Of a stretch of DNA of 64,000 bases, positions 1-64,000 are shown piece by piece. Both the position numbers and the translations under genes were made by a program. Position 1 is the stretch's first letter. Each line of letters opens with the position of its first letter. The notes under the pieces were generated by a model. That model was not told the origin of the DNA, searched no databases, and saw nothing but the letters and a program-made list of their open reading frames with translations. The stretch covers positions 5,172,401 through 5,236,400 of the forward strand of contig OZ251506.1 of assembly GCA_965242835.1 (NCBI GenBank), read 5' to 3'. This stretch comes from Vicinamibacterales bacterium (lineage in GTDB: Bacteria > Acidobacteriota > Vicinamibacteria > Vicinamibacterales > UBA8438).

Positions 1-78
1 CGCTCCGGCCGCGCGCGGCGCTTTTGACAATCTGGCCCGGCCGCCCGTGGCAACCGACGAACAACGCCGTCAGGCGGG

Positions 79-390
79 ATGCATCGCCGCTCGAAGGCAG
101 CGGGGACTTCGCCACGCGCTGCTAAGGCGACCAATTTGCACCGTCGCAACTTTCCGTCGGCCGCAGCCATTCGGTCGCATTTCACTGAGCAAAACCGGTC
201 CCGTAACCCGGTAACCGAATACCTTCGGCGCACGGTCCTGCGGGACACGGAGAACCGCGGCCGACTTTCCCGGTTGGGATGGGCCGTCGAAGTCGTCTGG
301 GCATGCCAGGCCGACGATCTTGCGCTCGCCCGGTTGACCGAGCGCATTCGCTCGCGCCTTTCTCCGCCCGCGGGCACGGAGCCGGTCTGA
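79..390 (+). pseudogene. vsr: Eroded very-short-patch repair endonuclease (Vsr) remnant
   Basis: The C-terminal part, RDTENRGRLSRLGWAVEVVWAC, matches the Vsr tail (RD..N...L...GW.V..VWEC). The catalytic HGCFWH core is not visible. Its stop overlaps the next ATG (TGATG, 388-392), and a C5-MTase lies nearby. Confidence 0.55.
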
Positions 391-1562
391 TGAATGACTC
401 AAGCGCACGGCAGACGTTGGCCGGCAAGAAAGTCAACCGTATCCATCTGAAGGATCTGTTGCTCGACGCTACGAATCCACGTTTCGGTCTTCAAGACCGA
501 GACGCCAGTCAGGCGCAGATACTCGACCACATAGTCAAGACGTTCGGCGTCAAGGACGTTCTTAGTTCCCTCGCTGTCAACGGTTACTTCGACGCCGAAC
601 CCCTCGTCTGCCGCAGGAATCCAGATTCCAGTAGAGCCACCGTTGTGGAGGGTAACCGGCGGCTGGCAGCGTGTTTGATCATAACCCGCGAAGAGCGCGC
701 ATCCAAGCAGGACAGGCGCTCCGACCAGTTCTCCAAACTGTGGGAAAAGCACGGCCGCCAGCCGATCGATCCCGTGCCGGCAATAACTTTCGCTGCAGGC
801 GAGGAAAAACAGGAGAAGGCGATTCTCTCGTACCTCGGTGTACGGCATATCGCCTCTACTCAACCGTGGGACTCGTATGCGAAAGCCGCATGGGTCGCGC
901 GGGTGGTCCATGAAAGTTCACTCAACGTAAGCGACGTCTCGAAGATGATCGGCGACCAACATAAAACAATAAATCGTATGCTCGAGGGGTATTATCTCGT
1001 TCAGCAGCTCACAAAGACGGGACACTTCAACCAGCAGGACAGCATCCGAAGCGGCAGGGGCAGTGTCACCGACTATCCATTCTCCTGGGTCTACACGGTG
1101 CTCGGTTACAGGACGGTCAGAGATTTTCTGGAACTGGCCGACGGAAACGCAAGTCCGGATCCCGTAAACGAAAACAATCTCGCCAAGGGTTCACTTCTGC
1201 TTCAATCCATGTTTGGCGACAAATCCCGGGGGCGCAGCGCCGCCATCAGCGACTCCCGCCAGTTGGGTGATCTCGCGGCGGTCTTCGCCAACAGGGAAAA
1301 AATGCGGCTTCTTGAACAGGGTAAGGAGCTGGCCGAGATCGACGAACTTACTCAGCCCATCGCGACAAGACTTTCCAGTGGATTGGGAGACGTGCTCGAC
1401 ACTCTTCGCGATCTCGTCGCTCGCCTGTCGGAACAGAACATCCCACAAGAAACGGCAATAGATCTTCTATCAGACTCAAGACGCGTCCGGAAACTGGCGG
1501 TCGACCTGGATAAGAGACTGCAGGAGATCGCACGCGGCGACGATGATGAAGAAGCAGAATGA
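390..1562 (+). CDS. ParB/sulfiredoxin-like N-terminal domain protein
   Basis: Motifs LLLDATNPRF and VVEGNRRLAA are typical of the ParB-N/Srx fold. ATG at 390 is coupled to the upstream stop. Visibly more AT-rich than the backbone. Confidence 0.75.
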   Translation: MNDSSARQTLAGKKVNRIHLKDLLLDATNPRFGLQDRDASQAQILDHIVKTFGVKDVLSSLAVNGYFDAEPLVCRRNPDSSRATVVEGNRRLAACLIITREERASKQDRRSDQFSKLWEKHGRQPIDPVPAITFAAGEEKQEKAILSYLGVRHIASTQPWDSYAKAAWVARVVHESSLNVSDVSKMIGDQHKTINRMLEGYYLVQQLTKTGHFNQQDSIRSGRGSVTDYPFSWVYTVLGYRTVRDFLELADGNASPDPVNENNLAKGSLLLQSMFGDKSRGRSAAISDSRQLGDLAAVFANREKMRLLEQGKELAEIDELTQPIATRLSSGLGDVLDTLRDLVARLSEQNIPQETAIDLLSDSRRVRKLAVDLDKRLQEIARGDDDEEAE

Positions 1563-2490
1563 CCTCTACCGTAAAAGGCATGAAGCGCAGCGCTTCGTCG
1601 TGAATGCGGATCGCGCGGAATTTCAGGCCCTGAGAGATGGATCCGCCGAGATCGATTCAGGCGTCTATAACGAGCGTGTCGCGGATACCCTGGAGGATCT
1701 TGACTTCATTCCGCACGAAACAGAACGCTGGCACGGGGAGGATTTGAAAATTGATACAGCCGTCGGCGGGACACGTGACGAGCTTGAGCGGCGAGTCCGG
1801 ATTCTAGCGGCCGCTTACCCGTTCAGATTGAAGAGAGGAACTCTTTTCCACCACAGCGGCGCATCAAGCGTCTACGAGTTTTTTCTGTCCATCTGCAACG
1901 CCACGACGCTTACAAGGGGCGACCATGCCCGCCTGCCGCGGTTGTTCGAGCGCATCGCCGCGCGGTTGGTCGCTGCATATTTCGGACGACACGCCACGAG
2001 TATTCATACGGGCGCGCCGCGCAGCCCGGACACCGATAGTTCGTTCATGCGGGCGATGCAAGACGTTGCGGCTCAAACCGGGGAGTGGGACTGGGGGCCG
2101 GATGACAGACTTCCCGGAGAACAGCATCAGGGTGACGAAGGTTGTGATTTCATCGTCTGGTTGATGGCTTCCGACCGGCGCAAGATCGGGCAGCTTTTCG
2201 TACTGGGGCAGTGCGCCTGTGGAAACGACTGGCAAAGCAAATACGGCGACCTCGATCTGAAAAAACTTCAGAAATGGTTCAATCCTCTTTCCGTCGTCGA
2301 TCCCGTGAGGAGTTTCGCGACGCCCCATCACGTCACGGACCCTGTTCTGCGCGAAGCGAGCAGGCAAGGCGGCCTGTTTTTCGACAGGGCGCGCTTGACG
2401 ATGGCGGCATTTCAGGCAAGCGATGCTGTCATCGGCGATGAAATGAAGAAGGACATGGAAGATCTGATCGCCCTGGTCCGTGATGCTTGA
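1543..2490 (+). CDS. Putative restriction endonuclease-fold (PD-(D/E)xK-like) protein
   Basis: FERIAA...GDEGCDFIVW...LGQCACGNDW resembles the Mrr-like E..D.G.D..Q.K site, with QCA in place of QxK. Overlaps the ParB-like gene by 20 bp. Confidence 0.55.
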   Translation: MMKKQNDLYRKRHEAQRFVVNADRAEFQALRDGSAEIDSGVYNERVADTLEDLDFIPHETERWHGEDLKIDTAVGGTRDELERRVRILAAAYPFRLKRGTLFHHSGASSVYEFFLSICNATTLTRGDHARLPRLFERIAARLVAAYFGRHATSIHTGAPRSPDTDSSFMRAMQDVAAQTGEWDWGPDDRLPGEQHQGDEGCDFIVWLMASDRRKIGQLFVLGQCACGNDWQSKYGDLDLKKLQKWFNPLSVVDPVRSFATPHHVTDPVLREASRQGGLFFDRARLTMAAFQASDAVIGDEMKKDMEDLIALVRDA

Positions 2491-2495
2491 GCGCG

Positions 2496-3512
2496 TCACC
2501 AGATGTCGCCAAAAGCTCGTCCGATGGCCTCGAACAGCGGCGGCGGGACGGCGTTCCCGACGGCCCGGTACTTTTCCGTCAACGAGCCGGTTTCCGGAAA
2601 GGTCATGTCGCCGAAGCCCTGGAGGCGCGCGGCCTCGCGGTACGAGAACCGGCGCTTGCGCGCATCCTCGCGGGACCAGATCCACTTGTCGACGTGGACC
2701 CGTATCAATTTCGGACTCATCGGGTGCAGCGGCATGTGGCGCGGGTGGCTGACGATGGTCTTGCTCGGTTCGGACCAGTCGCAGCGCCGGTTGCGGGACA
2801 TGTAGTACCAATGAAACTTGTCGGCGCAAAACTCGCCCGCCGGCCACTCCGGCAGGCCGGTCAGGGCGTCGGCCACGGTCCTGGCGCGCTCCTTGCCGTC
2901 AACACCATGCGTGGGGCGTGGAAAGACATAGCGTTCTTCGATGTCGCTTCGCACGCCGACGATGAAGATCCTGGCTCTTCTCTGCGGCACGCCGAAATCG
3001 ACGGCGTCGAGAAGCCGATGCTGAACCCGGTAGCCGGCCATCCGGAACCTGGTGATCTGGTTGCGGAGCAGGTGCGCGAAGTCGCTCCTGCGCATCCCTG
3101 ACACGTTTTCGACGACGAAGGCCCGGGGCTTGATTTGCCGCAGCGCCCTGTCGAACTCCCGATAGAGATAGTTTATCTTTCGGTCGGATTCCCTCGCGCC
3201 GCCCTGACTGAATCCCTGGCACGGATAGCACCCGACCAGAAGATCCGCTTCCGGAAACGAGCGGATTTGCCGTACGTCCTTGCACTGAAAATCGGTTTCC
3301 GGCAGGTTGGCCAGGTACAATTCCCTGGCGTAGGACGCGCTGTCGTTCGCGAACACCACGTCGAAGCCGGCGGCGACGAGCCCCGCGTCCGACCCGCCGC
3401 AACCGCTGAACAGAGACACTACCGTGGGCCGCGTGGACTTCTGGTTGCCGGCTTCCCGCCCGCCGGCCGCGGCCGCGGCCGGCGCAATCCGTTCCCGTGG
3501 TTCGTCGTTCAT
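2496..3512 (-). CDS. dcm: DNA (cytosine-5)-methyltransferase
   Basis: Motifs I FSGCGG, IV PCQGFS, VI ENV, VIII QRRAR, IX REAARLQGF and X GNAV are present. Confidence 0.96.
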   Translation of the reverse strand: MNDEPRERIAPAAAAAGGREAGNQKSTRPTVVSLFSGCGGSDAGLVAAGFDVVFANDSASYARELYLANLPETDFQCKDVRQIRSFPEADLLVGCYPCQGFSQGGARESDRKINYLYREFDRALRQIKPRAFVVENVSGMRRSDFAHLLRNQITRFRMAGYRVQHRLLDAVDFGVPQRRARIFIVGVRSDIEERYVFPRPTHGVDGKERARTVADALTGLPEWPAGEFCADKFHWYYMSRNRRCDWSEPSKTIVSHPRHMPLHPMSPKLIRVHVDKWIWSREDARKRRFSYREAARLQGFGDMTFPETGSLTEKYRAVGNAVPPPLFEAIGRAFGDIW

Positions 3513-3517
3513 TTCGC

Positions 3518-5047
3518 TCAGCCCTTGTTCCCGTCGGGCATCGCGATGCGCCCGGTCACGGCGGCGGCGATGAGCGCGGCGCGGCGCTCTTCAACGAAAG
3601 CGATGGCTTGTCGCACTCTCGCCATGAGCGCCTCCAGCCGCGCCGTTTCCTGATCCAGATAGTCGACGATGGCTCGTTGTTCCCTGAGCGGAGGAACAGG
3701 AACCCGGTAGTTCAGAACGAAATCCTCCGGCACCCTTTTCTGGCCGGCGGCGCCGAACATGGCGGCTTCGCCGAGCTTGCGAAAACGATCGCTGATCGTC
3801 GTGTAGTAAAGCCAGCGCGCGTCGATCTCGGGAATTGGCGTCAGGACGTGAAGCTCGGTTGTCCCGAAGCCGATGCCGTTCAGCATTCCGTCTACGAGGG
3901 CTCCCTTGCCGTTTTCGAAGCACGGCGTGATCTTGGCTACGAGAACGTCGCCATCGAAGAATCGGGTGTAGCCGTTCCGAACGTCGTCGACGTACCGAGT
4001 CGCGGAGCAATCGAGTTCGCCCTGCTCTCCGATGTTCTCCATCGGCAGAAACGTCGCCTGCTCCGCGCCGCTCAGGATTCGCTGCTTTTCCTCCGATAGT
4101 TCTCGTTGCACGAGGAAACGGACGCGCTTGACGGGCCACGCTTGTATTGCGGCGTTCGCGTCGTCAAGCCGGTCGTCTGATTCCCGCCCATTTCGGCCAT
4201 CTGCGGGTTTCGGAATCGCGCATTGGCGCGCGTGGTCGAGACCGCGAGTGACGGCGCGGGTGACGACGGCCCGGCGCTTCTCGGCCAGCAGCTCCAGCAG
4301 GCGCCGTTTCGCCGCCACGAGCGCGTCCAGCCGCGCCGTCTCGCGGTCGAGGTGGTCGGCGACGGCGCGTTGCGTGTCCGCATCGGGAACGGGCACCGGC
4401 ATGTTGCCGATGAAGTCCCAGTCGGCCCGGGGCATCTTCGACCCGAACGTCGAGGCGTCCACGTCGCCCACGAAACGGGACGACAGGCAGACGCTTCGCA
4501 GGAACCGCGGCTCGATGGAGGTCGGCTCCATGACCAGCGCCTCCGTGGTGCAGCGGCCGGGGAACTCGGCGACCCAGGCTTTTGCCAGGTACGGACGGAG
4601 CTTTCCGAAGAGAACGTCGCCGGGCTCGAAGTCGGTGCCCGTCGCCTCGTTCCCGTCAGTCACGGATGGCGCCGACGGGCTGCTGCTTCCTCCGGCGTTC
4701 TGGTGAAAGCACCTGCCGGGCTCCCCGTCGCCGTCAGTCACGGATGGCGCTGGCGGGCTACTCGGATACCTGGCTCTGTCCCTGGACAAGCTGCTGAAGT
4801 CGCCGTCAGTCACGGATGGCGCTGGCAGGCTACTCCCCCGTTTCCCCCGAGGGCCGTTCGCCAGTCTGCCCGTCCCCGACTCGATGTCTTCGAGACCGAC
4901 GTACGGCCGCGCGGCGTCCCCCGCCGAAGTCCGCAGGCGCCGGAGCGCCACGACGTGCTTGAGGCGCTTCGTCGGAAACACCGTTCCGGTGGCCCCAACT
5001 TCGGCAGCCGCGCTCACCCCCGCCACCTCCCGGGCAGGCGCGCTCAC
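3518..5047 (-). CDS. hsdS: Type I restriction-modification specificity subunit, with an in-frame repeat insertion in TRD1
   Basis: Two TRDs (GDVLFGKLRPYL; GDVLVAKITPCFENGK), each followed by the conserved helix (Q.A..D.LD.ETARL; ALIAAAVTG). The GTG start overlaps the hsdM stop (GTGA). Confidence 0.93.
   Translation of the reverse strand: MSAPAREVAGVSAAAEVGATGTVFPTKRLKHVVALRRLRTSAGDAARPYVGLEDIESGTGRLANGPRGKRGSSLPAPSVTDGDFSSLSRDRARYPSSPPAPSVTDGDGEPGRCFHQNAGGSSSPSAPSVTDGNEATGTDFEPGDVLFGKLRPYLAKAWVAEFPGRCTTEALVMEPTSIEPRFLRSVCLSSRFVGDVDASTFGSKMPRADWDFIGNMPVPVPDADTQRAVADHLDRETARLDALVAAKRRLLELLAEKRRAVVTRAVTRGLDHARQCAIPKPADGRNGRESDDRLDDANAAIQAWPVKRVRFLVQRELSEEKQRILSGAEQATFLPMENIGEQGELDCSATRYVDDVRNGYTRFFDGDVLVAKITPCFENGKGALVDGMLNGIGFGTTELHVLTPIPEIDARWLYYTTISDRFRKLGEAAMFGAAGQKRVPEDFVLNYRVPVPPLREQRAIVDYLDQETARLEALMARVRQAIAFVEERRAALIAAAVTGRIAMPDGNKG
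4649..4835 (-). CRISPR. CRISPR-like mini-array (3 x 37-bp repeats, 35- and 41-bp spacers) embedded in frame in hsdS
   Basis: Repeats at 4799-4835, 4727-4763 and 4649-4685. Minus-strand consensus GAGTAGCCCGCCAGCGCCATCCGTGACTGACGGCGAC, with an internal inverted repeat. The last copy is degenerate and the spacers are unrelated. The repeats are directly visible; the CRISPR identity is inference. Confidence 0.5.
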
Positions 5048-5061
5048 CCCGCCACCTCCCG
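5009..5061. repeat. Direct duplication of the hsdM-stop/hsdS-start junction (30-bp period)
   Basis: cgcgctcacccc(c)gccacctcccg at 5009-5032 and 5039-5061. This gives two in-frame GGAGG+GTG starts (5047 and 5017). Confidence 0.85.
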
Positions 5062-7026
5062 CAGCAGCCGCACGATCTCCTCCTCCGCCCGCTTCAGGTC
5101 CGCGTCGATCTCCTCCAGCGGTCTCGGCGGCGTGTAGGCGTAGAAGTGCCGGTTGAAGTTGATCTCGCAGCCCGCCTTGTCCTTGCTCCGGTCCATCCAG
5201 GCGTCGGGGACGTGGGGGCGGACCTCGCGCGCGAAGTACTCGTCGACGTCCTCGGTCCGCGGGACGTTCTCGAAGTCGCGCAGCTTCGGGTCCGGCTCGA
5301 AACCGTCTCCGCCCTCGGCGCGGACCGGCTCGGCGGCGGGGTCGCGGACGGTGAACACGTCGCGGAACAGCCGGTGCTCGGTCTTGCGCCAGTACGACTC
5401 GCGTTCGCGCAGCAACGCGGCGATGCCCTCGCGGACGGCGTTCCAGTCGGGCAGCGGCTCGCGGCCGATCCGCTCGTCGATGGCCTGCACGTCGTCGAGC
5501 AGCAGCGGGCAGGCGTCGAGGAAGCGCGCCTTGTCGTCGACGCTCATCCGCCAGCGCAGCCGGAGCGGGCGCTCGACGGTGACGCGGGTGTAGCCGAAGT
5601 CGGCGTTGTCGAAGATCTTCGACCGCGCGCCCTCCTCGAAGCGGCCGTACAGCCGCACGATCTCGTCGATCTGCCCGGCCGACAGGTGGCGGCGCTTGTC
5701 GCCGAGGCTGCGCCGGCTCTCGGGGCTGCCGCCGGCCGTCCACAGGCCGCGGGCGTCGACCAGCTGCACCCGGCCGCGGCGCGCCGGCGCCTTGCGGTTG
5801 GTGACGATCCAGACGTAGGTGCCGATGCCGGTGTTGTAGAACATCTGCTCCGGCAGGGCGACGACCGCTTCGAGCCGGTCGTTCTCCAGGATCCAGCGGC
5901 GGATCTCGCTCTCGCCGGAGCCCGCGCCGCCGGTGAACAGGGGCGAGCCGCTGAAGACGATGGCCAGGCGCGAGCCGTGCCGGCGCTCCTTCGGGCGCAG
6001 CGGCTCGAACTTGTCGATCATGTGCTGCAGGAACAGCAGCGCGCCGTCGTTCACCCGCGGCAGCCCGGCCCCGAAGCGGCCGGCGAAGCCGCGCTGCTCG
6101 TGCTCGCGCCGCACCGCGTCCCGCTGCCGCTTCCAGTCGACGCCGAACGGCGGGTTGGTGAGGAAGTAGTCGAACGTCTCGCCGGCGAAGCGGTCGTCGA
6201 CCAGGCTGTCGCCGAAGCGCACGGCGTCGCCGCCGCCGTCGCGGCTGACCTCCTTCATCAGCATGTCGGAGGCGGCGGTGGCGTAGGCGCGCTTGTTGTA
6301 GTCCTGGCCGCGGACGTAGAGCGCGGCCTCCGGGTGGTGCTCGCGCAGCCAGCCCTGCGCCTCGGCCAGCATGCCGCCGGTGCCGCAGGCGGGGTCGAGC
6401 AGCGTGCGGACGGTTCCCGGCGCGGCGAGCAGCGCGTCGTCGTCGATGAACAGCAGGCCGACCATCAGCCGGATGACCTCGCGCGGCGTGAAGTGGTCGC
6501 CGGCGGTCTCGTTGGCCAGCTCGTTGAAGCGGCGGATCAGGTTCTCGAAGATCAGCCCCATCTGCGCGTTGGGCACCGTGTCGGGGTGCAGGTCCACCGA
6601 ACGGAAGCGCGAGACGACCATGTAGAGGATGTTCGCCTCCTGCATCTTCTCGACCTCGGCCTCGAACTCGAAGCACTCGAAGATGCGGCGCACGTTGGCC
6701 GAGAAGCCCTGGACGTAGCTGACGAGGTGCTGCGCGACGTGGTCCGGGTCGCCCTGCAGCTTCTCGAAGTCGAGCGGCGAGCGGTTGTGGAAGCGCTGGC
6801 CGGCGACCGCGGCGAGCCGCTTGTCGAGGGCTTCGCCCCGCAGCCGCGCCTTGCGCCGCGCGTGCTCGGCGAGCACCTTCGCCTTCGTGGGGGCGAGCAC
6901 GCAGTCGAAGCGGCGCAGCACGGTCATCGGCAGCATCACGCGCTCGTACTGCGGCGGGCGGTAGGGGCCGCGCAGCAGGTCGGCGATCTGCCAGATCAGG
7001 GTGGCGAAGGCGCCGTGGTCGGGCAT
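5044..7026 (-). CDS. hsdM: Type I restriction-modification N6-adenine methyltransferase subunit
   Basis: N-terminal IWQIADLLRG..LRRFDCVL, then GDHFTPREVI, DPACGTGGML, NPPFG and C-terminal EINFNRHFY. Confidence 0.96.
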   Translation of the reverse strand: MPDHGAFATLIWQIADLLRGPYRPPQYERVMLPMTVLRRFDCVLAPTKAKVLAEHARRKARLRGEALDKRLAAVAGQRFHNRSPLDFEKLQGDPDHVAQHLVSYVQGFSANVRRIFECFEFEAEVEKMQEANILYMVVSRFRSVDLHPDTVPNAQMGLIFENLIRRFNELANETAGDHFTPREVIRLMVGLLFIDDDALLAAPGTVRTLLDPACGTGGMLAEAQGWLREHHPEAALYVRGQDYNKRAYATAASDMLMKEVSRDGGGDAVRFGDSLVDDRFAGETFDYFLTNPPFGVDWKRQRDAVRREHEQRGFAGRFGAGLPRVNDGALLFLQHMIDKFEPLRPKERRHGSRLAIVFSGSPLFTGGAGSGESEIRRWILENDRLEAVVALPEQMFYNTGIGTYVWIVTNRKAPARRGRVQLVDARGLWTAGGSPESRRSLGDKRRHLSAGQIDEIVRLYGRFEEGARSKIFDNADFGYTRVTVERPLRLRWRMSVDDKARFLDACPLLLDDVQAIDERIGREPLPDWNAVREGIAALLRERESYWRKTEHRLFRDVFTVRDPAAEPVRAEGGDGFEPDPKLRDFENVPRTEDVDEYFAREVRPHVPDAWMDRSKDKAGCEINFNRHFYAYTPPRPLEEIDADLKRAEEEIVRLLREVAG

Positions 7027-7214
7027 CGGGCGGTCTGGTCCGGCCGGCGGGCGGCGGCGGGCGCCAAGCTCCTGCGCCCGCCGGGGCCGGGCGGCGGGCG
7101 TCCCGCGGGCGCCGTCCTGCCCGGGCGGCGGCCCGGCGACCCGCGGCCCCGGGGGCGGCCGGAACCGGGGCCGCGCCCCGTCATCCCCCCGCCGGGCGGT
7201 CCGGCTTCCTCCTG

Positions 7215-11921
<4,707 letters not shown>

Positions 11922-12094
11922 GCGGCGTTCTCCAGTATTTCGGAAACCGGCCGGGCCGCGGCGGACTCCAGCCGCGCGCGGCGGACCGGCGGGCGCACCG
12001 ATCCGGGGTTCAAGCGCATTGTAGCGACCGCGGGGCCGCGCGGCAACGGCCGGCCCCGCCGGGCGGCCCGGGACGATTCCGGTAAGATCGCGGC

Positions 12095-13600
12095 ATGCCG
12101 CCCAAGCCGCCCACGTCCGTCGGGAGCCTGCGCCGGGCCGTCGCCGGGGGCCGGGTCCGGCGCCGCGGCGTCAAGCAGGAGCTGCGCGAGAACCTGATGA
12201 GCCGGCTGCGCGGCGGCGGGCCGCTGTTCCCCGGCGTCGTCGGCTACGACGACTCCGTGGTGCCGCAGGTGGTCAACGCCGTCCTCTCGCGGCACGACTT
12301 CGTCCTGCTCGGCCTGCGGGGGCAGGCGAAGACGCGGCTGATCCGCGGACTGGCGGAGCTGCTGGACGAGGTCGTCCCGGTCGTGCCGGACTGCGAGATC
12401 AACGACGACCCGCTCGCCCCGATCTGCCCCGCGTGCCGCGCCCGCGTCCGCGAGGAGGGCGACGACCTGCCCGTCGCCTGGCTCGACCGCTCGCTGCGCT
12501 ACGTCGAGAAGCTCGCGACCCCCGACGTGACGATCGCCGACGTGATCGGCGACGTCGACCCGATCCGGGCGGCCGCCGCGGGGCGCCGGCTCTCGGACGA
12601 GCTGACCGTCCACTACGGGCTCGTCCCGCGCGCCAACCGCTGCATCTTCGCCATCAACGAGCTGCCCGACCTGGCCGGCAAGATCCAGGTCGGCCTGTTC
12701 AACGTCCTGCAGGAGGGCGACGTGCAGATCCGCGGCTACCCCGTCCGCCTGCGGCTGGACGTGGCCATGGCGTTCACCGCCAACCCCGAGGACTACACCG
12801 CCCGGGGCCGGATCGTGACCCCGCTCAAGGACCGCATCGGCTCCGAGATCCGCACGCACTATCCGCGCACGCGCCACGAGGCCGTCGCCATCACCGAACA
12901 GGAGGCGTGGGTCGCCCGCGGCGCCGCCGCCGACGTCGAGGTGCCGCTCTACGTGCGCGAGGTGGTCGAGGAGATCGCCTTCCAGGCGCGGGTGGACAAC
13001 AGGATCGACGGCCGCTCCGGGGTGAGTCAGCGGCTGCCGATCTCCTGCCTCGAGAACGTGGTGTCGAACGCCGAGCGCCGCGGCCTGGCGGCCGGCGAGA
13101 CGCCCGCCGCCCGCGTCACCGACGTCTACGCGGCACTGCCGGCGATGACCGGCAAGTTCGAGCTGGAGTACGAGGGCGAGCTGCGCGGGGCCGACGCCGT
13201 GGGGCGCGAGCTGATCCGCGCCGCGGTCGGCGCCGTCTTCGGCGGCTGGTTCGACGGCGTCGCCACCGACCAGGTCGTCGAGTGGTTCGAGATGGGCGGC
13301 GCGCTGCAGGAAAGCGACACGACGTCTTCGGAAGCGTTCCTGGCCGACGCCGCGGAGATCCACGGCCTGCTGGAGCTGGCCGCGCACGCCGGCGCCGCGG
13401 CCGGGGACCCGCCGCCGCGCGTCGCCTCGGCCGTCGACTTCGTCCTCGAGGGACTCTGCGCGCAGCGCAGGATCAGCCGCGGCGAGGGCGGCGGCTACGA
13501 GGCCGTCCGCAAGCCGCCCCCCCGCGAACGGACCGCCGAGTCCGCCGCCGAACCCCGGCCGGCGCCCCGGGGCGGCAAGAACAGGAAGTACTACAACTGA
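12095..13600 (+). CDS. Magnesium chelatase-like AAA+ ATPase
   Basis: Walker A GLRGQAKT, INELPDL, TANPEDYT.RGRI. Confidence 0.85.
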   Translation: MPPKPPTSVGSLRRAVAGGRVRRRGVKQELRENLMSRLRGGGPLFPGVVGYDDSVVPQVVNAVLSRHDFVLLGLRGQAKTRLIRGLAELLDEVVPVVPDCEINDDPLAPICPACRARVREEGDDLPVAWLDRSLRYVEKLATPDVTIADVIGDVDPIRAAAAGRRLSDELTVHYGLVPRANRCIFAINELPDLAGKIQVGLFNVLQEGDVQIRGYPVRLRLDVAMAFTANPEDYTARGRIVTPLKDRIGSEIRTHYPRTRHEAVAITEQEAWVARGAAADVEVPLYVREVVEEIAFQARVDNRIDGRSGVSQRLPISCLENVVSNAERRGLAAGETPAARVTDVYAALPAMTGKFELEYEGELRGADAVGRELIRAAVGAVFGGWFDGVATDQVVEWFEMGGALQESDTTSSEAFLADAAEIHGLLELAAHAGAAAGDPPPRVASAVDFVLEGLCAQRRISRGEGGGYEAVRKPPPRERTAESAAEPRPAPRGGKNRKYYN

Positions 13601-13609
13601 CGCGGGCAG

Positions 13610-14878
13610 ATGCGCTATCGCTACACGCGCTACACGGGCGAGGACATCGAGGGCATCGACCTCGACGAGCTGGTCTCGAAGCTCTCCCGGCTGTTCCTGT
13701 CCAGCGGCTTCGGCGGCGCCCGCGGTCCCGGCGGCCCGCCGGACGAGGACGAGGACGAAGACCGCGGCCTGCAGTCGCTGCACGACGCGATCCTCGACGC
13801 GATCCTCGACGGCGGCCTGCTCTCCGACGACGCGCTGCAGCGTCTGCTGGGCGACCCCGCCGACGGCGATCAGGGCGGCGGCCGACCGGGCCTCGAAGAG
13901 TTGATCCGGGAGATCGTCCAGCGCATGGCGGAGCGGGGTTACGTCTCGCTGGAGTCCGGCGAGTCCGCCCCGGGCGCCGGCGGCGGCCCGGACCGGGACG
14001 CCCCCCCGGCGCGTTTCCGGGTCACGGACAAGAGCCTCGACTTCCTCGGCTACCGCGCCCTGCGGGAGCTCCTCGGGTCGCGGGGGCGCGGCGCCGTCGG
14101 CCGGCACGACACGCGGGAGCTGGCCACGGGCGTGGAGGCGGGCGGCGCATCGAAGCCGTACGAGTTCGGAGACACCCTGAACCTCGACCCCAGCGGCACC
14201 ATCCTCAACGCGGTGCGGCGGGCGGCGGCCGTCGGGAGCGGCGCCGTCGACGTGCGCCACCAGGACCTGATGGTCGCGCAGGGCGAGTACCAGAGCTCGT
14301 GCGCGACGGTCCTCATGCTCGACTGCAGCCACAGCATGATCCTCTACGGCGAGGACCGCTTCACGCCGGCCAAGCAGGTGGCCCTGGCCCTGTCCCACCT
14401 GATCCGCGGGCAGTACCCCGGGGACGCCCTGAACGCCGTCCTGTTCCACGACTCCGCCGAGGAGATTCCGCTGAAGCGGCTCGCGCGCGTGCGCGTCGGC
14501 CCGTACTACACCAACACCCGGGAGGGGCTGCGGCTGGCGCGCCGCATCCTGGAACGCCAGCGCAAGGACATGCGGCAGATCGTGATGATCACCGACGGCA
14601 AGCCCTCCGCCCTGACGCGGCCCGACGGAAGCATCTACCGCAACGCGTTCGGCCTCGACCCGACGATCATCCGCGAGACGTTCGCCGAGGTGGCCCACTG
14701 CCGGCGCGCCGGCATCATGATCAACACGTTCATGCTGGCGCGCGACTACGAGCTGGTGAGCTTCGTGCGGCGGGTGGCGGCCATCTGCCGCGGCAAGGCG
14801 TACTTCACGACGCCGCGCACCCTGGGGCGCTACGTCCTCATGGACTACATGGACAAGAAGACGAAGACGGTGCACTGA
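13610..14878 (+). CDS. VWA domain-containing protein (partner of the AAA+ ATPase)
   Basis: MIDAS motifs LDCSHSM, YTN and ITDGKP. Confidence 0.85.
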
Positions 14879-15517
14879 GTGCCGACCGCCCACCTGCCCG
14901 GCCGGATCCCGCTCTTCCCGCTCCCGAACGTGGTGCTGTTCCCGGACGTCTTCCTGCCGCTGCACGTCTTCGAGCCGCGCTACCGCGAGATGGTGGCCGA
15001 CGCCGTCGACGGCGAGCGGCTGATCGGGATGGTGCTGCTCCGCGGCGGCTGGCGGAACGCCGGCGTCAACCCGCCGATCCACCCGGTCGGCTGCGCGGGC
15101 CGCATCACCCACCTCGCGCCGCTCCCCGGCGGGCGCTACGACGTCGTGCTGCGCGGTCTGCAGCGCTTCCGCGTGCGGGACGAAGACCATTCGCGGGCCT
15201 ACCGGGTCGCGGCGATCGACGGCCTGCCGGACGGCCCCGCGGCCGAACCGGGGCCGCGCCTCCGGGCGGGCCGCCGGCGGCTGGAGGACCTGCTGGGACG
15301 ACAGGCGGCGGCCGGCCCGGCCCCGCGCATCCCGCCGGGCATGGGCGACGCCGAGCTGGTCAACGTCCTGTCCCAGTACCTCGAGCTCGAGCCGATCGAG
15401 CGGCAGGCGCTGCTGGAGAAGGACCACCCCTGCGACCGCTGCGCGGCGCTGATCGACCTGCTCGAAATGCGTCTGATGGCCGACGGCGGGCCGTTCCCCG
15501 CCGCCGGCGTGCACTAG
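14879..15517 (+). CDS. LON peptidase substrate-binding (LonN) domain protein
   Basis: IPLFPLPNVVLFP..LPLHVFEPRYREMV. GTG start directly after the upstream stop. Confidence 0.88.
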   Translation: MPTAHLPGRIPLFPLPNVVLFPDVFLPLHVFEPRYREMVADAVDGERLIGMVLLRGGWRNAGVNPPIHPVGCAGRITHLAPLPGGRYDVVLRGLQRFRVRDEDHSRAYRVAAIDGLPDGPAAEPGPRLRAGRRRLEDLLGRQAAAGPAPRIPPGMGDAELVNVLSQYLELEPIERQALLEKDHPCDRCAALIDLLEMRLMADGGPFPAAGVH

Positions 15518-15625
15518 GGGGGTCCGCCTACCGCGGCTGGATGGTCGACTCGGCGTGACCCGGACAGAACGTCACGGACGCCGCGCCGCGGATCGACGCG
15601 GCGCTCGACGTCGACTCCGACCTCG

Positions 15626-16063
15626 TCATCCTCCCGACCCGACCATGCGCAGGAGGGCGAACAGCGCCGCGGCCTGAATCCCGGCGATGGCGACCCCGGC
15701 GCCGACGAGCCGCCACGCCAGGCGCGCCTCGAGGGCAGCCAGCTCGGCGGTCATCTTGATGCCCATGCGCTCTTCAAGGGCCGCGACGTCCTCCTTCGTG
15801 GCGAAGTGCGTCATGCGCTCGTCGAGGCGCGCTTCGAGGGCGACGACGTTCGCCTGCACGGCGGCAACGTCCGCCTGCACGGCGGCAACGTCCGCCTGCA
15901 CGGCGGCGACGTCGGCCTTCGTGGCCAGCGCGTCGACGTCGACGGCGGCGGCGGCGGTGTCGTGCTCGGCGGCCTCGCGGACGGCGGCGGTGATGGCGTC
16001 GGCCTGGGCGTCGGTCAGGTCGGCCGCCGTCAGCGAGCGGGCGATGGCGTGCGTGTCGAACAT
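15626..16063 (-). CDS. DUF1640/CCDC90-like coiled-coil protein with C-terminal membrane anchor
   Basis: MFDTHAIARSL...QADAIT, LATKADV heptads and a hydrophobic C-terminus. GGGGAG RBS before ATG 16063. Confidence 0.75.
   Translation of the reverse strand: MFDTHAIARSLTAADLTDAQADAITAAVREAAEHDTAAAAVDVDALATKADVAAVQADVAAVQADVAAVQANVVALEARLDERMTHFATKEDVAALEERMGIKMTAELAALEARLAWRLVGAGVAIAGIQAAALFALLRMVGSGG
15851..15913. repeat. 3 x 21-bp coding tandem repeat (heptad ADVAAVQ)
   Basis: cgcctgcacggcggcaacgtc repeated three times, the last copy with one mismatch. Confidence 0.9.
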
Positions 16064-16076
16064 ACGTCTCCCCATC

Positions 16077-16241
16077 CTACGGCGCTGACCGTTCGGTCCG
16101 CGCCAGCAGGGTCGCGTCGATGCGGCCGTTCAGCGCCCGCACGTCGCGCCGGATCTCGGCGACGTCGTGCCGCGGGTCGCGCCGGGTCCAGAGCAGCGCC
16201 CCCACGACCGCCAGCGTCGCGCCGAGCACCTCGTAGTCCAT
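16077..16241 (-). CDS. Small single-TM coiled-coil protein (54 aa)
   Basis: MDYEVLGATLAVVGALLW hydrophobic segment, then VAEIRRDVRALNGRID. Confidence 0.5.
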   Translation of the reverse strand: MDYEVLGATLAVVGALLWTRRDPRHDVAEIRRDVRALNGRIDATLLARTERSAP

Positions 16242-16380
16242 CGTCGCTTCCACCCCGTTCCCCCCATCCTGCTGCTGCTGCGCGCCGGTCTGCCGACGCT
16301 CCAGGGCGGCCACCCGGTATCGGAAACGATACCATTGGCACGTGATCGAGGATCAGATGAATCGGCGCGGGGGCGGGGGT

Positions 16381-18453
16381 TCAGCGGATCGTGATGCCGG
16401 TGATGAAGTTCGAGTACGTCCGGTCCGGTTCGGCGCCCTCGTCCGCCCGGGTCGTCAACCGCACCTGGAGCCCGTGGCGGCCCCGGTCGAACGTCAGCGG
16501 TATCGAAAAACGGTAGCCGGAGACCTCGTCGCAGACCGTGACGGTCCGGATGCCGTCGCCGTCTTCGTCCGGCGGACCGTCGATGTGGTCCTGCCGCACG
16601 CAGACCTCGACCACGTCCGCCGCCGCGCTCGACGTGACCCTCCCCGCGAAGGTGATGCGTTCGCCCGCCGCCATCGCGCCCGGCACCGGCTCGTCGAGCC
16701 GCACGATCCGGAATTCTCCCGGGTCGATCGGGACGTCCGACACCCGTAGCGGCGGGTCGTTGACGATCCGGCTGCCGTCCGGCCGCTCCACCGCCGTATC
16801 GAGCACCGCGCGCCCGCCGGTCGCCTCGTGGAACGACGGCATGCCCCCGAAGGTGGTCACGCCGGAGCGCGCCGCGTGGCGCGCCGCGAAGAAGTTCCAG
16901 TAGTTCATCTCCTCGGCGGACAACGGCCGGCTCCGCGAGACGACGACGGTCACCCGCCGCCAGGACGAGTCCACCGGCCCGCTACGCGCGCCGTGCAGCG
17001 CCAGGACGTCGTTGAAGTGGACCGCCCTCCCCTCTCCCTCGACCGCGGTTCCCACGTCCGGAACCGCCGCGGCTTCTTCGCCGAACTGCCCCTGTTCCTC
17101 GAAGACGACCATCTCCGGGAGCTCTTCCGGCTCGATCAGCCCCATGCGGTACAGGGTGGTCGGGTGGAACAGCGACGGAGCCGGCGTCCGTTCGATCACG
17201 TAGGACCGCTCGCCTTCGCCGCCGCCAGCCAGCCCGACGCGCCATATGTGGGGCAGGACGGCGCCGAGGAGCGTCTCGCCGGGAAACAGCAGCGGCGTGT
17301 GTGTGGCCGGGCTCCATCCCGCGCGCTCGACGCCGCCGGCGAGCGAGGACCAGTCCCAGTAGTCGGCCCACTGGTGGCCGATTTCGTGGTTCGACGTCCA
17401 GGCGGTCGTGAAGTCGGCGTCCCGATAGAACTCCACGGACCGCAGCACCCCGTCGCTGCCGAAGGAATCGGAGCCGTCGAAGACCTCCATCTCGCCCAGG
17501 CCGGCGATGGGGTTGCGCACGTTCCAGTGAAACGCGCTGAACTGGGCGCTGGGGTGCTGCTCGGCGGAGACGATGGCGATCGAGTCGTAGACGTCGGGGA
17601 AGAACTCGTAGAACTTCCGCGTCACTTCCTCGATCTCGAAGGCGAAGTCGTTCGCCACCTGCAGCCGCCAGTTGCCGAAACCGGGGAAGACGACGTTCAC
17701 GACGTGACTGGCGTACTGGACGCCGCGGCCGGCCTGCTGGACGCGCGATTCGGGAAGGTTGAGCGGCGCGGCCGGCAACGAGATGTGCACTTCGTCGAAG
17801 TCGTCCTCGCCGTCGCCCGCGTCCGCGTCGGACGCGTCGGTCAGCTCTTCCCGCTTCGGGACCCGCAACACGCCGAAGTAGACGACCGGGCTGTCGAACC
17901 CGCGGCGTCTCGAGCCGATGGTGTCCCACAGCGCCGCCTCGTCCCAGACCGGGTCGAAGACGCTGAGCGGCCGGCTGTCGTAGGTCCTCCTCGCGGTGCG
18001 CGTCCAGGTCTCGACCACGGGTTCGCCGGCGGCGATCGACCAGCGTTCGAACTCCAGGGTCTCGACGTCGCCGGCCACCACGAAGCTCCGGAACGCGAGT
18101 CCCCCCGTGCCGTCGGCGCGGATCAGCCGCGGCTGCTGGTCGAACCACAGCGGTTGCCCGCGCCACCGCGCCGGGTATTCGACCGCCGAACGGACGGCCC
18201 AGGGCGGGTCGATGCCCGACGCCGCCCAGCGGGCGCGCAGTTCGGGCGTGCCGCAGACGGCCGGCGGGTCGGCGGCCGCCCCCCGCGGCCAGGGATCGCC
18301 GCCCGCCTCCGGCGCTTGATCCTGCGCGGCCGGCGCCCCGTGCAACAGCAGCGCCGCCGCGGCGCCGGCGGCCGCCAAGCCGCGGCGGCGCCGCCGGCCG
18401 AACGACGCCGGCGCTCGCCGCGGCGATGGGCAAGACTTCGACCCCGGCGGCAT
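16381..18453 (-). CDS. Secreted putative zinc metallopeptidase
   Basis: Arg-rich then Ala-rich signal peptide, HEIGH zincin motif and LYRMGL Met-turn-like segment. Start uncertain. Confidence 0.6.
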   Translation of the reverse strand: MPPGSKSCPSPRRAPASFGRRRRRGLAAAGAAAALLLHGAPAAQDQAPEAGGDPWPRGAAADPPAVCGTPELRARWAASGIDPPWAVRSAVEYPARWRGQPLWFDQQPRLIRADGTGGLAFRSFVVAGDVETLEFERWSIAAGEPVVETWTRTARRTYDSRPLSVFDPVWDEAALWDTIGSRRRGFDSPVVYFGVLRVPKREELTDASDADAGDGEDDFDEVHISLPAAPLNLPESRVQQAGRGVQYASHVVNVVFPGFGNWRLQVANDFAFEIEEVTRKFYEFFPDVYDSIAIVSAEQHPSAQFSAFHWNVRNPIAGLGEMEVFDGSDSFGSDGVLRSVEFYRDADFTTAWTSNHEIGHQWADYWDWSSLAGGVERAGWSPATHTPLLFPGETLLGAVLPHIWRVGLAGGGEGERSYVIERTPAPSLFHPTTLYRMGLIEPEELPEMVVFEEQGQFGEEAAAVPDVGTAVEGEGRAVHFNDVLALHGARSGPVDSSWRRVTVVVSRSRPLSAEEMNYWNFFAARHAARSGVTTFGGMPSFHEATGGRAVLDTAVERPDGSRIVNDPPLRVSDVPIDPGEFRIVRLDEPVPGAMAAGERITFAGRVTSSAAADVVEVCVRQDHIDGPPDEDGDGIRTVTVCDEVSGYRFSIPLTFDRGRHGLQVRLTTRADEGAEPDRTYSNFITGITIR

Positions 18454-18489
18454 CGTGAAAACGATTTCCCTCCGGCCGCCAATCCTACA

Positions 18490-18510
18490 GGAGTCCGCGC
18501 CGTTCCACGG
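18490..18510. repeat. Partial copy of the REP-like palindrome GGAGTCCGCGCCG...
   Basis: ggagtccgcgccgttcc, preceded by caatcctaca, similar to the copy near 36348-36366. Confidence 0.55.
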
Positions 18511-18542
18511 GAGGCCGGGCCGATCGGCTGCGCGGGCGGCCC

Positions 18543-20909
18543 TTACTCCGCGCGCAGCGTGGCCGCCGGATCGACGGCCATCGCGCGGCGCGCGGGCAGG
18601 GCGGCCGCCAGGACGCCTACCGCGCCGAGGACGAGCGCTGCTTCGACGAACGCCCCCGTCAGCGACAGGGTTCCGGCGTCATGGATCCGATGCCGCGCGA
18701 TCCGCCAGCCCGCGGCGGCCAGGCCCGCGCCGCCCAGGGCGCCGGCGAGCAGGACGAGTCCGCCTTCCCGGAGCAACAGCAGGAACACGTCCCGCCGCCG
18801 GGCGCCGAGCGCGAGGCGGACGCCGATCTCCCGGCGGCGCAGTCCGACCTGCCGGGCGCCGGCGCCGTAGAGTCCGACGCCCGCCAACAGAAGGCCGAGC
18901 GCGCCGAAGACTCCCACGCCGGCCGCGGCCAATCGGTTCCTCCACAGCAGGTCGTCGAGAATGCCGCGCATGGTTCGCACGTCGTGGGTCAGCACCCTGG
19001 CGTCGAGGGCCCGGATCCGTTCGCGGAGCGCGGCCGACGCCGACGCGGGCGGAAGATCGGTCTTCACCAGAAGATGCCCGTGCAGGGCGGCGTCGTCCGG
19101 CGGAAAGTACGCGACCGGTTCGATCTCTTCCAGCCGCCGGTAGCGGGTGTCGCCGACGACGCCGACGACGTCGTGCACCCGGTCGTCGAACGTCGTCCGC
19201 AGAGTCCCGCCGACGGGGTCGCCGTCCGGCCAGAGGAGAGCGGCCAGGCTTTGACTGACGACGACGGCCTGCCGCCCTTCGTCGTCTTCCGTGAAGCCGC
19301 GCCCGCGCACCACCGGAATCCCCAGGGCCGAGAAGAATCGACGATCCACGTTGTTGAACTGCACCAGGGTCGGCGCCGCGGAATCCGCCGGGCCGCGGGT
19401 GACGTCCTGGAGATACCAGACGCCGTTGAACGGAACCGAACCGCCCCAGCCCGCGGCGTGAACGGCCGGCAGGGTCGCGACCTCGCCCAGGAGCGTCCGC
19501 CGAAACGCCGCCGCCGTCGATTCCGAGTGCCCGGCCTCCTGCAGGTTGAGATTGACGCGCAAGACCCCGTCGGCGTCGAACCCGGGATCGACCCGCATCT
19601 TGCTCCGCAGGTCGTCGACGATCAGCAGCGCGCCGCAGACCAGCGCGAACGAGAGCGCCGCCTCGACCGCCAGCAACGCGCGCATCGGCGTCGAGCGCGT
19701 CGTCGCGCCGTGCAGCGCGGCCTCCGGCTGGAGCGCGCGGGACGTCTCGAACCGGCGGATCCGAATCGCGGACAGCGCCCCGGCGGCGCACGGCGCCGCG
19801 GCGGACAGCCCGATCACCAGTGCGATTCCGTACGGATCGGCGTCGGAGCCCCCCGGCAGCGGAGGGACGCCCCCCGACCGATGCAACGCGTCGAGCGTCC
19901 AGCCGGCCAGCGGAATCCCGCATCCGCCGGCCGTCCCGCCCAGGATCAGGTGCTCGGTCGTCTGCTGCCTGACGAGGCGCCGCCAGCGCGCGCCGTGCGC
20001 CAGGCGGACCGCGAACTCCGCCCGCCGCGATTCGGTGGCGGCCAGCACCAGGATCAGGACGTTCGCCATCGCGATCAGGAAGACCGCCAGGGCCGCCGAC
20101 TGCAGCAGGGCCAGGACCTGCACGATCGACCGGCGGTCCGACACCAGGGCCGCGCGCGCCAGCGGCACGGGGTCGATCGCCCGCTTGCCGCCGTTGTCGC
20201 GTGGATGTTCCGCGACCAGCGCATCCCACAACCGCTTCGTGGCGAGGCGCAGCCGCGCGGGCGGCGTCCCTTCCGCACGGCGGGCGAACACCGTCACCCA
20301 CGATGACGTCCGAGCGCCGCGCAGGTCGTTCAGCACCGGCAGGATTTCCGGTTGCAGCGAGAAGGGAATCCATACGTCCGGCGCGTACTCGACGGTCGCG
20401 CCCTGGAACCCGGCCGGCGCGACGCCGATGATCGTCACCGCCACGTCGTTCAGCCACAGCGCGCGGCCGAGGATCGCCGGGTCCGCCCCGTGGGCCGCGC
20501 GCCACCACGCGTCGCTGACGACGGCCGCGCGCACGTCGGCGGTTTCGAACGTGCGGCCGAGGGCGGCCGGAACCCCGAGGACCGAGAAGTAGTTGGCGGA
20601 CACGATGGCTCCCCGAACCGGTTCCGGCTCGTTCGCGGTGCGTATCAGCCTTTGGTTGGCGAACGCGGCCACCCCCGCCGCACCGTCGAGGCGATCGGCG
20701 AACGATCGGTAGTTGGGCCAGGACATCCATCCCAGGGACACGAGCGTCGCGGGACGGTCGACCGCCAACGGCGAGACCAGCAGCCGCTCGACGAACGTGA
20801 AGACGACGGCGTTCGCCGTGATTCCGACGGCGAGCAACAGGACGACGGCCGTCGGATGCAGCGGCCGACGCCGCCACCAGCGCCACGCGTCGCGGAGGTC
20901 CTCCCTCAT
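18543..20909 (-). CDS. ADOP-family (acidobacterial duplicated orphan) ABC permease, MacB/FtsX type
   Basis: MREDLRDAWR start, VSANYFSVLGV, EFAVRLAHGA, DPGFDADGVL, EIGVRLALGA and AMAVDPAATLRAE end. Confidence 0.9.
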   Translation of the reverse strand: MREDLRDAWRWWRRRPLHPTAVVLLLAVGITANAVVFTFVERLLVSPLAVDRPATLVSLGWMSWPNYRSFADRLDGAAGVAAFANQRLIRTANEPEPVRGAIVSANYFSVLGVPAALGRTFETADVRAAVVSDAWWRAAHGADPAILGRALWLNDVAVTIIGVAPAGFQGATVEYAPDVWIPFSLQPEILPVLNDLRGARTSSWVTVFARRAEGTPPARLRLATKRLWDALVAEHPRDNGGKRAIDPVPLARAALVSDRRSIVQVLALLQSAALAVFLIAMANVLILVLAATESRRAEFAVRLAHGARWRRLVRQQTTEHLILGGTAGGCGIPLAGWTLDALHRSGGVPPLPGGSDADPYGIALVIGLSAAAPCAAGALSAIRIRRFETSRALQPEAALHGATTRSTPMRALLAVEAALSFALVCGALLIVDDLRSKMRVDPGFDADGVLRVNLNLQEAGHSESTAAAFRRTLLGEVATLPAVHAAGWGGSVPFNGVWYLQDVTRGPADSAAPTLVQFNNVDRRFFSALGIPVVRGRGFTEDDEGRQAVVVSQSLAALLWPDGDPVGGTLRTTFDDRVHDVVGVVGDTRYRRLEEIEPVAYFPPDDAALHGHLLVKTDLPPASASAALRERIRALDARVLTHDVRTMRGILDDLLWRNRLAAAGVGVFGALGLLLAGVGLYGAGARQVGLRRREIGVRLALGARRRDVFLLLLREGGLVLLAGALGGAGLAAAGWRIARHRIHDAGTLSLTGAFVEAALVLGAVGVLAAALPARRAMAVDPAATLRAE

Positions 20910-21061
20910 ACCCGTATAGAGGGCTCGATGGGCCGTTCGATTACGAACTTTTTTCGATTCGACCGAAAAAGAGCGCGGCCGCGCGGCCGGACGGACGCCG
21001 ACCCGCAAGGGATCGACCGCCGGAGCCGCGCCGGTGCGAGGGCGGGGCCGGGCCGGTCCGG

Positions 21062-22063
21062 CTACGCGCCGACCGGTTCGCGCCCCAGGCGGCGGGCGAC
21101 GTGCTCGACGACGACCCGGCCGTGGAACCGGCCGTTCTCGATGAACACCTCGCCGCGGTTGGCCCCGGCGACCACCGCGCCGGCCAGATACAGGCCGGGC
21201 ACGTTGGTCTCGAACGTCTCCGGGTCGTGCCGCGGCACGTTGTTCGCGGCCACTTCGATGCCCGCCCCGCGCAGGAAGTCGAGGTCCGCCAGGTAGCCGG
21301 TCAGCAGGAAGACGCCTTCCGCCGGCAGGGTCTCGCGCGCGCCGTCCCGCTCGACCACGACCTCCCGCGGCCGGATCTCGACGAGGCGGGTCTCGAAGCG
21401 CGCCGCGATGGAGCCTTCCGCGATGCGGTTCTCGATGTCCGGCCGGACCCAGTACTTGATGGACGAGCCGAGCTCGGCCCGGCGGTGCACCAGGGTGACG
21501 CGCGCCCCGCTCCGGTAGAGGTCCAGGGCCGCCTCGGCCGCGGAGTTCTTGCCGCCGACGACGACCACCGGCCGGCGGTAGAACTCGTGCGGCTCGGTGT
21601 AGTAGTGGGAGACGTGCGGCAGGTCCTCGCCCGGGACGCCGAGCTGGTTGGGATGGTCGTAGCAGCCGCTGGCGACGAGCACGGTCCGCGCGCGCCACGT
21701 CCGCTCGCCGTGCCCGCCGTGCGCCGTGCGGACCGTGAAGACGCCGTCGGCGCCGCGGCGGACGGCGGTCACCGCGGTTCCGAAGTCGACGGCCAGCTCG
21801 AAGGCGTCGACGACGCGCCGGTAGTAGCGCAGCGTCTCGTCCCGCGTCGGCTTGCCGTGCGGGGTCACGAACGGCAGCCCGCCGATCTCGAGCAGGTCCG
21901 GCGTGGTGAAGAAGACCATCTGGGCGGGAAAATGGAACAGCGAGTTGACCAGCACGCCCTTCTCGAACGTGCGGAAGTCGAGGCCGGCCTTCCGGGCCGC
22001 GATGGCCGCGGCCAGGCCCGCCGGCCCGGCGCCGACGATGACGAGGTCGTGAATCGGTTTCAT
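21062..22063 (-). CDS. ypdA: YpdA-family FAD-dependent (putative bacillithiol) disulfide reductase
   Basis: GAGPAG, FFTTPDLLEIG, GGKNSA, IKYWVRPDIENR, FIENGRFH. Confidence 0.88.
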   Translation of the reverse strand: MKPIHDLVIVGAGPAGLAAAIAARKAGLDFRTFEKGVLVNSLFHFPAQMVFFTTPDLLEIGGLPFVTPHGKPTRDETLRYYRRVVDAFELAVDFGTAVTAVRRGADGVFTVRTAHGGHGERTWRARTVLVASGCYDHPNQLGVPGEDLPHVSHYYTEPHEFYRRPVVVVGGKNSAAEAALDLYRSGARVTLVHRRAELGSSIKYWVRPDIENRIAEGSIAARFETRLVEIRPREVVVERDGARETLPAEGVFLLTGYLADLDFLRGAGIEVAANNVPRHDPETFETNVPGLYLAGAVVAGANRGEVFIENGRFHGRVVVEHVARRLGREPVGA

Positions 22064-22077
22064 GCTGCGTGCTCGGG

Positions 22078-22701
22078 TCAGGGGGCCGCGTACTCGAGTT
22101 TCAGGTCGCTGACGATCGCGACCGGCCGGCCCGGCGACCAGATGCGCTCCGTGCCGCCCGCGACGCCGGTCAGCTCCAGGGTCTGCCCCACGACGACCAC
22201 TTCCTCCAGGTCGTCCGGGATCGTGACGAAGACCCGCTCCACGCCGGTGGGCGCGACCGCCTTCAGCCCGTCCGGGCCGGCGCCCCCGCCGATGCGGTCG
22301 AACAGGTCCTCCGCGGTCCGGAACTCGTTCAGGACGTAGCGCCGCGCGAGCACGTCTCCCGCCGGCGAGGCGACGGCCACCTCGGCCAAGTAGCGCGCGT
22401 AGGCGCGGCCCCGGCGGACGTCCTCCTCGGAATACGTGTGGCGGTTGTGGAGGTTGAACGACAGCCGCGCCTCGCCCGTGCGCGGCGGGAGGGCCACGAC
22501 GACGCCCAGCGTCGGGTCCTGCTGGGCGAGCACGTCGCAGAAGACCAGGTCCGTCTCCACGCCGATGCCCAGCACCTCCGGACACCGCACGTCCACCGAC
22601 TCGGCCAGGCTCCCCTGTCCGCCGCCGGCCGCCGCCGGGGCCGCGGCCGCGAGAACCGCCAGCGCCGTCCGGACCCGCCGTCGGCCGCGCAACCGTCTCA
22701 C
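22078..22701 (-). CDS. Secreted hypothetical protein
   Basis: GTG overlapping the folE stop, signal-peptide-like N-terminus, coding-like composition. Confidence 0.6.
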
Positions 22702-23333
22702 GCGGACACCACCTCCCCGGCCTCGGACGCGAACCGGACCGGCTCCGGCGCGCCGCGCACGGCGCCGCGCAGCTCGAGCAGCTCGAGGAACTCCATCCGC
22801 GTCCGGGCGTCCGAGCGGAACGCGCCGCGCATGGCGCTCGTGAGGGCGAAGGTGTTCTGCTTCTCCACGCCCCGCATCAGCATGCACAGGTGCGTCGCCT
22901 CGACGACGACGCCGACGCCGAGCGGGTCGAGCTTGTCGGAGATGACTTCCGCGATCTGGTTGGTCAGGCGTTCCTGGATCTGCAGCCGCCGGCAGAACAC
23001 TTCGACGAGACGGGGAATCTTGCTCAGCCCCACGACCCGGCCGCGCGGCAGGTACGCGACGTGGCACTTGCCGAAGAACGGCAGCATGTGATGCTCGCAG
23101 AGACTGTAGAAGTCGATGTCCCTGACGATCACCATCTCGTTGCACTCGACCGAGAAGAGCGCGTCGTTCAGCACGGCGTCGACGTCCTGCCCGTAGCCGC
23201 CGGTCAGGAACTTCAGCGCCTCGGCCACGCGGGCCGGGGTGCGCGCCAGACCCTCGCGGGCCGGGTCCTCCCCCACCTCGGTCAGCAGCGTCTCGACCGC
23301 GGCCCGGACGCGTTCCTCGTTCATCGGCGGCAT
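22698..23333 (-). CDS. folE: GTP cyclohydrolase I
   Basis: [44 protein letters not shown]. Confidence 0.97.
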
Positions 23334-24187
23334 CAGTAGGTATAGAAGCCCCGGCCCGTCTTCCGGCCGTGGCGGCCGGCCAGGACCATGCGCTTCAGCA
23401 GCGGCGGCGGCGCGTAGCGCGGATCCCGGAACTCGTCGTACATGATGCCGGCGATGCGGCAGGCCGTGTCGAGCCCCACGAAGTCGAGCAGCGTGAACGG
23501 CCCCATCGGGTGGCCGCAGCCCAGCGACATGGTCTTGTCGATGTCCTCGACGCTGCCCGCTCCCTCCTCGTAGGCGCGGACGGCGTCGAGCAGGTACGGG
23601 ATGAGGAGCCGGTTGGCGATGAAGCCGGGCCGGTCCGGCGCGCTCACCGGCTCCTTGCCGACGCCGCGGGCGAACGCGAGCACGCCCTCGCAGGTCTCGT
23701 CGCTGGTCGCGAGTCCCCGAATCACCTCGACCAGCTTCATCACCGGCACCGGGCTGAAGAAATGCAGCCCCGCGAAGCGGTCCGGCCGCCGCGTGCCCGA
23801 CGCCAGCTCGGTGATGCACAGCGAGGACGTGTTGCTGGCGAAGACGGCGCGCGCGCCGGCCACGTCCTCCAGGGCCGCGAACAGCTCGCGCTTGGCGTCG
23901 AGGTCCTCGACGATCGCTTCGACGATCAGGTCGCAGTCCGCCAGGTCTTCGAGCCGGCTGGTCCCGCCGAGGTTGGCCAGCGTCCGGTCCCGGTCCTCCT
24001 CCGACACCTTGCCCCGCCGGACGCCGGACGCCAGGAACGCCTCGATCCGGCGGATGCCGGCGGCGGCCGTCTCGTCGTCCACCTCGCGCACGACGGTGCG
24101 GTAGCCGGCCTGCGCCGACACCTGCGCGATGCCGGAGCCCATCAGTCCGCACCCGACCACGCCGACGGTTTCGCAAGTCATCGCCAT
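23333..24187 (-). CDS. hbd: 3-hydroxybutyryl-CoA dehydrogenase
   Basis: [47 protein letters not shown]. Confidence 0.93.
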
Positions 24188-24356
24188 GCCGCGCGCCGCG
24201 GGGGGCGCGCAAACGGAGATCATAGCAAAGGCTCCGCGCCCGGGCGGCGGCGCCCTTGATTCGCGGCGGGATCGGGGCCTCCCGCCGCGCAACGCCCTCC
24301 CACGCGGGGTCGCCCTGCCCCGGCGGAACCGAGCCGACTCCGCGTTGACGCGCGTG

Positions 24357-24384
24357 TTGACAGTGTTCGAATTCGGTCTATAGT
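24357..24384 (+). promoter_or_regulatory. Sigma70-like promoter for the MalT-like regulator pair
   Basis: TTGACA-N16-TATAGT, an unusually consensus-like and AT-rich element in this GC background. Confidence 0.7.
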
Positions 24385-24439
24385 AGGTGGTTGGCAGCAT
24401 CATGACACGGGGCATGCGCGCGGATTCGACCCTGCCTTC

Positions 24440-24458
24440 GGGGGGGGGGGGGGGGGGG
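24440..24458 (+). repeat. G19 homopolymer tract
   Basis: 19 consecutive G between the promoter and the regulator start. Confidence 0.9.
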
Positions 24459-24474
24459 CTGTTCGGCTTCCGCG

Positions 24475-27243
24475 GTGATGTCCATACGGGACACCGTCGT
24501 TCCGTCTCCGGGGCGCGGCGTGTCACCGGACGCCGCCCCGGCGTCTCCCTGGCTGCTGACCGCGAGGGTGACGCCGCCGGAACGGGTGCGCGGGTACTTC
24601 CGGCGCCCGGAGCTGCTCGACAAGATCGCGCCGGCCGGAAAACGGCGGGTCGCCGTCGTGAAGGCGCCGGGAGGGTTCGGCAAGACCACGCTGCTGGCCG
24701 ATCTCTGCCGCCGGCTGCGGGAACGGGGCTGGGTCGCCGCCTGGCTGACGCTCACCGAGGACGACACGCCGGGCGTGCTGGGCGCCTACCTCGCCTACGC
24801 CTTCGCCCGCGCGGGCCTGGATCCGTCCGTTCTCGACGAGGCGGCGGCGGCCGCGGGCCCGCCGCGTCACGACGGTCACCAGACCGCGCTGCTGACGCGG
24901 GCGATCGAGGCCCACGCGGCCCGCTGCCTGCTGGTCCTCGACGACGCGGACCGGCCGGCGGACCGCGAAGCGGTCGAGACGATCAACGGCCTGTTGCGCC
25001 ACGCTCCCGCGAACCTGCACGTCGCCGTCGGGTGCCGGAGAAATCCCGGCCTGGACGTGGACGCCGCGGTGCTGGCCGGCGCCGGGGTGAGCGTGGGGGC
25101 CGAGCAGCTCCGCTTCTCGCCTCCCGAGATCGCCCGCTTCTTCGACCTCGGTCTGCCGCGGGACGACCTGCGGAAGCTGGTGGAGCGGACGGAGGGATGG
25201 CCCGTCGCCCTGCAGCTCTACCGCAACCTGCGGGCCGGCGAGACCGCGCGCGGCGCCGAGCAGGACTTCCGGGGCGACAAGGGCCTCGCCGCCACCTTCC
25301 TGGGCGAACGGCTGTTGCGCAACCTGTCGGACGAGGACCGCGGCCTGCTCCTCGACCTGGCGCTGTTCGACTGGATCGATCCGGCGCTGGTCGACGAGGC
25401 GCTCGAGACCGGCGGCACGCGGCGGCGGCTCGCCGCGCTGTCGGAGCTGGACGGGCTGCTGCACGATCGCGGGGAGGGCGTCCTGCGGCTGCACCCGCTG
25501 ATCCGCGAGTACTGCGTGGCGCGGCGGTTCCGGGACGCGCCCGACCGCTTCCGGTGGATCAACGGCCGCATCGCCCGCGCGATGGCGCACCGCGGACTGC
25601 TGGTGCCGGCCGTGCGGCACGCCCGCGACGCGGGCGACGAAGGGCTCGTCGGCGACGTCGTGGAGCGGGCCGGCGGCCTGCAGTTGTGGTGCACGGAAGG
25701 GGTGACGCGCCTGCACGCCATCGACCGGCTGCTGCCGCCCGCGGTGCTGGAGACGCATCCGCGGGTCGCGTTGCTGCACGGGCTGGTTCAGGCCCTGCGC
25801 GGCCGGTTCGACGAGGCCCGGGCGACGTACGACGCGGCCGCGCGGCGGACCGCGGGGTTCACCCGGGACCGGGACGGGGGGGACGACCGCCGGCTGCGCG
25901 CCGACGGCGTGCTCCTGCGGACGATGCTGGCCGCCTTCGGTTGCCTGCCGATCGGCCACGAGTCGGTCGGCGCGCTGATCGCCGAGGTGGCCGCGGTGGC
26001 CGACGACGAGGATCACGACCCCGCGATCCGCGGCGCGTGCAACCTCGTGCTCTGCGGCGGCAACTACCAGCGGGGACGGTTCGAGGCGAGCCGGCGGCGG
26101 GGACTGGAGGCCAGGGCGCTGTTCGACCGTTGCGGCTCCCGCTACGGCGTCCTGCAGTACGGTTTCCACGCCGGCCTCGAGGCGATGGCCCGGGGGCGCG
26201 CGCAGGAGGCCGCCGACCACTACGCGAACAGCCGGCGCCTCCTCGAGCGGCACTTCCCGGAGGACGGCGGCTCGGCGTCGATCCTGGACGTCCTGACCTC
26301 GGAGCTCGACCTGGAACGGAACCGCTTGCGGACGGTAGATCGGCGCCCGCCGGACGTCTCGAAGCTCCGCCGGCTGGGGGCGTGGTTCGACGTCTACGCG
26401 GCGGCCTACCGCGTGGCGGCCGAGATCGCGTTCTTCCGGCGCGGCGTGGACGCGGCGATGGCGCTGCTCGACACCGCGCGCGAGCACGCCGGCCGGCTGG
26501 GGCTGGCGAGCCTGGCGCGCTACCTGTCGGCGCTGCACGTCTCGTTCCTGGTCGCCGGCGGCCGCCCCGGCGACGCCGCCGCGGTGTGGCGCGGCGCGCG
26601 GCTGCCGGACGCCGAGATCGAGCTGACCGACCTGCGCGGCCAGACCTGGCGGGAGATGGAGGCGGCGGCGTGCGCCCGCGCGCGGCTGCTGGCCGCGCGC
26701 GGCGACTTCAGCCGCGCGCGCGGCCTCGCCGCGCGGCTCTGCGCCGTGGCCCGCGAAAGCGGTCTGGGACGCACGCTGATGCGCGGTCTCGCGGCCGCGA
26801 TCGTCGTCGAGCACCGGGCCGGCGCCGCCGGCGGCGCGGTGGCGCGGATGACCGAGTTCGTCGCGGCGCTCGGCTCGACGGACTATCCGCGTCCGCTCGT
26901 CCGGGAGCGGGCCGTCAGCCTCGCGGTGCTGCCGCTCGTGCGGGAGACGGCCGGCGACCCGGCGGTCCGGGAACGCGCCGCGGCGCTGATCGAGATGCTG
27001 GAAGGCGGCGCCGCCGGACCCGCCGGGGAGAAACCGGAATCCGCCGCGCCGGCGTTCACGCCGCGCGAGGTCGAAGTCCTGGAGCAGTTGGCGGCCGGCG
27101 CGCCGGACCGGGAGATCGCCGCCCGCCTCGGCCTGACCGTGGACGGCGTCCGCTACCATCTCCGGCGCATCTACCGCAAGACGCGCAGTCCCGGGCGAAC
27201 CGGCGCCGTGGAGCGCGCGCGTTCCCTGGGCGTGGTCTCCTGA
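24475..27243 (+). CDS. MalT-like (STAND ATPase + LuxR HTH) transcriptional regulator, paralog 1
   Basis: APGGFGKTTLL, LVLDD, LRFSPPE, TEGWPVAL, RLHPLIRE and C-terminal FTPREVEVL...VRYHLRRIYRK. Confidence 0.92.
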   Translation: MMSIRDTVVPSPGRGVSPDAAPASPWLLTARVTPPERVRGYFRRPELLDKIAPAGKRRVAVVKAPGGFGKTTLLADLCRRLRERGWVAAWLTLTEDDTPGVLGAYLAYAFARAGLDPSVLDEAAAAAGPPRHDGHQTALLTRAIEAHAARCLLVLDDADRPADREAVETINGLLRHAPANLHVAVGCRRNPGLDVDAAVLAGAGVSVGAEQLRFSPPEIARFFDLGLPRDDLRKLVERTEGWPVALQLYRNLRAGETARGAEQDFRGDKGLAATFLGERLLRNLSDEDRGLLLDLALFDWIDPALVDEALETGGTRRRLAALSELDGLLHDRGEGVLRLHPLIREYCVARRFRDAPDRFRWINGRIARAMAHRGLLVPAVRHARDAGDEGLVGDVVERAGGLQLWCTEGVTRLHAIDRLLPPAVLETHPRVALLHGLVQALRGRFDEARATYDAAARRTAGFTRDRDGGDDRRLRADGVLLRTMLAAFGCLPIGHESVGALIAEVAAVADDEDHDPAIRGACNLVLCGGNYQRGRFEASRRRGLEARALFDRCGSRYGVLQYGFHAGLEAMARGRAQEAADHYANSRRLLERHFPEDGGSASILDVLTSELDLERNRLRTVDRRPPDVSKLRRLGAWFDVYAAAYRVAAEIAFFRRGVDAAMALLDTAREHAGRLGLASLARYLSALHVSFLVAGGRPGDAAAVWRGARLPDAEIELTDLRGQTWREMEAAACARARLLAARGDFSRARGLAARLCAVARESGLGRTLMRGLAAAIVVEHRAGAAGGAVARMTEFVAALGSTDYPRPLVRERAVSLAVLPLVRETAGDPAVRERAAALIEMLEGGAAGPAGEKPESAAPAFTPREVEVLEQLAAGAPDREIAARLGLTVDGVRYHLRRIYRKTRSPGRTGAVERARSLGVVS

Positions 27244-27316
27244 ACGTGGTTCGGCCCCGATCGGCGCGCCCGGCGCCGGCGGATACAATGGTCCGTTCCG
27301 GTCATCGTGATCTCCC

Positions 27317-30103
27317 ATGACCGCGTCCCTGCCCTGGTTGCTCAACGCGAAGGTGACCGCGCCGGCCCGGGCCGACGGCTACCTTCCCCGGCCGGCGTTG
27401 CTCGGCGGCGCCGGCGCGGAGGACGCTCCCGGACTGATCGTCGTCGAGGCGCCGGGCGGTTTCGGCAAGACCACCCTGCTGGCCGACTTCTGCCACCGCC
27501 AGCGGGACCGGGGCGTGCTGGCCGTCTGGCTCACCCTCGACGAGGACGACACGCCGGACGTTCTGAGCGCCTACCTCGTCCACGCCTTCGAGCGCGGGAA
27601 ACTGGACGTCGGCATGCTGCACGACCTGCGCGGCGGCGCGCCGCATCCGCACGCGGTCGAGCCGCGGCTGGAGCTGCTGCTGCGGGCGATCGAGGGGCAC
27701 GGCGCGCCGTGTCTGCTGGTGCTCGACGAAGTGGAGCGGCTGGCGGACCGCGCCGCGGCCGCGGCGGTCGACTTCCTGGTGCGGCACCGCCCGGACAACC
27801 TGCGGATCGCGCTGGCGTACCGCGAAAATCCGGGCGTCGACGTCGCCACGATGCTCCTCGCCGGCCGCGCCGTCGTCGTGACCGAGGCGGAACTGCGGTT
27901 CTCGCCGGCCGAGATCGACCGGTTCTTCGGCGGCGCGCTGTCGCGGCCCGACCTCGACCGGGTCGCGGCGGCCACGGAAGGTTGGCCGGCCGCGCTGCGG
28001 ATCTACCGCAACGCCGCCTCGGGCGGCGCCTTCCCGCCGGCCGACGAGGTGCTCGCGGGGGATCGGGGCGTGCTCGCCGACTACTGCAACGCGCGCCTGC
28101 TGCGGCGCCTGCGGGACGAGGACCGCGAGCTGCTGCTGGACCTGGCGCTCTTCGACTGGATCGACCCGGCGGTGGTCGACGAGGTGCTCGAACGGACCGA
28201 TTCGCGGCGGCGGATCGAGGCGTTGTCGGCGCTGGCGGGGTTCATGCAGCCGATGGCGGCCGGCGCCGACGCCGACGCGCTCCGCCTGCACCCGATCGTC
28301 CGCGACTACTGCGCGACGCTGCGGTTTCGGGAGGACCCGGACCGCTTCCGGGATCTGCACCGCCGGATCGCGGGAGCGATGGGAACGCGGGGGCGGCTGA
28401 CGTCCGCGCTCCGCCACGCGCGCGCCGCCGGCGCCGCCGGGCTCGCGGGGGCGATCCTGGAGCGCGCCGGCGGGCTGCAGGTGCTGCTGCGGCAGGGCGT
28501 GGTCGCCATGCGCGCGGCGGATCGGTTTCTGACGCCCGAGACCCTGGCCCAGTACCCGCGGCTGGCGCTCGCGCGGTGCTTCCTCCGGGTCCGGTCGGGA
28601 CGCATCGACGACGCCCGCGCGCTGTTCGAGGAGACCCGGCGCGCCACCGCGGACTTCACGCGGGACCGGGAGGAGGGCGACGACCGCGCGCTGCGCGTCG
28701 ACGCGTTCATCGTGCGGGCGGTGCTGGCCGGATACGGCTGTCTGCCGGTCGCCGACCCGCTGGTGCCGCAACTGCTGGCCGAGGCGGAGCGGCTCGCGGG
28801 CGACCCCGCCCTGCCGCCGGAGATCCTCGGCGTGGTCGGCGAGGTGTCGTGCGTCGCGCACGGCCAGATGGCGCGCTTCGAGGACGGCCGGGCGGCGGGC
28901 GCCGCGGCGGCGGAGCACTACGCCCGGTGCGGGTCGCGCCACGGCGCGCTGTTCGTCGACCTGCACCTCGGCGGGGCCGCGATGGCCCGGGGCCGTTGCG
29001 CCGAGGCCGGGCGGCGCTACGCGCGCGCACGGCGGACGGCGGCGGAGGTCTTCGCGCGCGACATGAGCCCGGCGCTGTACGGCGACGTGCTGAGCGCCGA
29101 GCTCGCCCTGGAGCGCAACGACACGGCGGCGATCGACGACCGGTTGCTGCAGGGGTTCCCGGCCCGGCTGCGGGACCTGGGAGCGTGGTTCGACGTCTTC
29201 GCGGCCGGCTACGGCGTGGCCGCGGAGCTGACCGCCGTCCGCCACGGCGCGGACGCGGCCCTGGCGTTCCTGGACGAGAGGCGCGAGGAAGTCCGCTCCT
29301 GGGGGTTCACCGACCTGGCGCGGTACGTGGCCGCCCTGCGGGTCTCCACCCTGGCCGCGGCCGGGCGGCCCGAACCGGCCGCGCGGGCGTGGCGGGACGG
29401 CGGACTGCCGGAGCGCGACGCCGGCGTCCTCGACCTCGACGGCCAGCGCTGGCGCGAGATGGAGGCGGCGGCCGAGGCGCGCATCCGGCTGCTGGCGGCG
29501 GCGGGCGAGCCGGAGGCCGCGCGCGGCCTCGCGGACCGGCTCTGCGACGCCGCCGGGCGGCGCGGCCTGGTCCGCACCCGGATGCGGGGGCTCGCGGCCG
29601 GGGCGGCCGCCGCGCGCCGCGCCGGGGACGCGGCCGGGGCGGCCGCGCGGATGACGGCGTTCCTCCGCGCGGCGCGCGAGACCGACTATCCGCGCCCGCT
29701 GGTGCGCGAGCGCGGCGCGGGCGCCGCCGTCCTGCGCGAGCTGCTCGAAGCGGACGTCGCACCGGACCTCCGGGCGGCCGCCGAGGCGCTGCGCGCGCAC
29801 GTGGAGGCGCCGGACGCCGCCCCCGCCGCGCCGGAACTCAGCGCCCGCGAGCGGGACGTCCTGACGGGGATGGCCCGCGGCGAGCGGGCCCGGGAGACCG
29901 CCGCGCGGCTCGGCGTGACCGAGGACGGCGTCCGCTACCACGTCAAGGCGCTCTACCGCAAGCTCGGCGCCGGCGGCCGTCAGGACGCCGTCCGCCGCGC
30001 GCGGGAGCTGGGCGTCCTGCCGCGGGAGTCCGCGCCGCGGAACGGCGCGGACGCCGCGCCCGTTTCCTCCCCGGCGGGGGCGGCCACGCGCCCGCGGCCC
30101 TGA
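27317..30103 (+). CDS. MalT-like (STAND ATPase + LuxR HTH) transcriptional regulator, paralog 2
   Basis: Same motifs, colinear with paralog 1 (APGGFGKTTLL, TEGWPAAL, LSARERDVL...VRYHVKALYRKLG). Confidence 0.92.
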   Translation: MTASLPWLLNAKVTAPARADGYLPRPALLGGAGAEDAPGLIVVEAPGGFGKTTLLADFCHRQRDRGVLAVWLTLDEDDTPDVLSAYLVHAFERGKLDVGMLHDLRGGAPHPHAVEPRLELLLRAIEGHGAPCLLVLDEVERLADRAAAAAVDFLVRHRPDNLRIALAYRENPGVDVATMLLAGRAVVVTEAELRFSPAEIDRFFGGALSRPDLDRVAAATEGWPAALRIYRNAASGGAFPPADEVLAGDRGVLADYCNARLLRRLRDEDRELLLDLALFDWIDPAVVDEVLERTDSRRRIEALSALAGFMQPMAAGADADALRLHPIVRDYCATLRFREDPDRFRDLHRRIAGAMGTRGRLTSALRHARAAGAAGLAGAILERAGGLQVLLRQGVVAMRAADRFLTPETLAQYPRLALARCFLRVRSGRIDDARALFEETRRATADFTRDREEGDDRALRVDAFIVRAVLAGYGCLPVADPLVPQLLAEAERLAGDPALPPEILGVVGEVSCVAHGQMARFEDGRAAGAAAAEHYARCGSRHGALFVDLHLGGAAMARGRCAEAGRRYARARRTAAEVFARDMSPALYGDVLSAELALERNDTAAIDDRLLQGFPARLRDLGAWFDVFAAGYGVAAELTAVRHGADAALAFLDERREEVRSWGFTDLARYVAALRVSTLAAAGRPEPAARAWRDGGLPERDAGVLDLDGQRWREMEAAAEARIRLLAAAGEPEAARGLADRLCDAAGRRGLVRTRMRGLAAGAAAARRAGDAAGAAARMTAFLRAARETDYPRPLVRERGAGAAVLRELLEADVAPDLRAAAEALRAHVEAPDAAPAAPELSARERDVLTGMARGERARETAARLGVTEDGVRYHVKALYRKLGAGGRQDAVRRARELGVLPRESAPRNGADAAPVSSPAGAATRPRP
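30025..30055. repeat. REP-like 31-bp palindrome in frame in the 3' end of regulator 2
   Basis: ggagtccgcgccgcggaacggcgcggacgcc, 29/31 identical to 36273-36303. Confidence 0.75.
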
Positions 30104-30187
30104 CCCGCCCGGCCGGGCGGCGGGCGGAGCCGCGAGGGCGGCCGCTGGGCGGAACCGCCCGGCCCTGCCTCCGCGCGGTCCTTCCGG

Positions 30188-30389
30188 CTACCGGTTTCGA
30201 CTACCGGAACCGGTAGGGGCGCGCCCCGGCGGCGGCTACCGGCCGGACCACCGCGGCCGCCCGCCTTCGAGCCGCGGGGTCGCCCCGCTCCGGCATGCGC
30301 GGCCGGCCCGGATCCGCCCGCCTTCCCGATGACGACTACCGGAAGCGGTAGTCCCCTTCCCTACCCCCGGACCGTCGCGCCGCTACCGG
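30188..30389. promoter_or_regulatory. Cluster of CTACCGG boxes; candidate LuxR-HTH operator array
   Basis: CTACCGG at 30188, 30201, 30236, 30336 and 30383. Two near-identical palindromes: GACTACCGGAACCGGTAG (30199-30216) and GACTACCGGAAGCGGTAGTC (30334-30353). Confidence 0.6.
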
Positions 30390-30449
30390 TTTTTCGGCCG
30401 CCGCCCACCGTTGGCGGCCGGCGTGGCGGCGGCGACGATGGGCGCCGTC

Positions 30450-33400
30450 ATGACGACGCGCGCGATTGCCCGCCCCGTCCGCCGAACGTCCCGTCCGCCG
30501 GCCGCGCTCGCCGCCGGCGCGCTGGCGCTGTCGACCCTCGCCTCCCTCGCGCCGCCGGCCGCGGCGCAGACGAGCAACACCATCGACGTCACCATCACGG
30601 CGGCCACCGGACCGGCGGTTCCGAAGTTCCGGCTCCAGTTCGACTTCGGCGAGGACGTCAACGGGTTCACCACGGGCGACCTCCAACTGACGAACGCCAC
30701 GGTGTCGAGCGTGCTGGCCACGGGGAACCCGGTCGGCGACCTGCGGCGCTTCTTCGTCGACGTCTTCCCGGCCGCCGCCGGCGACGTGGTCGTGACGCTG
30801 GGGGCCGGAGGCGCCTGCAACGCGCATCCTCCGGTGGCGCGTTGCAACCGCGAGGCGTCGTTCAGGTGGAACCGGCCGGTGAATTCGGCGCCGGTGATCA
30901 CCAATCCGGGCGGCAAGACGTACCGCCAGGGCGAGATCGTCACCGCGTTCGGGATCACCGTGACGGACGCGGACCAGGACGCCGTGACCGTGACGCTGAC
31001 GGGGCTGCCGTCCGGGCTGAGCTATTCGGCGACGACCGGGCAGGTGTCCGGAACGGTCGCGTTCGACGCCGCGGCGAAGAACTACGGCGTCACGATCTCC
31101 GCCGACGACGGCACCAACGCGGCGGTGACGGCCTCGTTCACCGTCACGGTGACGGCGAACTCGACGCCGGTGATCACGCCGCCGGGGAACAGGACGTACG
31201 CCCGGGGGGAGACGATCACGGCGTTCGGGATCACCGTGACCGACGCGGACGACGACGCGCTGACGGTGGAAGTGACGGGGCTGCCGTCGGGGCTGAGCTA
31301 TTCGGCGACGGCCGGGCAGGTGTCCGGAACGGTCGCGTCCGACGCCGAGGCGAAGAACTACAGCGTCGGCATCTCCGCGACGGACGGCATGTCGCAGGCG
31401 TCGGCCTCGTTCACCGTCACGGTCACCCTGCCGCCGAACCAGCCGCCGGAGATCACGGCGCCGGAGGACAAGCGGTACACCCAGGGACAGTCGATCATCC
31501 CGTTCTTCGTCCGGGCGATAGATTCGGACGGCATCACGAGCCTGGCGGTGACCGGCCTGCCGTCGGGCCTCGGCTTCGCCACCCCCGCGGGAACGGGCTA
31601 CGTCACCTTCGCGGGAACGGTGTCGGGGACGGTGGCGGCCGACGCGGAGGTGAAGACGCATACGGTGACCATCACCGCCTCCGACGGGACGGACGAGTCG
31701 ACGGCGACCTTCGACGTCACGGTGGCCGCCGCGGCGCAGACGTCGGACCCGCCGGACCCGTCGGACCCGACGCCGGCGAACACGGCGCCCGTGATCACGG
31801 ACCCGGGGAACAAGGAGTACGCGCAGGGCGAAGCCGTCGCGGCGTTCGCGATCACGGTCACCGACGCCGACGTGGAAGACACGGTCTCGGTTTCGGTGTC
31901 GGGCCTGCCGCCGGGACTGGGCTGGTCGTCGTCGTCGGGCCAGGTGTCGGGGACCGTGGCGGCCGACGCCGACGCGCAGGACTACACGGTCACGATCACC
32001 GCCGACGACGGCGCGAACGCGGCGGTGACGCTGGACTTCACCGTGACCGTCACCGCGGCGGCCGTAGCGCCCACGCCGCTGCCGGCGTCGAACCGCCAGC
32101 CGGCGATCACGGACCCGGGGGACAAGGAATACGAGCAGGGCGAAGCGATCGCGGCGTTCGGGATCACGGTCACCGACGCCGACGACGACACGGTTTCGGT
32201 TTCGGTGTCGGGTCTGCCGCCGGGACTGGGCTGGTCGTCGTCTTCGGACCAGGTGTCGGGAACCGTGGCGGCCGACGCCGACGCGCGGGACTACACCGTC
32301 ACGATCACCGCCGACGACGGGGTGACCCCGGAGGTGACGCTGGACTTCACCGTGACCGTCACCGCGGCGTCGGTGCAGTCGCCCGACCCGGCGGACCCGC
32401 GGGACCCGACGCCGCCGAACACGCCGCCCGTGATCACGGACCCGGGGGACAAGGAGTACGCGCAGGGCGAAGCGATCGCGGCGTTCGCGATCACGGCGAC
32501 CGACGCCGACGCGGACGACACCGTGTCGGTTTCGGTGTCGGGTCTGCCGCCGGGCCTGGGCTGGTCGCCGTCCGCGGGCCGGGTGTCGGGCACGGTGGCG
32601 GCCGACGCGGCGGCGCGGGGCTACGCCGTCACCGTCACCGCCGACGACGGCGCGAACGCGGCGGTGACGCTGGACTTCACCGTGACGGTGACCGCGCGGG
32701 CGGCCTCGTCCGCGCCCGCGCCGAACCGGCCGCCGGAGATCGCGGATCCGGGCGACAAGAGCTACGCCCAGGGAGAGACGATCGCGGCGTTCGCGATCGA
32801 AGTGACGGACGCGGACGACGACGACCTGACGGTGGACGTGACCGGACTGCCGCGGGGGCTCGGCTACGCGCCGTCGACGGGCCTGGTGGCGGGCACGGTC
32901 GCCGCGAACGCCGACGTGCGGGACTACGCGGTGCGCATCACGGCGACGGACCACGTCAACCCGGCGGTGCGGGCGGACTTCACGACCACCATCACGGTGA
33001 CCGACGAAGACGAGCCGGGCGTCGTCGTCAGACCGACCCGGTTGCGCATGCCGGTGCGCGAGGTCCGCTCGTACACCGTGGCGTTGCGCCGGCCGCCGCA
33101 AGCCGACGTGACGATCGCCGTCCGGGTTCCCGACCCCGGCGTGACCGTCACGCCGGAGGTGCTGGCCATCCGGGCGGACGACTGGGACCGGACCTACGAG
33201 GTGCGGGTGAGCGGCCGGACGGCCGCGCGCGCCACGCTGAGCCATACCGTGCAGGGGGGCGGCTACGACGGGGTCCCCGCGTCGGACGTGGCGGTGAACG
33301 TGTTCGGCGACGACACGGGCGGCGGCGGCGCGGGGAACGCGGGGAACCGGAAGCCGGCCTTCACGGCGACGGTGCCCCCGCAGCGTTACCAGGAAGGGAC

Positions 33401-36218
33401 GGCGATCCCGCGGCTCGTCCTGCCGGAAGCGGCGGGCGGCGACGGACCGTTGCGCTACCGCCTGCGTCCCGACCCGCCGGCGGGACTGACGTTCGACCCG
33501 GCGACCCGCACGCTGTCCGGCGTCCCGGACGCCGCGCGGGGGCCGCGGCCCTGGACCTGGACGGCGACCGACGCCGACGGCGACACGGCGTCGCTGCGCT
33601 TCACCATCGAAGTCCGGCCCGACTCGCGGCCCACCTTCCCCCGGCCGGCCGATCCGGATCTGGTCCTCCAGGTCGACCGGCCCGTCGACCCGCAAACGCT
33701 CCCGGCGGCGCGGGACGGCGACCCGCCGCTGCGCTACGAGGTGACGCCCGACCCGCCCTCGGGCTTGACGCTCGACGACGGGCGGCTGTCCGGCGCGCCG
33801 GCGGAGGAGCAGCCGGAACGCGCCTACACCCTGACGGCGACCGACGCCGACGGCGACACGGCGTCGCTGGACTTCACCATCAAGGTGGTCGACCCGCCGG
33901 TGGTGAACCGGCTGCGCATCGTCTCGCGCCCGGCGGCCGGGGACACCTACGGCTACGGCGAGACGATCGAGGTGGAAGCGGTCTTCAGCAAGCCGGTGAC
34001 GACGACCGGAACGCCGACGCTGCCGCTGACGATCGGCGAGACCGTGCGCGAGGCGGCGCTGGCCGCGGCGTCGCGGACGACGTTGCGGTTCGGCTACACG
34101 GTGGCGGGCGTCGACCGGGACGCGGACGGGGTGAGCGTCGCGGCCGACGCGCTGGCGCTCGCCGGCGGCCGGCTGGTGGACGCGGCGGGAACCGACGCCG
34201 AGCTGGGGCATCCGGCCCTGCCGGATCAGCCGGACCACAAGGTGGACGGCGCGCCGCGGGCGGTCGGCCGGCTGCCGGCGATGACCCTGGTGCTGGGGGC
34301 CGCGGCCGCCGCGGTGGACGCGTCGGCGGCGTTTCACGGCGCGGAGACCTGGGAGGCGGCTTCGTCCGCGCCGGACGTGGCGGCGGTCAGCATCGAGGGC
34401 GCGGTGGCCACGGTGACGCAGAAGGCCGACGGCGCGGCGACGGTGACGATCACCGGGCGCAACCCCGGCGGAACGGCAGTGCAGGCGTTCGCGGTGACGG
34501 TGGTGACGGCGCAGGCGGAGATCGACGTCGTCGCGGGAGCGCTGGCGGGCGTGGGGCGGAGCCTGCTGGCGAGCGCGTCGGCGACGATCGGCCGGCGGAT
34601 GGAACGGGGCGGCGGCGGCCGGCGGCTGGTGGTGGCGGGCCGTTCGCTGCCGGTGGAGGCCGCCGCGCCGGGCGGCGGGCGGTTCGGATCCGCCACGACG
34701 CCTCCGGCAGGTCCGTCGGCGGGGGTGGGCCGATGGGCCGGCGCGGAGGCGGATGCGCCGCTGGCGGCGGCGCGGCGGGCGCGCCTCGACCACGCCAGCC
34801 CCGCCGGTTTGCGGGGCGGCCGCGTGACGGGCGAAGAACTGCTGTACGGCAGCGCGTTCGCGTTCCCGCTCGGCGAGCCGGGGACCGGCGGGGCGCCGGC
34901 GGCCGTCGCCGCGGCGGGGTTCGGCGGAGCGTCGGCGGTGTCGGCGGCCATGCGGATGGCCGGGGACGCCTCGGCCGATGCGGCTGCGCCCATCCGCGGC
35001 GGCGTGGCGCAGGCCGGCGGCGTGCGCCTGAGCGACGGCGCGGGCCGATCGGCGGGCCGGCAACGCGGGGCACCCGGCTCGGCGGGGGGCGCGGACCGGC
35101 TCGCCGCCCCGGCCGGCGGGCCGCGGTGGACGGTCTGGGGCGCGGGCGACGTGCAGGCGTTCGGCGGGGAGACCGGCCCGGGGTCGCGCTACGACGGCCG
35201 CCCCCTGACCACGTACCTCGGCCTCGACGTGGAAGCCGGCCGGCTGCTGGCGGGAGCGGCGCTGTCGCACGGCGCGGCCGACGCCGACTACACGTTCCAC
35301 GACCTCGCCGCCGAGGCGCGCGGCAGCGGCCGCCTGGCCACCCGGTTGCTCAACGTCCAGCCGTACGTCCGCTGGGCCCTCGACGAGCGGACCGACGTGT
35401 GGGGTATCGCCGGCGCCGGCCGGGGCCACGCGAAGCTCGCACGGTCGGTGACCAGCCGCGGCGAGCGCGCCGACCTGCGCCTGCTGCTCGGCATGGCCGG
35501 CGTCCGGCGGGAGCTGCGGACGGCCGGGGCCGTCGGCGTGGCCCTGCGGGCCGACGCCGGCGTGGCGCGGCTGAAGACCGCCGGCGGCGGCGCGGTGCTC
35601 GGCGGACTGGCGGCGTCGGTGCATCGGACCCGGGTCGGCCTCGAGCTGTTCCGCACGTTCGGGGCGTGGACGCCCTTCGCGGCGGCGGGCGGCCGCTACG
35701 ACGGCGGCGCGGGGACCTCCGGCGCGGGGCTGGAGCTGGCCGGCGGCCTGCGGGCCGCGGACGCGGGCGGGAGGTTCGGCCTGGAGGCGCGGGGCCGCCT
35801 GCTGGCGCTGCACACCGCGGCGGGGTACCACGAGAGCGGGTTCGCCGTGACCGTGCGGGTGATGCCGGCCGGGGACGGCCGGGGACCGGCCCTGGAGCTG
35901 ACGCCGGGCTGGGGCGCGCCGGCGACGGGGACGGCCGGCGCCGACACGCTCCGGAACGAGTTCGCCTTCGCCGCGCCGGGACGGCGCCGGCCGGAGTCCG
36001 GGTCGTTCACGGCGCGGGTCGGCTACGAGTTCGGCCTGCTGGCGCCGTTCACCGAGCTGGCCCGGCTGGGCGCGGTCTCGCGCCAGGCGCGGGTCGGCCT
36101 CCGGCTGGGCGAGATGGGCGGCCCCCTCTCCTTCACCGTGACCGGCGAGCGCCACGAGTACGCCGGCGGCCCGCCGGACCATCGCCTCGGCCTGTTCGGC
36201 AGCGTCCTCTTCCAGTAG
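30450..36218 (+). CDS. Large Ig-like (He_PIG/cadherin-like) repeat surface adhesin with C-terminal autotransporter-like beta-barrel
   Basis: Signal peptide ending PAAA-Q. Seven ~90-100-aa repeats (N..P.IT.PG.K.Y.QGE...GLP.GL...SGTV) plus two related repeats. C-terminal amphipathic beta strands. Start could be 30438. Confidence 0.85.
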   Translation: MTTRAIARPVRRTSRPPAALAAGALALSTLASLAPPAAAQTSNTIDVTITAATGPAVPKFRLQFDFGEDVNGFTTGDLQLTNATVSSVLATGNPVGDLRRFFVDVFPAAAGDVVVTLGAGGACNAHPPVARCNREASFRWNRPVNSAPVITNPGGKTYRQGEIVTAFGITVTDADQDAVTVTLTGLPSGLSYSATTGQVSGTVAFDAAAKNYGVTISADDGTNAAVTASFTVTVTANSTPVITPPGNRTYARGETITAFGITVTDADDDALTVEVTGLPSGLSYSATAGQVSGTVASDAEAKNYSVGISATDGMSQASASFTVTVTLPPNQPPEITAPEDKRYTQGQSIIPFFVRAIDSDGITSLAVTGLPSGLGFATPAGTGYVTFAGTVSGTVAADAEVKTHTVTITASDGTDESTATFDVTVAAAAQTSDPPDPSDPTPANTAPVITDPGNKEYAQGEAVAAFAITVTDADVEDTVSVSVSGLPPGLGWSSSSGQVSGTVAADADAQDYTVTITADDGANAAVTLDFTVTVTAAAVAPTPLPASNRQPAITDPGDKEYEQGEAIAAFGITVTDADDDTVSVSVSGLPPGLGWSSSSDQVSGTVAADADARDYTVTITADDGVTPEVTLDFTVTVTAASVQSPDPADPRDPTPPNTPPVITDPGDKEYAQGEAIAAFAITATDADADDTVSVSVSGLPPGLGWSPSAGRVSGTVAADAAARGYAVTVTADDGANAAVTLDFTVTVTARAASSAPAPNRPPEIADPGDKSYAQGETIAAFAIEVTDADDDDLTVDVTGLPRGLGYAPSTGLVAGTVAANADVRDYAVRITATDHVNPAVRADFTTTITVTDEDEPGVVVRPTRLRMPVREVRSYTVALRRPPQADVTIAVRVPDPGVTVTPEVLAIRADDWDRTYEVRVSGRTAARATLSHTVQGGGYDGVPASDVAVNVFGDDTGGGGAGNAGNRKPAFTATVPPQRYQEGTAIPRLVLPEAAGGDGPLRYRLRPDPPAGLTFDPATRTLSGVPDAARGPRPWTWTATDADGDTASLRFTIEVRPDSRPTFPRPADPDLVLQVDRPVDPQTLPAARDGDPPLRYEVTPDPPSGLTLDDGRLSGAPAEEQPERAYTLTATDADGDTASLDFTIKVVDPPVVNRLRIVSRPAAGDTYGYGETIEVEAVFSKPVTTTGTPTLPLTIGETVREAALAAASRTTLRFGYTVAGVDRDADGVSVAADALALAGGRLVDAAGTDAELGHPALPDQPDHKVDGAPRAVGRLPAMTLVLGAAAAAVDASAAFHGAETWEAASSAPDVAAVSIEGAVATVTQKADGAATVTITGRNPGGTAVQAFAVTVVTAQAEIDVVAGALAGVGRSLLASASATIGRRMERGGGGRRLVVAGRSLPVEAAAPGGGRFGSATTPPAGPSAGVGRWAGAEADAPLAAARRARLDHASPAGLRGGRVTGEELLYGSAFAFPLGEPGTGGAPAAVAAAGFGGASAVSAAMRMAGDASADAAAPIRGGVAQAGGVRLSDGAGRSAGRQRGAPGSAGGADRLAAPAGGPRWTVWGAGDVQAFGGETGPGSRYDGRPLTTYLGLDVEAGRLLAGAALSHGAADADYTFHDLAAEARGSGRLATRLLNVQPYVRWALDERTDVWGIAGAGRGHAKLARSVTSRGERADLRLLLGMAGVRRELRTAGAVGVALRADAGVARLKTAGGGAVLGGLAASVHRTRVGLELFRTFGAWTPFAAAGGRYDGGAGTSGAGLELAGGLRAADAGGRFGLEARGRLLALHTAAGYHESGFAVTVRVMPAGDGRGPALELTPGWGAPATGTAGADTLRNEFAFAAPGRRRPESGSFTARVGYEFGLLAPFTELARLGAVSRQARVGLRLGEMGGPLSFTVTGERHEYAGGPPDHRLGLFGSVLFQ

Positions 36219-36229
36219 CGCCCACCAGG

Positions 36230-36366
36230 CGTCGCCTTGCGGCTCCGCTCGGCCCCCAACCTGACCGCTCCAGGAGTCCGCGCCGCGGAACGGCGCAGAC
36301 TCCCGGCCCCGCCACTCGTCGCCTGGCGGCTCCGCTCGGCCCCCGGTCAATCCTCCAGGAGTCCGC
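36230..36366. repeat. ~50-bp direct duplication (period 85-87) overlapping a REP-like palindrome
   Basis: cgtcgcct(t/g)gcggctccgctcggccccc at 36230 and 36317. ctccaggagtccgc at 36268 and 36353. Palindrome at 36273-36303. Confidence 0.8.
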
Positions 36367-36419
36367 CTTTCCGGGAGCGGCCACTTGACGCCGCCCCGGC
36401 CGTGCGCGAAGATGAAGGC

Positions 36420-36434
36420 GAACAAAATACGAAC
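36420..36434 (+). promoter_or_regulatory. LexA (SOS) box, GAAC-N7-GAAC type
   Basis: GAACaaaatacGAAC directly abuts ATG 36435. It is the complement of the GTTC-N7-GTTC LexA motif known from Alphaproteobacteria and Acidobacterium. Confidence 0.75.
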
Positions 36435-37511
36435 ATGGACAGACCGCGCCAGGACACCCTCTTCCCTCTCGGCGCGCGGCCGACGGCCCGCGGCGTGGCC
36501 GACGCGGTCCGCGCGGCCGGCGCCGGCGGCCTGCCGGACGGGGTGCGCCGCGGCGGCGGGGCCGTCTACCAGGAGATCGTCTGCCGCTCGGCCCTCAACC
36601 CCGTGGAGGGCATGCCGTTCCGCTGGACCCTCAACCCGTACCGCGGATGCGTCCACGGCTGCCACTTCTGCTACGCGCGCCGCTACCAGTCCCAGCTGGA
36701 ACTCGACGCGGGCGACGACTTCTCGTCGGTGGTGCTCGTCAAGACCAATTTTCCGGAAGTGCTGGCGCGCGAGCTCGCGAGACGGCCGCCCGACGGCCGG
36801 GCGGCCGCCCTGGGGGCCGCCACCGACCCGTATCAGCCCGTCGAAGGCCGCTACCGGCTCACGCGGCGGACGCTGGCGGTCCTGGTCCGGCGCCCGACCC
36901 CGATCGGCCTGATCACCCGGGGGCCGCTGGCCGTCCGCGACGCCGACCTGCTGGCCGATCTCTCGCGCCGCACGCGGTGCACCGTGACGTTCAGCGTGCC
37001 GACGGTCGACGAAGACGCCTGGCGCGCGCTGGAGCCGGGCACCGCCCACCCGCTCCAGCGCCTGCGCGCGGTCCGGAAACTGCGCGACGCCGGGGTCGAC
37101 GCGGGGGTGCTGATGGCGCCGATCGTGCCGGGCGTCAGCTCGCATCCGGCCCGGATGGAACGGACGATCAAGGCGATCGCGGACAGCGGCGCCGCCTGGG
37201 TGGGCGCGCTCCTGCTGCACCTGGAAGGCGGCGCGCGCCGGCACTTCCTCGACTTCCTGGCGCGGGAATACCCGCGGCTCGTCGCCGGCTACGGCCGCCT
37301 CTACGCCGGCAAGCACGCCGACGCTTCGTACGCCGCGCGCTTCCGCACGGTCATGGGCCTCCTGACGGCGAAGCACCGGCTCCCGCGCCGACGCGAACCC
37401 GGCGGCCGGGAGCCCGGGCCGCCCGCCGGCCGGGAGCCCGGGCCGCCCGCCGGCCGAGAGCCGCGTCAGCACCGCCTCGGGCCGCCGGCCGCCCGGCGCA
37501 ACTCCGGTTGA
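36435..37511 (+). CDS. Radical SAM protein, SplB/Rv2578c-like DNA-repair-associated family
   Basis: LNPYRGCVHGCHFCYAR (CxxxCxxC), ATDPYQPVE, LEPGTAHP..RL. Confidence 0.9.
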   Translation: MDRPRQDTLFPLGARPTARGVADAVRAAGAGGLPDGVRRGGGAVYQEIVCRSALNPVEGMPFRWTLNPYRGCVHGCHFCYARRYQSQLELDAGDDFSSVVLVKTNFPEVLARELARRPPDGRAAALGAATDPYQPVEGRYRLTRRTLAVLVRRPTPIGLITRGPLAVRDADLLADLSRRTRCTVTFSVPTVDEDAWRALEPGTAHPLQRLRAVRKLRDAGVDAGVLMAPIVPGVSSHPARMERTIKAIADSGAAWVGALLLHLEGGARRHFLDFLAREYPRLVAGYGRLYAGKHADASYAARFRTVMGLLTAKHRLPRRREPGGREPGPPAGREPGPPAGREPRQHRLGPPAARRNSG

Positions 37512-37657
37512 CGCGCGTCGAGGGCGCGAGATGACGCGGAGGGGACTGCCGGACCTCCCGGCGCAACCCCGGTTGACGCGCGTCATGCATGCCGGGGTGG
37601 ACGAGGCGACGTCCGGGGGCTGCCGGCCTCCCGGCGCAACTCCCGTTGACGCCCGCC
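37479..37657. repeat. Three degenerate ~42-bp direct repeats with unique spacers (periods 65 and 73)
   Basis: Core cccggcgcaac(t/c)cc(g/c)gttgacgc at 37492, 37557 and 37630. The first copy contains the radical SAM stop codon. Confidence 0.85.
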
Positions 37658-37717
37658 GCGCCGACGCCGCGCCCGGGCGGCGGACGGGCTCCGCCGGTCG
37701 ACGTTCCGCCGCAAACC

Positions 37718-37746
37718 GGCGGGTGAGGGCGCCGCCTTCACCCGCC
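37718..37746 (+). terminator. Strong hairpin, possible terminator
   Basis: GGCGGGTGAGGGC-GCC-GCCTTCACCCGCC, with only a weak pyrimidine tail. Confidence 0.4.
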
Positions 37747-37824
37747 CGGAACGCTTCTTGCTTGCTTCCGCACCGGCGGCGCGCACGCGCGTCGGCTGGC
37801 GGGGATGGCCCGCTCGGCGACCGT

Positions 37825-37928
37825 CACGACCGGCCGGCGGCGCACCCGCGCGCACCTACGCGATGACGCGCGCCGAGACCGAGGAGCGGAAGTCGACACG
37901 ACCGGCCGGCGGCGCACCCGCGCGCACC
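37825..37928. repeat. Perfect 32-bp direct repeat pair with 40-bp spacer (period 72)
   Basis: cacgaccggccggcggcgcacccgcgcgcacc at 37825-37856 and 37897-37928. Confidence 0.95.
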
Positions 37929-37969
37929 GCCGGCCCGACCTCGCGGCGCGGGTCGGGAGGGACTTCGCC

Positions 37970-38809
37970 ATGCGCCGATTCCTGTCCATCACGCTGGCGC
38001 TGCTGGCGGCGCCGGCCGGCGCCGCCGGCCAGCCGGAACCGCCGGCGCCGGCGCTCGCCGGCGTCTACCGCGAGGGCATCGACCTGACGCGCTACTGGGT
38101 GAGCGAGAAGCTGGACGGCGTGCGGGCCCGCTGGGACGGCGCCGCGCTCCGCTCCCGGCGCGGCAACCGCCTGCACGCGCCGCCGTGGTTCGTCGAGGGC
38201 TTCCCGGCCGAGCCGCTCGACGGCGAGCTGTGGCTCGGCCGGGGCTCCTTCGAGAGGCTGTCGGGCGTCGTGCGCCGCGCCGTCCCCGACGACGACGCGT
38301 GGCGGGGCGTCCGCTTCATGGTGTTCGACCTGCCGGCGCATCCCGCGGACTTCGACGGCCGTCTCCAGCGCCTGCGGGAGCTGTTCGCCGGTACCGCGCC
38401 TCCCCACGCCGGCCTCGTCGAGCAGTTCCGGGTGGCGGACCACGCCGGGCTGATGGCCGCCCTGGACCGGGTCGTCGCCCTGGGCGGCGAAGGGCTGATG
38501 CTGCACGACGGACGGGCGCGCTACCGCGCCGGGCGCACGAACGACCTGCTGAAGGTGAAACGGCACGAGGACGCCGAGGCGGTGGTCGTCGCCCACCTGC
38601 CGGGGCGGGGGAAGTACGCCGGCCTGCTCGGCTCCCTGCTGGTGGAGACGCCCGACGGGCGCCGTTTCCGACTCGGCTCCGGCTTCTCCGACGAGGAACG
38701 CCGGCGGCCGCCGCCCGTCGGGGCGACCGTCACCTACAAGCACTACGGCGTCACCCGCAACGGCATCCCGCGGTTCGCCAGCTTCCTGCGCGTGCGCCCG
38801 GAGTCGTGA
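37970..38809 (+). CDS. Minimal ATP-dependent DNA ligase with signal peptide (Lig E-like)
   Basis: SEKLDGVRA (KxDG), LDGELW, FMVFD, GEGLML, LLKVK and an OB domain ending GIPRFASF. Signal peptide MRRFLSITLALLAAPAGA. GGGAGG RBS. Confidence 0.9.
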   Translation: MRRFLSITLALLAAPAGAAGQPEPPAPALAGVYREGIDLTRYWVSEKLDGVRARWDGAALRSRRGNRLHAPPWFVEGFPAEPLDGELWLGRGSFERLSGVVRRAVPDDDAWRGVRFMVFDLPAHPADFDGRLQRLRELFAGTAPPHAGLVEQFRVADHAGLMAALDRVVALGGEGLMLHDGRARYRAGRTNDLLKVKRHEDAEAVVVAHLPGRGKYAGLLGSLLVETPDGRRFRLGSGFSDEERRRPPPVGATVTYKHYGVTRNGIPRFASFLRVRPES

Positions 38810-38816
38810 CGCGGCG

Positions 38817-38926
38817 CCGACGGCCGCCCACGCGCCTCGACGGCGGTTCAGGCTCGGCCGAGGTCGCCGCGTAATACTGTCGATAGCCGACCGACGGCCG
38901 CCCACGCGGATCGACGGCGGTTCAGG
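38817..38926. repeat. 36-bp direct repeat pair (34/36) with 38-bp spacer (period 74)
   Basis: ccgacggccgcccacgcg(cc/ga)tcgacggcggttcagg at 38817-38852 and 38891-38926. Confidence 0.93.
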
Positions 38927-39248
38927 GGGCGTCCGCCGGTTCCGCCGGCGGCTCTCTCCCCGGCAGAACGGTTCGCTCGATGATCTCCAGCCGCTGGTCG
39001 ATCCGGCCGAAGCCGATCTCGACGGCGCGCAGCCGGTCGTCGAAACTCCGCAGACGCTGTTCGACGGCGCGGAACCGTTCGTGCTGGTCCTGGCGCAGGT
39101 CGTCGATCCGCCGGTTGACGTCGTCGAACCGGGCGTTCATCATCATCATCACCGTGAGGATCAGCCCGGCGAGGCCGATCCCGGTGCCGACGATCGCCTT
39201 CGTCTCGGTGCTCATCGGCGCGGGGTCGCTCTTCGTCTCGTCGCGCAT
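38922..39248 (-). CDS. Small single-TM coiled-coil protein (108 aa)
   Basis: AIVGTGIGLAGLILTV TM segment, then heptads RFDDVNRRIDDL...RLRAVE. GGAGAG RBS. Confidence 0.7.
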   Translation of the reverse strand: MRDETKSDPAPMSTETKAIVGTGIGLAGLILTVMMMMNARFDDVNRRIDDLRQDQHERFRAVEQRLRSFDDRLRAVEIGFGRIDQRLEIIERTVLPGREPPAEPADAP

Positions 39249-39307
39249 CGTCCTCTCTCCGCCAACCCGGAGGTCATTGTACCGCGATTCGCCAGCCGGT
39301 GCCGCCG

Positions 39308-40282
39308 TCACGGGGCGCCGGCGGCGTCCCCGCCGGACCGCTCGGGCAACATCTCCAGAACCGCGTCGGCCGGCAGGTCGAACCCCAGCGTCACGTTCGC
39401 GCCGGCGGACGTCAGACGAATCGAATCGAGCAGTCCGCTCAGCTCCGGGCGGGAGCCGGCCTGCAGGCGCGCGAGCGCGAGGAAGCCCTGCAGCAGGTCC
39501 CGCAGGTTGCGGCCGGTCTCCTCGTCCCGCGCTTCCGCCGTCAGCGTCCCGCTCACCCCGCCGTCGACACGGGCGCCGACAGCGAACGCGGCGACGTCCG
39601 CGGACTCCACCTGATCGGGCAGCCACGCGCCGGCGGCCTCGTCGTCGAGCCGGCCGACGGCCCACGCGGTGCTGTCGCGGCCGACGTGGTCCAGCAGGCC
39701 CATCAACGAGTCGTTCGAGTCGACGCCGCCGCCGGCCGCGGGCAGGTCGATGGTCCGCCTGACGAGCGACTGGGACCCGATCGCCACGACTCCCGACTCC
39801 AGGAACGCCATCGCCACCGGCCCCTCGGCGTGGGTGAGCAACCGCCGTCCCCGATAGTCGGCGGCGGCGCCGCCGTGCTCCAGCGCCAGCGCTTCGAGCC
39901 GCTCCTCGTCGAAGCGCCCCGCGAGGATCGCGACGCCGCTCCACCGGCTCGAACCGTCCGGCACGAGCCCCGCGACGACGTATTCGATGTCCCGCTCGAT
40001 GTCGATGCCGGTCTGCTGCTGGAATTCGCGCTGTCCGTCCAGCTCGGGCCGTGTCTCGCGCACACGCCGGCGGAGGTCCGAATCCATCACCCCGCGCACG
40101 TCGGCGAACGAGAGGACGGTCGCCTCCGGCGGGACGTAGCGCAGCTCGTCGGGCCGCTCCTGGGCCAGCACCCGTGACGGCAGGCCGCTGCTCACCCACG
40201 CGGCCAGCCCCCCGGCGAGCCCGACCGCCATCACGCCGGCGCCGCCGAGCAGAACGTAGCGGGTGCGCGTGTTCATGGTCAT
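39308..40282 (-). CDS. Membrane-anchored hypothetical protein
   Basis: N-terminal TM, LRYVP motif, GIDIERDI. GGAG RBS. Confidence 0.7.
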   Translation of the reverse strand: MTMNTRTRYVLLGGAGVMAVGLAGGLAAWVSSGLPSRVLAQERPDELRYVPPEATVLSFADVRGVMDSDLRRRVRETRPELDGQREFQQQTGIDIERDIEYVVAGLVPDGSSRWSGVAILAGRFDEERLEALALEHGGAAADYRGRRLLTHAEGPVAMAFLESGVVAIGSQSLVRRTIDLPAAGGGVDSNDSLMGLLDHVGRDSTAWAVGRLDDEAAGAWLPDQVESADVAAFAVGARVDGGVSGTLTAEARDEETGRNLRDLLQGFLALARLQAGSRPELSGLLDSIRLTSAGANVTLGFDLPADAVLEMLPERSGGDAAGAP

Positions 40283-40364
40283 GACTTCTCCGTCAGTATA
40301 CCGGCGGGCCCGGCCGGAAGTTCCGTGCCGGCCGGCCGCCGCCCCCGGCCGCGGCGCCGCCAGC

Positions 40365-41222
40365 CTACTGCCCGAGCACGTACTCGCGCCGCTCGGCGAC
40401 GCGCACCGCCGCGGCCAGCGCCGCCGCCCAGATGAAGGCCAGCGCCGCCAGGTTCGCGCCGGCCGGCAGCGGCGTCTGGACCGAGGTGAGCAACGCCTGG
40501 AGCACGTCGAGCGCGTCGCCCCGCGGCATGGCGTGCGGCGCGAGCCCCTGCAGGTAGTACGCCACGCTCAGATACTTCACGTAGCCGGGCAGGACGACCA
40601 CCACGGGCTCCCATCCGAAGACGAAGACGAGCCCGGTCAGCAGCGGACGCCGGAACCGGGCGCCGACGAGGGCGAAGACCGCGCCGTAGACGGCGAGGCC
40701 CGCCCCGATCAGGCCCAGATCGAGCAGCAGGACCGGGAAGTTGCGGCCGACGCTCCCGCCCGCCAGCGGCACGACCAGGAAGTAGACCAGCATCACCGAG
40801 GGCAGGACGATCACCGTCGTGCACGCCAGACAGGCCAGGTACTTCCCGGCCAGGACCGCGCCGCGCGCCACCGGCCGCGTGAACAGGTACGTGATGGTCC
40901 GGTCCTCCACTTCGTCGGCCAGCAGCGCCGTGCCGTAGAACACGCCGAGCACCGGCACCGTGAAGCGCAGGTAGAAACTCCAGATCATCAGGCCGAAGAC
41001 GCCCGGCCCGTCGAGACCCGCGGGCCGGGCGAGGGCGCCCGCCTCCCCGTCGAACCCCGGGAGCGCCGGGAGCGCCCGCAGCAGCGCCGCGATCAGCACC
41101 GGCGCGCCCGCGGCCAGGGCCATGAAGACGGTGCGCCGCGACCAGAGCATCCGGCCGATGGCGAGGTCGAAGACCCGCAGGGCGGCGGTCCCGAAGGCGG
41201 GCGCGGCGTTCGGATCGGCCAT
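40365..41222 (-). CDS. ABC-2 type transporter permease
   Basis: ADEVEDRTITYLFTRPVAR..VLAGK, multiple TMs. Confidence 0.88.
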   Translation of the reverse strand: MADPNAAPAFGTAALRVFDLAIGRMLWSRRTVFMALAAGAPVLIAALLRALPALPGFDGEAGALARPAGLDGPGVFGLMIWSFYLRFTVPVLGVFYGTALLADEVEDRTITYLFTRPVARGAVLAGKYLACLACTTVIVLPSVMLVYFLVVPLAGGSVGRNFPVLLLDLGLIGAGLAVYGAVFALVGARFRRPLLTGLVFVFGWEPVVVVLPGYVKYLSVAYYLQGLAPHAMPRGDALDVLQALLTSVQTPLPAGANLAALAFIWAAALAAAVRVAERREYVLGQ

Positions 41223-42148
41223 CAGCGCTCGACCAGATAGGTAAAGACCGCCTGCAGATTGTCGTCCGGAGAGGTCACCCCGCCGATCGCCCCGGCCTCG
41301 CCGCCGGCCGCCAGCGCCGTCAGCCCGGTGTAGAAGGCGTCCGGACGGTCGGTCTGGGCGATCACGTCGGCCTCCTGCAAGCGCAGGGCGACGACGTGCG
41401 GCCAGTCCAGCAGATGGCGCGCGAGCCGGCGGGGATCGTCCGCCGTGATGCGCACGGTGTGCGGGTGTTCGTCGATCAGGTCGCGGATCTGGTGGACGTT
41501 CCCCTCGGCCAGGATCCGCCCGCCGTGCAGCAGCACGATGTTCGAGGTCAGCAGCTCGATCTCGTGCAGGACGTGGCTCGAGACGACGACGCCGCGGCCG
41601 TCGCGGCCCCACGCCCGGATCACGTCGATCATGCGGCGGCGTCCGAGCGGGTCGAGCCCGGCCAGCGGCTCGTCGAGCACCAGCAGCTCCGGATCGTGGG
41701 CGATCGCCTGCGCCAGCTTGATCCGCTGCCGCATGCCCTTGCTGTAGCCGCCGATCCTCCGGTCCGCGGCGGCCGACAGACCGACCGTGTCGAGCGCGCG
41801 TTCGGCGGCGCCGGCGGCCCGGGCGCCCTCGAACCCGCTCAGGCCGAGCAGCGCGGTGAGAAAGTCCCGCCCGGTCATCCGCTCGTAGAAGGCGTCGTGG
41901 TCCGGGCAGTAGCCGATGCGGCGGTAGGCCCCCGGATTGCCCCGGATCGGTTCCCCGAACACCCGCACCCGCCCCCGGTTCGGCTCGAGCTGGCCGGTGA
42001 CGAGCTTCAGCAGCGTCGACTTGCCGGCGCCGTTGGGTCCGAGCAGGCCGCTGATCCCCGGCGGGACGGCGACGGTGACGTCGTTGAGGCCGATCACCTG
42101 CCCGTACCACTTGGACACCCGGTCGACGGTGATCACCGGCGGGTTCAC
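41222..42148 (-). CDS. ABC transporter ATP-binding protein
   Basis: GPNGAGKST, YSKGMRQR, LVLDEP, SSH. Confidence 0.93.
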   Translation of the reverse strand: MNPPVITVDRVSKWYGQVIGLNDVTVAVPPGISGLLGPNGAGKSTLLKLVTGQLEPNRGRVRVFGEPIRGNPGAYRRIGYCPDHDAFYERMTGRDFLTALLGLSGFEGARAAGAAERALDTVGLSAAADRRIGGYSKGMRQRIKLAQAIAHDPELLVLDEPLAGLDPLGRRRMIDVIRAWGRDGRGVVVSSHVLHEIELLTSNIVLLHGGRILAEGNVHQIRDLIDEHPHTVRITADDPRRLARHLLDWPHVVALRLQEADVIAQTDRPDAFYTGLTALAAGGEAGAIGGVTSPDDNLQAVFTYLVER

Positions 42149-42984
42149 GCGACGACCTCCACGCCCCGCACCCGGCGCGCGAGCACCCAGGCGGACAGCG
42201 CGACGACCGCGGCGACGGCCGCCAGCGAGACGCCCCACGGCGTGTCGTAGCGCGGTTCGACGCCGAAGACGACGTCGCCCACCTGCGCCAGGCTGGCGCT
42301 GAACGACACCCACGACAGACCCGTCCCGCCGGTGACGCCGCGCAGCACCTGGAACACCGCCTCGGAGAAGATCACCGCGCCGGCGTAGAGCACGCCGACC
42401 GTGCGCGCGCTCGTGGAGAGGGACGACAGGGCGGTCACCGTGATCGAGGCCAGCAGCACCTGCAGGAACCCGAAGAGCGTGACGGCGGGAATCAGGAACG
42501 CATGCTCGCGCACGAACGACAGGCTGCCGGTGAACGCGGTCTGCAGCACCAGCAGCATCATCGCCGGGACCCAGGTCACGAACGCGAGGAACGCCATCAC
42601 CACGGCCAGCTTGCCGACGACGTACTCGGCGCGCGCAAGCGGCTTCGACAGGTAGATCTGCAGCGCGTTGGCCCGCCGGTCGTCGGCGACGATCCCGGCG
42701 CCGGCCCAGACCGCCACGACGAAGACGAAGAACCCCTGCAGGTCGAAGAAGTCCCGGAAGGCCGCCGGCGAGGGCGCGATCACCTCCGCTTGCGGCACGT
42801 GGGCCGCGAGGTAGAACAGGACCGCGCGGACGAAGAACGGCAGCCACGCGAACGCCAGGACGAGCAGGAAGAGGCGGGAGGAGAGCAGGCCGCGGACGCC
42901 CGTCCCCGCGATGACCGCCCAGGCCCGGCCGGGCGGCGTCCGGCGCCCTTCGTAGCGCGCGTACCCGTGATCGTGGATGGGCAT
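42145..42984 (-). CDS. ABC-2 type transporter permease
   Basis: MPIHDHGY start, DDRRANALQIYLSKPL..EYVVGK, multiple TMs. Confidence 0.88.
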   Translation of the reverse strand: MPIHDHGYARYEGRRTPPGRAWAVIAGTGVRGLLSSRLFLLVLAFAWLPFFVRAVLFYLAAHVPQAEVIAPSPAAFRDFFDLQGFFVFVVAVWAGAGIVADDRRANALQIYLSKPLARAEYVVGKLAVVMAFLAFVTWVPAMMLLVLQTAFTGSLSFVREHAFLIPAVTLFGFLQVLLASITVTALSSLSTSARTVGVLYAGAVIFSEAVFQVLRGVTGGTGLSWVSFSASLAQVGDVVFGVEPRYDTPWGVSLAAVAAVVALSAWVLARRVRGVEVVA

Positions 42985-43955
42985 CAGGACCCGCCGATCG
43001 CCCGGGCGAAGACGTCCTCCAGGGTCGGCACGCTCGGGCGCAGGTGGCGCACCTGCACGTCGTGCCGCAGCGCCAGGGCGAACAGGTCCCGCGCCCCGCG
43101 GTCCTCGCCGATCAGCACGCGCATGACCTCCTCGTCCGCGTGCTGGCACTCGACGCCCGCCTCCCGCAGGCCGGCGACGAAGCGCGGCACGTCCCCCTTG
43201 ACGCGGATCTCGAAGGCGCGGCGGTTCTTCCCCTTCAGCTCGGCGATCGGCCCCCGGGCGACGACGCGCCCCCGGTGCAGGACCACCACGCGCTCGCACG
43301 TCGCCTCGACGTCCGGCAGCACGTGCGACGACAGGATCACGTTGACCCCCTTGCGCCCGGCGAGGTCGCGGACGAGGGCCAGCATCTCGCCGCGGCCCCG
43401 CGGGTCCATGCCGTTGGTCGGCTCGTCGAGGAACAGCAGGTCGGGATCGTGGACGAGCGCCTGGGCCAGCTTGATGCGCTGCTTCATGCCGGCCGAATAC
43501 GTGTCGACCGCGCGGTAGCGCGCCTCGCCGAGCCCGACGTACTGCAGCACCGCGTGGGCGCGCTGCATGGCGTCGGGGGCCGGCAGGCCGGCGAGACGGC
43601 CGCAATAGGCGACGAAGGAGACCGCGTTGAAGCCCGGGACGTGCGCGTCGGACTCCGGCATGTAGCCCAGCCGCGCCCGGATCTCCAGCGGCTGCTCGAC
43701 CACGTCGAGGCCCAGCACCTGCATCCGGCCGCCGTCCGGCCGCACGAACCCGAGCAGCGCCTTCAGCAGGGTGCTCTTGCCGGCCCCGTTGGGGCCGAGC
43801 AGCCCGACCGCGCCGGGCGGGAAATCCGCGTCGACGGACTCCAGGGCGCGCCGGCTCCCGTAGGCGACGGTGACCGCCTCGAGCCGCGCCACCGGGGGGG
43901 CGTCCCCCCCGCGGCCCGCGGCCCGCGTCGCCGGTTCCCGCGTCGTCGCGTCCAC
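42984..43955 (-). CDS. ABC transporter ATP-binding protein
   Basis: GPNGAGKST, YSAGMKQR, FLDEPT, SSH. Start uncertain. Confidence 0.9.
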   Translation of the reverse strand: MDATTREPATRAAGRGGDAPPVARLEAVTVAYGSRRALESVDADFPPGAVGLLGPNGAGKSTLLKALLGFVRPDGGRMQVLGLDVVEQPLEIRARLGYMPESDAHVPGFNAVSFVAYCGRLAGLPAPDAMQRAHAVLQYVGLGEARYRAVDTYSAGMKQRIKLAQALVHDPDLLFLDEPTNGMDPRGRGEMLALVRDLAGRKGVNVILSSHVLPDVEATCERVVVLHRGRVVARGPIAELKGKNRRAFEIRVKGDVPRFVAGLREAGVECQHADEEVMRVLIGEDRGARDLFALALRHDVQVRHLRPSVPTLEDVFARAIGGS

Positions 43956-43965
43956 GTCGAACGGA

Positions 43966-44469
43966 CTATACGACACCGCGCCGACGTTGTTCGCCGCCGC
44001 GCTCCACGAGAAGAGCTTCGAGTTCCGCAAGCGCCTCGAGGTCCTTCGCCCGCCCGGCGGCGCGCTTCACGCGGATCAGTCCCGGCAGGTCCAGACAGCG
44101 GCACGGGAGCCCGAACAGCTCCACGTCCACGCCGTGGGGCAGGAGCGCGCGGTAGTCTCCGCCGCCGGTGATTTCGCCCAGCAGGTCGACGTCGCCGACG
44201 GCGGTCGTCAGCGTGAAGTTGAGGCCCCGCTCGACGGTGGCCGCGCTCCACTCGAACGGCAGGCCGGGCGGGGCGCCCCGCGGATACGGGGAATGGGGCC
44301 GCAAGGCGGCGACGAGGCGCTCGACGTTCGCGCGGTTCCTCGCGTAGACGAAGTCCACGTCCTGGGTGAGGCGCGCCGACCCGTGAATCGTCGCCGCGAG
44401 ACCGCCGACGATCACGCACTCGATGCCCGCGCCGCTGAAGATCCGGATGACCTGCTCGAAGTCGGTCAT
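43966..44469 (-). CDS. Nucleotidyltransferase (Pol-beta superfamily), putative TA toxin
   Basis: IVGGLAATIHGSARLTQDVD (GG..A..HG..R.T.D.D), VDLL, K.AAGRAKDL. Confidence 0.82.
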   Translation of the reverse strand: MTDFEQVIRIFSGAGIECVIVGGLAATIHGSARLTQDVDFVYARNRANVERLVAALRPHSPYPRGAPPGLPFEWSAATVERGLNFTLTTAVGDVDLLGEITGGGDYRALLPHGVDVELFGLPCRCLDLPGLIRVKRAAGRAKDLEALAELEALLVERGGEQRRRGVV

Positions 44470-44837
44470 CGATCCCGCTCCCGGGCCCGCCCCGCCCGCC
44501 GCGCCTCGGCCGCGAGTTTCTGCAAGGCGATCAGGTTCGCAACCCGTTCGGTCACCGACCGCCGCAGGTTCTGGCGCAACAGGGTCCGGTCGACGTGGCG
44601 CTTGTACGCTTCGACCACCGGATCCGGTTCGAACTCCGTTTCCCGCGGCGCCGCCCGGCTTCCCGGAGCGGACGCCGGCGGCCCGCCGCCATGCGCGGCG
44701 GCGCCCGCCTGCACGGGACGCAAGCCATCTTCGGCGCCGACGGACGCCGGCGACGGCCCGCCGCCATGCGCGGCGGCGCCTGCCGTTCCCCCCGATCGCC
44801 GAACGTTCCCGGCGGGCCTGGTCCGCATGCCGGACAC
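44466..44837 (-). CDS. Small partner protein of the NTase (putative antitoxin)
   Basis: DPVVEAYKRHVDRTLLRQNLRRSVTER. ATGA overlap with the NTase. N-terminus inflated by a duplication, so the start is uncertain. Confidence 0.65.
   Translation of the reverse strand: MSGMRTRPAGNVRRSGGTAGAAAHGGGPSPASVGAEDGLRPVQAGAAAHGGGPPASAPGSRAAPRETEFEPDPVVEAYKRHVDRTLLRQNLRRSVTERVANLIALQKLAAEARRAGRARERDR
44669..44784. repeat. 41/44-bp direct repeat pair with 31-bp spacer (period 72/75), in frame
   Basis: cggacgccggcg(acg)gcccgccgccatgcgcggcggcgcc(c/t)gcc. Encodes AGAAAHGGGP twice. Internal stem CCGCCGC/GCGGCGG. Confidence 0.9.
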
Positions 44838-44846
44838 GTGAAGAGG

Positions 44847-46028
44847 CTACGAAAGCGTCACGGCGACGTCCCGCGTGTCGCCGTCCCGCAGGAACGTGAC
44901 GGTGACCTGGTCGCCCGGACGGTAGCGGTCGAGGACCGCGCGCAGCTCGCCCTGCGACGTGACCGGCTCGCCGTCGATGGCCTGGATGACGTCGCCGACC
45001 CGCGTGACCTGCCGCCCGTCGCTCGACACCTCGGTGCCGCGCAGCCCCGCGTCCTCGGCGCCGGACCCCGGGGCCACGCCGACCACCAGCACGCCCGCCG
45101 TGCGCAGGCGGCCGAGCACGAAGCGGCTCAGATAACCGCGCCCGTCCATCGTGACCCCGAGGCGCGGCGGCGTGTACCCGCCGGTCTCGATGATCTGCGG
45201 CACCACCCGGCGCACCGTGTTGATCGGCACGGCGAAGCCGACGCCGGCCGACGCGCCGGACGGACTGGCGATCTGCGTGTTGACCCCGATCAGGCGGCCG
45301 GCGCTGTCGAGCAGCGGCCCGCCGGAGTTGCCGGTGTTGATCGCCGCGTCGGTCTGGATCACGTCCTCTATCGGCGTGCCGTCGAGCCCTTCGATGCGCC
45401 GCCCGAGGGCCGAGACGATGCCCGTGGTGAGCGTCGCGCTCAGACCGAAGGGGTTGCCGATGGCGTACACGCTCTGCCCCACCCGCAAGGCGCCGCTGTC
45501 GCCGACGGTGACGGGGCGGAGCGCGGACGACGGGGCGTCTATGCGGAGCACGGCCAGGTCGTGCGACGCCGAGCCCCCCACCAGCTCCGCCTCGTAGGCG
45601 CTCTGGTCGGACGTGACCACCTCGATGCCGCTCCGGCCGCGGACGGCGATGACGTGGGCGTTGGTGATCACGTGCCCCTCGTCGTCCCAGACGAACCCGG
45701 TGCCCGTCCCCCGCGGCACTTCTCCCAGGGGCCGCCCGAACCAGTCGGCGCGCTGCGCCAGCGTGGTGATGTACACGACGGAAGGACTGGTCCGCTCGAA
45801 CAGTTCGACCGCCGCCCGCTCGTCCGGGCGCAGGTCGGCCGGGATCGGAGGCAGCGCCCGGGGCGGCTGCCCCGCGGAGGGCAGCGGCGCGGCGACGCGA
45901 TGCGTCGGCGGCGGGCGGAGCGCGTCGGGCGCGCAGGCGGCGAAGGCGGCCGCCGCCAGGGCGCCGAGCAGCGCCGCCGGCCGCGGGCCGACCCGGCCGG
46001 TGCGCAGGGGGCGTCGCGGGTTCTCCAT
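44847..46028 (-). CDS. HtrA/DegP-like S1C serine protease with PDZ domain, probable lipoprotein
   Basis: Catalytic triad motifs TNAHV, DLAVL and GNSGGPL. Lipobox-like AFAAC. Confidence 0.93.
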   Translation of the reverse strand: MENPRRPLRTGRVGPRPAALLGALAAAAFAACAPDALRPPPTHRVAAPLPSAGQPPRALPPIPADLRPDERAAVELFERTSPSVVYITTLAQRADWFGRPLGEVPRGTGTGFVWDDEGHVITNAHVIAVRGRSGIEVVTSDQSAYEAELVGGSASHDLAVLRIDAPSSALRPVTVGDSGALRVGQSVYAIGNPFGLSATLTTGIVSALGRRIEGLDGTPIEDVIQTDAAINTGNSGGPLLDSAGRLIGVNTQIASPSGASAGVGFAVPINTVRRVVPQIIETGGYTPPRLGVTMDGRGYLSRFVLGRLRTAGVLVVGVAPGSGAEDAGLRGTEVSSDGRQVTRVGDVIQAIDGEPVTSQGELRAVLDRYRPGDQVTVTFLRDGDTRDVAVTLS

Positions 46029-46055
46029 GATGCGGGTTCCTTGCTCCTGCCGTCC

Positions 46056-46967
46056 TCAAATGAGGGTCAACTGCCCGCTGCGCAGCCAGCCGACCCTGCC
46101 GTCCTCCAGCACGATCTCGACCCACTCGTCGCTGCGCCGCTCCACCCGCACCCGGGCGCCCTCGTGCACGGTGAAGATCAGCAGTTCTTCGTCGTCCGCC
46201 GGCGCGCTGCGCACCGGGGCCTCCGCGGCCATGATAACCGCCTCGTCGGTCCGGCCCGCCTCGAGTTCGCGCGCCGCGAGGCCGAGACCGAACACCAGCG
46301 TCACCCCCCCGGCCGCCGCCGCGGCGCGGCGGGACCAGACCGCGAGGACGTCCCGCCGCGCGAGGACGACCCCGATCAGGGCCGCTACGGCCGTCAGCCA
46401 GGCCGTCGTGACGACCGTCAGCAGCAGGGGGCGCGGCAGCAGGTCGACCCACCAGCGGGCCACGCGGAAGAGCCAGAACCCGGGCCGCGGCGTCACCTGG
46501 TCCACCGTCAGCGAACGCGCCAGCGCCAGGTTCGCGAGCAGGTCGCCGTCGCGGGGCATGATCCGCCGCGCCCGCTCGTAGTGCAGGATCGCCGGCCCGA
46601 GCTCGCCCAGCCGGAACCAGGCGTTGCCCAGGTTGTAGTGCAGCTCGCCGCTCTCGAGGCCGCTCGCCAGGATGCGTTCGTACATCTCGACGGCGCCCGC
46701 GAAATCGCCCTCCTGATAAAGCCGGTTCCCCTCGTCGAAGAACGCCTCCTGCGCGGCGGCGGGCGCGGGGGGCGGCGCGGCGGCGAGCAGCAGCGCCGCG
46801 AACGCCCCGCGGAACCGGCCCATGACCGCGGCGCATCTCCCCGGCGCGGGGACCGGAACGGGCGGGACACGACGGCCGCCGCGGAACCGGCTCACGACCG
46901 CAACGCCTTCCCCGGAAGGACCGCAACGGGAAGCGTCCGGATCCGGCCGGCGCCGCCACCGCCTCAT
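46056..46967 (-). CDS. batE: BatE-like TPR + SH3 domain protein
   Basis: FDEGNRLYQEGDF..A, HYNLGNAWFR, HEGARVRV...W.EI.L.DGRVGW. Alternative in-frame starts at 46895 and 46823. Confidence 0.8.
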   Translation of the reverse strand: MRRWRRRPDPDASRCGPSGEGVAVVSRFRGGRRVPPVPVPAPGRCAAVMGRFRGAFAALLLAAAPPPAPAAAQEAFFDEGNRLYQEGDFAGAVEMYERILASGLESGELHYNLGNAWFRLGELGPAILHYERARRIMPRDGDLLANLALARSLTVDQVTPRPGFWLFRVARWWVDLLPRPLLLTVVTTAWLTAVAALIGVVLARRDVLAVWSRRAAAAAGGVTLVFGLGLAARELEAGRTDEAVIMAAEAPVRSAPADDEELLIFTVHEGARVRVERRSDEWVEIVLEDGRVGWLRSGQLTLI

Positions 46968-46988
46968 GACCGCAACGCCTCCCCCAGG
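46807..46988. repeat. Triplicated batD-stop/batE-start junction (~37-bp repeats, period exactly 72)
   Basis: Copies at 46807-46844, 46879-46915 and 46953-46988, each with a SD-like tract plus GCGGTC-(A/G)TG. Starts at 46967, 46895 and 46823. Confidence 0.88.
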
Positions 46989-48865
46989 GCGACCATCACC
47001 CGTTCGGCTTCGTCGAGGAGCGGATCCGTCTCCGCGTCGCCGCCGGCGGCGGCCGCCGGCGGCGCGAAACGGCGGCGGTCGCACTGGGCGAGACACGCCA
47101 GACAGCGCTCGATCACGCCGGCTTCGACGCCGCGCGCGGCGAGCGCCCGGCGGACGTCGTCGCGCACCAGCCCGGCCTCGGCCACGTTCAGCGAGTCGCC
47201 GAGGAAACCCAGCAGGGCCTGGCTGATCGCCGCCGCGCACGCCTGGCGCTGCTCCGGGGCGCGCAGCTTCCGCGCCTGCGCGAGACGCGAGCGCGCGAGA
47301 CGCGAGGCGCGGCGGCGGCGGGCCCAGGCCACGTTCCCCGCCAGGCGCTCGCGGTGGCGGCGCAGCGCGAGCGCCCCGGCCAGCCCGAGGACCGGGACCA
47401 GCAGCACCGTCCAGAAGGCGGCGCCGTGCGCCAGCCGGCGGCCGGCCGGCGCGAACCCCGAGGTCGCGAGACGGATGAACCGGATGTCCCGGCGCGCGGC
47501 CGCCGCCCGCGGGCCGCCCGCGCCGCCCGCGACGGCGCCGGCCACCGCGGCGGCGCCGCTCACCACCACGGTGACCGGGTCCGAGGCGGCGACGGCGTAC
47601 CGTCCGCCGGCGGCGTCGAAGTAGGCCAGCTCGACGGCCGGAACGGTGTGCGATCCGGGCGCGCGCGGAACCAGGACGTACTCGTAGCGCCGGACGCCGC
47701 GCACGCCCTCCGCGCCGGCCTCGAGATCGTCGCTCACCTCCGGCGGATAGACGTCGAAGTCCGCCGGAAAGGCGACCTCCGGTTCGGGCAGCGCGCGCAG
47801 GTTGCTCGACCCGCGCACGTCGAGACGGAAGGTGAGCGCCTCGTTCGCCGCCGCCGCGGCCGTGTCGAGCGAGGCCGTGACGTCCAGGGCGCCGACCAGG
47901 CCGGTGAAGGCGTCCGGGCGGCCCGCGGCCGGCAGGGGGCGCGCTTCGATCTCGATCGGCGCGGATTCGGCGGGGACCCCCACCGTGCCTCCGAACAGCC
48001 CCCCGCCGAAGGGAGAGCCGAGGCCGAACGGATCGCGGAACGAGCGCAGCCGCACCTGCGCCTCGATCGCGAGCGGCTCGATGGTCCGCGGCCCGGCGCC
48101 GGTCGGATAGAGCGCCGCCCGGCGGACGACGGTGGTCACGTACCGCGCGCCGCCGCGCTCGACCCGCTCGACCCGCGGAGCGCGCGCGTCGGCGATCTCC
48201 TCGACCCAGAAGCCCTCTGCGCCCGGCGCCCGGACGATGCCGTAGGACTCGACGTCCACGCGCGTGAACAGGCGGTACTCCACCAACACGGGCTGGTTCA
48301 CCCACGGCTCGCGCGTGCTCACCGACGCCTCGACGAACAGGTCCTCGGGACCGACGTCCGGCGCGCGCGTCAGGTCCGGCCCGCGCCCCCGGGGCGCGGC
48401 GGCGGGCGGCGTGACGTGGAGCGCGAGGGGCTCGGTGGCGTACTCCTCCCCGTCGACCCGTACGTGGACCGGGCCGATCTCGTGGGTCCCTTCCGTCACC
48501 GCCCGGAAGGTGTAGTGGTAGGCGAACGAGGTCGACGAGCGGCCGTTGACGAACTGCATCGAGCGGCGGGAACCGGCGCGAAGGTAGGCGGCGAAGCCGG
48601 ACAGATCGGGCAGGCGGGGATCCTCGTCCGCGCCCCCGGAGCCCGACACCTCGACGGTCAGGTTGAACTCCCGGCCCACCGGCACGGCGTCGCGGTCCAG
48701 GAAGGCGCGGACCGCCGCGTCCTGCGCCGCCGCGGAAGCGGACACGCCGAGGAACAGCAGCACGAGCGCGCTTTTTCCCGCCACGCCGCGGGAAGCGCGC
48801 AAACGGCAGGGTGCGCCGAGGAGAAACAACAGCACGAGCGCGCTTCTTCTCGCCACGGGGTTCAC
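46964..48865 (-). CDS. batD: BatD family protein
   Basis: Signal peptide, BatD Ig-like repeats, C-terminal TM, position in the bat operon. Confidence 0.85.
   Translation of the reverse strand: MNPVARRSALVLLFLLGAPCRLRASRGVAGKSALVLLFLGVSASAAAQDAAVRAFLDRDAVPVGREFNLTVEVSGSGGADEDPRLPDLSGFAAYLRAGSRRSMQFVNGRSSTSFAYHYTFRAVTEGTHEIGPVHVRVDGEEYATEPLALHVTPPAAAPRGRGPDLTRAPDVGPEDLFVEASVSTREPWVNQPVLVEYRLFTRVDVESYGIVRAPGAEGFWVEEIADARAPRVERVERGGARYVTTVVRRAALYPTGAGPRTIEPLAIEAQVRLRSFRDPFGLGSPFGGGLFGGTVGVPAESAPIEIEARPLPAAGRPDAFTGLVGALDVTASLDTAAAAANEALTFRLDVRGSSNLRALPEPEVAFPADFDVYPPEVSDDLEAGAEGVRGVRRYEYVLVPRAPGSHTVPAVELAYFDAAGGRYAVAASDPVTVVVSGAAAVAGAVAGGAGGPRAAAARRDIRFIRLATSGFAPAGRRLAHGAAFWTVLLVPVLGLAGALALRRHRERLAGNVAWARRRRASRLARSRLAQARKLRAPEQRQACAAAISQALLGFLGDSLNVAEAGLVRDDVRRALAARGVEAGVIERCLACLAQCDRRRFAPPAAAAGGDAETDPLLDEAERVMVALGEALRS
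48745..48857. repeat. In-frame duplication of the BatD signal peptide (period 69/72)
   Basis: VARRSALVLLFLLG / VAGKSALVLLFLG. DNA copies at 48745-48785 and 48814-48857. Confidence 0.88.
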
Positions 48866-49683
48866 CAGGGCCGCCGCGCAGGCCGCCCGGGGTCGGCGGA
48901 GCGGCGCTGCCGCCGGATCTCGCCCGGGTCCTCCGAAATCGCCTGCAACAGCCGCTCCGCCTCCTCGCGGCTCATCTCTCCCGGCCGCGGCTGCGCCTCC
49001 GCCTCGCCGTTCGGCGGCTCGGCAGGCGCTTCCTCCGGCTGCCGCCCGTCCTCCTGCTCCCGATCCTCCTGCTCCTCCGGTTCCTGCCCCTGCCGGTCTT
49101 CCGGGCCCTCCTCCTCCGGCCGCTCTCCGGACGGTTGCGGCTCCGGCCGCTCTCCGGGCGACGGCTCCGGCTCGTCCTCGCCGGCTTCCCGCCGGTTCCG
49201 CTCCTGCCCGGAATCCGGATCGGACCCGTCGGACCGCTGCTGACGTTCCTGCTGCCGCAACCGTTCGAGGGCCACTTCCAGGTTGTGCTTCGCGTCGGTG
49301 TCGCCGGGGTTGCGGCGCAGCGCCTGCTTGTAGGCTTCGAGCGCGTCCGCCACCTGCCGCCGCCGGTAGAGGGCGTTCCCCAGGTTGTACCAGGCCCGCG
49401 CCTCCAGGACGGGGTCCGCCGCCTCGAGCGCGCCGCGGTAGGCGTCGACGGCGCGCTCGAACTCTTCGGTCTGGTACAGCGCGTTGGCGTCGTTGAAGCG
49501 GATCACCGGCGAGTCGGGGGCGGCGCGCAGCGCCTCCAGGTACTTCCGGTGCGCCTCGTCGTAACGGCCCTCGCGGTACAGCCGGTTCCCCTCCTGCACG
49601 TCGCTCCGCCCGGGCTGCGCCGCCGCCGGCGGCGCAACGGCGACGACGGCCGCCGTCACCGCGGCCCCCAGGGACACCCGCAT
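48862..49683 (-). CDS. batC: BatC-like TPR protein
   Basis: EGNRLY, AWYNLGNALY, YKQALRRNP..DAKHNLE, acidic low-complexity tail, MSREEAERLL. Confidence 0.82.
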   Translation of the reverse strand: MRVSLGAAVTAAVVAVAPPAAAQPGRSDVQEGNRLYREGRYDEAHRKYLEALRAAPDSPVIRFNDANALYQTEEFERAVDAYRGALEAADPVLEARAWYNLGNALYRRRQVADALEAYKQALRRNPGDTDAKHNLEVALERLRQQERQQRSDGSDPDSGQERNRREAGEDEPEPSPGERPEPQPSGERPEEEGPEDRQGQEPEEQEDREQEDGRQPEEAPAEPPNGEAEAQPRPGEMSREEAERLLQAISEDPGEIRRQRRSADPGRPARRPW

Positions 49684-50717
49684 CAGCGCAACCTCCCGAC
49701 CCAGGCGTCCGCGGCCCGGCGGCGCTCCGGGGTCAGCGCCTCGGCGGCCAGCAGCAACAGCGCCAGACCGAGAAAGATCTGGTACTGCTCCTCGTAGCGG
49801 GTCACCTGGCGCGACTCGATCTCCTCTCCCTCGCCGCCGGTCAGCTCCTCGACGAGCCGGTCGAAGGCCGCCCCGGACCCGGCGGCGGCGTGGTAGTAGG
49901 CGCCGCCGGTCCGCTCCGCCACCCGCCGCAACGTGGCCTCGTCGAGGCGCGTCGTGACCACGGCGCCGTCCTCGTCCCGCAGGAAGCCGTCCGGGGCGCC
50001 GGTCTCGTCGAAGCGCGGAATCGGCACCCCCGCGGCCGATCCCATCCCCACCGCGTGGACGCGCACGCCCAGCTCCACCGCCCGCTCGACGGCCGCGTCG
50101 AGCGTTCCTTCGTGATCTTCTCCGTCGGTGATGACGACGAGCTGCCGGCCGCGTCCTCCCACTTCGCCGAATCCGTCGAGCGCCACTTCGACGGCCCGGC
50201 CGAGATCCGTTCCCGGCGCCGGGACCAGATCCGGCTCCATGGCGTTGAGGAAGAGCGCGGCCGCCGCGTAGTCCAGGGTCAGCGGACTCTGCACGAACGC
50301 CTCGCCGGCGAACGCCACGAGCCCGATCCGGTCGCCGTCGAGCCGCCGGATCAGCCGGCCGACGGCGAGCCGGGCCGCGGCCAGGCGGCTGGGCGCGACG
50401 TCCTCGGCCTCCATCGACGCCGACAGGTCCAGCGCCACCACCACGTCCTGCCCCACGCGCCGCACGGTCTCGACGCGGCCGCCGAACCGCGGGCGGGCGA
50501 ACGCGGTCACCAGCAGCGCGACGGCCGCGAGCAGCAGCGCCGCGCGCGCCGTCCGGCCGCGGCGGCTGACCTCCCCGGTGAGCCGGTCGACCCGCCCGCG
50601 CTCCCCGAAACGGTCCAGGGCGCGGCGCCGCCGCACGGCGGCCCACCACTCCAGGGCCGCCAGCGCCGGCAGCAGCAGGTACCCGTAGAGCAGGCTCTCG
50701 ACGCCGAAGCGGAACAT
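49683..50717 (-). CDS. batB: BatB-like VWA domain protein
   Basis: ARPRFG, LDLSASM, PLTLD, ITDGEDH. Confidence 0.88.
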   Translation of the reverse strand: MFRFGVESLLYGYLLLPALAALEWWAAVRRRRALDRFGERGRVDRLTGEVSRRGRTARAALLLAAVALLVTAFARPRFGGRVETVRRVGQDVVVALDLSASMEAEDVAPSRLAAARLAVGRLIRRLDGDRIGLVAFAGEAFVQSPLTLDYAAAALFLNAMEPDLVPAPGTDLGRAVEVALDGFGEVGGRGRQLVVITDGEDHEGTLDAAVERAVELGVRVHAVGMGSAAGVPIPRFDETGAPDGFLRDEDGAVVTTRLDEATLRRVAERTGGAYYHAAAGSGAAFDRLVEELTGGEGEEIESRQVTRYEEQYQIFLGLALLLLAAEALTPERRRAADAWVGRLR

Positions 50718-50754
50718 CAGCCGGACACTTCCCCTCTCGCGGACCCGCGGACCG

Positions 50755-51747
50755 TCACGGCAGGCGCCTCAACACCGTGCGGCCGAGCGCGGCCTCCAGC
50801 AGCAGCAGACCGAGTCCCGCGCCCAGCGGATACGGGAACAGCTCGCCGTAGCGCGTGAACGAGGTCATCTCGATCTCGGTCGTCTCCAGCGCGTCTATCT
50901 CTTCATAGACGCGCTCCAGGCTCTCCCGGTCGGTCGCCCGGAAATACCGGCCGCCGGTCAGCGCCGCCAGCTCCCCGAGCGCTTCGTCGTCGACGTCGAC
51001 CTGCATCGGGACGGTGCGCCGGCCGAACAGCGGATCGTCCACCGGCACGGGCGCCGCGCCGCGGGCGCCGGCGCCGACGGCGTAGATCCGCACGTCGAGG
51101 GCCTGCGCCATGCGCGCCGCGGTCGCCGGGTCGATGGACCCGCGGTTGTTCCGCCCGTCGGTGAGCAGCACGATCACCTTCGACTCGGCCGCGGAATCGC
51201 TCAGCCGCTTGACCGCGGTGGCCACGCCCATGCCGATCGCCGTGCCGTCCTCGACGACGCCCACCTCCAGTTCTTCGATCAGCGTGGTCACCACGCCGTG
51301 GTCCAGGGTGAGCGGCGCCTGCGTGAACGCCTCGCCGGCGAAGACGACCAGCCCGATGCGGTCGTTCGGCCGCCCGCGCACGAAGTCGGCCGCGACCGCG
51401 CGGGCCGCGCCGATGCGGTTCGGCTCCAGGTCCTCCGCCAGCATCGAGCTCGACAGGTCGAGCACCAGCACGACGTCGATGCCGTCGGTGGCGACGTTCT
51501 CGGCCGTCACCCCGGCCTGCGGGCGGGCGAAGGCGATCAGCAGCAACGCCAGCGCGAGCAGGCGCAGCCCGAACGGCGCGTGCCGCCAGCGCCCGGTGCG
51601 GCGGCGATCCGCCCGCACGATCCGGTCCACCACCGAGTATCGCATCACGGCGCGCGTCCGCTCGCCGCGCGCCGCGCGCCACCAGGCGAGCGCCGGCAAC
51701 AGGAGCAGCAGCAACAGCAGGTACGGGTCCGCGAACCGGTCGATCAT
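50755..51747 (-). CDS. batA: BatA-like VWA domain protein
   Basis: FADP, ARPQ, LDLSSSM, GTAIGMG, LLTDGRNN, TGGRYFRA. Confidence 0.9.
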   Translation of the reverse strand: MIDRFADPYLLLLLLLLPALAWWRAARGERTRAVMRYSVVDRIVRADRRRTGRWRHAPFGLRLLALALLLIAFARPQAGVTAENVATDGIDVVLVLDLSSSMLAEDLEPNRIGAARAVAADFVRGRPNDRIGLVVFAGEAFTQAPLTLDHGVVTTLIEELEVGVVEDGTAIGMGVATAVKRLSDSAAESKVIVLLTDGRNNRGSIDPATAARMAQALDVRIYAVGAGARGAAPVPVDDPLFGRRTVPMQVDVDDEALGELAALTGGRYFRATDRESLERVYEEIDALETTEIEMTSFTRYGELFPYPLGAGLGLLLLEAALGRTVLRRLP

Positions 51748-52703
51748 GCCGCCTCCGCGGGAGCCGCCCCGGCGGCCGGCGCGGCCTCCGGGGCCGGCTC
51801 CGCCGGCCGCGTGCGGTCCACCAGGCTGCGCCCCAGCGGGACCACCTCGCGGCAGCGCTCGAGGACCGGCCGGTCCTTCGCGAACTTCACCAGATCGCAG
51901 CGCTCCAGAAACCGCCGCAGATCGGCGACGACCTCCTCCGCGGCCCCGTGGCGGCGCAGTCCGTCGACCACCTCCGCCGTGGTCATCTCCAGCGCCTCCA
52001 CGCCGAAGCGCCCCTCCACGTAGACACGGACGACGTCCGAGGCCCGGACGTGGAACGCCTTGATCTCGCCCTTCTCCGGCAGCCGCTCGGCCTCCAGCAC
52101 GCGCAAGGCTTCGTACGCGACCTCGTGCGGCGGACGCGGCGGCGCGGCCGGGACGGGGGCGCCGCCCGCCGCGGCCCGCCTGGGCCGCCGCCAGAGCCAG
52201 AACGCGACGCCCGCCAGCAGCAGGATCCCGGCCAGCCACGGCCACAGGGCCAGCACGTTCAGCGGCACGTCGAGCGGCCCCTTGATGGTGCGGATGTCGC
52301 CTCCCTCGTCCACGCCGACGCTGGTCACGGTGACCGCCGCCGGCTCGGTGTCGAGCGCCACGACGCCGCCGTCCGCGGCGGCCACCTCGACGGCCAGCGC
52401 GGGCAGCTCCAGGTCGCCGAGCTCGAACACGGTCAGGACGTACTCGGCGCTCGACACCGTCCGCCCGCCCTCGACGCGCGGCTCGCCGACCCGCCGCTCC
52501 AGCACCTCGAACGGCTCCAGCCCCTCCGCCTCGGGCCAGGCGACCGATGCGCCGGCGTCGTGCTCCACCTCGACGACCAGGCGCACCCGGTCCCCCACGG
52601 CGATCCGCGTCGGCTCCACGTTGACGCGGACCGCGGGCTCGGCGGTCTGCGCCGCGGACGGCGCGGCGGCCAGCAACAGCGCGGCGACCGCCAGCCGCTT
52701 CAT
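51744..52703 (-). CDS. bat-operon membrane protein (BatD-like N-domain + TM)
   Basis: Signal peptide, DIRTIKGP, TM, ALEMTTAE, CDLVKFAK. Confidence 0.8.
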   Translation of the reverse strand: MKRLAVAALLLAAAPSAAQTAEPAVRVNVEPTRIAVGDRVRLVVEVEHDAGASVAWPEAEGLEPFEVLERRVGEPRVEGGRTVSSAEYVLTVFELGDLELPALAVEVAAADGGVVALDTEPAAVTVTSVGVDEGGDIRTIKGPLDVPLNVLALWPWLAGILLLAGVAFWLWRRPRRAAAGGAPVPAAPPRPPHEVAYEALRVLEAERLPEKGEIKAFHVRASDVVRVYVEGRFGVEALEMTTAEVVDGLRRHGAAEEVVADLRRFLERCDLVKFAKDRPVLERCREVVPLGRSLVDRTRPAEPAPEAAPAAGAAPAEAA

Positions 52704-53578
52704 CGGAACCGCCTCGCCCGCTCGCGGAAGAAGCGCATCAGCGGCCCGGCGTACGGCCGGTCGGCCGACACCTCGACGACGTCCACCCCGGTGCGCCGAA
52801 ACAGGCGCGCGCGGGCCTCGCCGGCCGCCGCCGCGTCCGCCGCGAACGCCTCCCGGAACACCGGATCCGACAGGTTCACCGTCACTTGCGCGCCCGACTC
52901 CGCGTCTTCGAAGTCGACGAAACCGATGTCCGGCAGGTTCGCCTCCCGGCGGTCCCCGACGCGGACGGCGACCAGGTCGTGCCGCCGGGCCGCGACGGCC
53001 AGCGCCCGTTCGTGCCCCTCGGCCAGGAAGTCGGAGACGGCGAAGACCACCGCGCGGCGCGGGACCACCCGGGCCAGGTACTCCAGCGCGGCGCCCACGT
53101 CGGTGCCGCGGCCCTCGGCCCGCGCGTAGATCAGCTCGCGCAGCACCCGCAGCACGTGCCGCCGGCCCTTGCGGGGCGGGACGAACTTCTCGATGCGGTC
53201 GCTGAACAGGATCAACCCCACCTTGTCGTTGTTCCGGATGGCGCTGAAGGCCAGGACCGCGCAGATCTCGGCCGCCACCTCCTCCTTCATGCGCCCGCCG
53301 GAGCCGAAGCCGCCCGAGCCGCTGACGTCGGCCAGCAGCACGACGGTCAGCTCGCGCTCCTCCTCGAACACCTTCACGAACGGGGCCCCGGCGCGGGCGG
53401 TGACGTTCCAGTCGATGTTGCGGACGTCGTCGCCGTACTGGTACTCGCGCACCTCGGCGAAGCTCATGCCGCGGCCCTTGAAGACGGAGTGGTACTCGCC
53501 GGAGAACACGTCGTTCACCAGACCGCGGGTGGCGATCTCGACCCGCCGCACCTGCTTCAGGACCTCGCGCGGGATCAT
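52700..53578 (-). CDS. DUF58 domain protein
   Basis: G.YHSVFKGRGMSFAEVREYQYGDDVRNIDWNVTAR. Confidence 0.93.
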   Translation of the reverse strand: MIPREVLKQVRRVEIATRGLVNDVFSGEYHSVFKGRGMSFAEVREYQYGDDVRNIDWNVTARAGAPFVKVFEEERELTVVLLADVSGSGGFGSGGRMKEEVAAEICAVLAFSAIRNNDKVGLILFSDRIEKFVPPRKGRRHVLRVLRELIYARAEGRGTDVGAALEYLARVVPRRAVVFAVSDFLAEGHERALAVAARRHDLVAVRVGDRREANLPDIGFVDFEDAESGAQVTVNLSDPVFREAFAADAAAAGEARARLFRRTGVDVVEVSADRPYAGPLMRFFRERARRFR

Positions 53579-53584
53579 CGCCGG

Positions 53585-54574
53585 CTACGGCACCTCCACG
53601 CTGCCCAGCACGCGGTTGACGACGTCGTCGGCCGACACCTCCTCGGCCTCCGCCTCGTAGGTGAGCAGGACGCGGTGCCGCAGCACGTCCGGACCGATGG
53701 AGCGGACGTCCTCGGGGGTCACGTAGCCGCGGCGGCGGAGGAAGGCGTGGGCGCGGGCGGCCCGGGCGAGGTTGATCGTGGCGCGCGGCGAGGCGCCGAA
53801 CGCGATGAGCGGGGCCAGGTCCTTCAGGCCGCAGTCCGCCGGCTCGCGGGTGGCGAACACCAGGTCGACGACGTAGCGCTCGACCCGCGGGTCCATGTAG
53901 ATCATCTCCACCGCGGCCCGCGCCCGGCGGACGTCGTCCGGGTGGACGACCGGCTCGATCTCCGGCTCCGCGCCGGCCGCCCGCCGGCGCAGCACCTCGG
54001 TCTCCTCTTCCCGGGACGGATACCCCACCACGACCTTGAACATGAACCGGTCGACCTGCGCCTCGGGCAGCGGATAGGTCCCCTCCTGTTCGATCGGGTT
54101 CTGCGTGGCGAGGACCAGGAACGGCTGGTCGAGCGGCCAGGTCGTGTCGCCGATGGTCACCGTCCGCTCCGCCATCGCCTCCAGCAGGGCCGACTGCACC
54201 TTGGCCGGCGAGCGGTTGATCTCGTCGGCCAGGATCAGGTTCGAGAAGATGGGGCCCTTCTTCGTCCGGAACTCGGCCTGCCGCGGGTCGTAGACGAGGG
54301 TGCCGAGGAGGTCGGCCGGCAGCAGGTCCGGCGTGAACTGGATCCGCCGGAAGGTGGTGTCGACGGCCCGGGCGAGCGTCCTGACGGTCAGGGTCTTGGC
54401 CAGGCCCGGCACGCCCTCCATCAGGACGTGGCCGTCGGCCAACAGGCCGATGACGAGCCGCTCGACCATGGCCCGCTGCCCGACGATGACCCGCCCGACC
54501 TCGCCCAGCAGCCGCTCGACGAAGGCGCTCTCCCCGTGGATGGTCTCCTGTATCGCTTCGATATCGTGGTCCAT
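53585..54574 (-). CDS. moxR: MoxR family AAA+ ATPase
   Basis: EGVPGLAKT, RIQFTPDLLPAD, DEINR, ATQNPIEQEGTYPLPEAQ.DRF, GASPRA. Confidence 0.96.
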   Translation of the reverse strand: MDHDIEAIQETIHGESAFVERLLGEVGRVIVGQRAMVERLVIGLLADGHVLMEGVPGLAKTLTVRTLARAVDTTFRRIQFTPDLLPADLLGTLVYDPRQAEFRTKKGPIFSNLILADEINRSPAKVQSALLEAMAERTVTIGDTTWPLDQPFLVLATQNPIEQEGTYPLPEAQVDRFMFKVVVGYPSREEETEVLRRRAAGAEPEIEPVVHPDDVRRARAAVEMIYMDPRVERYVVDLVFATREPADCGLKDLAPLIAFGASPRATINLARAARAHAFLRRRGYVTPEDVRSIGPDVLRHRVLLTYEAEAEEVSADDVVNRVLGSVEVP

Positions 54575-54768
54575 GTCGCCCGTCCCGGTCGTGCCAGCCT
54601 GCCCCGACGGCGCGCCGCCTGCAACCGGGAATCTTGACACAGAGTCCCGGCGCGTGGTTACTTCATCGAGCGCGGCAAGGGTTCGGACCGATGCGCCCGC
54701 GGCAGCCGGACGGGCGCATCGGGCGCAGGCGTCTCCCGGCGTCCGGCGGTATGATCCGGGGCGGCATC

Positions 54769-56085
54769 ATGAACGAGCTGAACAAGACGGCCCTCTTCGT
54801 CGGCATCGCCCTCGTCCTCGGCGCCGCGGCGCTCGCCAGCGCTCCGCGCCGGGCGGCGCCCGACCTGTTCTTCGACGTCGGGGAGCCGTTCTTCCCCGAG
54901 TTCACCGACCCGCAAGCGGCGGCCACCCTCGAGGTGATGGAGTTCGACGAGGAGACCGCCTCGGCGACCCCGTTCCAGGTGACCAACCGGGGCGGGTTGT
55001 GGACCATCCCGTCGCACCACGGCTACCCGGCCGACGGCGCCGAACGGCTGGCGAACGTCGCGGCCGACGTCATCAGCCTCGTCAAGGAGGACTTCCGCTC
55101 CGACAACGTCGCCGACCACGAGGCGCTCGGGGTCGTCGATCCGTCCGACCTCACCACGTCCAGCCTGGTGGGCCGCGGCACCCGCGTGACGGTCCGCGGC
55201 GAGAACACCGGGATCCTCGCCGACCTCGTCGTCGGCGCCCGCGTGCCGAACCGTCCCGGTCTGCGCTTCGTGCGGCTGCCGGAGCAGAAACGGGTCTACA
55301 CGGCCCGCTTCGAAGCCAGCGTCTCCACCCGCTTCGAGGACTGGATCGAACGGAACCTGCTCGAGGTGGAGCGCGACCAGGTCGACCGCATCGTGCTGAA
55401 CGAGTACACGGTGGACGAGGTCACCCGCCGGGCCTCCGAGCCCGCCGAGTTCACGCTCGACAAGGTCGACGACCGGACGTGGAACGGCTCCGGCGTCCCG
55501 GAAGACCAGGAAGTCGACTACGTCGAGGTCAACCGGCTGATCGGCGCAGTCATCGGCCTGCGCATCGCCGGCGTCCGTCCCAAGCCGGCGGGGATGACCG
55601 GCAACCTGCGCGACGCCGCGCTGGCCGGCCGCATCGATCAGGCGGACGTCATCGACTTGATCGACAAGGGTTTCTACCCCACGGCCGAGGGGGGCCTGCT
55701 CTCCAACGAGGGCGAGTTGCTCGTCGGCGCCACCGACGGCCTCCTGTACACGTTGCGCTTCGGCGAGATCGTGTACGGCCGGGGCGACGCCGTCCTGCTC
55801 GGCAGCGACGAGAGCGACGACGAAGAGGCGGGGCCGGGCGAGAACCGCTACGTCTTCATCACCGCGGAGTTCGACGAGGCCGCCCTGCCCGAGCCGCCCG
55901 AGTCCGACGCCGACGCCCACGCGTCGTGGGAGCGCCGGGTCGCCGAGGGACGCGAGAAGGCCGAGCGCCTGGCCGCGCGCTTCGCCCGCTGGTACTACGT
56001 GGTCGCGGCCGGCAGCTACGACCGCATCCACAAGCCGCGCGAGGACTTCCTGAAGGACCGGGAAGAAGAGGGCGCCGGCGCGTAG
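54769..56085 (+). CDS. DUF4340 domain protein
   Basis: N-terminal TM, WTIPSHHGYPAD, LVVG..FVR, DWIERNLL. Confidence 0.75.
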   Translation: MNELNKTALFVGIALVLGAAALASAPRRAAPDLFFDVGEPFFPEFTDPQAAATLEVMEFDEETASATPFQVTNRGGLWTIPSHHGYPADGAERLANVAADVISLVKEDFRSDNVADHEALGVVDPSDLTTSSLVGRGTRVTVRGENTGILADLVVGARVPNRPGLRFVRLPEQKRVYTARFEASVSTRFEDWIERNLLEVERDQVDRIVLNEYTVDEVTRRASEPAEFTLDKVDDRTWNGSGVPEDQEVDYVEVNRLIGAVIGLRIAGVRPKPAGMTGNLRDAALAGRIDQADVIDLIDKGFYPTAEGGLLSNEGELLVGATDGLLYTLRFGEIVYGRGDAVLLGSDESDDEEAGPGENRYVFITAEFDEAALPEPPESDADAHASWERRVAEGREKAERLAARFARWYYVVAAGSYDRIHKPREDFLKDREEEGAGA

Positions 56086-56104
56086 CCGCGTTCGCCGAGG
56101 GCTC

Positions 56105-58048
56105 ATGGCGCGTCTCGTCCCGGTGTCGCTCGGGCGGACCGGCTTCGCCAACCTCAGCCTGGAGTACGGCGACACGAACTCCACCAGCCGCAGCGCCCAG
56201 CGGCGCGACGCGGCGGCGCTGGCCGCCGCCGGCAACACCGCCGTCCGCGACCCGGTCCAGGTCTGGGGTTCTCCCGACGTCGACGACGACCTGAAGCTCT
56301 TCGGCAACTTCGGCCACCTGTTCGCCGGCGGCGTGCAGCTCTACGGCCATACGAACTACGCCAGCCGGGAGGTGGTCAGCTTCTTCTACTGGCGGAACCC
56401 GAACACCCGCGGCGGCGTGTTCAGCAACGACGGCGGCCGGACGCTGCTCGTCGGCGACGCGCGCGCCGCGCGGGGCGAAGGCTCGGCGCACTGCCCCACG
56501 GTGGCCGTCACGGACGACGCGCCCGACCCGGCCGCGCTCGCGCGGGTGTTCGCGGACCCGGACTGCTTCTCGTTCCGGGAGCGCTTCCCCGGCGGGTTCA
56601 CGCCCCGCTTCGGCGGTTCGGTGCGCGACGCGTCCGCGGTCGCCGGCGCGCGCGGGCAGTTCGCCGGCGGCGCGCGCTGGGACGCCAGCGTCGCCGCGGG
56701 GTCGAACACCGCCGACTTCTTCTTCCGCGAGACGGTCAACGCCTCGCTCGGCCCGGACGGCCCGGACGCGCACGAACCCGGCAGCTACGGGCAGCGGGAG
56801 ATCGGGGTCAACGTCGACCTCGCCCACGCCGTCACCGGGCGGGTCCACGTCGCCGGCGGCGTCGAGTGGCGGCGCGAGCGGTTCGAGATCGGTCTCGGCG
56901 ACCCCGATTCGTGGCGGGCCGGCCCCTACGCCGCGCAGGGCTTCAGCGTCGGCTCCAACGGACTCAACGGGTTCGGCCCCATCGCCGCCGGCGCCTGGGC
57001 GCGCGCCGCCGCCGCGGTCTACGGCGACGTCGAGGCGCGCGGCGCGGAGAGGGACTGGACGATCGGCGCCGCCGGCCGCTTCGAGCGTTTCGAGGACTTC
57101 GGCGGCACGGCGAACGGCAAGCTCTCCGGACGCATCCCGCTCTCCGGCGCGGCGGCCCTGCGCGGCAGCCTGAGCACCGGGTTCCGGGCGCCGACCCCCG
57201 GCCAGCAGAACGCCTTCAACGTCTCCACGGTGTTCGACTTCGCGCGCGGGGACCTCTTCAACGTCGGCACGATTCCCTCGACGTCGGAGATCGCCAGGCT
57301 GCGGGGCGGCCGGGCGCTCGCTCCCGAACGGTCGGTCAACACCAGCGTCGGCGCGGTGGTCGGCGGCGGACCGTTCACGCTGACGGCCGACTACTTCCGC
57401 ATCGACCTCTCCGACCGGCTGATCCTGACGCGGACCTTCACGCTCGACGCGCGCGAGACGGAGCGCCTGATCGCCGACGGCGTCACGACGGCCCGCGACC
57501 TGTCGGACTTCCGGTTCTTCACCAACGACCTGGAGACCCGCACGCGGGGCCTCGACGTGGTCGCCGCGTGGACCCCGCCGGCGCTCGGCGGCGACACGGC
57601 GTTCGGCGTCCTCTTCAACCACACCGACACCGCCGTCACGCGGGTCAACCCCGAACTGCTGAGCCCCGACTGGGTGACCGACCGCGTCCGCAACCTGGAG
57701 GAGGCGCATCCGCGCACCCGCTGGAACGTCACGGTAGACCAGGCGGCCGGCCGCTGGCGTCTGCTCGGCCGCCTGAGCTACTACGGCGACTGGTTCGACT
57801 ACCGCGACGGGTTCGTCTACTCCGGCAAGCCGATCGTCGACCTCGAGGCCGCTTGGCCGGTCAGCAGCGCGGTCACGCTCGCCGTCGGCGGCCGGAACGC
57901 GCTGAACACCTATCCGGACGAGAACCCCAAGGTCAGCGACCCGTCCCTGGGCTTCTGGGGCGGAAACCTCTATCCGCCCTCGGCGCCGTTCGGCTTCAAC
58001 GGGGGCTACTACTACGTGCGCGTCGACTACCAGTGGGCCGGTTCCTGA
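56105..58048 (+). pseudogene. 5'-truncated TonB-dependent receptor (barrel only)
   Basis: Barrel motifs STGFRAPT, LAPERS, DYFRI and a terminal aromatic strand GGYYYVRVDYQW. No signal peptide, TonB box or plug domain. Begins 19 bp after the DUF4340 stop. Confidence 0.75.
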
Positions 58049-58110
58049 GCGAAGCGCGCGGCCTGCGCCGTGCCGCCGGCCGCCGCTGATTTCGACTACC
58101 AGTGGGCTGG
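58023..58110. repeat. 19-bp duplication of the receptor 3' end (period 69)
   Basis: tcgactaccagtgggc(c/t)gg at 58023-58041 and 58092-58110. Confidence 0.75.
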
Positions 58111-58123
58111 CCGCCGTCCTGTC

Positions 58124-58229
58124 CGCCGCGGCGTGTGGAGGCGCGGTCGGCCGCCGAACCGGAGTAGCGGGGCGTGACAGACTCGCGGGCATGGGACGCC
58201 GCGCCGTGCGGAGGCGCCGCCGACCGCCG
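58124..58229. repeat. 33-bp direct repeat pair (28/33) with 40-bp spacer (period 73)
   Basis: cgccgcggcgtgtggaggcgcggtcggccgccg versus cgccgcgccgtgcggaggcgccgccgaccgccg. Confidence 0.7.
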
Positions 58230-58396
58230 CCGAGTTGGCTACCGGTGGACCGACCCCTGAACGCAGCGCGCGGCGCGGGCGGGTGGGCTATGCTGTCCCC
58301 GGGGCGCGGAGCCGCGGCGGCGCAGGCGCCGTTCGCGCGCCGCCGGGCCGCCGCGGTCGTCCAGCGTCGAACGAGGAAACACGAGAGGAGTCCAGC

Positions 58397-59746
58397 ATGT
58401 CCCTGCTCACACCGCTCGGCCGGCGCGCCTTCCTGCGCAGCACGGGCCTGACCGCGGCCGCGGGCGCCGTCGGCGCCGCGGTTCCCCCGGCGGCGGAAGC
58501 CGGCGGCCGGGCCCGGCGGCAGGAGGAAGGCCGCTACGACTTCGACACCGTCTACGACCGCATCGGGACCGACTCGTCGAAGTGGGACGCCCAGATCGCC
58601 CGCTACGGCCGCGAGCGGATCGAGGTCGGCATGGGCACCGCCGACCAGGACTTCCGCATCGCCCCGGCCGTCAGCCGCGCCCTCCGCGAGCGGGTCGCGC
58701 ACGAGAACTACGGCTACCTGACGATCCCGGCCTCCTACAGGGAGTCGATCGTCGACTGGAACCGCCGGCGCTACGGGCTGGCCATCGACCCCGACACGAT
58801 TCGGCACGCCCCGGGCGTCCACCCCGCGATCATCAGCACGCTGCGCGCCTTCTGTCCGCCGGGCAGCAAGGTGATCCTGCAGACGCCGGGCTACAACGGG
58901 TTCTTCACCGACGTCCGGGTGGTCGGCTGCGTCGCCGAGGAGAGCCCGTTGCGGCTCGTCGACGGGCGCTACCGGATGGACTTCGAGGACCTGGAGCGCC
59001 GCATCGACCACGACACGCACGCGTTCATCCTGTGCAACCCGCACAACCCCACGGGCAACGTCTGGTCGAAGTCGGATCTGGCGACGCTGGGCGAGATCTG
59101 CGCGCGGCGCCGCGTCGTGGTGGTCTCCGACGAGATCCACTGCGACTTCGTCACGAAGGGCCACGCCTACACGCCGTTCGCCGCGCTCGACGACGAGGCC
59201 GCCGTCCGCAACAGCGTCACCTGCAAGTCGGTGAGCAAGTCGTTCAACCTGTCGATGCTGAAGTGCGCCTACCTGTTCTCGACCAACCCCGGCTACCTGG
59301 AGCGCATCGAGGGGGTCGGGCAGCACCGGCAGGCGATGAACACGCTCGGCGTCGTCGCGGCCGAGGCGGCCTACAACGAGGGCGAGGACTGGCTGGATCA
59401 GCTCCTGGAGTACATCGACGGGACGCTGGACTTCGCCGCGTCGTACGTGCGCGAGAACGTGCCGGGCGTGGAGACGGTCAAGCCGGAAGGCACCTATCTG
59501 GCCTGGCTCGACGCCCGCGCGGCGATGCAGGCGGCCGGCCTGCCGCGGGCGGCGGAGGAGGGCGGAGACACGACCCCGGAAGAGGAGTTCCAGCGCTGGC
59601 TGGTGGACCACGCGCACGTCCACCTGAACCCCGGTTCGTCGTACGGCCTGGGCGGCGCGGGCCGCATGCGGATGAACCTCGCCACGTCGCGCCGGCTCGT
59701 CGAACGGGCGCTCGACAACGTGGCGCGGGCGCTCGCCGCCGTCTGA
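58397..59746 (+). CDS. MalY/PatB-family PLP-dependent C-S lyase/aminotransferase with Tat signal
   Basis: GRRAFL twin-arginine motif, SSKWD, CNPHNPTG, SDEIH, SKSFN, PEGTYLAWLD. GAGGAG RBS. Confidence 0.9.
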   Translation: MSLLTPLGRRAFLRSTGLTAAAGAVGAAVPPAAEAGGRARRQEEGRYDFDTVYDRIGTDSSKWDAQIARYGRERIEVGMGTADQDFRIAPAVSRALRERVAHENYGYLTIPASYRESIVDWNRRRYGLAIDPDTIRHAPGVHPAIISTLRAFCPPGSKVILQTPGYNGFFTDVRVVGCVAEESPLRLVDGRYRMDFEDLERRIDHDTHAFILCNPHNPTGNVWSKSDLATLGEICARRRVVVVSDEIHCDFVTKGHAYTPFAALDDEAAVRNSVTCKSVSKSFNLSMLKCAYLFSTNPGYLERIEGVGQHRQAMNTLGVVAAEAAYNEGEDWLDQLLEYIDGTLDFAASYVRENVPGVETVKPEGTYLAWLDARAAMQAAGLPRAAEEGGDTTPEEEFQRWLVDHAHVHLNPGSSYGLGGAGRMRMNLATSRRLVERALDNVARALAAV

Positions 59747-60205
59747 ACGGGACCGGTGGCGTTGCCGTCGCCGGGAGTCTGGGCCGCGGCGTCATCGATG
59801 TAACGCCGAGACCGGCGCGCCGCGCATCGGGTCACCGTGATTCCGGGTTCCCCCCGCGCGGCCGATTACGCAGCAGGTCGCCGGCGCCCTTTCCGCTGAC
59901 GCATCCGGTCTCGTTGCGCCCGGCGTCGACGGCCAGCCCCGGAAAGTGCCAGGCGCCGTCCCGGAGTTCGGCGCATCCGGTCCTGCCGCGGGCTTGAACG
60001 GAGCGAGCGCTCCGAGCGCGGCGAGGTTCGGTACAATGCGGGCGAACCGCGGATCGGCGCTCGATCGGGCCGGCCGCGGACCCCGGCGCGACGCTCGGGA
60101 GGCACGACCGGGATGGACCAGGGGAGCGCCTGATCCGCGTGGCCGCGCCGGCGTTCTGAAGCCGCGCGCGGCGCGCCGACGAGCCGTTCCCCGACGAGTC
60201 GAGGC

Positions 60206-61759
60206 GTGTCCGTGACGAGACGCAGACTGCCCATCGGCATCCAGACCTTCCGGACGATCCGGGAGGAGGGCTGCTATTACGTCGACAAGACCGCTCACGT
60301 CCGGCGGCTCGTCGCCGAGGGGTCGCACTACTTCCTTGCGCGTCCGCGGCGCTTCGGCAAGAGCCTGCTGGTGGACACGCTGAAGGAGTTGTTCGAGGGC
60401 GACGAGGCGTTGTTCGAGGGGTTGGCCGTGCACGGCCACTGGGACTGGTCGGTCCGCCGTCCCGTGCTGCGGCTGAGCTTCGGCGGCGGCCTCTTCGCCG
60501 AGTCCGGCCGCCTGCACGCGAACGTGATGGCGCAGCTCGACGCGGTCGAGCGGGACGCCGGCGTGAAGTCCGACTACGCCGGCGCGCCGGAGCGGTTCCG
60601 GGACCTGCTGGCGCAACTGCACCGGCGCGCCGGGCGGCGCGTGGCGGTGCTGGTGGACGAATACGACAAGCCGATTCTGGACGCGCTGGACGTCCCCGAC
60701 GCGGCCCGCGCCAACCGCGACTTCCTGCGCGGTCTCTACGCCATGATCAAGGACGGCGACGCGCACGTCGGCTTCGCCTTCCTGACCGGCGTCAGCAAGT
60801 TCTCGAAGGTCAGCCTGTTCTCCGGCCTGAACAACCTGACGGACATTACGCTGGATCCGCGGTATTCCACCATCTGCGGCTACACCGACGCCGACCTCGA
60901 CACCGTGTTCGCGCCGGAGCTGCCCGGCCTCGATCGGGACCGGATCCGCGCGTGGTACAACGGGTACAGTTGGCGGGGCGCCGATCGGGTCTACAATCCG
61001 TTCGACGTCCTCCTGCTCTTCGACCGCCGCGAGTTCGACGCTTGGTGGTTCGAGACCGGCACGCCGAGGTTCCTGGTCGACACGTTGCTGGCGCGCGGCG
61101 TCAGCGCCGCCGCCCTCGAGAACGTGGTCGCCAGCGGCGACCTGTTGTCGTCGTTCGACGTCGACGACGCCGCGACCGAGGCGCTGCTGTTCCAGACCGG
61201 CTACCTCACCATAACCGGCACGGAGGTCCTCGGCGGCAAGACCCTGTATCGGCTCGGCTATCCGAACCGCGAAGTGCGCCAGAGCCTGAACGAGCGGCTG
61301 TTACGCGCCATGTCCCCCGATGCGTCACGGCAGGGAGCGCGCGAGATCGAGCTCCATGCGCTGCTGCGCGCCAACGACTTCGCCGGACTGAGAAGATTGT
61401 TCGAGTCGTTTTTCGCGAGCATTCCCCACGACTGGCACCGAAAGAATCCGATCGCCCGCTACGAGGGCTACTACGCCAGCGTGTTCTACTCCCACTTCGC
61501 GGCGCTGGGCCTCGACGTGACGGTGGAGGACGGCAGCAGCCATGGCCGCGTGGACATGGCCGTGCGCTTCAACGGCCAGGTCCATCTGTTCGAGTTCAAG
61601 GTCGTGGAGCTGGAGCCGGAGGGCGCGGCGACGGCGCAACTCGAGGCGCGGGGCTACGCCGACAAGTACCGGAGTCTCGGCCAGCCGATCAACCTGATCG
61701 GCGTCGAGTTCAGCCGGGAGACGCGCAACGTCGTCGGGTTCGAGGTGGAGAGGGGGTGA
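60206..61759 (+). CDS. AAA-ATPase-like domain + PD-(D/E)xK nuclease (superfamily 9) protein
   Basis: LPIGIQTF..IR...YYVDKT, RPRRFGKSL, VDEYDKP, GVSKF, GRVDM...FEFK. Confidence 0.92.
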   Translation: MSVTRRRLPIGIQTFRTIREEGCYYVDKTAHVRRLVAEGSHYFLARPRRFGKSLLVDTLKELFEGDEALFEGLAVHGHWDWSVRRPVLRLSFGGGLFAESGRLHANVMAQLDAVERDAGVKSDYAGAPERFRDLLAQLHRRAGRRVAVLVDEYDKPILDALDVPDAARANRDFLRGLYAMIKDGDAHVGFAFLTGVSKFSKVSLFSGLNNLTDITLDPRYSTICGYTDADLDTVFAPELPGLDRDRIRAWYNGYSWRGADRVYNPFDVLLLFDRREFDAWWFETGTPRFLVDTLLARGVSAAALENVVASGDLLSSFDVDDAATEALLFQTGYLTITGTEVLGGKTLYRLGYPNREVRQSLNERLLRAMSPDASRQGAREIELHALLRANDFAGLRRLFESFFASIPHDWHRKNPIARYEGYYASVFYSHFAALGLDVTVEDGSSHGRVDMAVRFNGQVHLFEFKVVELEPEGAATAQLEARGYADKYRSLGQPINLIGVEFSRETRNVVGFEVERG

Positions 61760-61898
61760 GCCGGGGGGTGGCGCTGCTTCATGTCGTCGCGACGAGTGCC
61801 AACCAAGTACCGCCGGCCGTCTCCGACTCCACCGGCACGGTCAAGCCGGCGCGCCGGGATCCGGTAGTTGATCGGCATCTGCAAATCACGATTCGACG

Positions 61899-63203
61899 TC
61901 ACGGCTCGTCGAACGAGAGCCAGCGCGCGACCCGCAACCGGTCCGCCACCTGGTCGCCGCCGTCCTGCAGGGCGAGCGCTTCGAGATCGCGGAACAGGCG
62001 CTGAAACAGCGACGGATCGTCAGGCGCCTTGGCGATGAAGCCGTGCACGAGCACGCTGGTGTTGCGCAGCGTCGGATTCAACGACGCTGTCTTTTCGAAT
62101 TGCAGAAGCGTCGCGGCTAGCGGATCGGCGCAGTGCCGAAGAAGTCGGCCGACCTGAAACCGCGAGGCTTGCAGTTTGCCGCGGCTCTCCGAGAAGGAAT
62201 GACGTTTCTTCTTCGTGGATTCTTGTTGCACGGCCCGCACCGCGTCGTGATCCCGTGCGAGGTTCGCGGAGTCGAGACCGTGGTCGAAGAGCCGGGCCTG
62301 GCCGATCAGTTCCAGCAGGCGGTAGGCGCGGACGAGTGCATCCTCGTTCTGCCCCTGCCGCACGCGCCGTTCGCCGTTGGCGAGCAGATCGACGGCGAGT
62401 CGACGCAGCCAGGCCGCCATCCCGCCGTGGTCGGAACGTTCCGGCTCCGTTGCCAGCGCCGTGAGCCAGGCGCGCACGTCGGGCGCGGGCCAGTAGTGTC
62501 GCCATTCTTCCGACGGCGGTTCTCCGACCGTGAGCTTCGCGGCGCCGGCATAGTCGAGGCGGTCCCACGCGGCATGGAACTGCGCCGCGCCGTGAACCGC
62601 TTTCGCCGCGTGCAGGAAGTCGTCCGGATAGAGCCGTGCGAGCGGGGCCTCCGGATCGGGCAACACGTTCGCCACGGCGGCGAAGGCGCCGCGCCGCACG
62701 AGTTCGCGGGCCAGATCCAGACGGCGATGCCCGTCGACGGAGGTGGTTCGGATCTCGCGAACCACCTCCGACCCCGGCTCGACCATGCCGCGCCGGTCGC
62801 GCCGTGTGCCGGTGACGTAGCGCAGGCGCGGCACCGCCCGGCGAGTGGCCGCCAGAACCAGCGCGGCGCTCATCGCCTTCGTGCCGCGGGTGAAGTCCAC
62901 CATGACTTCCTCGGGCGCGGCGTCCTGCAGGACCGTTCCCAGAACGTCGTCGAAATGGGCGTAGGCCGCATCGGCGTCGTTCTCGTCTCCTGCCGGCAAC
63001 GGCTTGACGTCCACGTCCGCGCCGGCGAGCCGGTCTCGCAACGCCTGGGCGAACTCCTCGGTGACCCTGGACGGCAGCAGCACCACCCTGGCCCAGGCGT
63101 CAGTCGCAATCGACTTCCGCAACGGCGTGAACAGCGTTTCTTCGAGCCGGTCGACGTCGCCGGTCCCCACCGTCATGATCAGGACACGGCCGGTCGGCGT
63201 CAT
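61899..63203 (-). CDS. CRISPR-associated CARF-HEPN protein (TIGR02710/Csx1-Csm6-like)
   Basis: N-terminal IMTVGTG and VDFTRGTKAMS CARF motifs, DLLANGERR, RAYRLLELIGQ, HEPN RNTSVLVHG. Confidence 0.85.
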   Translation of the reverse strand: MTPTGRVLIMTVGTGDVDRLEETLFTPLRKSIATDAWARVVLLPSRVTEEFAQALRDRLAGADVDVKPLPAGDENDADAAYAHFDDVLGTVLQDAAPEEVMVDFTRGTKAMSAALVLAATRRAVPRLRYVTGTRRDRRGMVEPGSEVVREIRTTSVDGHRRLDLARELVRRGAFAAVANVLPDPEAPLARLYPDDFLHAAKAVHGAAQFHAAWDRLDYAGAAKLTVGEPPSEEWRHYWPAPDVRAWLTALATEPERSDHGGMAAWLRRLAVDLLANGERRVRQGQNEDALVRAYRLLELIGQARLFDHGLDSANLARDHDAVRAVQQESTKKKRHSFSESRGKLQASRFQVGRLLRHCADPLAATLLQFEKTASLNPTLRNTSVLVHGFIAKAPDDPSLFQRLFRDLEALALQDGGDQVADRLRVARWLSFDEP

Positions 63204-64000
63204 CCGCGCCTCCCCCGGCCAGGTCGCCGCGCGCCTCGTCCCTGTCGCGACGGTGCGCCACCGGGACCCGCGGAGCCGCCCTCGTCCGCCGCCGGCCACC
63301 GAAAGGCGATCTCGTGGCGGTTCCGGTTGACGGAGGCCACCACCAGGTCGACGCGCCGGCCCGGTTCCACTTCGCCCGGCACGTCGGCGGCGTTCTGTAT
63401 CGGCCCTTGCAGCCCGCTCGCTTCGTGCTTCGCCTTCCAGCCGCCCTTCTTCGTCTTCTCGTCCAGCAGTACGGCATCGACCCGTTCGCCCGTTTGCGGC
63501 AGGACGCTCGATGGGCCGGCGTCACCCGCGCCGGGGCCGGACGGGGCTGCAACCTGTTTCGGGGTACGCGTTCCGCGCCCGGCGTGAGTCCGCACCCGTT
63601 CCGTCAGCTCGGTTCGCAGTCGCGCACGGAGCTCGCCCAGCACCTTCCGGCTGGTGTCGAGGTCGGGTAGAACAGGCGAGGGGAACACGGTCATGCGTAT
63701 CGTCAACGTGTCGTCGGCGCGCGGCGACAGGTGGTAATGCACCGGCGCGGCATGACGCCGATGGCGGCTGGCGGACAGCGACTTCGGCGGCTTGTGGATC
63801 TTCCGCGGCAGACCGAGCGCGGCCTTTTCTTCCCGGTGCGCGTTCTCCCGCGCGAACGCCTGGGCCGCGAAACCGAGCTGGTCAATCGCGAACCAGCGGT
63901 TCTTCCAGGGCGTCTCGACCTCCAGCACCAGCATCTCTTCGAGACTCGACGAGCCCACCGGTCCGGGAAGGCGTTCGGCGACCCCGACGGCGCGCCGAAA
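63200..64000 (-). CDS. Type III CRISPR RAMP protein (Cmr1-like), 3' part, with C-terminal S1/OB-like domain
   Basis: LGLPR...RHAAPVHYH resembles the Cmr1 FGLP...R.ASP motif. Tail GERVDAVLLDEKTKKGGWKA...PG..V.L.V. Frame open to the window edge. ATGA overlap with the CARF gene. Confidence 0.65.
   Translation of the reverse strand, partial: FRRAVGVAERLPGPVGSSSLEEMLVLEVETPWKNRWFAIDQLGFAAQAFARENAHREEKAALGLPRKIHKPPKSLSASRHRRHAAPVHYHLSPRADDTLTIRMTVFPSPVLPDLDTSRKVLGELRARLRTELTERVRTHAGRGTRTPKQVAAPSGPGAGDAGPSSVLPQTGERVDAVLLDEKTKKGGWKAKHEASGLQGPIQNAADVPGEVEPGRRVDLVVASVNRNRHEIAFRWPAADEGGSAGPGGAPSRQGRGARRPGRGRRG

What the first reader, a model, noticed from the sequence alone, without database searches (positions are those of the whole stretch)
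4649..4835. CRISPR-like mini-array translated in frame inside the target-recognition domain of HsdS
Seen: three 37-bp repeats (two differ by 1 nt; the transcription-distal one is degenerate) with spacers TTCAGCAGCTTGTCCAGGGACAGAGCCAGGTATCC (35) and GGGGAGCCCGGCAGGTGCTTTCACCAGAACGCCGGAGGAAG (41). Periods 72 and 78 preserve the frame and put P.APSVTDG-type peptides three times between ESGTGRL and FEPGDVLFGKLRPYL, where HsdS normally has a short loop. On the coding strand the repeats end ACGGCGAC or ACGGGAAC, close to the type III-A 8-nt crRNA tag ACGGAAAC. Inference: the hsdMS-dcm mRNA could be a Cas6 substrate (a crRNA source, or RM regulation by CRISPR processing), or spacer gain and loss could tune HsdS specificity.
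Basis: partly seen in the sequence, partly recalled or inferred. Interest (0 to 1): 0.85.

Follow-up and report, generated by a model that had tools for sequence, protein, structure and literature searches.

The report
Stray CRISPR spacer insertions inside hsdS
Two spacer-sized DNA pieces, each with a copy of the 37-base target next to it, sit in frame in a floppy loop of a restriction-enzyme specificity gene, and they look like misplaced insertions by the cell's own CRISPR memory-writing enzymes, one case among about 150 such scars across this genome.

Summary
Three 37-nt direct repeats lie at window 4649-4685, 4727-4763 and 4799-4835. They are separated by unrelated inserts of 41 and 35 nt and are read in frame inside hsdS.

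The repeat resembles none of the genome's three CRISPR repeat families, lacks their hairpin, and hits no Rfam CRISPR family.

The CRISPR-like geometry is nevertheless real. A paralogous hsdS in the same genome and most homologues carry one copy of the repeat. The window allele therefore equals one ancestral site plus two "duplicate 36-37 nt and insert about 35-41 nt" events: an old one shared by a diverged clade and a younger 72-nt one.

The genome has two type I-G adaptation modules (Cas4, Cas1, Cas2) and about 800 canonical repeats of 36-37 nt with 34-42-nt spacers.

A genome-wide scan outside the arrays found about 106 loci with 36-38-nt duplications around 33-38-nt inserts, and about 49 loci with type I-E-like geometry (28-29 + 32-33 nt). 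Each locus has its own repeat. Many inserts copy other genomic sites, and two match canonical array spacers. A Cas1-free relative has none.

Best reading (about 0.8): these are fossil ectopic Cas1-Cas2 integrations, tolerated because they are in frame in a disordered HsdS loop.

The parts
4799..4835 (-). Repeat copy nearest the 5' end of the gene (37 nt). It encodes SSLPAPSVTDGD and differs by 1 nt from copy 4727-4763.
4764..4798 (-). Younger insert ('spacer', 35 nt), encoding FSSLSRDRARYP. Together with one repeat copy it forms a 72-nt insertion (event E2).
   Evidence: It matches 28 of 35 positions (a 23/24 core) of a three-copy DUF1156/methylase gene segment, on the strand opposite to the hsdS reading. 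0 of 400 dinucleotide shuffles scored as high.
4727..4763 (-). Middle repeat copy (37 nt, the reference copy), encoding SSPPAPSVTDGD.
4686..4726 (-). Older insert ('spacer', 41 nt), encoding GEPGRCFHQNAGG(S). Together with one repeat copy it forms a 78-nt insertion (event E1), shared with a diverged clade of homologues.
   Evidence: No source was found in the genome, in phages or in plasmids.
4649..4685 (-). Distal, diverged repeat copy (6 of 37 differences), encoding SSSPSAPSVTDGN. It is continuous with the ancestral downstream sequence.
3518..5047 (-). hsdS, the type I restriction-modification specificity subunit (509 aa, intact). The repeats lie in a disordered loop of target-recognition domain 1.
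   Evidence: Pfam Methylase_S, E=2.2e-9. AlphaFold2 model: mean pLDDT 80, pTM 0.75, residues 68-133 below pLDDT 50 with no secondary structure.
5044..7026 (-). hsdM (660 aa), directly upstream and overlapping the hsdS start.
   Evidence: HsdM_N (E=3.7e-23) and N6_Mtase (E=1.8e-46)
2496..3512 (-). C-5 cytosine DNA methyltransferase gene downstream of hsdS.
   Evidence: PF00145, E=1.7e-59
37822..37928 (.). Another two-copy locus of the same geometry in the window: a 35-nt repeat at 72-nt spacing. Its insert matches another genomic site (35 nt, 97%).
38817..38926 (.). Another two-copy locus: a 36-nt repeat at 74-nt spacing, between oppositely oriented genes.
48749..48857 (.). Another two-copy locus: a 37-nt repeat (89% identical copies) at 72-nt spacing.

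Best explanation
The mini-array is the fossil of two ectopic (off-target) spacer integrations by a CRISPR adaptation complex of type I-G geometry (Cas4, Cas1, Cas2).

The ancestral hsdS had one copy of the 36-37-nt segment encoding SSPSAPSVTDG(N). Each integration made staggered cuts at the two ends of that segment, ligated in a spacer-sized fragment and, after gap repair, left the segment duplicated on both sides of the insert.
- The first event (about 37 + 41 = 78 nt) is old and shared by a clade of homologues.
- The second (37 + 35 = 72 nt) hit the copy nearest the 5' end of the gene and is shared only by close relatives.

Both events add a multiple of three bases without a stop codon, in an intrinsically disordered surface loop of target-recognition domain 1. 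HsdS therefore stayed intact and the insertions were kept.

The locus is not a working CRISPR array. It is one of about 150 such scars in this genome.

Shown here: the anatomy, the single-copy states, the match to the resident arrays' geometry, the genome-wide class with self-derived inserts, and the disordered loop.
Inferred: the enzyme responsible, the order of events, and neutrality.
For: 1. Empty sites exist.
- A paralogous hsdS in the same genome (about 90% identical in this domain) has one copy...GTGRLVNGAGASNRPSAPSVTDETPGTDFEPGD.
- Of the 120 database hits listed, 3 foreign proteins have the three-copy loop.
- 12 have a two-copy loop with a homologous GEPGRCF..-type insert.
- 5 have two copies with a different insert, and 2 of that clade have a further 24-aa insertion.
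- The other proteins whose loop could be delimited have one copy or none.
- The tree places the 24-aa loop as ancestral (68 rows).
- A diverged contig in run X12 joins 4678 to 4801 through 32 other letters. It carries the older insert only.

2. The geometry equals that of the resident arrays. There are 801 canonical repeats of 36 nt (families A and B) or 37 nt (family C), with spacers of 34-42 nt. Spacers of 35 nt number 53 of 244 in the main C array, and spacers of 41 nt number 3 of 269 in the main A array. The younger event is exactly 37 + 35 nt.

3. The machinery is present. Two Cas1 genes lie next to arrays A and C: a Cas4g/Cas1g fusion (830 bits) plus Cas2, and a separate Cas4 plus Cas1. 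Both sit with type I-G Cas3g, Cas7g and Csb2.

4. The inserts are unrelated to the repeat, the flanks or each other. The 35-nt insert matches a gene elsewhere in the genome on the non-coding strand relative to hsdS, so the likeness is at the DNA level.

5. The same signature is genome-wide.
- Outside the arrays, interspaced direct repeats show sharp period peaks. For periods 70-75 the counts are 8, 19, 50, 24, 17, 16. For periods 60-62 they are 10, 51, 10. Nearby periods that are not multiples of three hold 0-3 each.
- There are 106 loci with repeat-length mode 36-38 and gap mode 36, and 49 loci with repeat 28-29 and gap 32-33.
- 95 of the 106 have a repeat unlike that of any other locus.
- 35 of 187 inserts match elsewhere in the genome at E<=1e-4, many at full length with 97-100% identity.
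- Two inserts match canonical array spacers: 30 of 31 to spacer 3 of array C, and 31 of 34 to spacer 136 of array A.
- TTC lies directly 5' of the donor site at 3 of 10 non-redundant loci, against about 0.14 expected. The G. sulfurreducens I-U/I-G Cas4/1 module selects TTN and 36-bp spacers (PMC6547450, passages read).
- Only 4 of the 106 loci were called in-frame coding, although 75% of random 300-nt windows are called coding.

6. Controls on equal 400-kb samples gave these counts of pairs at periods 70-75 / 60-62 / 47 other periods:
- G098, same genus, Cas1-positive: 31 / 3 / 10
- G000 (the window's own genome): 15 / 8 / 7
- G053, Cas1-positive: 5 / 1 / 12
- G051, no Cas1 found: 9 / 1 / 8
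- G028, no Cas1 found, GC 0.70: 0 / 0 / 3

7. The insertion site is a disordered loop in an otherwise confident HsdS model.

8. Off-target integration that spawns new repeat-spacer units is known from E. coli (Nivala et al. 2018), seen here only through passages of two citing papers.
Against: - The hsdS repeat has no detectable likeness to the canonical repeats, so why this site was hit twice is unexplained. Across the whole class, the 3' ends of the pseudo-repeats resemble canonical ones only weakly (mean 5.69 against 5.46 of 10 positions; Mann-Whitney p=0.014 and 0.022).
- The distal copy differs at 6 of 37 positions, mostly near its ends, and the older unit is 78 nt with a 41-nt insert. That lies in the tail of the spacer-length distribution and outside the 69-77 period class I defined. 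The older event is therefore less securely of this kind.
- The source match of the 35-nt insert is partial (28 of 35). BLAST hits of the same score are not rare for GC-rich genuine spacers: 55 hits of at least 40 bits were listed among 792. No TTN lies next to that site.
- The 41-nt insert has no source anywhere I searched.
- G051 shows some signal although no Cas1 was found in it, and Cas1-positive G053 shows little. The link to present-day Cas1 is therefore loose. The scars may outlive the system.
- The 72-nt class contains at least one true protein repeat, an LRR at genome 3622937, so the excess at period 72 is partly contaminated.
- My coding/non-coding rule is crude. It labelled the hsdS locus itself 'gene edge'.
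- No enzyme assay or RNA data exist.
Confidence: 0.8

Rival explanations
1. The locus is a functional in-gene CRISPR mini-array. The hsdMS-dcm mRNA would be cut at the repeats by a Cas6-type RNase to give crRNAs or to regulate the restriction-modification system, or spacer gain and loss would tune HsdS specificity.
For: - The spacing is regular, the inserts are unique, the newest unit lies at the 5' side and the distal repeat is degenerate.
- The genome encodes crRNA-processing proteins: Csb2 (Cas5/6 fusion) twice and a Cas6e.
- The coding-strand repeat end ACGGCGAC shares 5 of 8 positions with the end of repeat B, GCTGTGAC (read).
Against: - The repeat is no more like repeats A, B or C than 47.7% of random genomic 37-mers.
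- It has no stable hairpin: -9.3 kcal/mol with an irregular fold, against -14 to -17 kcal/mol with clean 7-8-bp stems for A, B and C.
- It has no Rfam match at E<=1, while array A scores 45.4 bits to CRISPR-DR16.
- It lies inside an intact ORF, with no leader. The nearest cas1 gene starts at genome 5253463, about 76 kb from the hsdS repeats at genome 5177049-5177235.
- The older insert is conserved as protein in diverged homologues.
- The three-copy allele is identical or nearly so in contigs from three studies, and no 1-, 2- or 4-copy variant of the same strain was seen. Contigs can hide rare variants.
- No stand-alone Cas6 of the PF01881 or PF10040 kind was found. The type III genes are III-B.
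Confidence: 0.03
2. The repeats come from ordinary expansion of a low-complexity protein loop (slippage, unequal crossing-over or repair-associated filler DNA), without any CRISPR enzyme. The repeated peptide PAPSVTDG would be kept by selection while the linkers drift.
For: - The loop is hypervariable in length among homologues (15-77 aa) and shows apparent deletions and a frameshift-like variant, P0035.
- The motif SAPSVTDG is conserved in single-copy relatives.
- The 41-nt insert shares a 9-nt string (GAGCCCGGC, coding strand) with the downstream flank, and its local alignments to the flank and to the repeat are borderline, at 0.052 each.
- The extra 24-aa insertion in P0055 and P0058 could be a degenerate tandem copy. 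This is a protein-level impression only; no DNA was available.
Against: - The copies are identical at the DNA level (36 of 37) with no synonymous drift, while the inserts are at random-level similarity to each other and to the flanks.
- The duplicated length and insert length match the resident CRISPR geometry exactly.
- The 35-nt insert matches a gene elsewhere on the opposite strand.
- About 100 mostly intergenic loci show the same geometry at periods that are not multiples of three, with inserts copied from elsewhere. Protein-level selection cannot explain that.
- The Cas1-free control G028 has none.
Confidence: 0.08
3. The repeats are an assembly or consensus artefact of a long-read metagenome-assembled genome.
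For: The genome is a single-contig assembly. Its largest CRISPR array runs across both contig ends, with oddly inverted blocks and repeated spacers, so local misassembly is conceivable.
Against: - Independent short contigs from other runs reproduce the three-copy sequence: X11 record 9 over 4470-5173 with 0 differences, X8 records 29 and 30 with 0 differences, and X1 records 2-4 with few differences.
- Three database proteins from other assemblies carry the same three-copy loop at 92-97% identity.
Confidence: 0.01

Closest known systems
Off-target (non-canonical) spacer integration giving 'neo-CRISPR' loci: Nivala, Shipman and Church 2018, Nat Microbiol 3:310. I saw this only through passages in two citing papers; the paper itself is not held.
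   Same: A Cas1-Cas2 complex inserts a spacer-sized fragment at a non-CRISPR site and duplicates a repeat-length stretch of the target. The resulting unit can be hit again. The citing text says circumstantial natural evidence existed for two other species.
   Different: The published case was type I-E in E. coli with over-expressed integrase. Here the events are natural, have type I-G (and I-E-like) geometry and number about 150 per genome. In hsdS they are fixed in frame inside a protein-coding gene and conserved across diverged homologues.
Type I-U/I-G adaptation by the Cas4/1 fusion plus Cas2 of Geobacter sulfurreducens: Almendros et al. 2019, PMC6547450 (abstract and passages read).
   Same: The published module gives a predominant spacer length of 36 bp and selects an upstream TTN PAM. 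Here the gap mode is 36 nt, and TTC lies upstream of 3 of 10 donor sites. The genome encodes a Cas4g/Cas1g fusion (830 bits to NF049935).
   Different: That work describes integration at a leader-repeat. Nothing in the passages I read concerns chromosomal off-target sites.
Bona fide CRISPR arrays of this genome (families A, B and C).
   Same: The repeat length (36-37 nt), the spacer length range and the polarity of the degenerate repeat are the same.
   Different: The hsdS locus has no sequence or hairpin likeness, no leader and no neighbouring cas genes, lies inside an ORF and has only three repeats.
Length variation of HsdS by short tandem repeats, for example the 4-aa repeat number in the central conserved region of EcoR124I/EcoR124II. 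This is recalled, not checked in any call.
   Same: Repeats inside hsdS change the length of the protein.
   Different: Those are contiguous short repeats in the central helical spacer, and they change the gap of the recognition sequence. Here the repeats are interspaced 37-nt units in a disordered loop of target-recognition domain 1, with no evidence of a change in specificity.
False-positive 'CRISPRs' in genes for repetitive proteins.
   Same: These are regularly spaced repeats inside an ORF. One such case contaminates my own 72-nt class, the LRR repeat at genome 3622937.
   Different: In protein repeats the 'spacers' are homologous to each other and the periods are multiples of three. Here the inserts are unrelated, and the genome-wide class peaks also at periods 61, 71, 73 and 74.

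Membership tests
Functional CRISPR array | Three or more direct repeats of 23-47 nt, regularly spaced by unique spacers of similar length | tested here: met
   Three 37-nt repeats with spacers of 35 and 41 nt that are unrelated to each other
Functional CRISPR array | The repeat belongs to a family that a resident processing enzyme recognises, by sequence or hairpin, like the genome's other arrays or a known CRISPR-DR family | tested here: not met
   The best match to repeats A, B or C was 17 of 34 positions, reached by 47.7% of random 37-mers. There is no clean hairpin. Rfam gave 0 hits at E<=1, while control array A hit CRISPR-DR16 at 45.4 bits.
Functional CRISPR array | Non-coding location with a leader, usually next to cas genes | tested here: not met
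   The locus lies inside an intact hsdS ORF. The nearest cas1 starts at genome 5253463, about 76 kb from the repeats at genome 5177049-5177235.
Functional CRISPR array | Transcription and processing into crRNAs | not testable with these tools
   No RNA runs hold the stretch; 0 of 12 listed runs are on record as RNA.
Ectopic / neo-CRISPR integration product of Cas1-Cas2 | The target-site duplication has the length of the resident CRISPR repeat | tested here: met
   The younger duplication is exactly 37 bp. Resident repeats are 36 nt (A, B) and 37 nt (C).
Ectopic / neo-CRISPR integration product of Cas1-Cas2 | The insert length falls within the resident spacer-length distribution | tested here: met
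   35 nt is common (53 of 244 spacers in the main C array; 43 of 269 in the main A array). 41 nt is rare (3 of 269 in A, 0 in C).
Ectopic / neo-CRISPR integration product of Cas1-Cas2 | Alleles exist with the unoccupied site, carrying a single copy of the duplicated segment | tested here: met
   The paralogue in the same genome and most homologues have one copy. Alleles with only the older insert occur in 12 database proteins and in a contig of run X12.
Ectopic / neo-CRISPR integration product of Cas1-Cas2 | The insert derives from another DNA (a protospacer), with the system's PAM next to it | tested here: inconclusive
   The 35-nt insert matches a DUF1156/methylase gene at 28 of 35 positions (0 of 400 shuffles as good), but no TTN is adjacent and the match is partial. 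The 41-nt insert has no match. Genome-wide, 35 of 187 inserts have donors and TTC lies at 3 of 10.
Ectopic / neo-CRISPR integration product of Cas1-Cas2 | An adaptation module (Cas1, Cas2, here also Cas4) is present in the genome | tested here: met
   There are two Cas1 loci with Cas4 and Cas2, and 792 canonical spacers.
Ectopic / neo-CRISPR integration product of Cas1-Cas2 | Direct demonstration that the integrase uses this site | not testable with these tools
   This needs an in vivo or in vitro integration assay.
Type I restriction-modification specificity subunit (HsdS) | Two target-recognition domains separated by long conserved helices, with a match to the Methylase_S family | tested here: met
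   PF01420, E=2.2e-9. The AlphaFold2 model has two globular domains and helices at 223-275 and 454-497, with pTM 0.75. 3930 homologues were found at E<=1e-10.
Type I restriction-modification specificity subunit (HsdS) | Adjacent hsdM and hsdR genes | tested here: inconclusive
   hsdM is directly upstream. No hsdR lies in the window. The nearest HsdR-like hit is genome 5156327-5158165, about 18 kb away and below the family cut-off.
Phase-variable hsdS (repeat-number switching) | Copy number varies among otherwise identical strains | tested here: not met
   The same three-copy allele appears in contigs from three studies. The only two-copy allele seen is about 10% diverged. Contigs drop rare variants, so low-frequency switching is not excluded.

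The most novel reading that the evidence does not exclude
In this Vicinamibacterales lineage the CRISPR integrases are a pervasive natural mutagen. They scatter repeat-spacer-repeat units over the chromosome, seeding potential new arrays, and now and then write in-frame peptide insertions into proteins.

The HsdS loop may be a preferred and recurrent target. It shows at least three, perhaps four, independent events of type I-G-like (72 and 78 nt) and type I-E-like (60 nt) size in one 24-aa loop across homologues. The insertions may be kept because they change how the restriction-modification enzyme behaves, for instance its escape from anti-restriction proteins or its assembly.
Probability: 0.2. 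Interest if true: 0.92.

Novelty: new variant of a known kind. Interest (0 to 1): 0.8.

Why it matters
How new CRISPR arrays arise, and what off-target activity of Cas1-Cas2 costs the host, are open questions. Off-target integration has been shown with over-expressed E. coli integrase. According to the citing text I read, only circumstantial natural evidence was known.

Here a natural genome and its genus carry on the order of 150 integration scars of two geometries. They are mostly intergenic, many have inserts copied from the host's own DNA, and at least three (hsdS and genome loci 1616456 and 5250506) lie in frame inside genes. If this holds, three things follow:
- It gives a natural record of integrase site choice and self-sampling in type I-G systems.
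- It shows that CRISPR adaptation can create protein-coding insertions that persist over evolutionary time.
- It warns that small 'evidence-level-1' CRISPR calls may be real integrase products rather than noise.

For the restriction-modification system itself the insertions are probably neutral.

Two full-text searches found no paper describing spacer integrations fixed in frame in a protein-coding gene, or genome-wide natural scars.

Tried and rejected
- **Protospacer searches.** I searched both inserts against the phage and plasmid collections. The best E-values were 0.4 to 8, which is nothing usable.
- **JGI metagenome scan.** A scan for the repeat core gave 13 loci, none in an hsdS, so they are chance matches.
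- **GTDB species-representative scan.** A scan with an alignment of the domain returned 80 loci. Only one (L027, the same place as L008 of G053) is close enough to carry the motif.
- **Wider genome searches.** An order-wide search of 401 genomes added only G355, which has an ordinary loop. The family-wide search of 104 genomes gave G053 and G044.
- **PAM from canonical spacers.** The self-hits of canonical spacers in the genome were mostly partial GC-rich matches and showed no motif.
- **Empty site for the intergenic locus at genome 211586.** Synteny in the genus breaks exactly at the locus, so the test was uninformative.
- **Shared motif among the 36-38-nt pseudo-repeats.** I found only a weak 3'-end likeness to canonical repeats. 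A recurrent ...CGTTGCG... end in about 5 of 67 is an impression, not a test.
- **Low-complexity filter.** My first filter was too strict and removed most loci. It was replaced, and the period peaks survived both filters.
- **Calibration of the 35-nt insert's hit.** Its BLAST E-value of 1e-4 overstates significance in this GC-rich genome.
- **Allele search in sequencing runs.** No 4-copy allele and no 1- or 2-copy allele of the same strain was seen in the contigs of four runs. Contigs drop rare variants, so this is not evidence of absence.
- **Considered and rejected:** a diversity-generating retroelement (no template repeat; the repeats are 37 nt); a transposon footprint or att sites (no element; the duplication is far longer than usual target duplications); an hsdS shufflon (no inverted partner; direct repeats within one domain).
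- **Not done:** the complex-prediction tool was not used, because no binding claim is made.


Full report
**1. What is there.**

Window 4649-4835 holds three 37-nt direct repeats at 4649-4685, 4727-4763 and 4799-4835, with start-to-start spacings of 78 and 72 nt. The last two differ at 1 of 37 positions. The first differs from the middle one at 6 of 37. Between them lie 41 nt (4686-4726) and 35 nt (4764-4798).

The repeat occurs nowhere else in the 5.27-Mb, 72% GC, single-contig genome at up to six substitutions. Tandem Repeats Finder does not report the region. The two inserts are not significantly similar to each other, to the repeat or to the flanks.

All of it is read in frame on the minus strand inside an intact hsdS gene (window 3518-5047, 509 aa). 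The gene lies between hsdM (5044-7026; HsdM_N + N6_Mtase) and a C-5 cytosine methyltransferase gene (2496-3512). No hsdR lies in the window.

The protein there reads GTGRLANGPRGKRG-SSLPAPSVTDGD-FSSLSRDRARYP-SSPPAPSVTDGD-GEPGRCFHQNAGG-SSSPSAPSVTDGN-EATGTDFEPGDVLFGKLRPYL.

Independent contigs of other sequencing runs reproduce the three-copy sequence. X11 record 9 spans 4470-5173 without a difference.

**2. It is not a working CRISPR array.**

The genome has 801 canonical CRISPR repeats in three families:
- A: 36 nt, GTTTTCC...ATTGAAGC
- B: 36 nt
- C: 37 nt

Their spacers are 34-42 nt long.

It also has two Cas1 genes. Both belong to type I-G modules. One is a Cas4g/Cas1g fusion with Cas2 upstream of array A, beside Cas3g, Cas8g/Csx17, Cas7g and Csb2 and a type III-B Cmr2/Cmr3 pair. 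The other is a separate Cas4 and Cas1 upstream of array C. A Cas6e gene sits next to a small type I-E-like array, but no type I-E Cas1 was found. No PF01881 or PF10040 Cas6 was found.

The hsdS repeat matches none of the three families better than random genomic 37-mers do. The best match was 17 of 34 positions, and 47.7% of 3000 random 37-mers were as good. It lacks their 7-8-bp hairpin. It hits no Rfam family at E<=1, whereas array A scores 45.4 bits to CRISPR-DR16.

**3. The single-copy state.**

A paralogous hsdS about 19 kb from the start of the contig is about 90% identical in this domain. It has one copy of the segment...GTGRLVNGAGASNRPSAPSVTDETPGTDFEPGD.

A search of the 5.8-billion-protein collection gave 3930 relatives at E<=1e-10, of which the best 120 were listed. 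In most of them the stretch from LE.IES.TGRL to FEPGDVLF is 43 aa, with one copy of ..SSPSAPSVTDGNE.. or none. The exceptions are these:
- Twelve have a loop of 66-71 aa with two copies separated by a homologue of GEPGRCFHQNAGG.
- Three foreign proteins (92-97% identical to the window's) have the three-copy loop.
- Five, of the clade of genome G053, have two copies around a different insert (SDRLGAGRPHGRA).
- Two of that clade have a further 24-aa insertion that duplicates a neighbouring 12-aa segment.

A tree of the domain without the loop (68 rows) places the 24-aa loop as ancestral. It shows short forms nested among the two-copy forms, which is consistent with later deletions.

A contig in run X12, about 10% diverged, joins 4678 to 4801 through 32 letters that align with the 41-nt insert. 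It is an allele with the older insertion only.

So the window allele equals one ancestral site plus an old 78-nt event (E1) plus a younger 72-nt event (E2). E2 is exactly a 37-bp duplication around a 35-bp insert. In G053 the two copies are 60 nt apart, with a 28-nt window 22 of 28 identical. That is the size of a type I-E unit.

**4. Where the inserts come from.**

The 35-nt insert matches 28 of 35 positions, ungapped, with a 23/24 core, of a gene segment present three times in the genome. That segment encodes a DUF1156 + N6/N4 methylase protein. The match lies on the strand opposite to the hsdS reading, so it is a DNA-level likeness.

None of 400 dinucleotide shuffles scored as high. However, 55 hits of the same score or better were listed for the 792 genuine, more GC-rich spacers. 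I rate this as moderate evidence. The 41-nt insert has no match. Neither insert has a match in the phage or plasmid collections.

**5. The same signature all over the genome.**

I scanned the whole genome outside the five arrays for interspaced direct repeats (14-nt seed, repeat at least 20 nt, gap at least 15 nt, period 20-200). The period histogram has two sharp peaks, at 60-62 and at 70-75, plus harmonics.

After removing self-repetitive sequences, the counts for repeats of 24-44 nt are as follows:
- Periods 60, 61, 62: 10, 51, 10
- Periods 70-75: 8, 19, 50, 24, 17, 16
- Neighbouring periods that are not multiples of three: 0-3 each

Clustered, this gives two classes:
- 106 loci of a '72' class: 99 with two copies, 6 with three and 1 with four. 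Repeat-length mode is 36-38 and gap mode is 36.
- 49 loci of a '61' class: repeat 28-29 nt, gap 32-33 nt.

Further properties of these loci:
- 95 of the 106 '72' loci have a repeat unlike that of any other locus, and 70 of the 106 repeats occur exactly twice in the genome. This is not a dispersed element family.
- The inserts are at random-level similarity to what follows the second copy.
- 35 of 187 inserts match elsewhere in the genome at E<=1e-4, many over their full 30-38 nt at 97-100%.
- Two inserts match canonical spacers: 30 of 31 to spacer 3 of array C, and 31 of 34 to spacer 136 of array A.
- At 3 of 10 non-redundant '72' loci with a donor, TTC lies directly 5' of the donor site in one orientation, against about 0.14 expected. 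At 3 of 6 '61' loci AAG or AA|G does. The numbers are small and the boundaries are uncertain by a base or two.
- For comparison, the Cas4/1 fusion of the G. sulfurreducens I-U (now I-G) system acquires mainly 36-bp spacers with an upstream TTN (PMC6547450).
- By a crude GC-phase rule only 4 of the 106 '72' loci are in frame inside a gene, although 75% of random 300-nt windows are called coding. The rule mislabels the hsdS locus as a gene edge, and one of the four is a true LRR protein repeat.
- Two other likely in-frame cases are at genome 1616456 and 5250506. The first is a sulfatase-like linker, ARRDARPAETGAA-DRVGTGRRGRS-ARRDARPAGTGAA, and four same-genus orthologues lack the duplication.
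- Three more loci of this kind lie in the window itself, confirmed with the repeat finder.

**6. Controls.**

Cas1 was found in 49 of 85 family genomes of at least 90% completeness, and in 14 of 14 other genomes of the window's genus. Equal 400-kb samples (20 pieces of 20 kb, evenly spaced) gave these counts of pairs at periods 70-75 / 60-62 / 47 other periods:

| Genome | Status | 70-75 | 60-62 | 47 other periods |
|---|---|---|---|---|
| G098 | same genus, Cas1-positive | 31 | 3 | 10 |
| G000 | the window's genome | 15 | 8 | 7 |
| G053 | Cas1-positive | 5 | 1 | 12 |
| G051 | no Cas1 found | 9 | 1 | 8 |
| G028 | no Cas1 found, GC 0.70 | 0 | 0 | 3 |

The peaks are thus not a property of high-GC DNA as such. 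They are strongest in the window's genus. The correspondence with present-day Cas1 is imperfect, as G051 and G053 show. That fits scars outliving systems but is not proof.

**7. Structure.**

An AlphaFold2 model of the 509-aa HsdS, built with 47 aligned sequences, has mean pLDDT 80 and pTM 0.75. It shows the usual two globular domains and two long helices. Residues 68-133, which are the repeats and inserts, have pLDDT below 50 and no secondary structure. The insertions sit in a disordered loop that is already variable and low in complexity in the family.

**8. Best explanation.**

The mini-array is the fossil of two off-target integrations by a Cas4/Cas1-Cas2 complex of type I-G geometry into a 36-37-bp segment of hsdS. 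Both were retained because they add 3n bases without stops in a tolerant loop (confidence about 0.8).

The mechanism, staggered nicks at both ends of a repeat-length target followed by ligation of a prespacer and fill-in that duplicates the target, is established for CRISPR adaptation. Off-target use of it to create new repeat-spacer units was shown in E. coli (Nivala et al. 2018), which I saw only in passages of citing papers.

What remains unexplained:
- why this site, which does not resemble a canonical repeat, was hit twice, and the same loop again in other lineages;
- the 6 of 37 divergence of the distal copy;
- the atypical 41-nt insert of the older event;
- which of the two modules acted.

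The rivals are scored low for the reasons given in their sections: a functional array (0.03), ordinary loop expansion (0.08) and an artefact (0.01).

**9. Novelty.**

The kind of event is known from the bench. New here are the natural setting, the type I-G and I-E-like geometries side by side, the number of scars (about 150 in one genome, and more per megabase in a congener), and above all spacers fixed in frame in a protein-coding gene and conserved in diverged homologues.

Two full-text searches found nothing of this sort. The held library lacks most subscription journals and all supplements, so this is not proof that it is unpublished. I file it as a new variant of a known kind.

Noticed in passing
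window 5003-5071: There is a 29-30-nt tandem duplication (2.3 copies) exactly at the hsdM stop / hsdS start junction, so the hsdS N-terminus repeats ...AREVAG VSA.... Contigs from other runs show several different joints here (4977->5054, 4979->5044, 4989->5043), so this junction is variable among alleles.
   Followed up: partly
window 37822-37928, 38817-38926, 48749-48857: Three further two-copy loci have 35-37-nt repeats at 72-74-nt spacing, between or at the edge of genes. The insert of the first copies another genomic site (35 nt, 97%, genome 2079601).
   Followed up: partly
genome G000:C1 1-13426 and 5255107-5274759 (the contig ends; outside the window): CRISPR family A occupies both ends of the linearised contig in opposite orientations (270 and 161 repeats). 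Small inverted blocks lie at 63-457 and 535-1661, and spacers are repeated near position 1. This is either a real head-to-head pair of giant arrays with inversions or an assembly problem.
   Followed up: no
genome G000:C1 4720236-4721542: A Cas6e gene (PF08798, 95 bits) lies next to a four-repeat type I-E-like array (GGCAGCCCCGCGCACGCGGGGATAGACC), but no type I-E Cas1 exists anywhere in the genome. Even so, 49 loci have type I-E-like geometry (28-29 + 32-33 nt), and many of them share a central CGCGCGCGG motif, judged by eye from the list. This suggests a lost or trans-acting I-E integrase.
   Followed up: partly
genome G000:C1 5250506-5254521 (locus L003, about 14100-18100): At least six loci of the 36-37/70-73 geometry cluster between cas3g and the cas4/1 fusion gene, including a three-copy one at 5251905 whose insert matches a five-copy genomic element. 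This may be a decayed array or an integration hot spot beside the cas operon.
   Followed up: no
genome G000:C1 1616456-1616565 (locus L200 757-866): This is a second likely in-frame case, in the linker of a sulfatase-like protein: ARRDARPAETGAA-DRVGTGRRGRS-ARRDARPAGTGAA (72 nt). Orthologues in four same-genus genomes have linkers without the duplication.
   Followed up: partly
genome G000:C1 2001613-2005069, 2671924-2675379, 3535731-3539186 (locus L001): A 3.4-kb segment is present three times at 99.4-99.5% identity and encodes most of a 1253-aa DUF1156 + N6/N4 methylase protein. It contains the best match to the 35-nt hsdS insert and itself carries a 31-nt/72-nt repeat locus.
   Followed up: partly
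genome-wide; for example locus L001 flank, query positions 7165-7257: A repeat element of about 90 nt occurs in more than 60 copies (87-98% identical). It probably explains the separate period peak at 82-84 in the repeat scan and looks like a REP/MITE-like family.
   Followed up: no
protein P0035 (database homologue): Its loop reads ...GKWGARQRHPRLTATGSPAGASTRTPEESSPSATSVTDGNE.... That looks like the two-copy loop read out of frame through the first repeat and insert and then back in frame. This suggests that the loop tolerates almost any sequence.
   Followed up: no
window 279-2490: Two ORFs (427 and 315 aa) on the + strand lie next to the dcm gene, in a stretch of markedly lower GC (0.56-0.58 against 0.72). 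They have no Pfam match and may be horizontally acquired partners of the methylase genes, such as a restriction or Vsr-like function.
   Followed up: partly
runs X1-X4, X6 and X7: Several holders of the stretch are labelled sponge metagenomes, and the closest named relative locus is titled 'MAG: Vicinamibacterales bacterium'. The habitat was not pursued.
   Followed up: no
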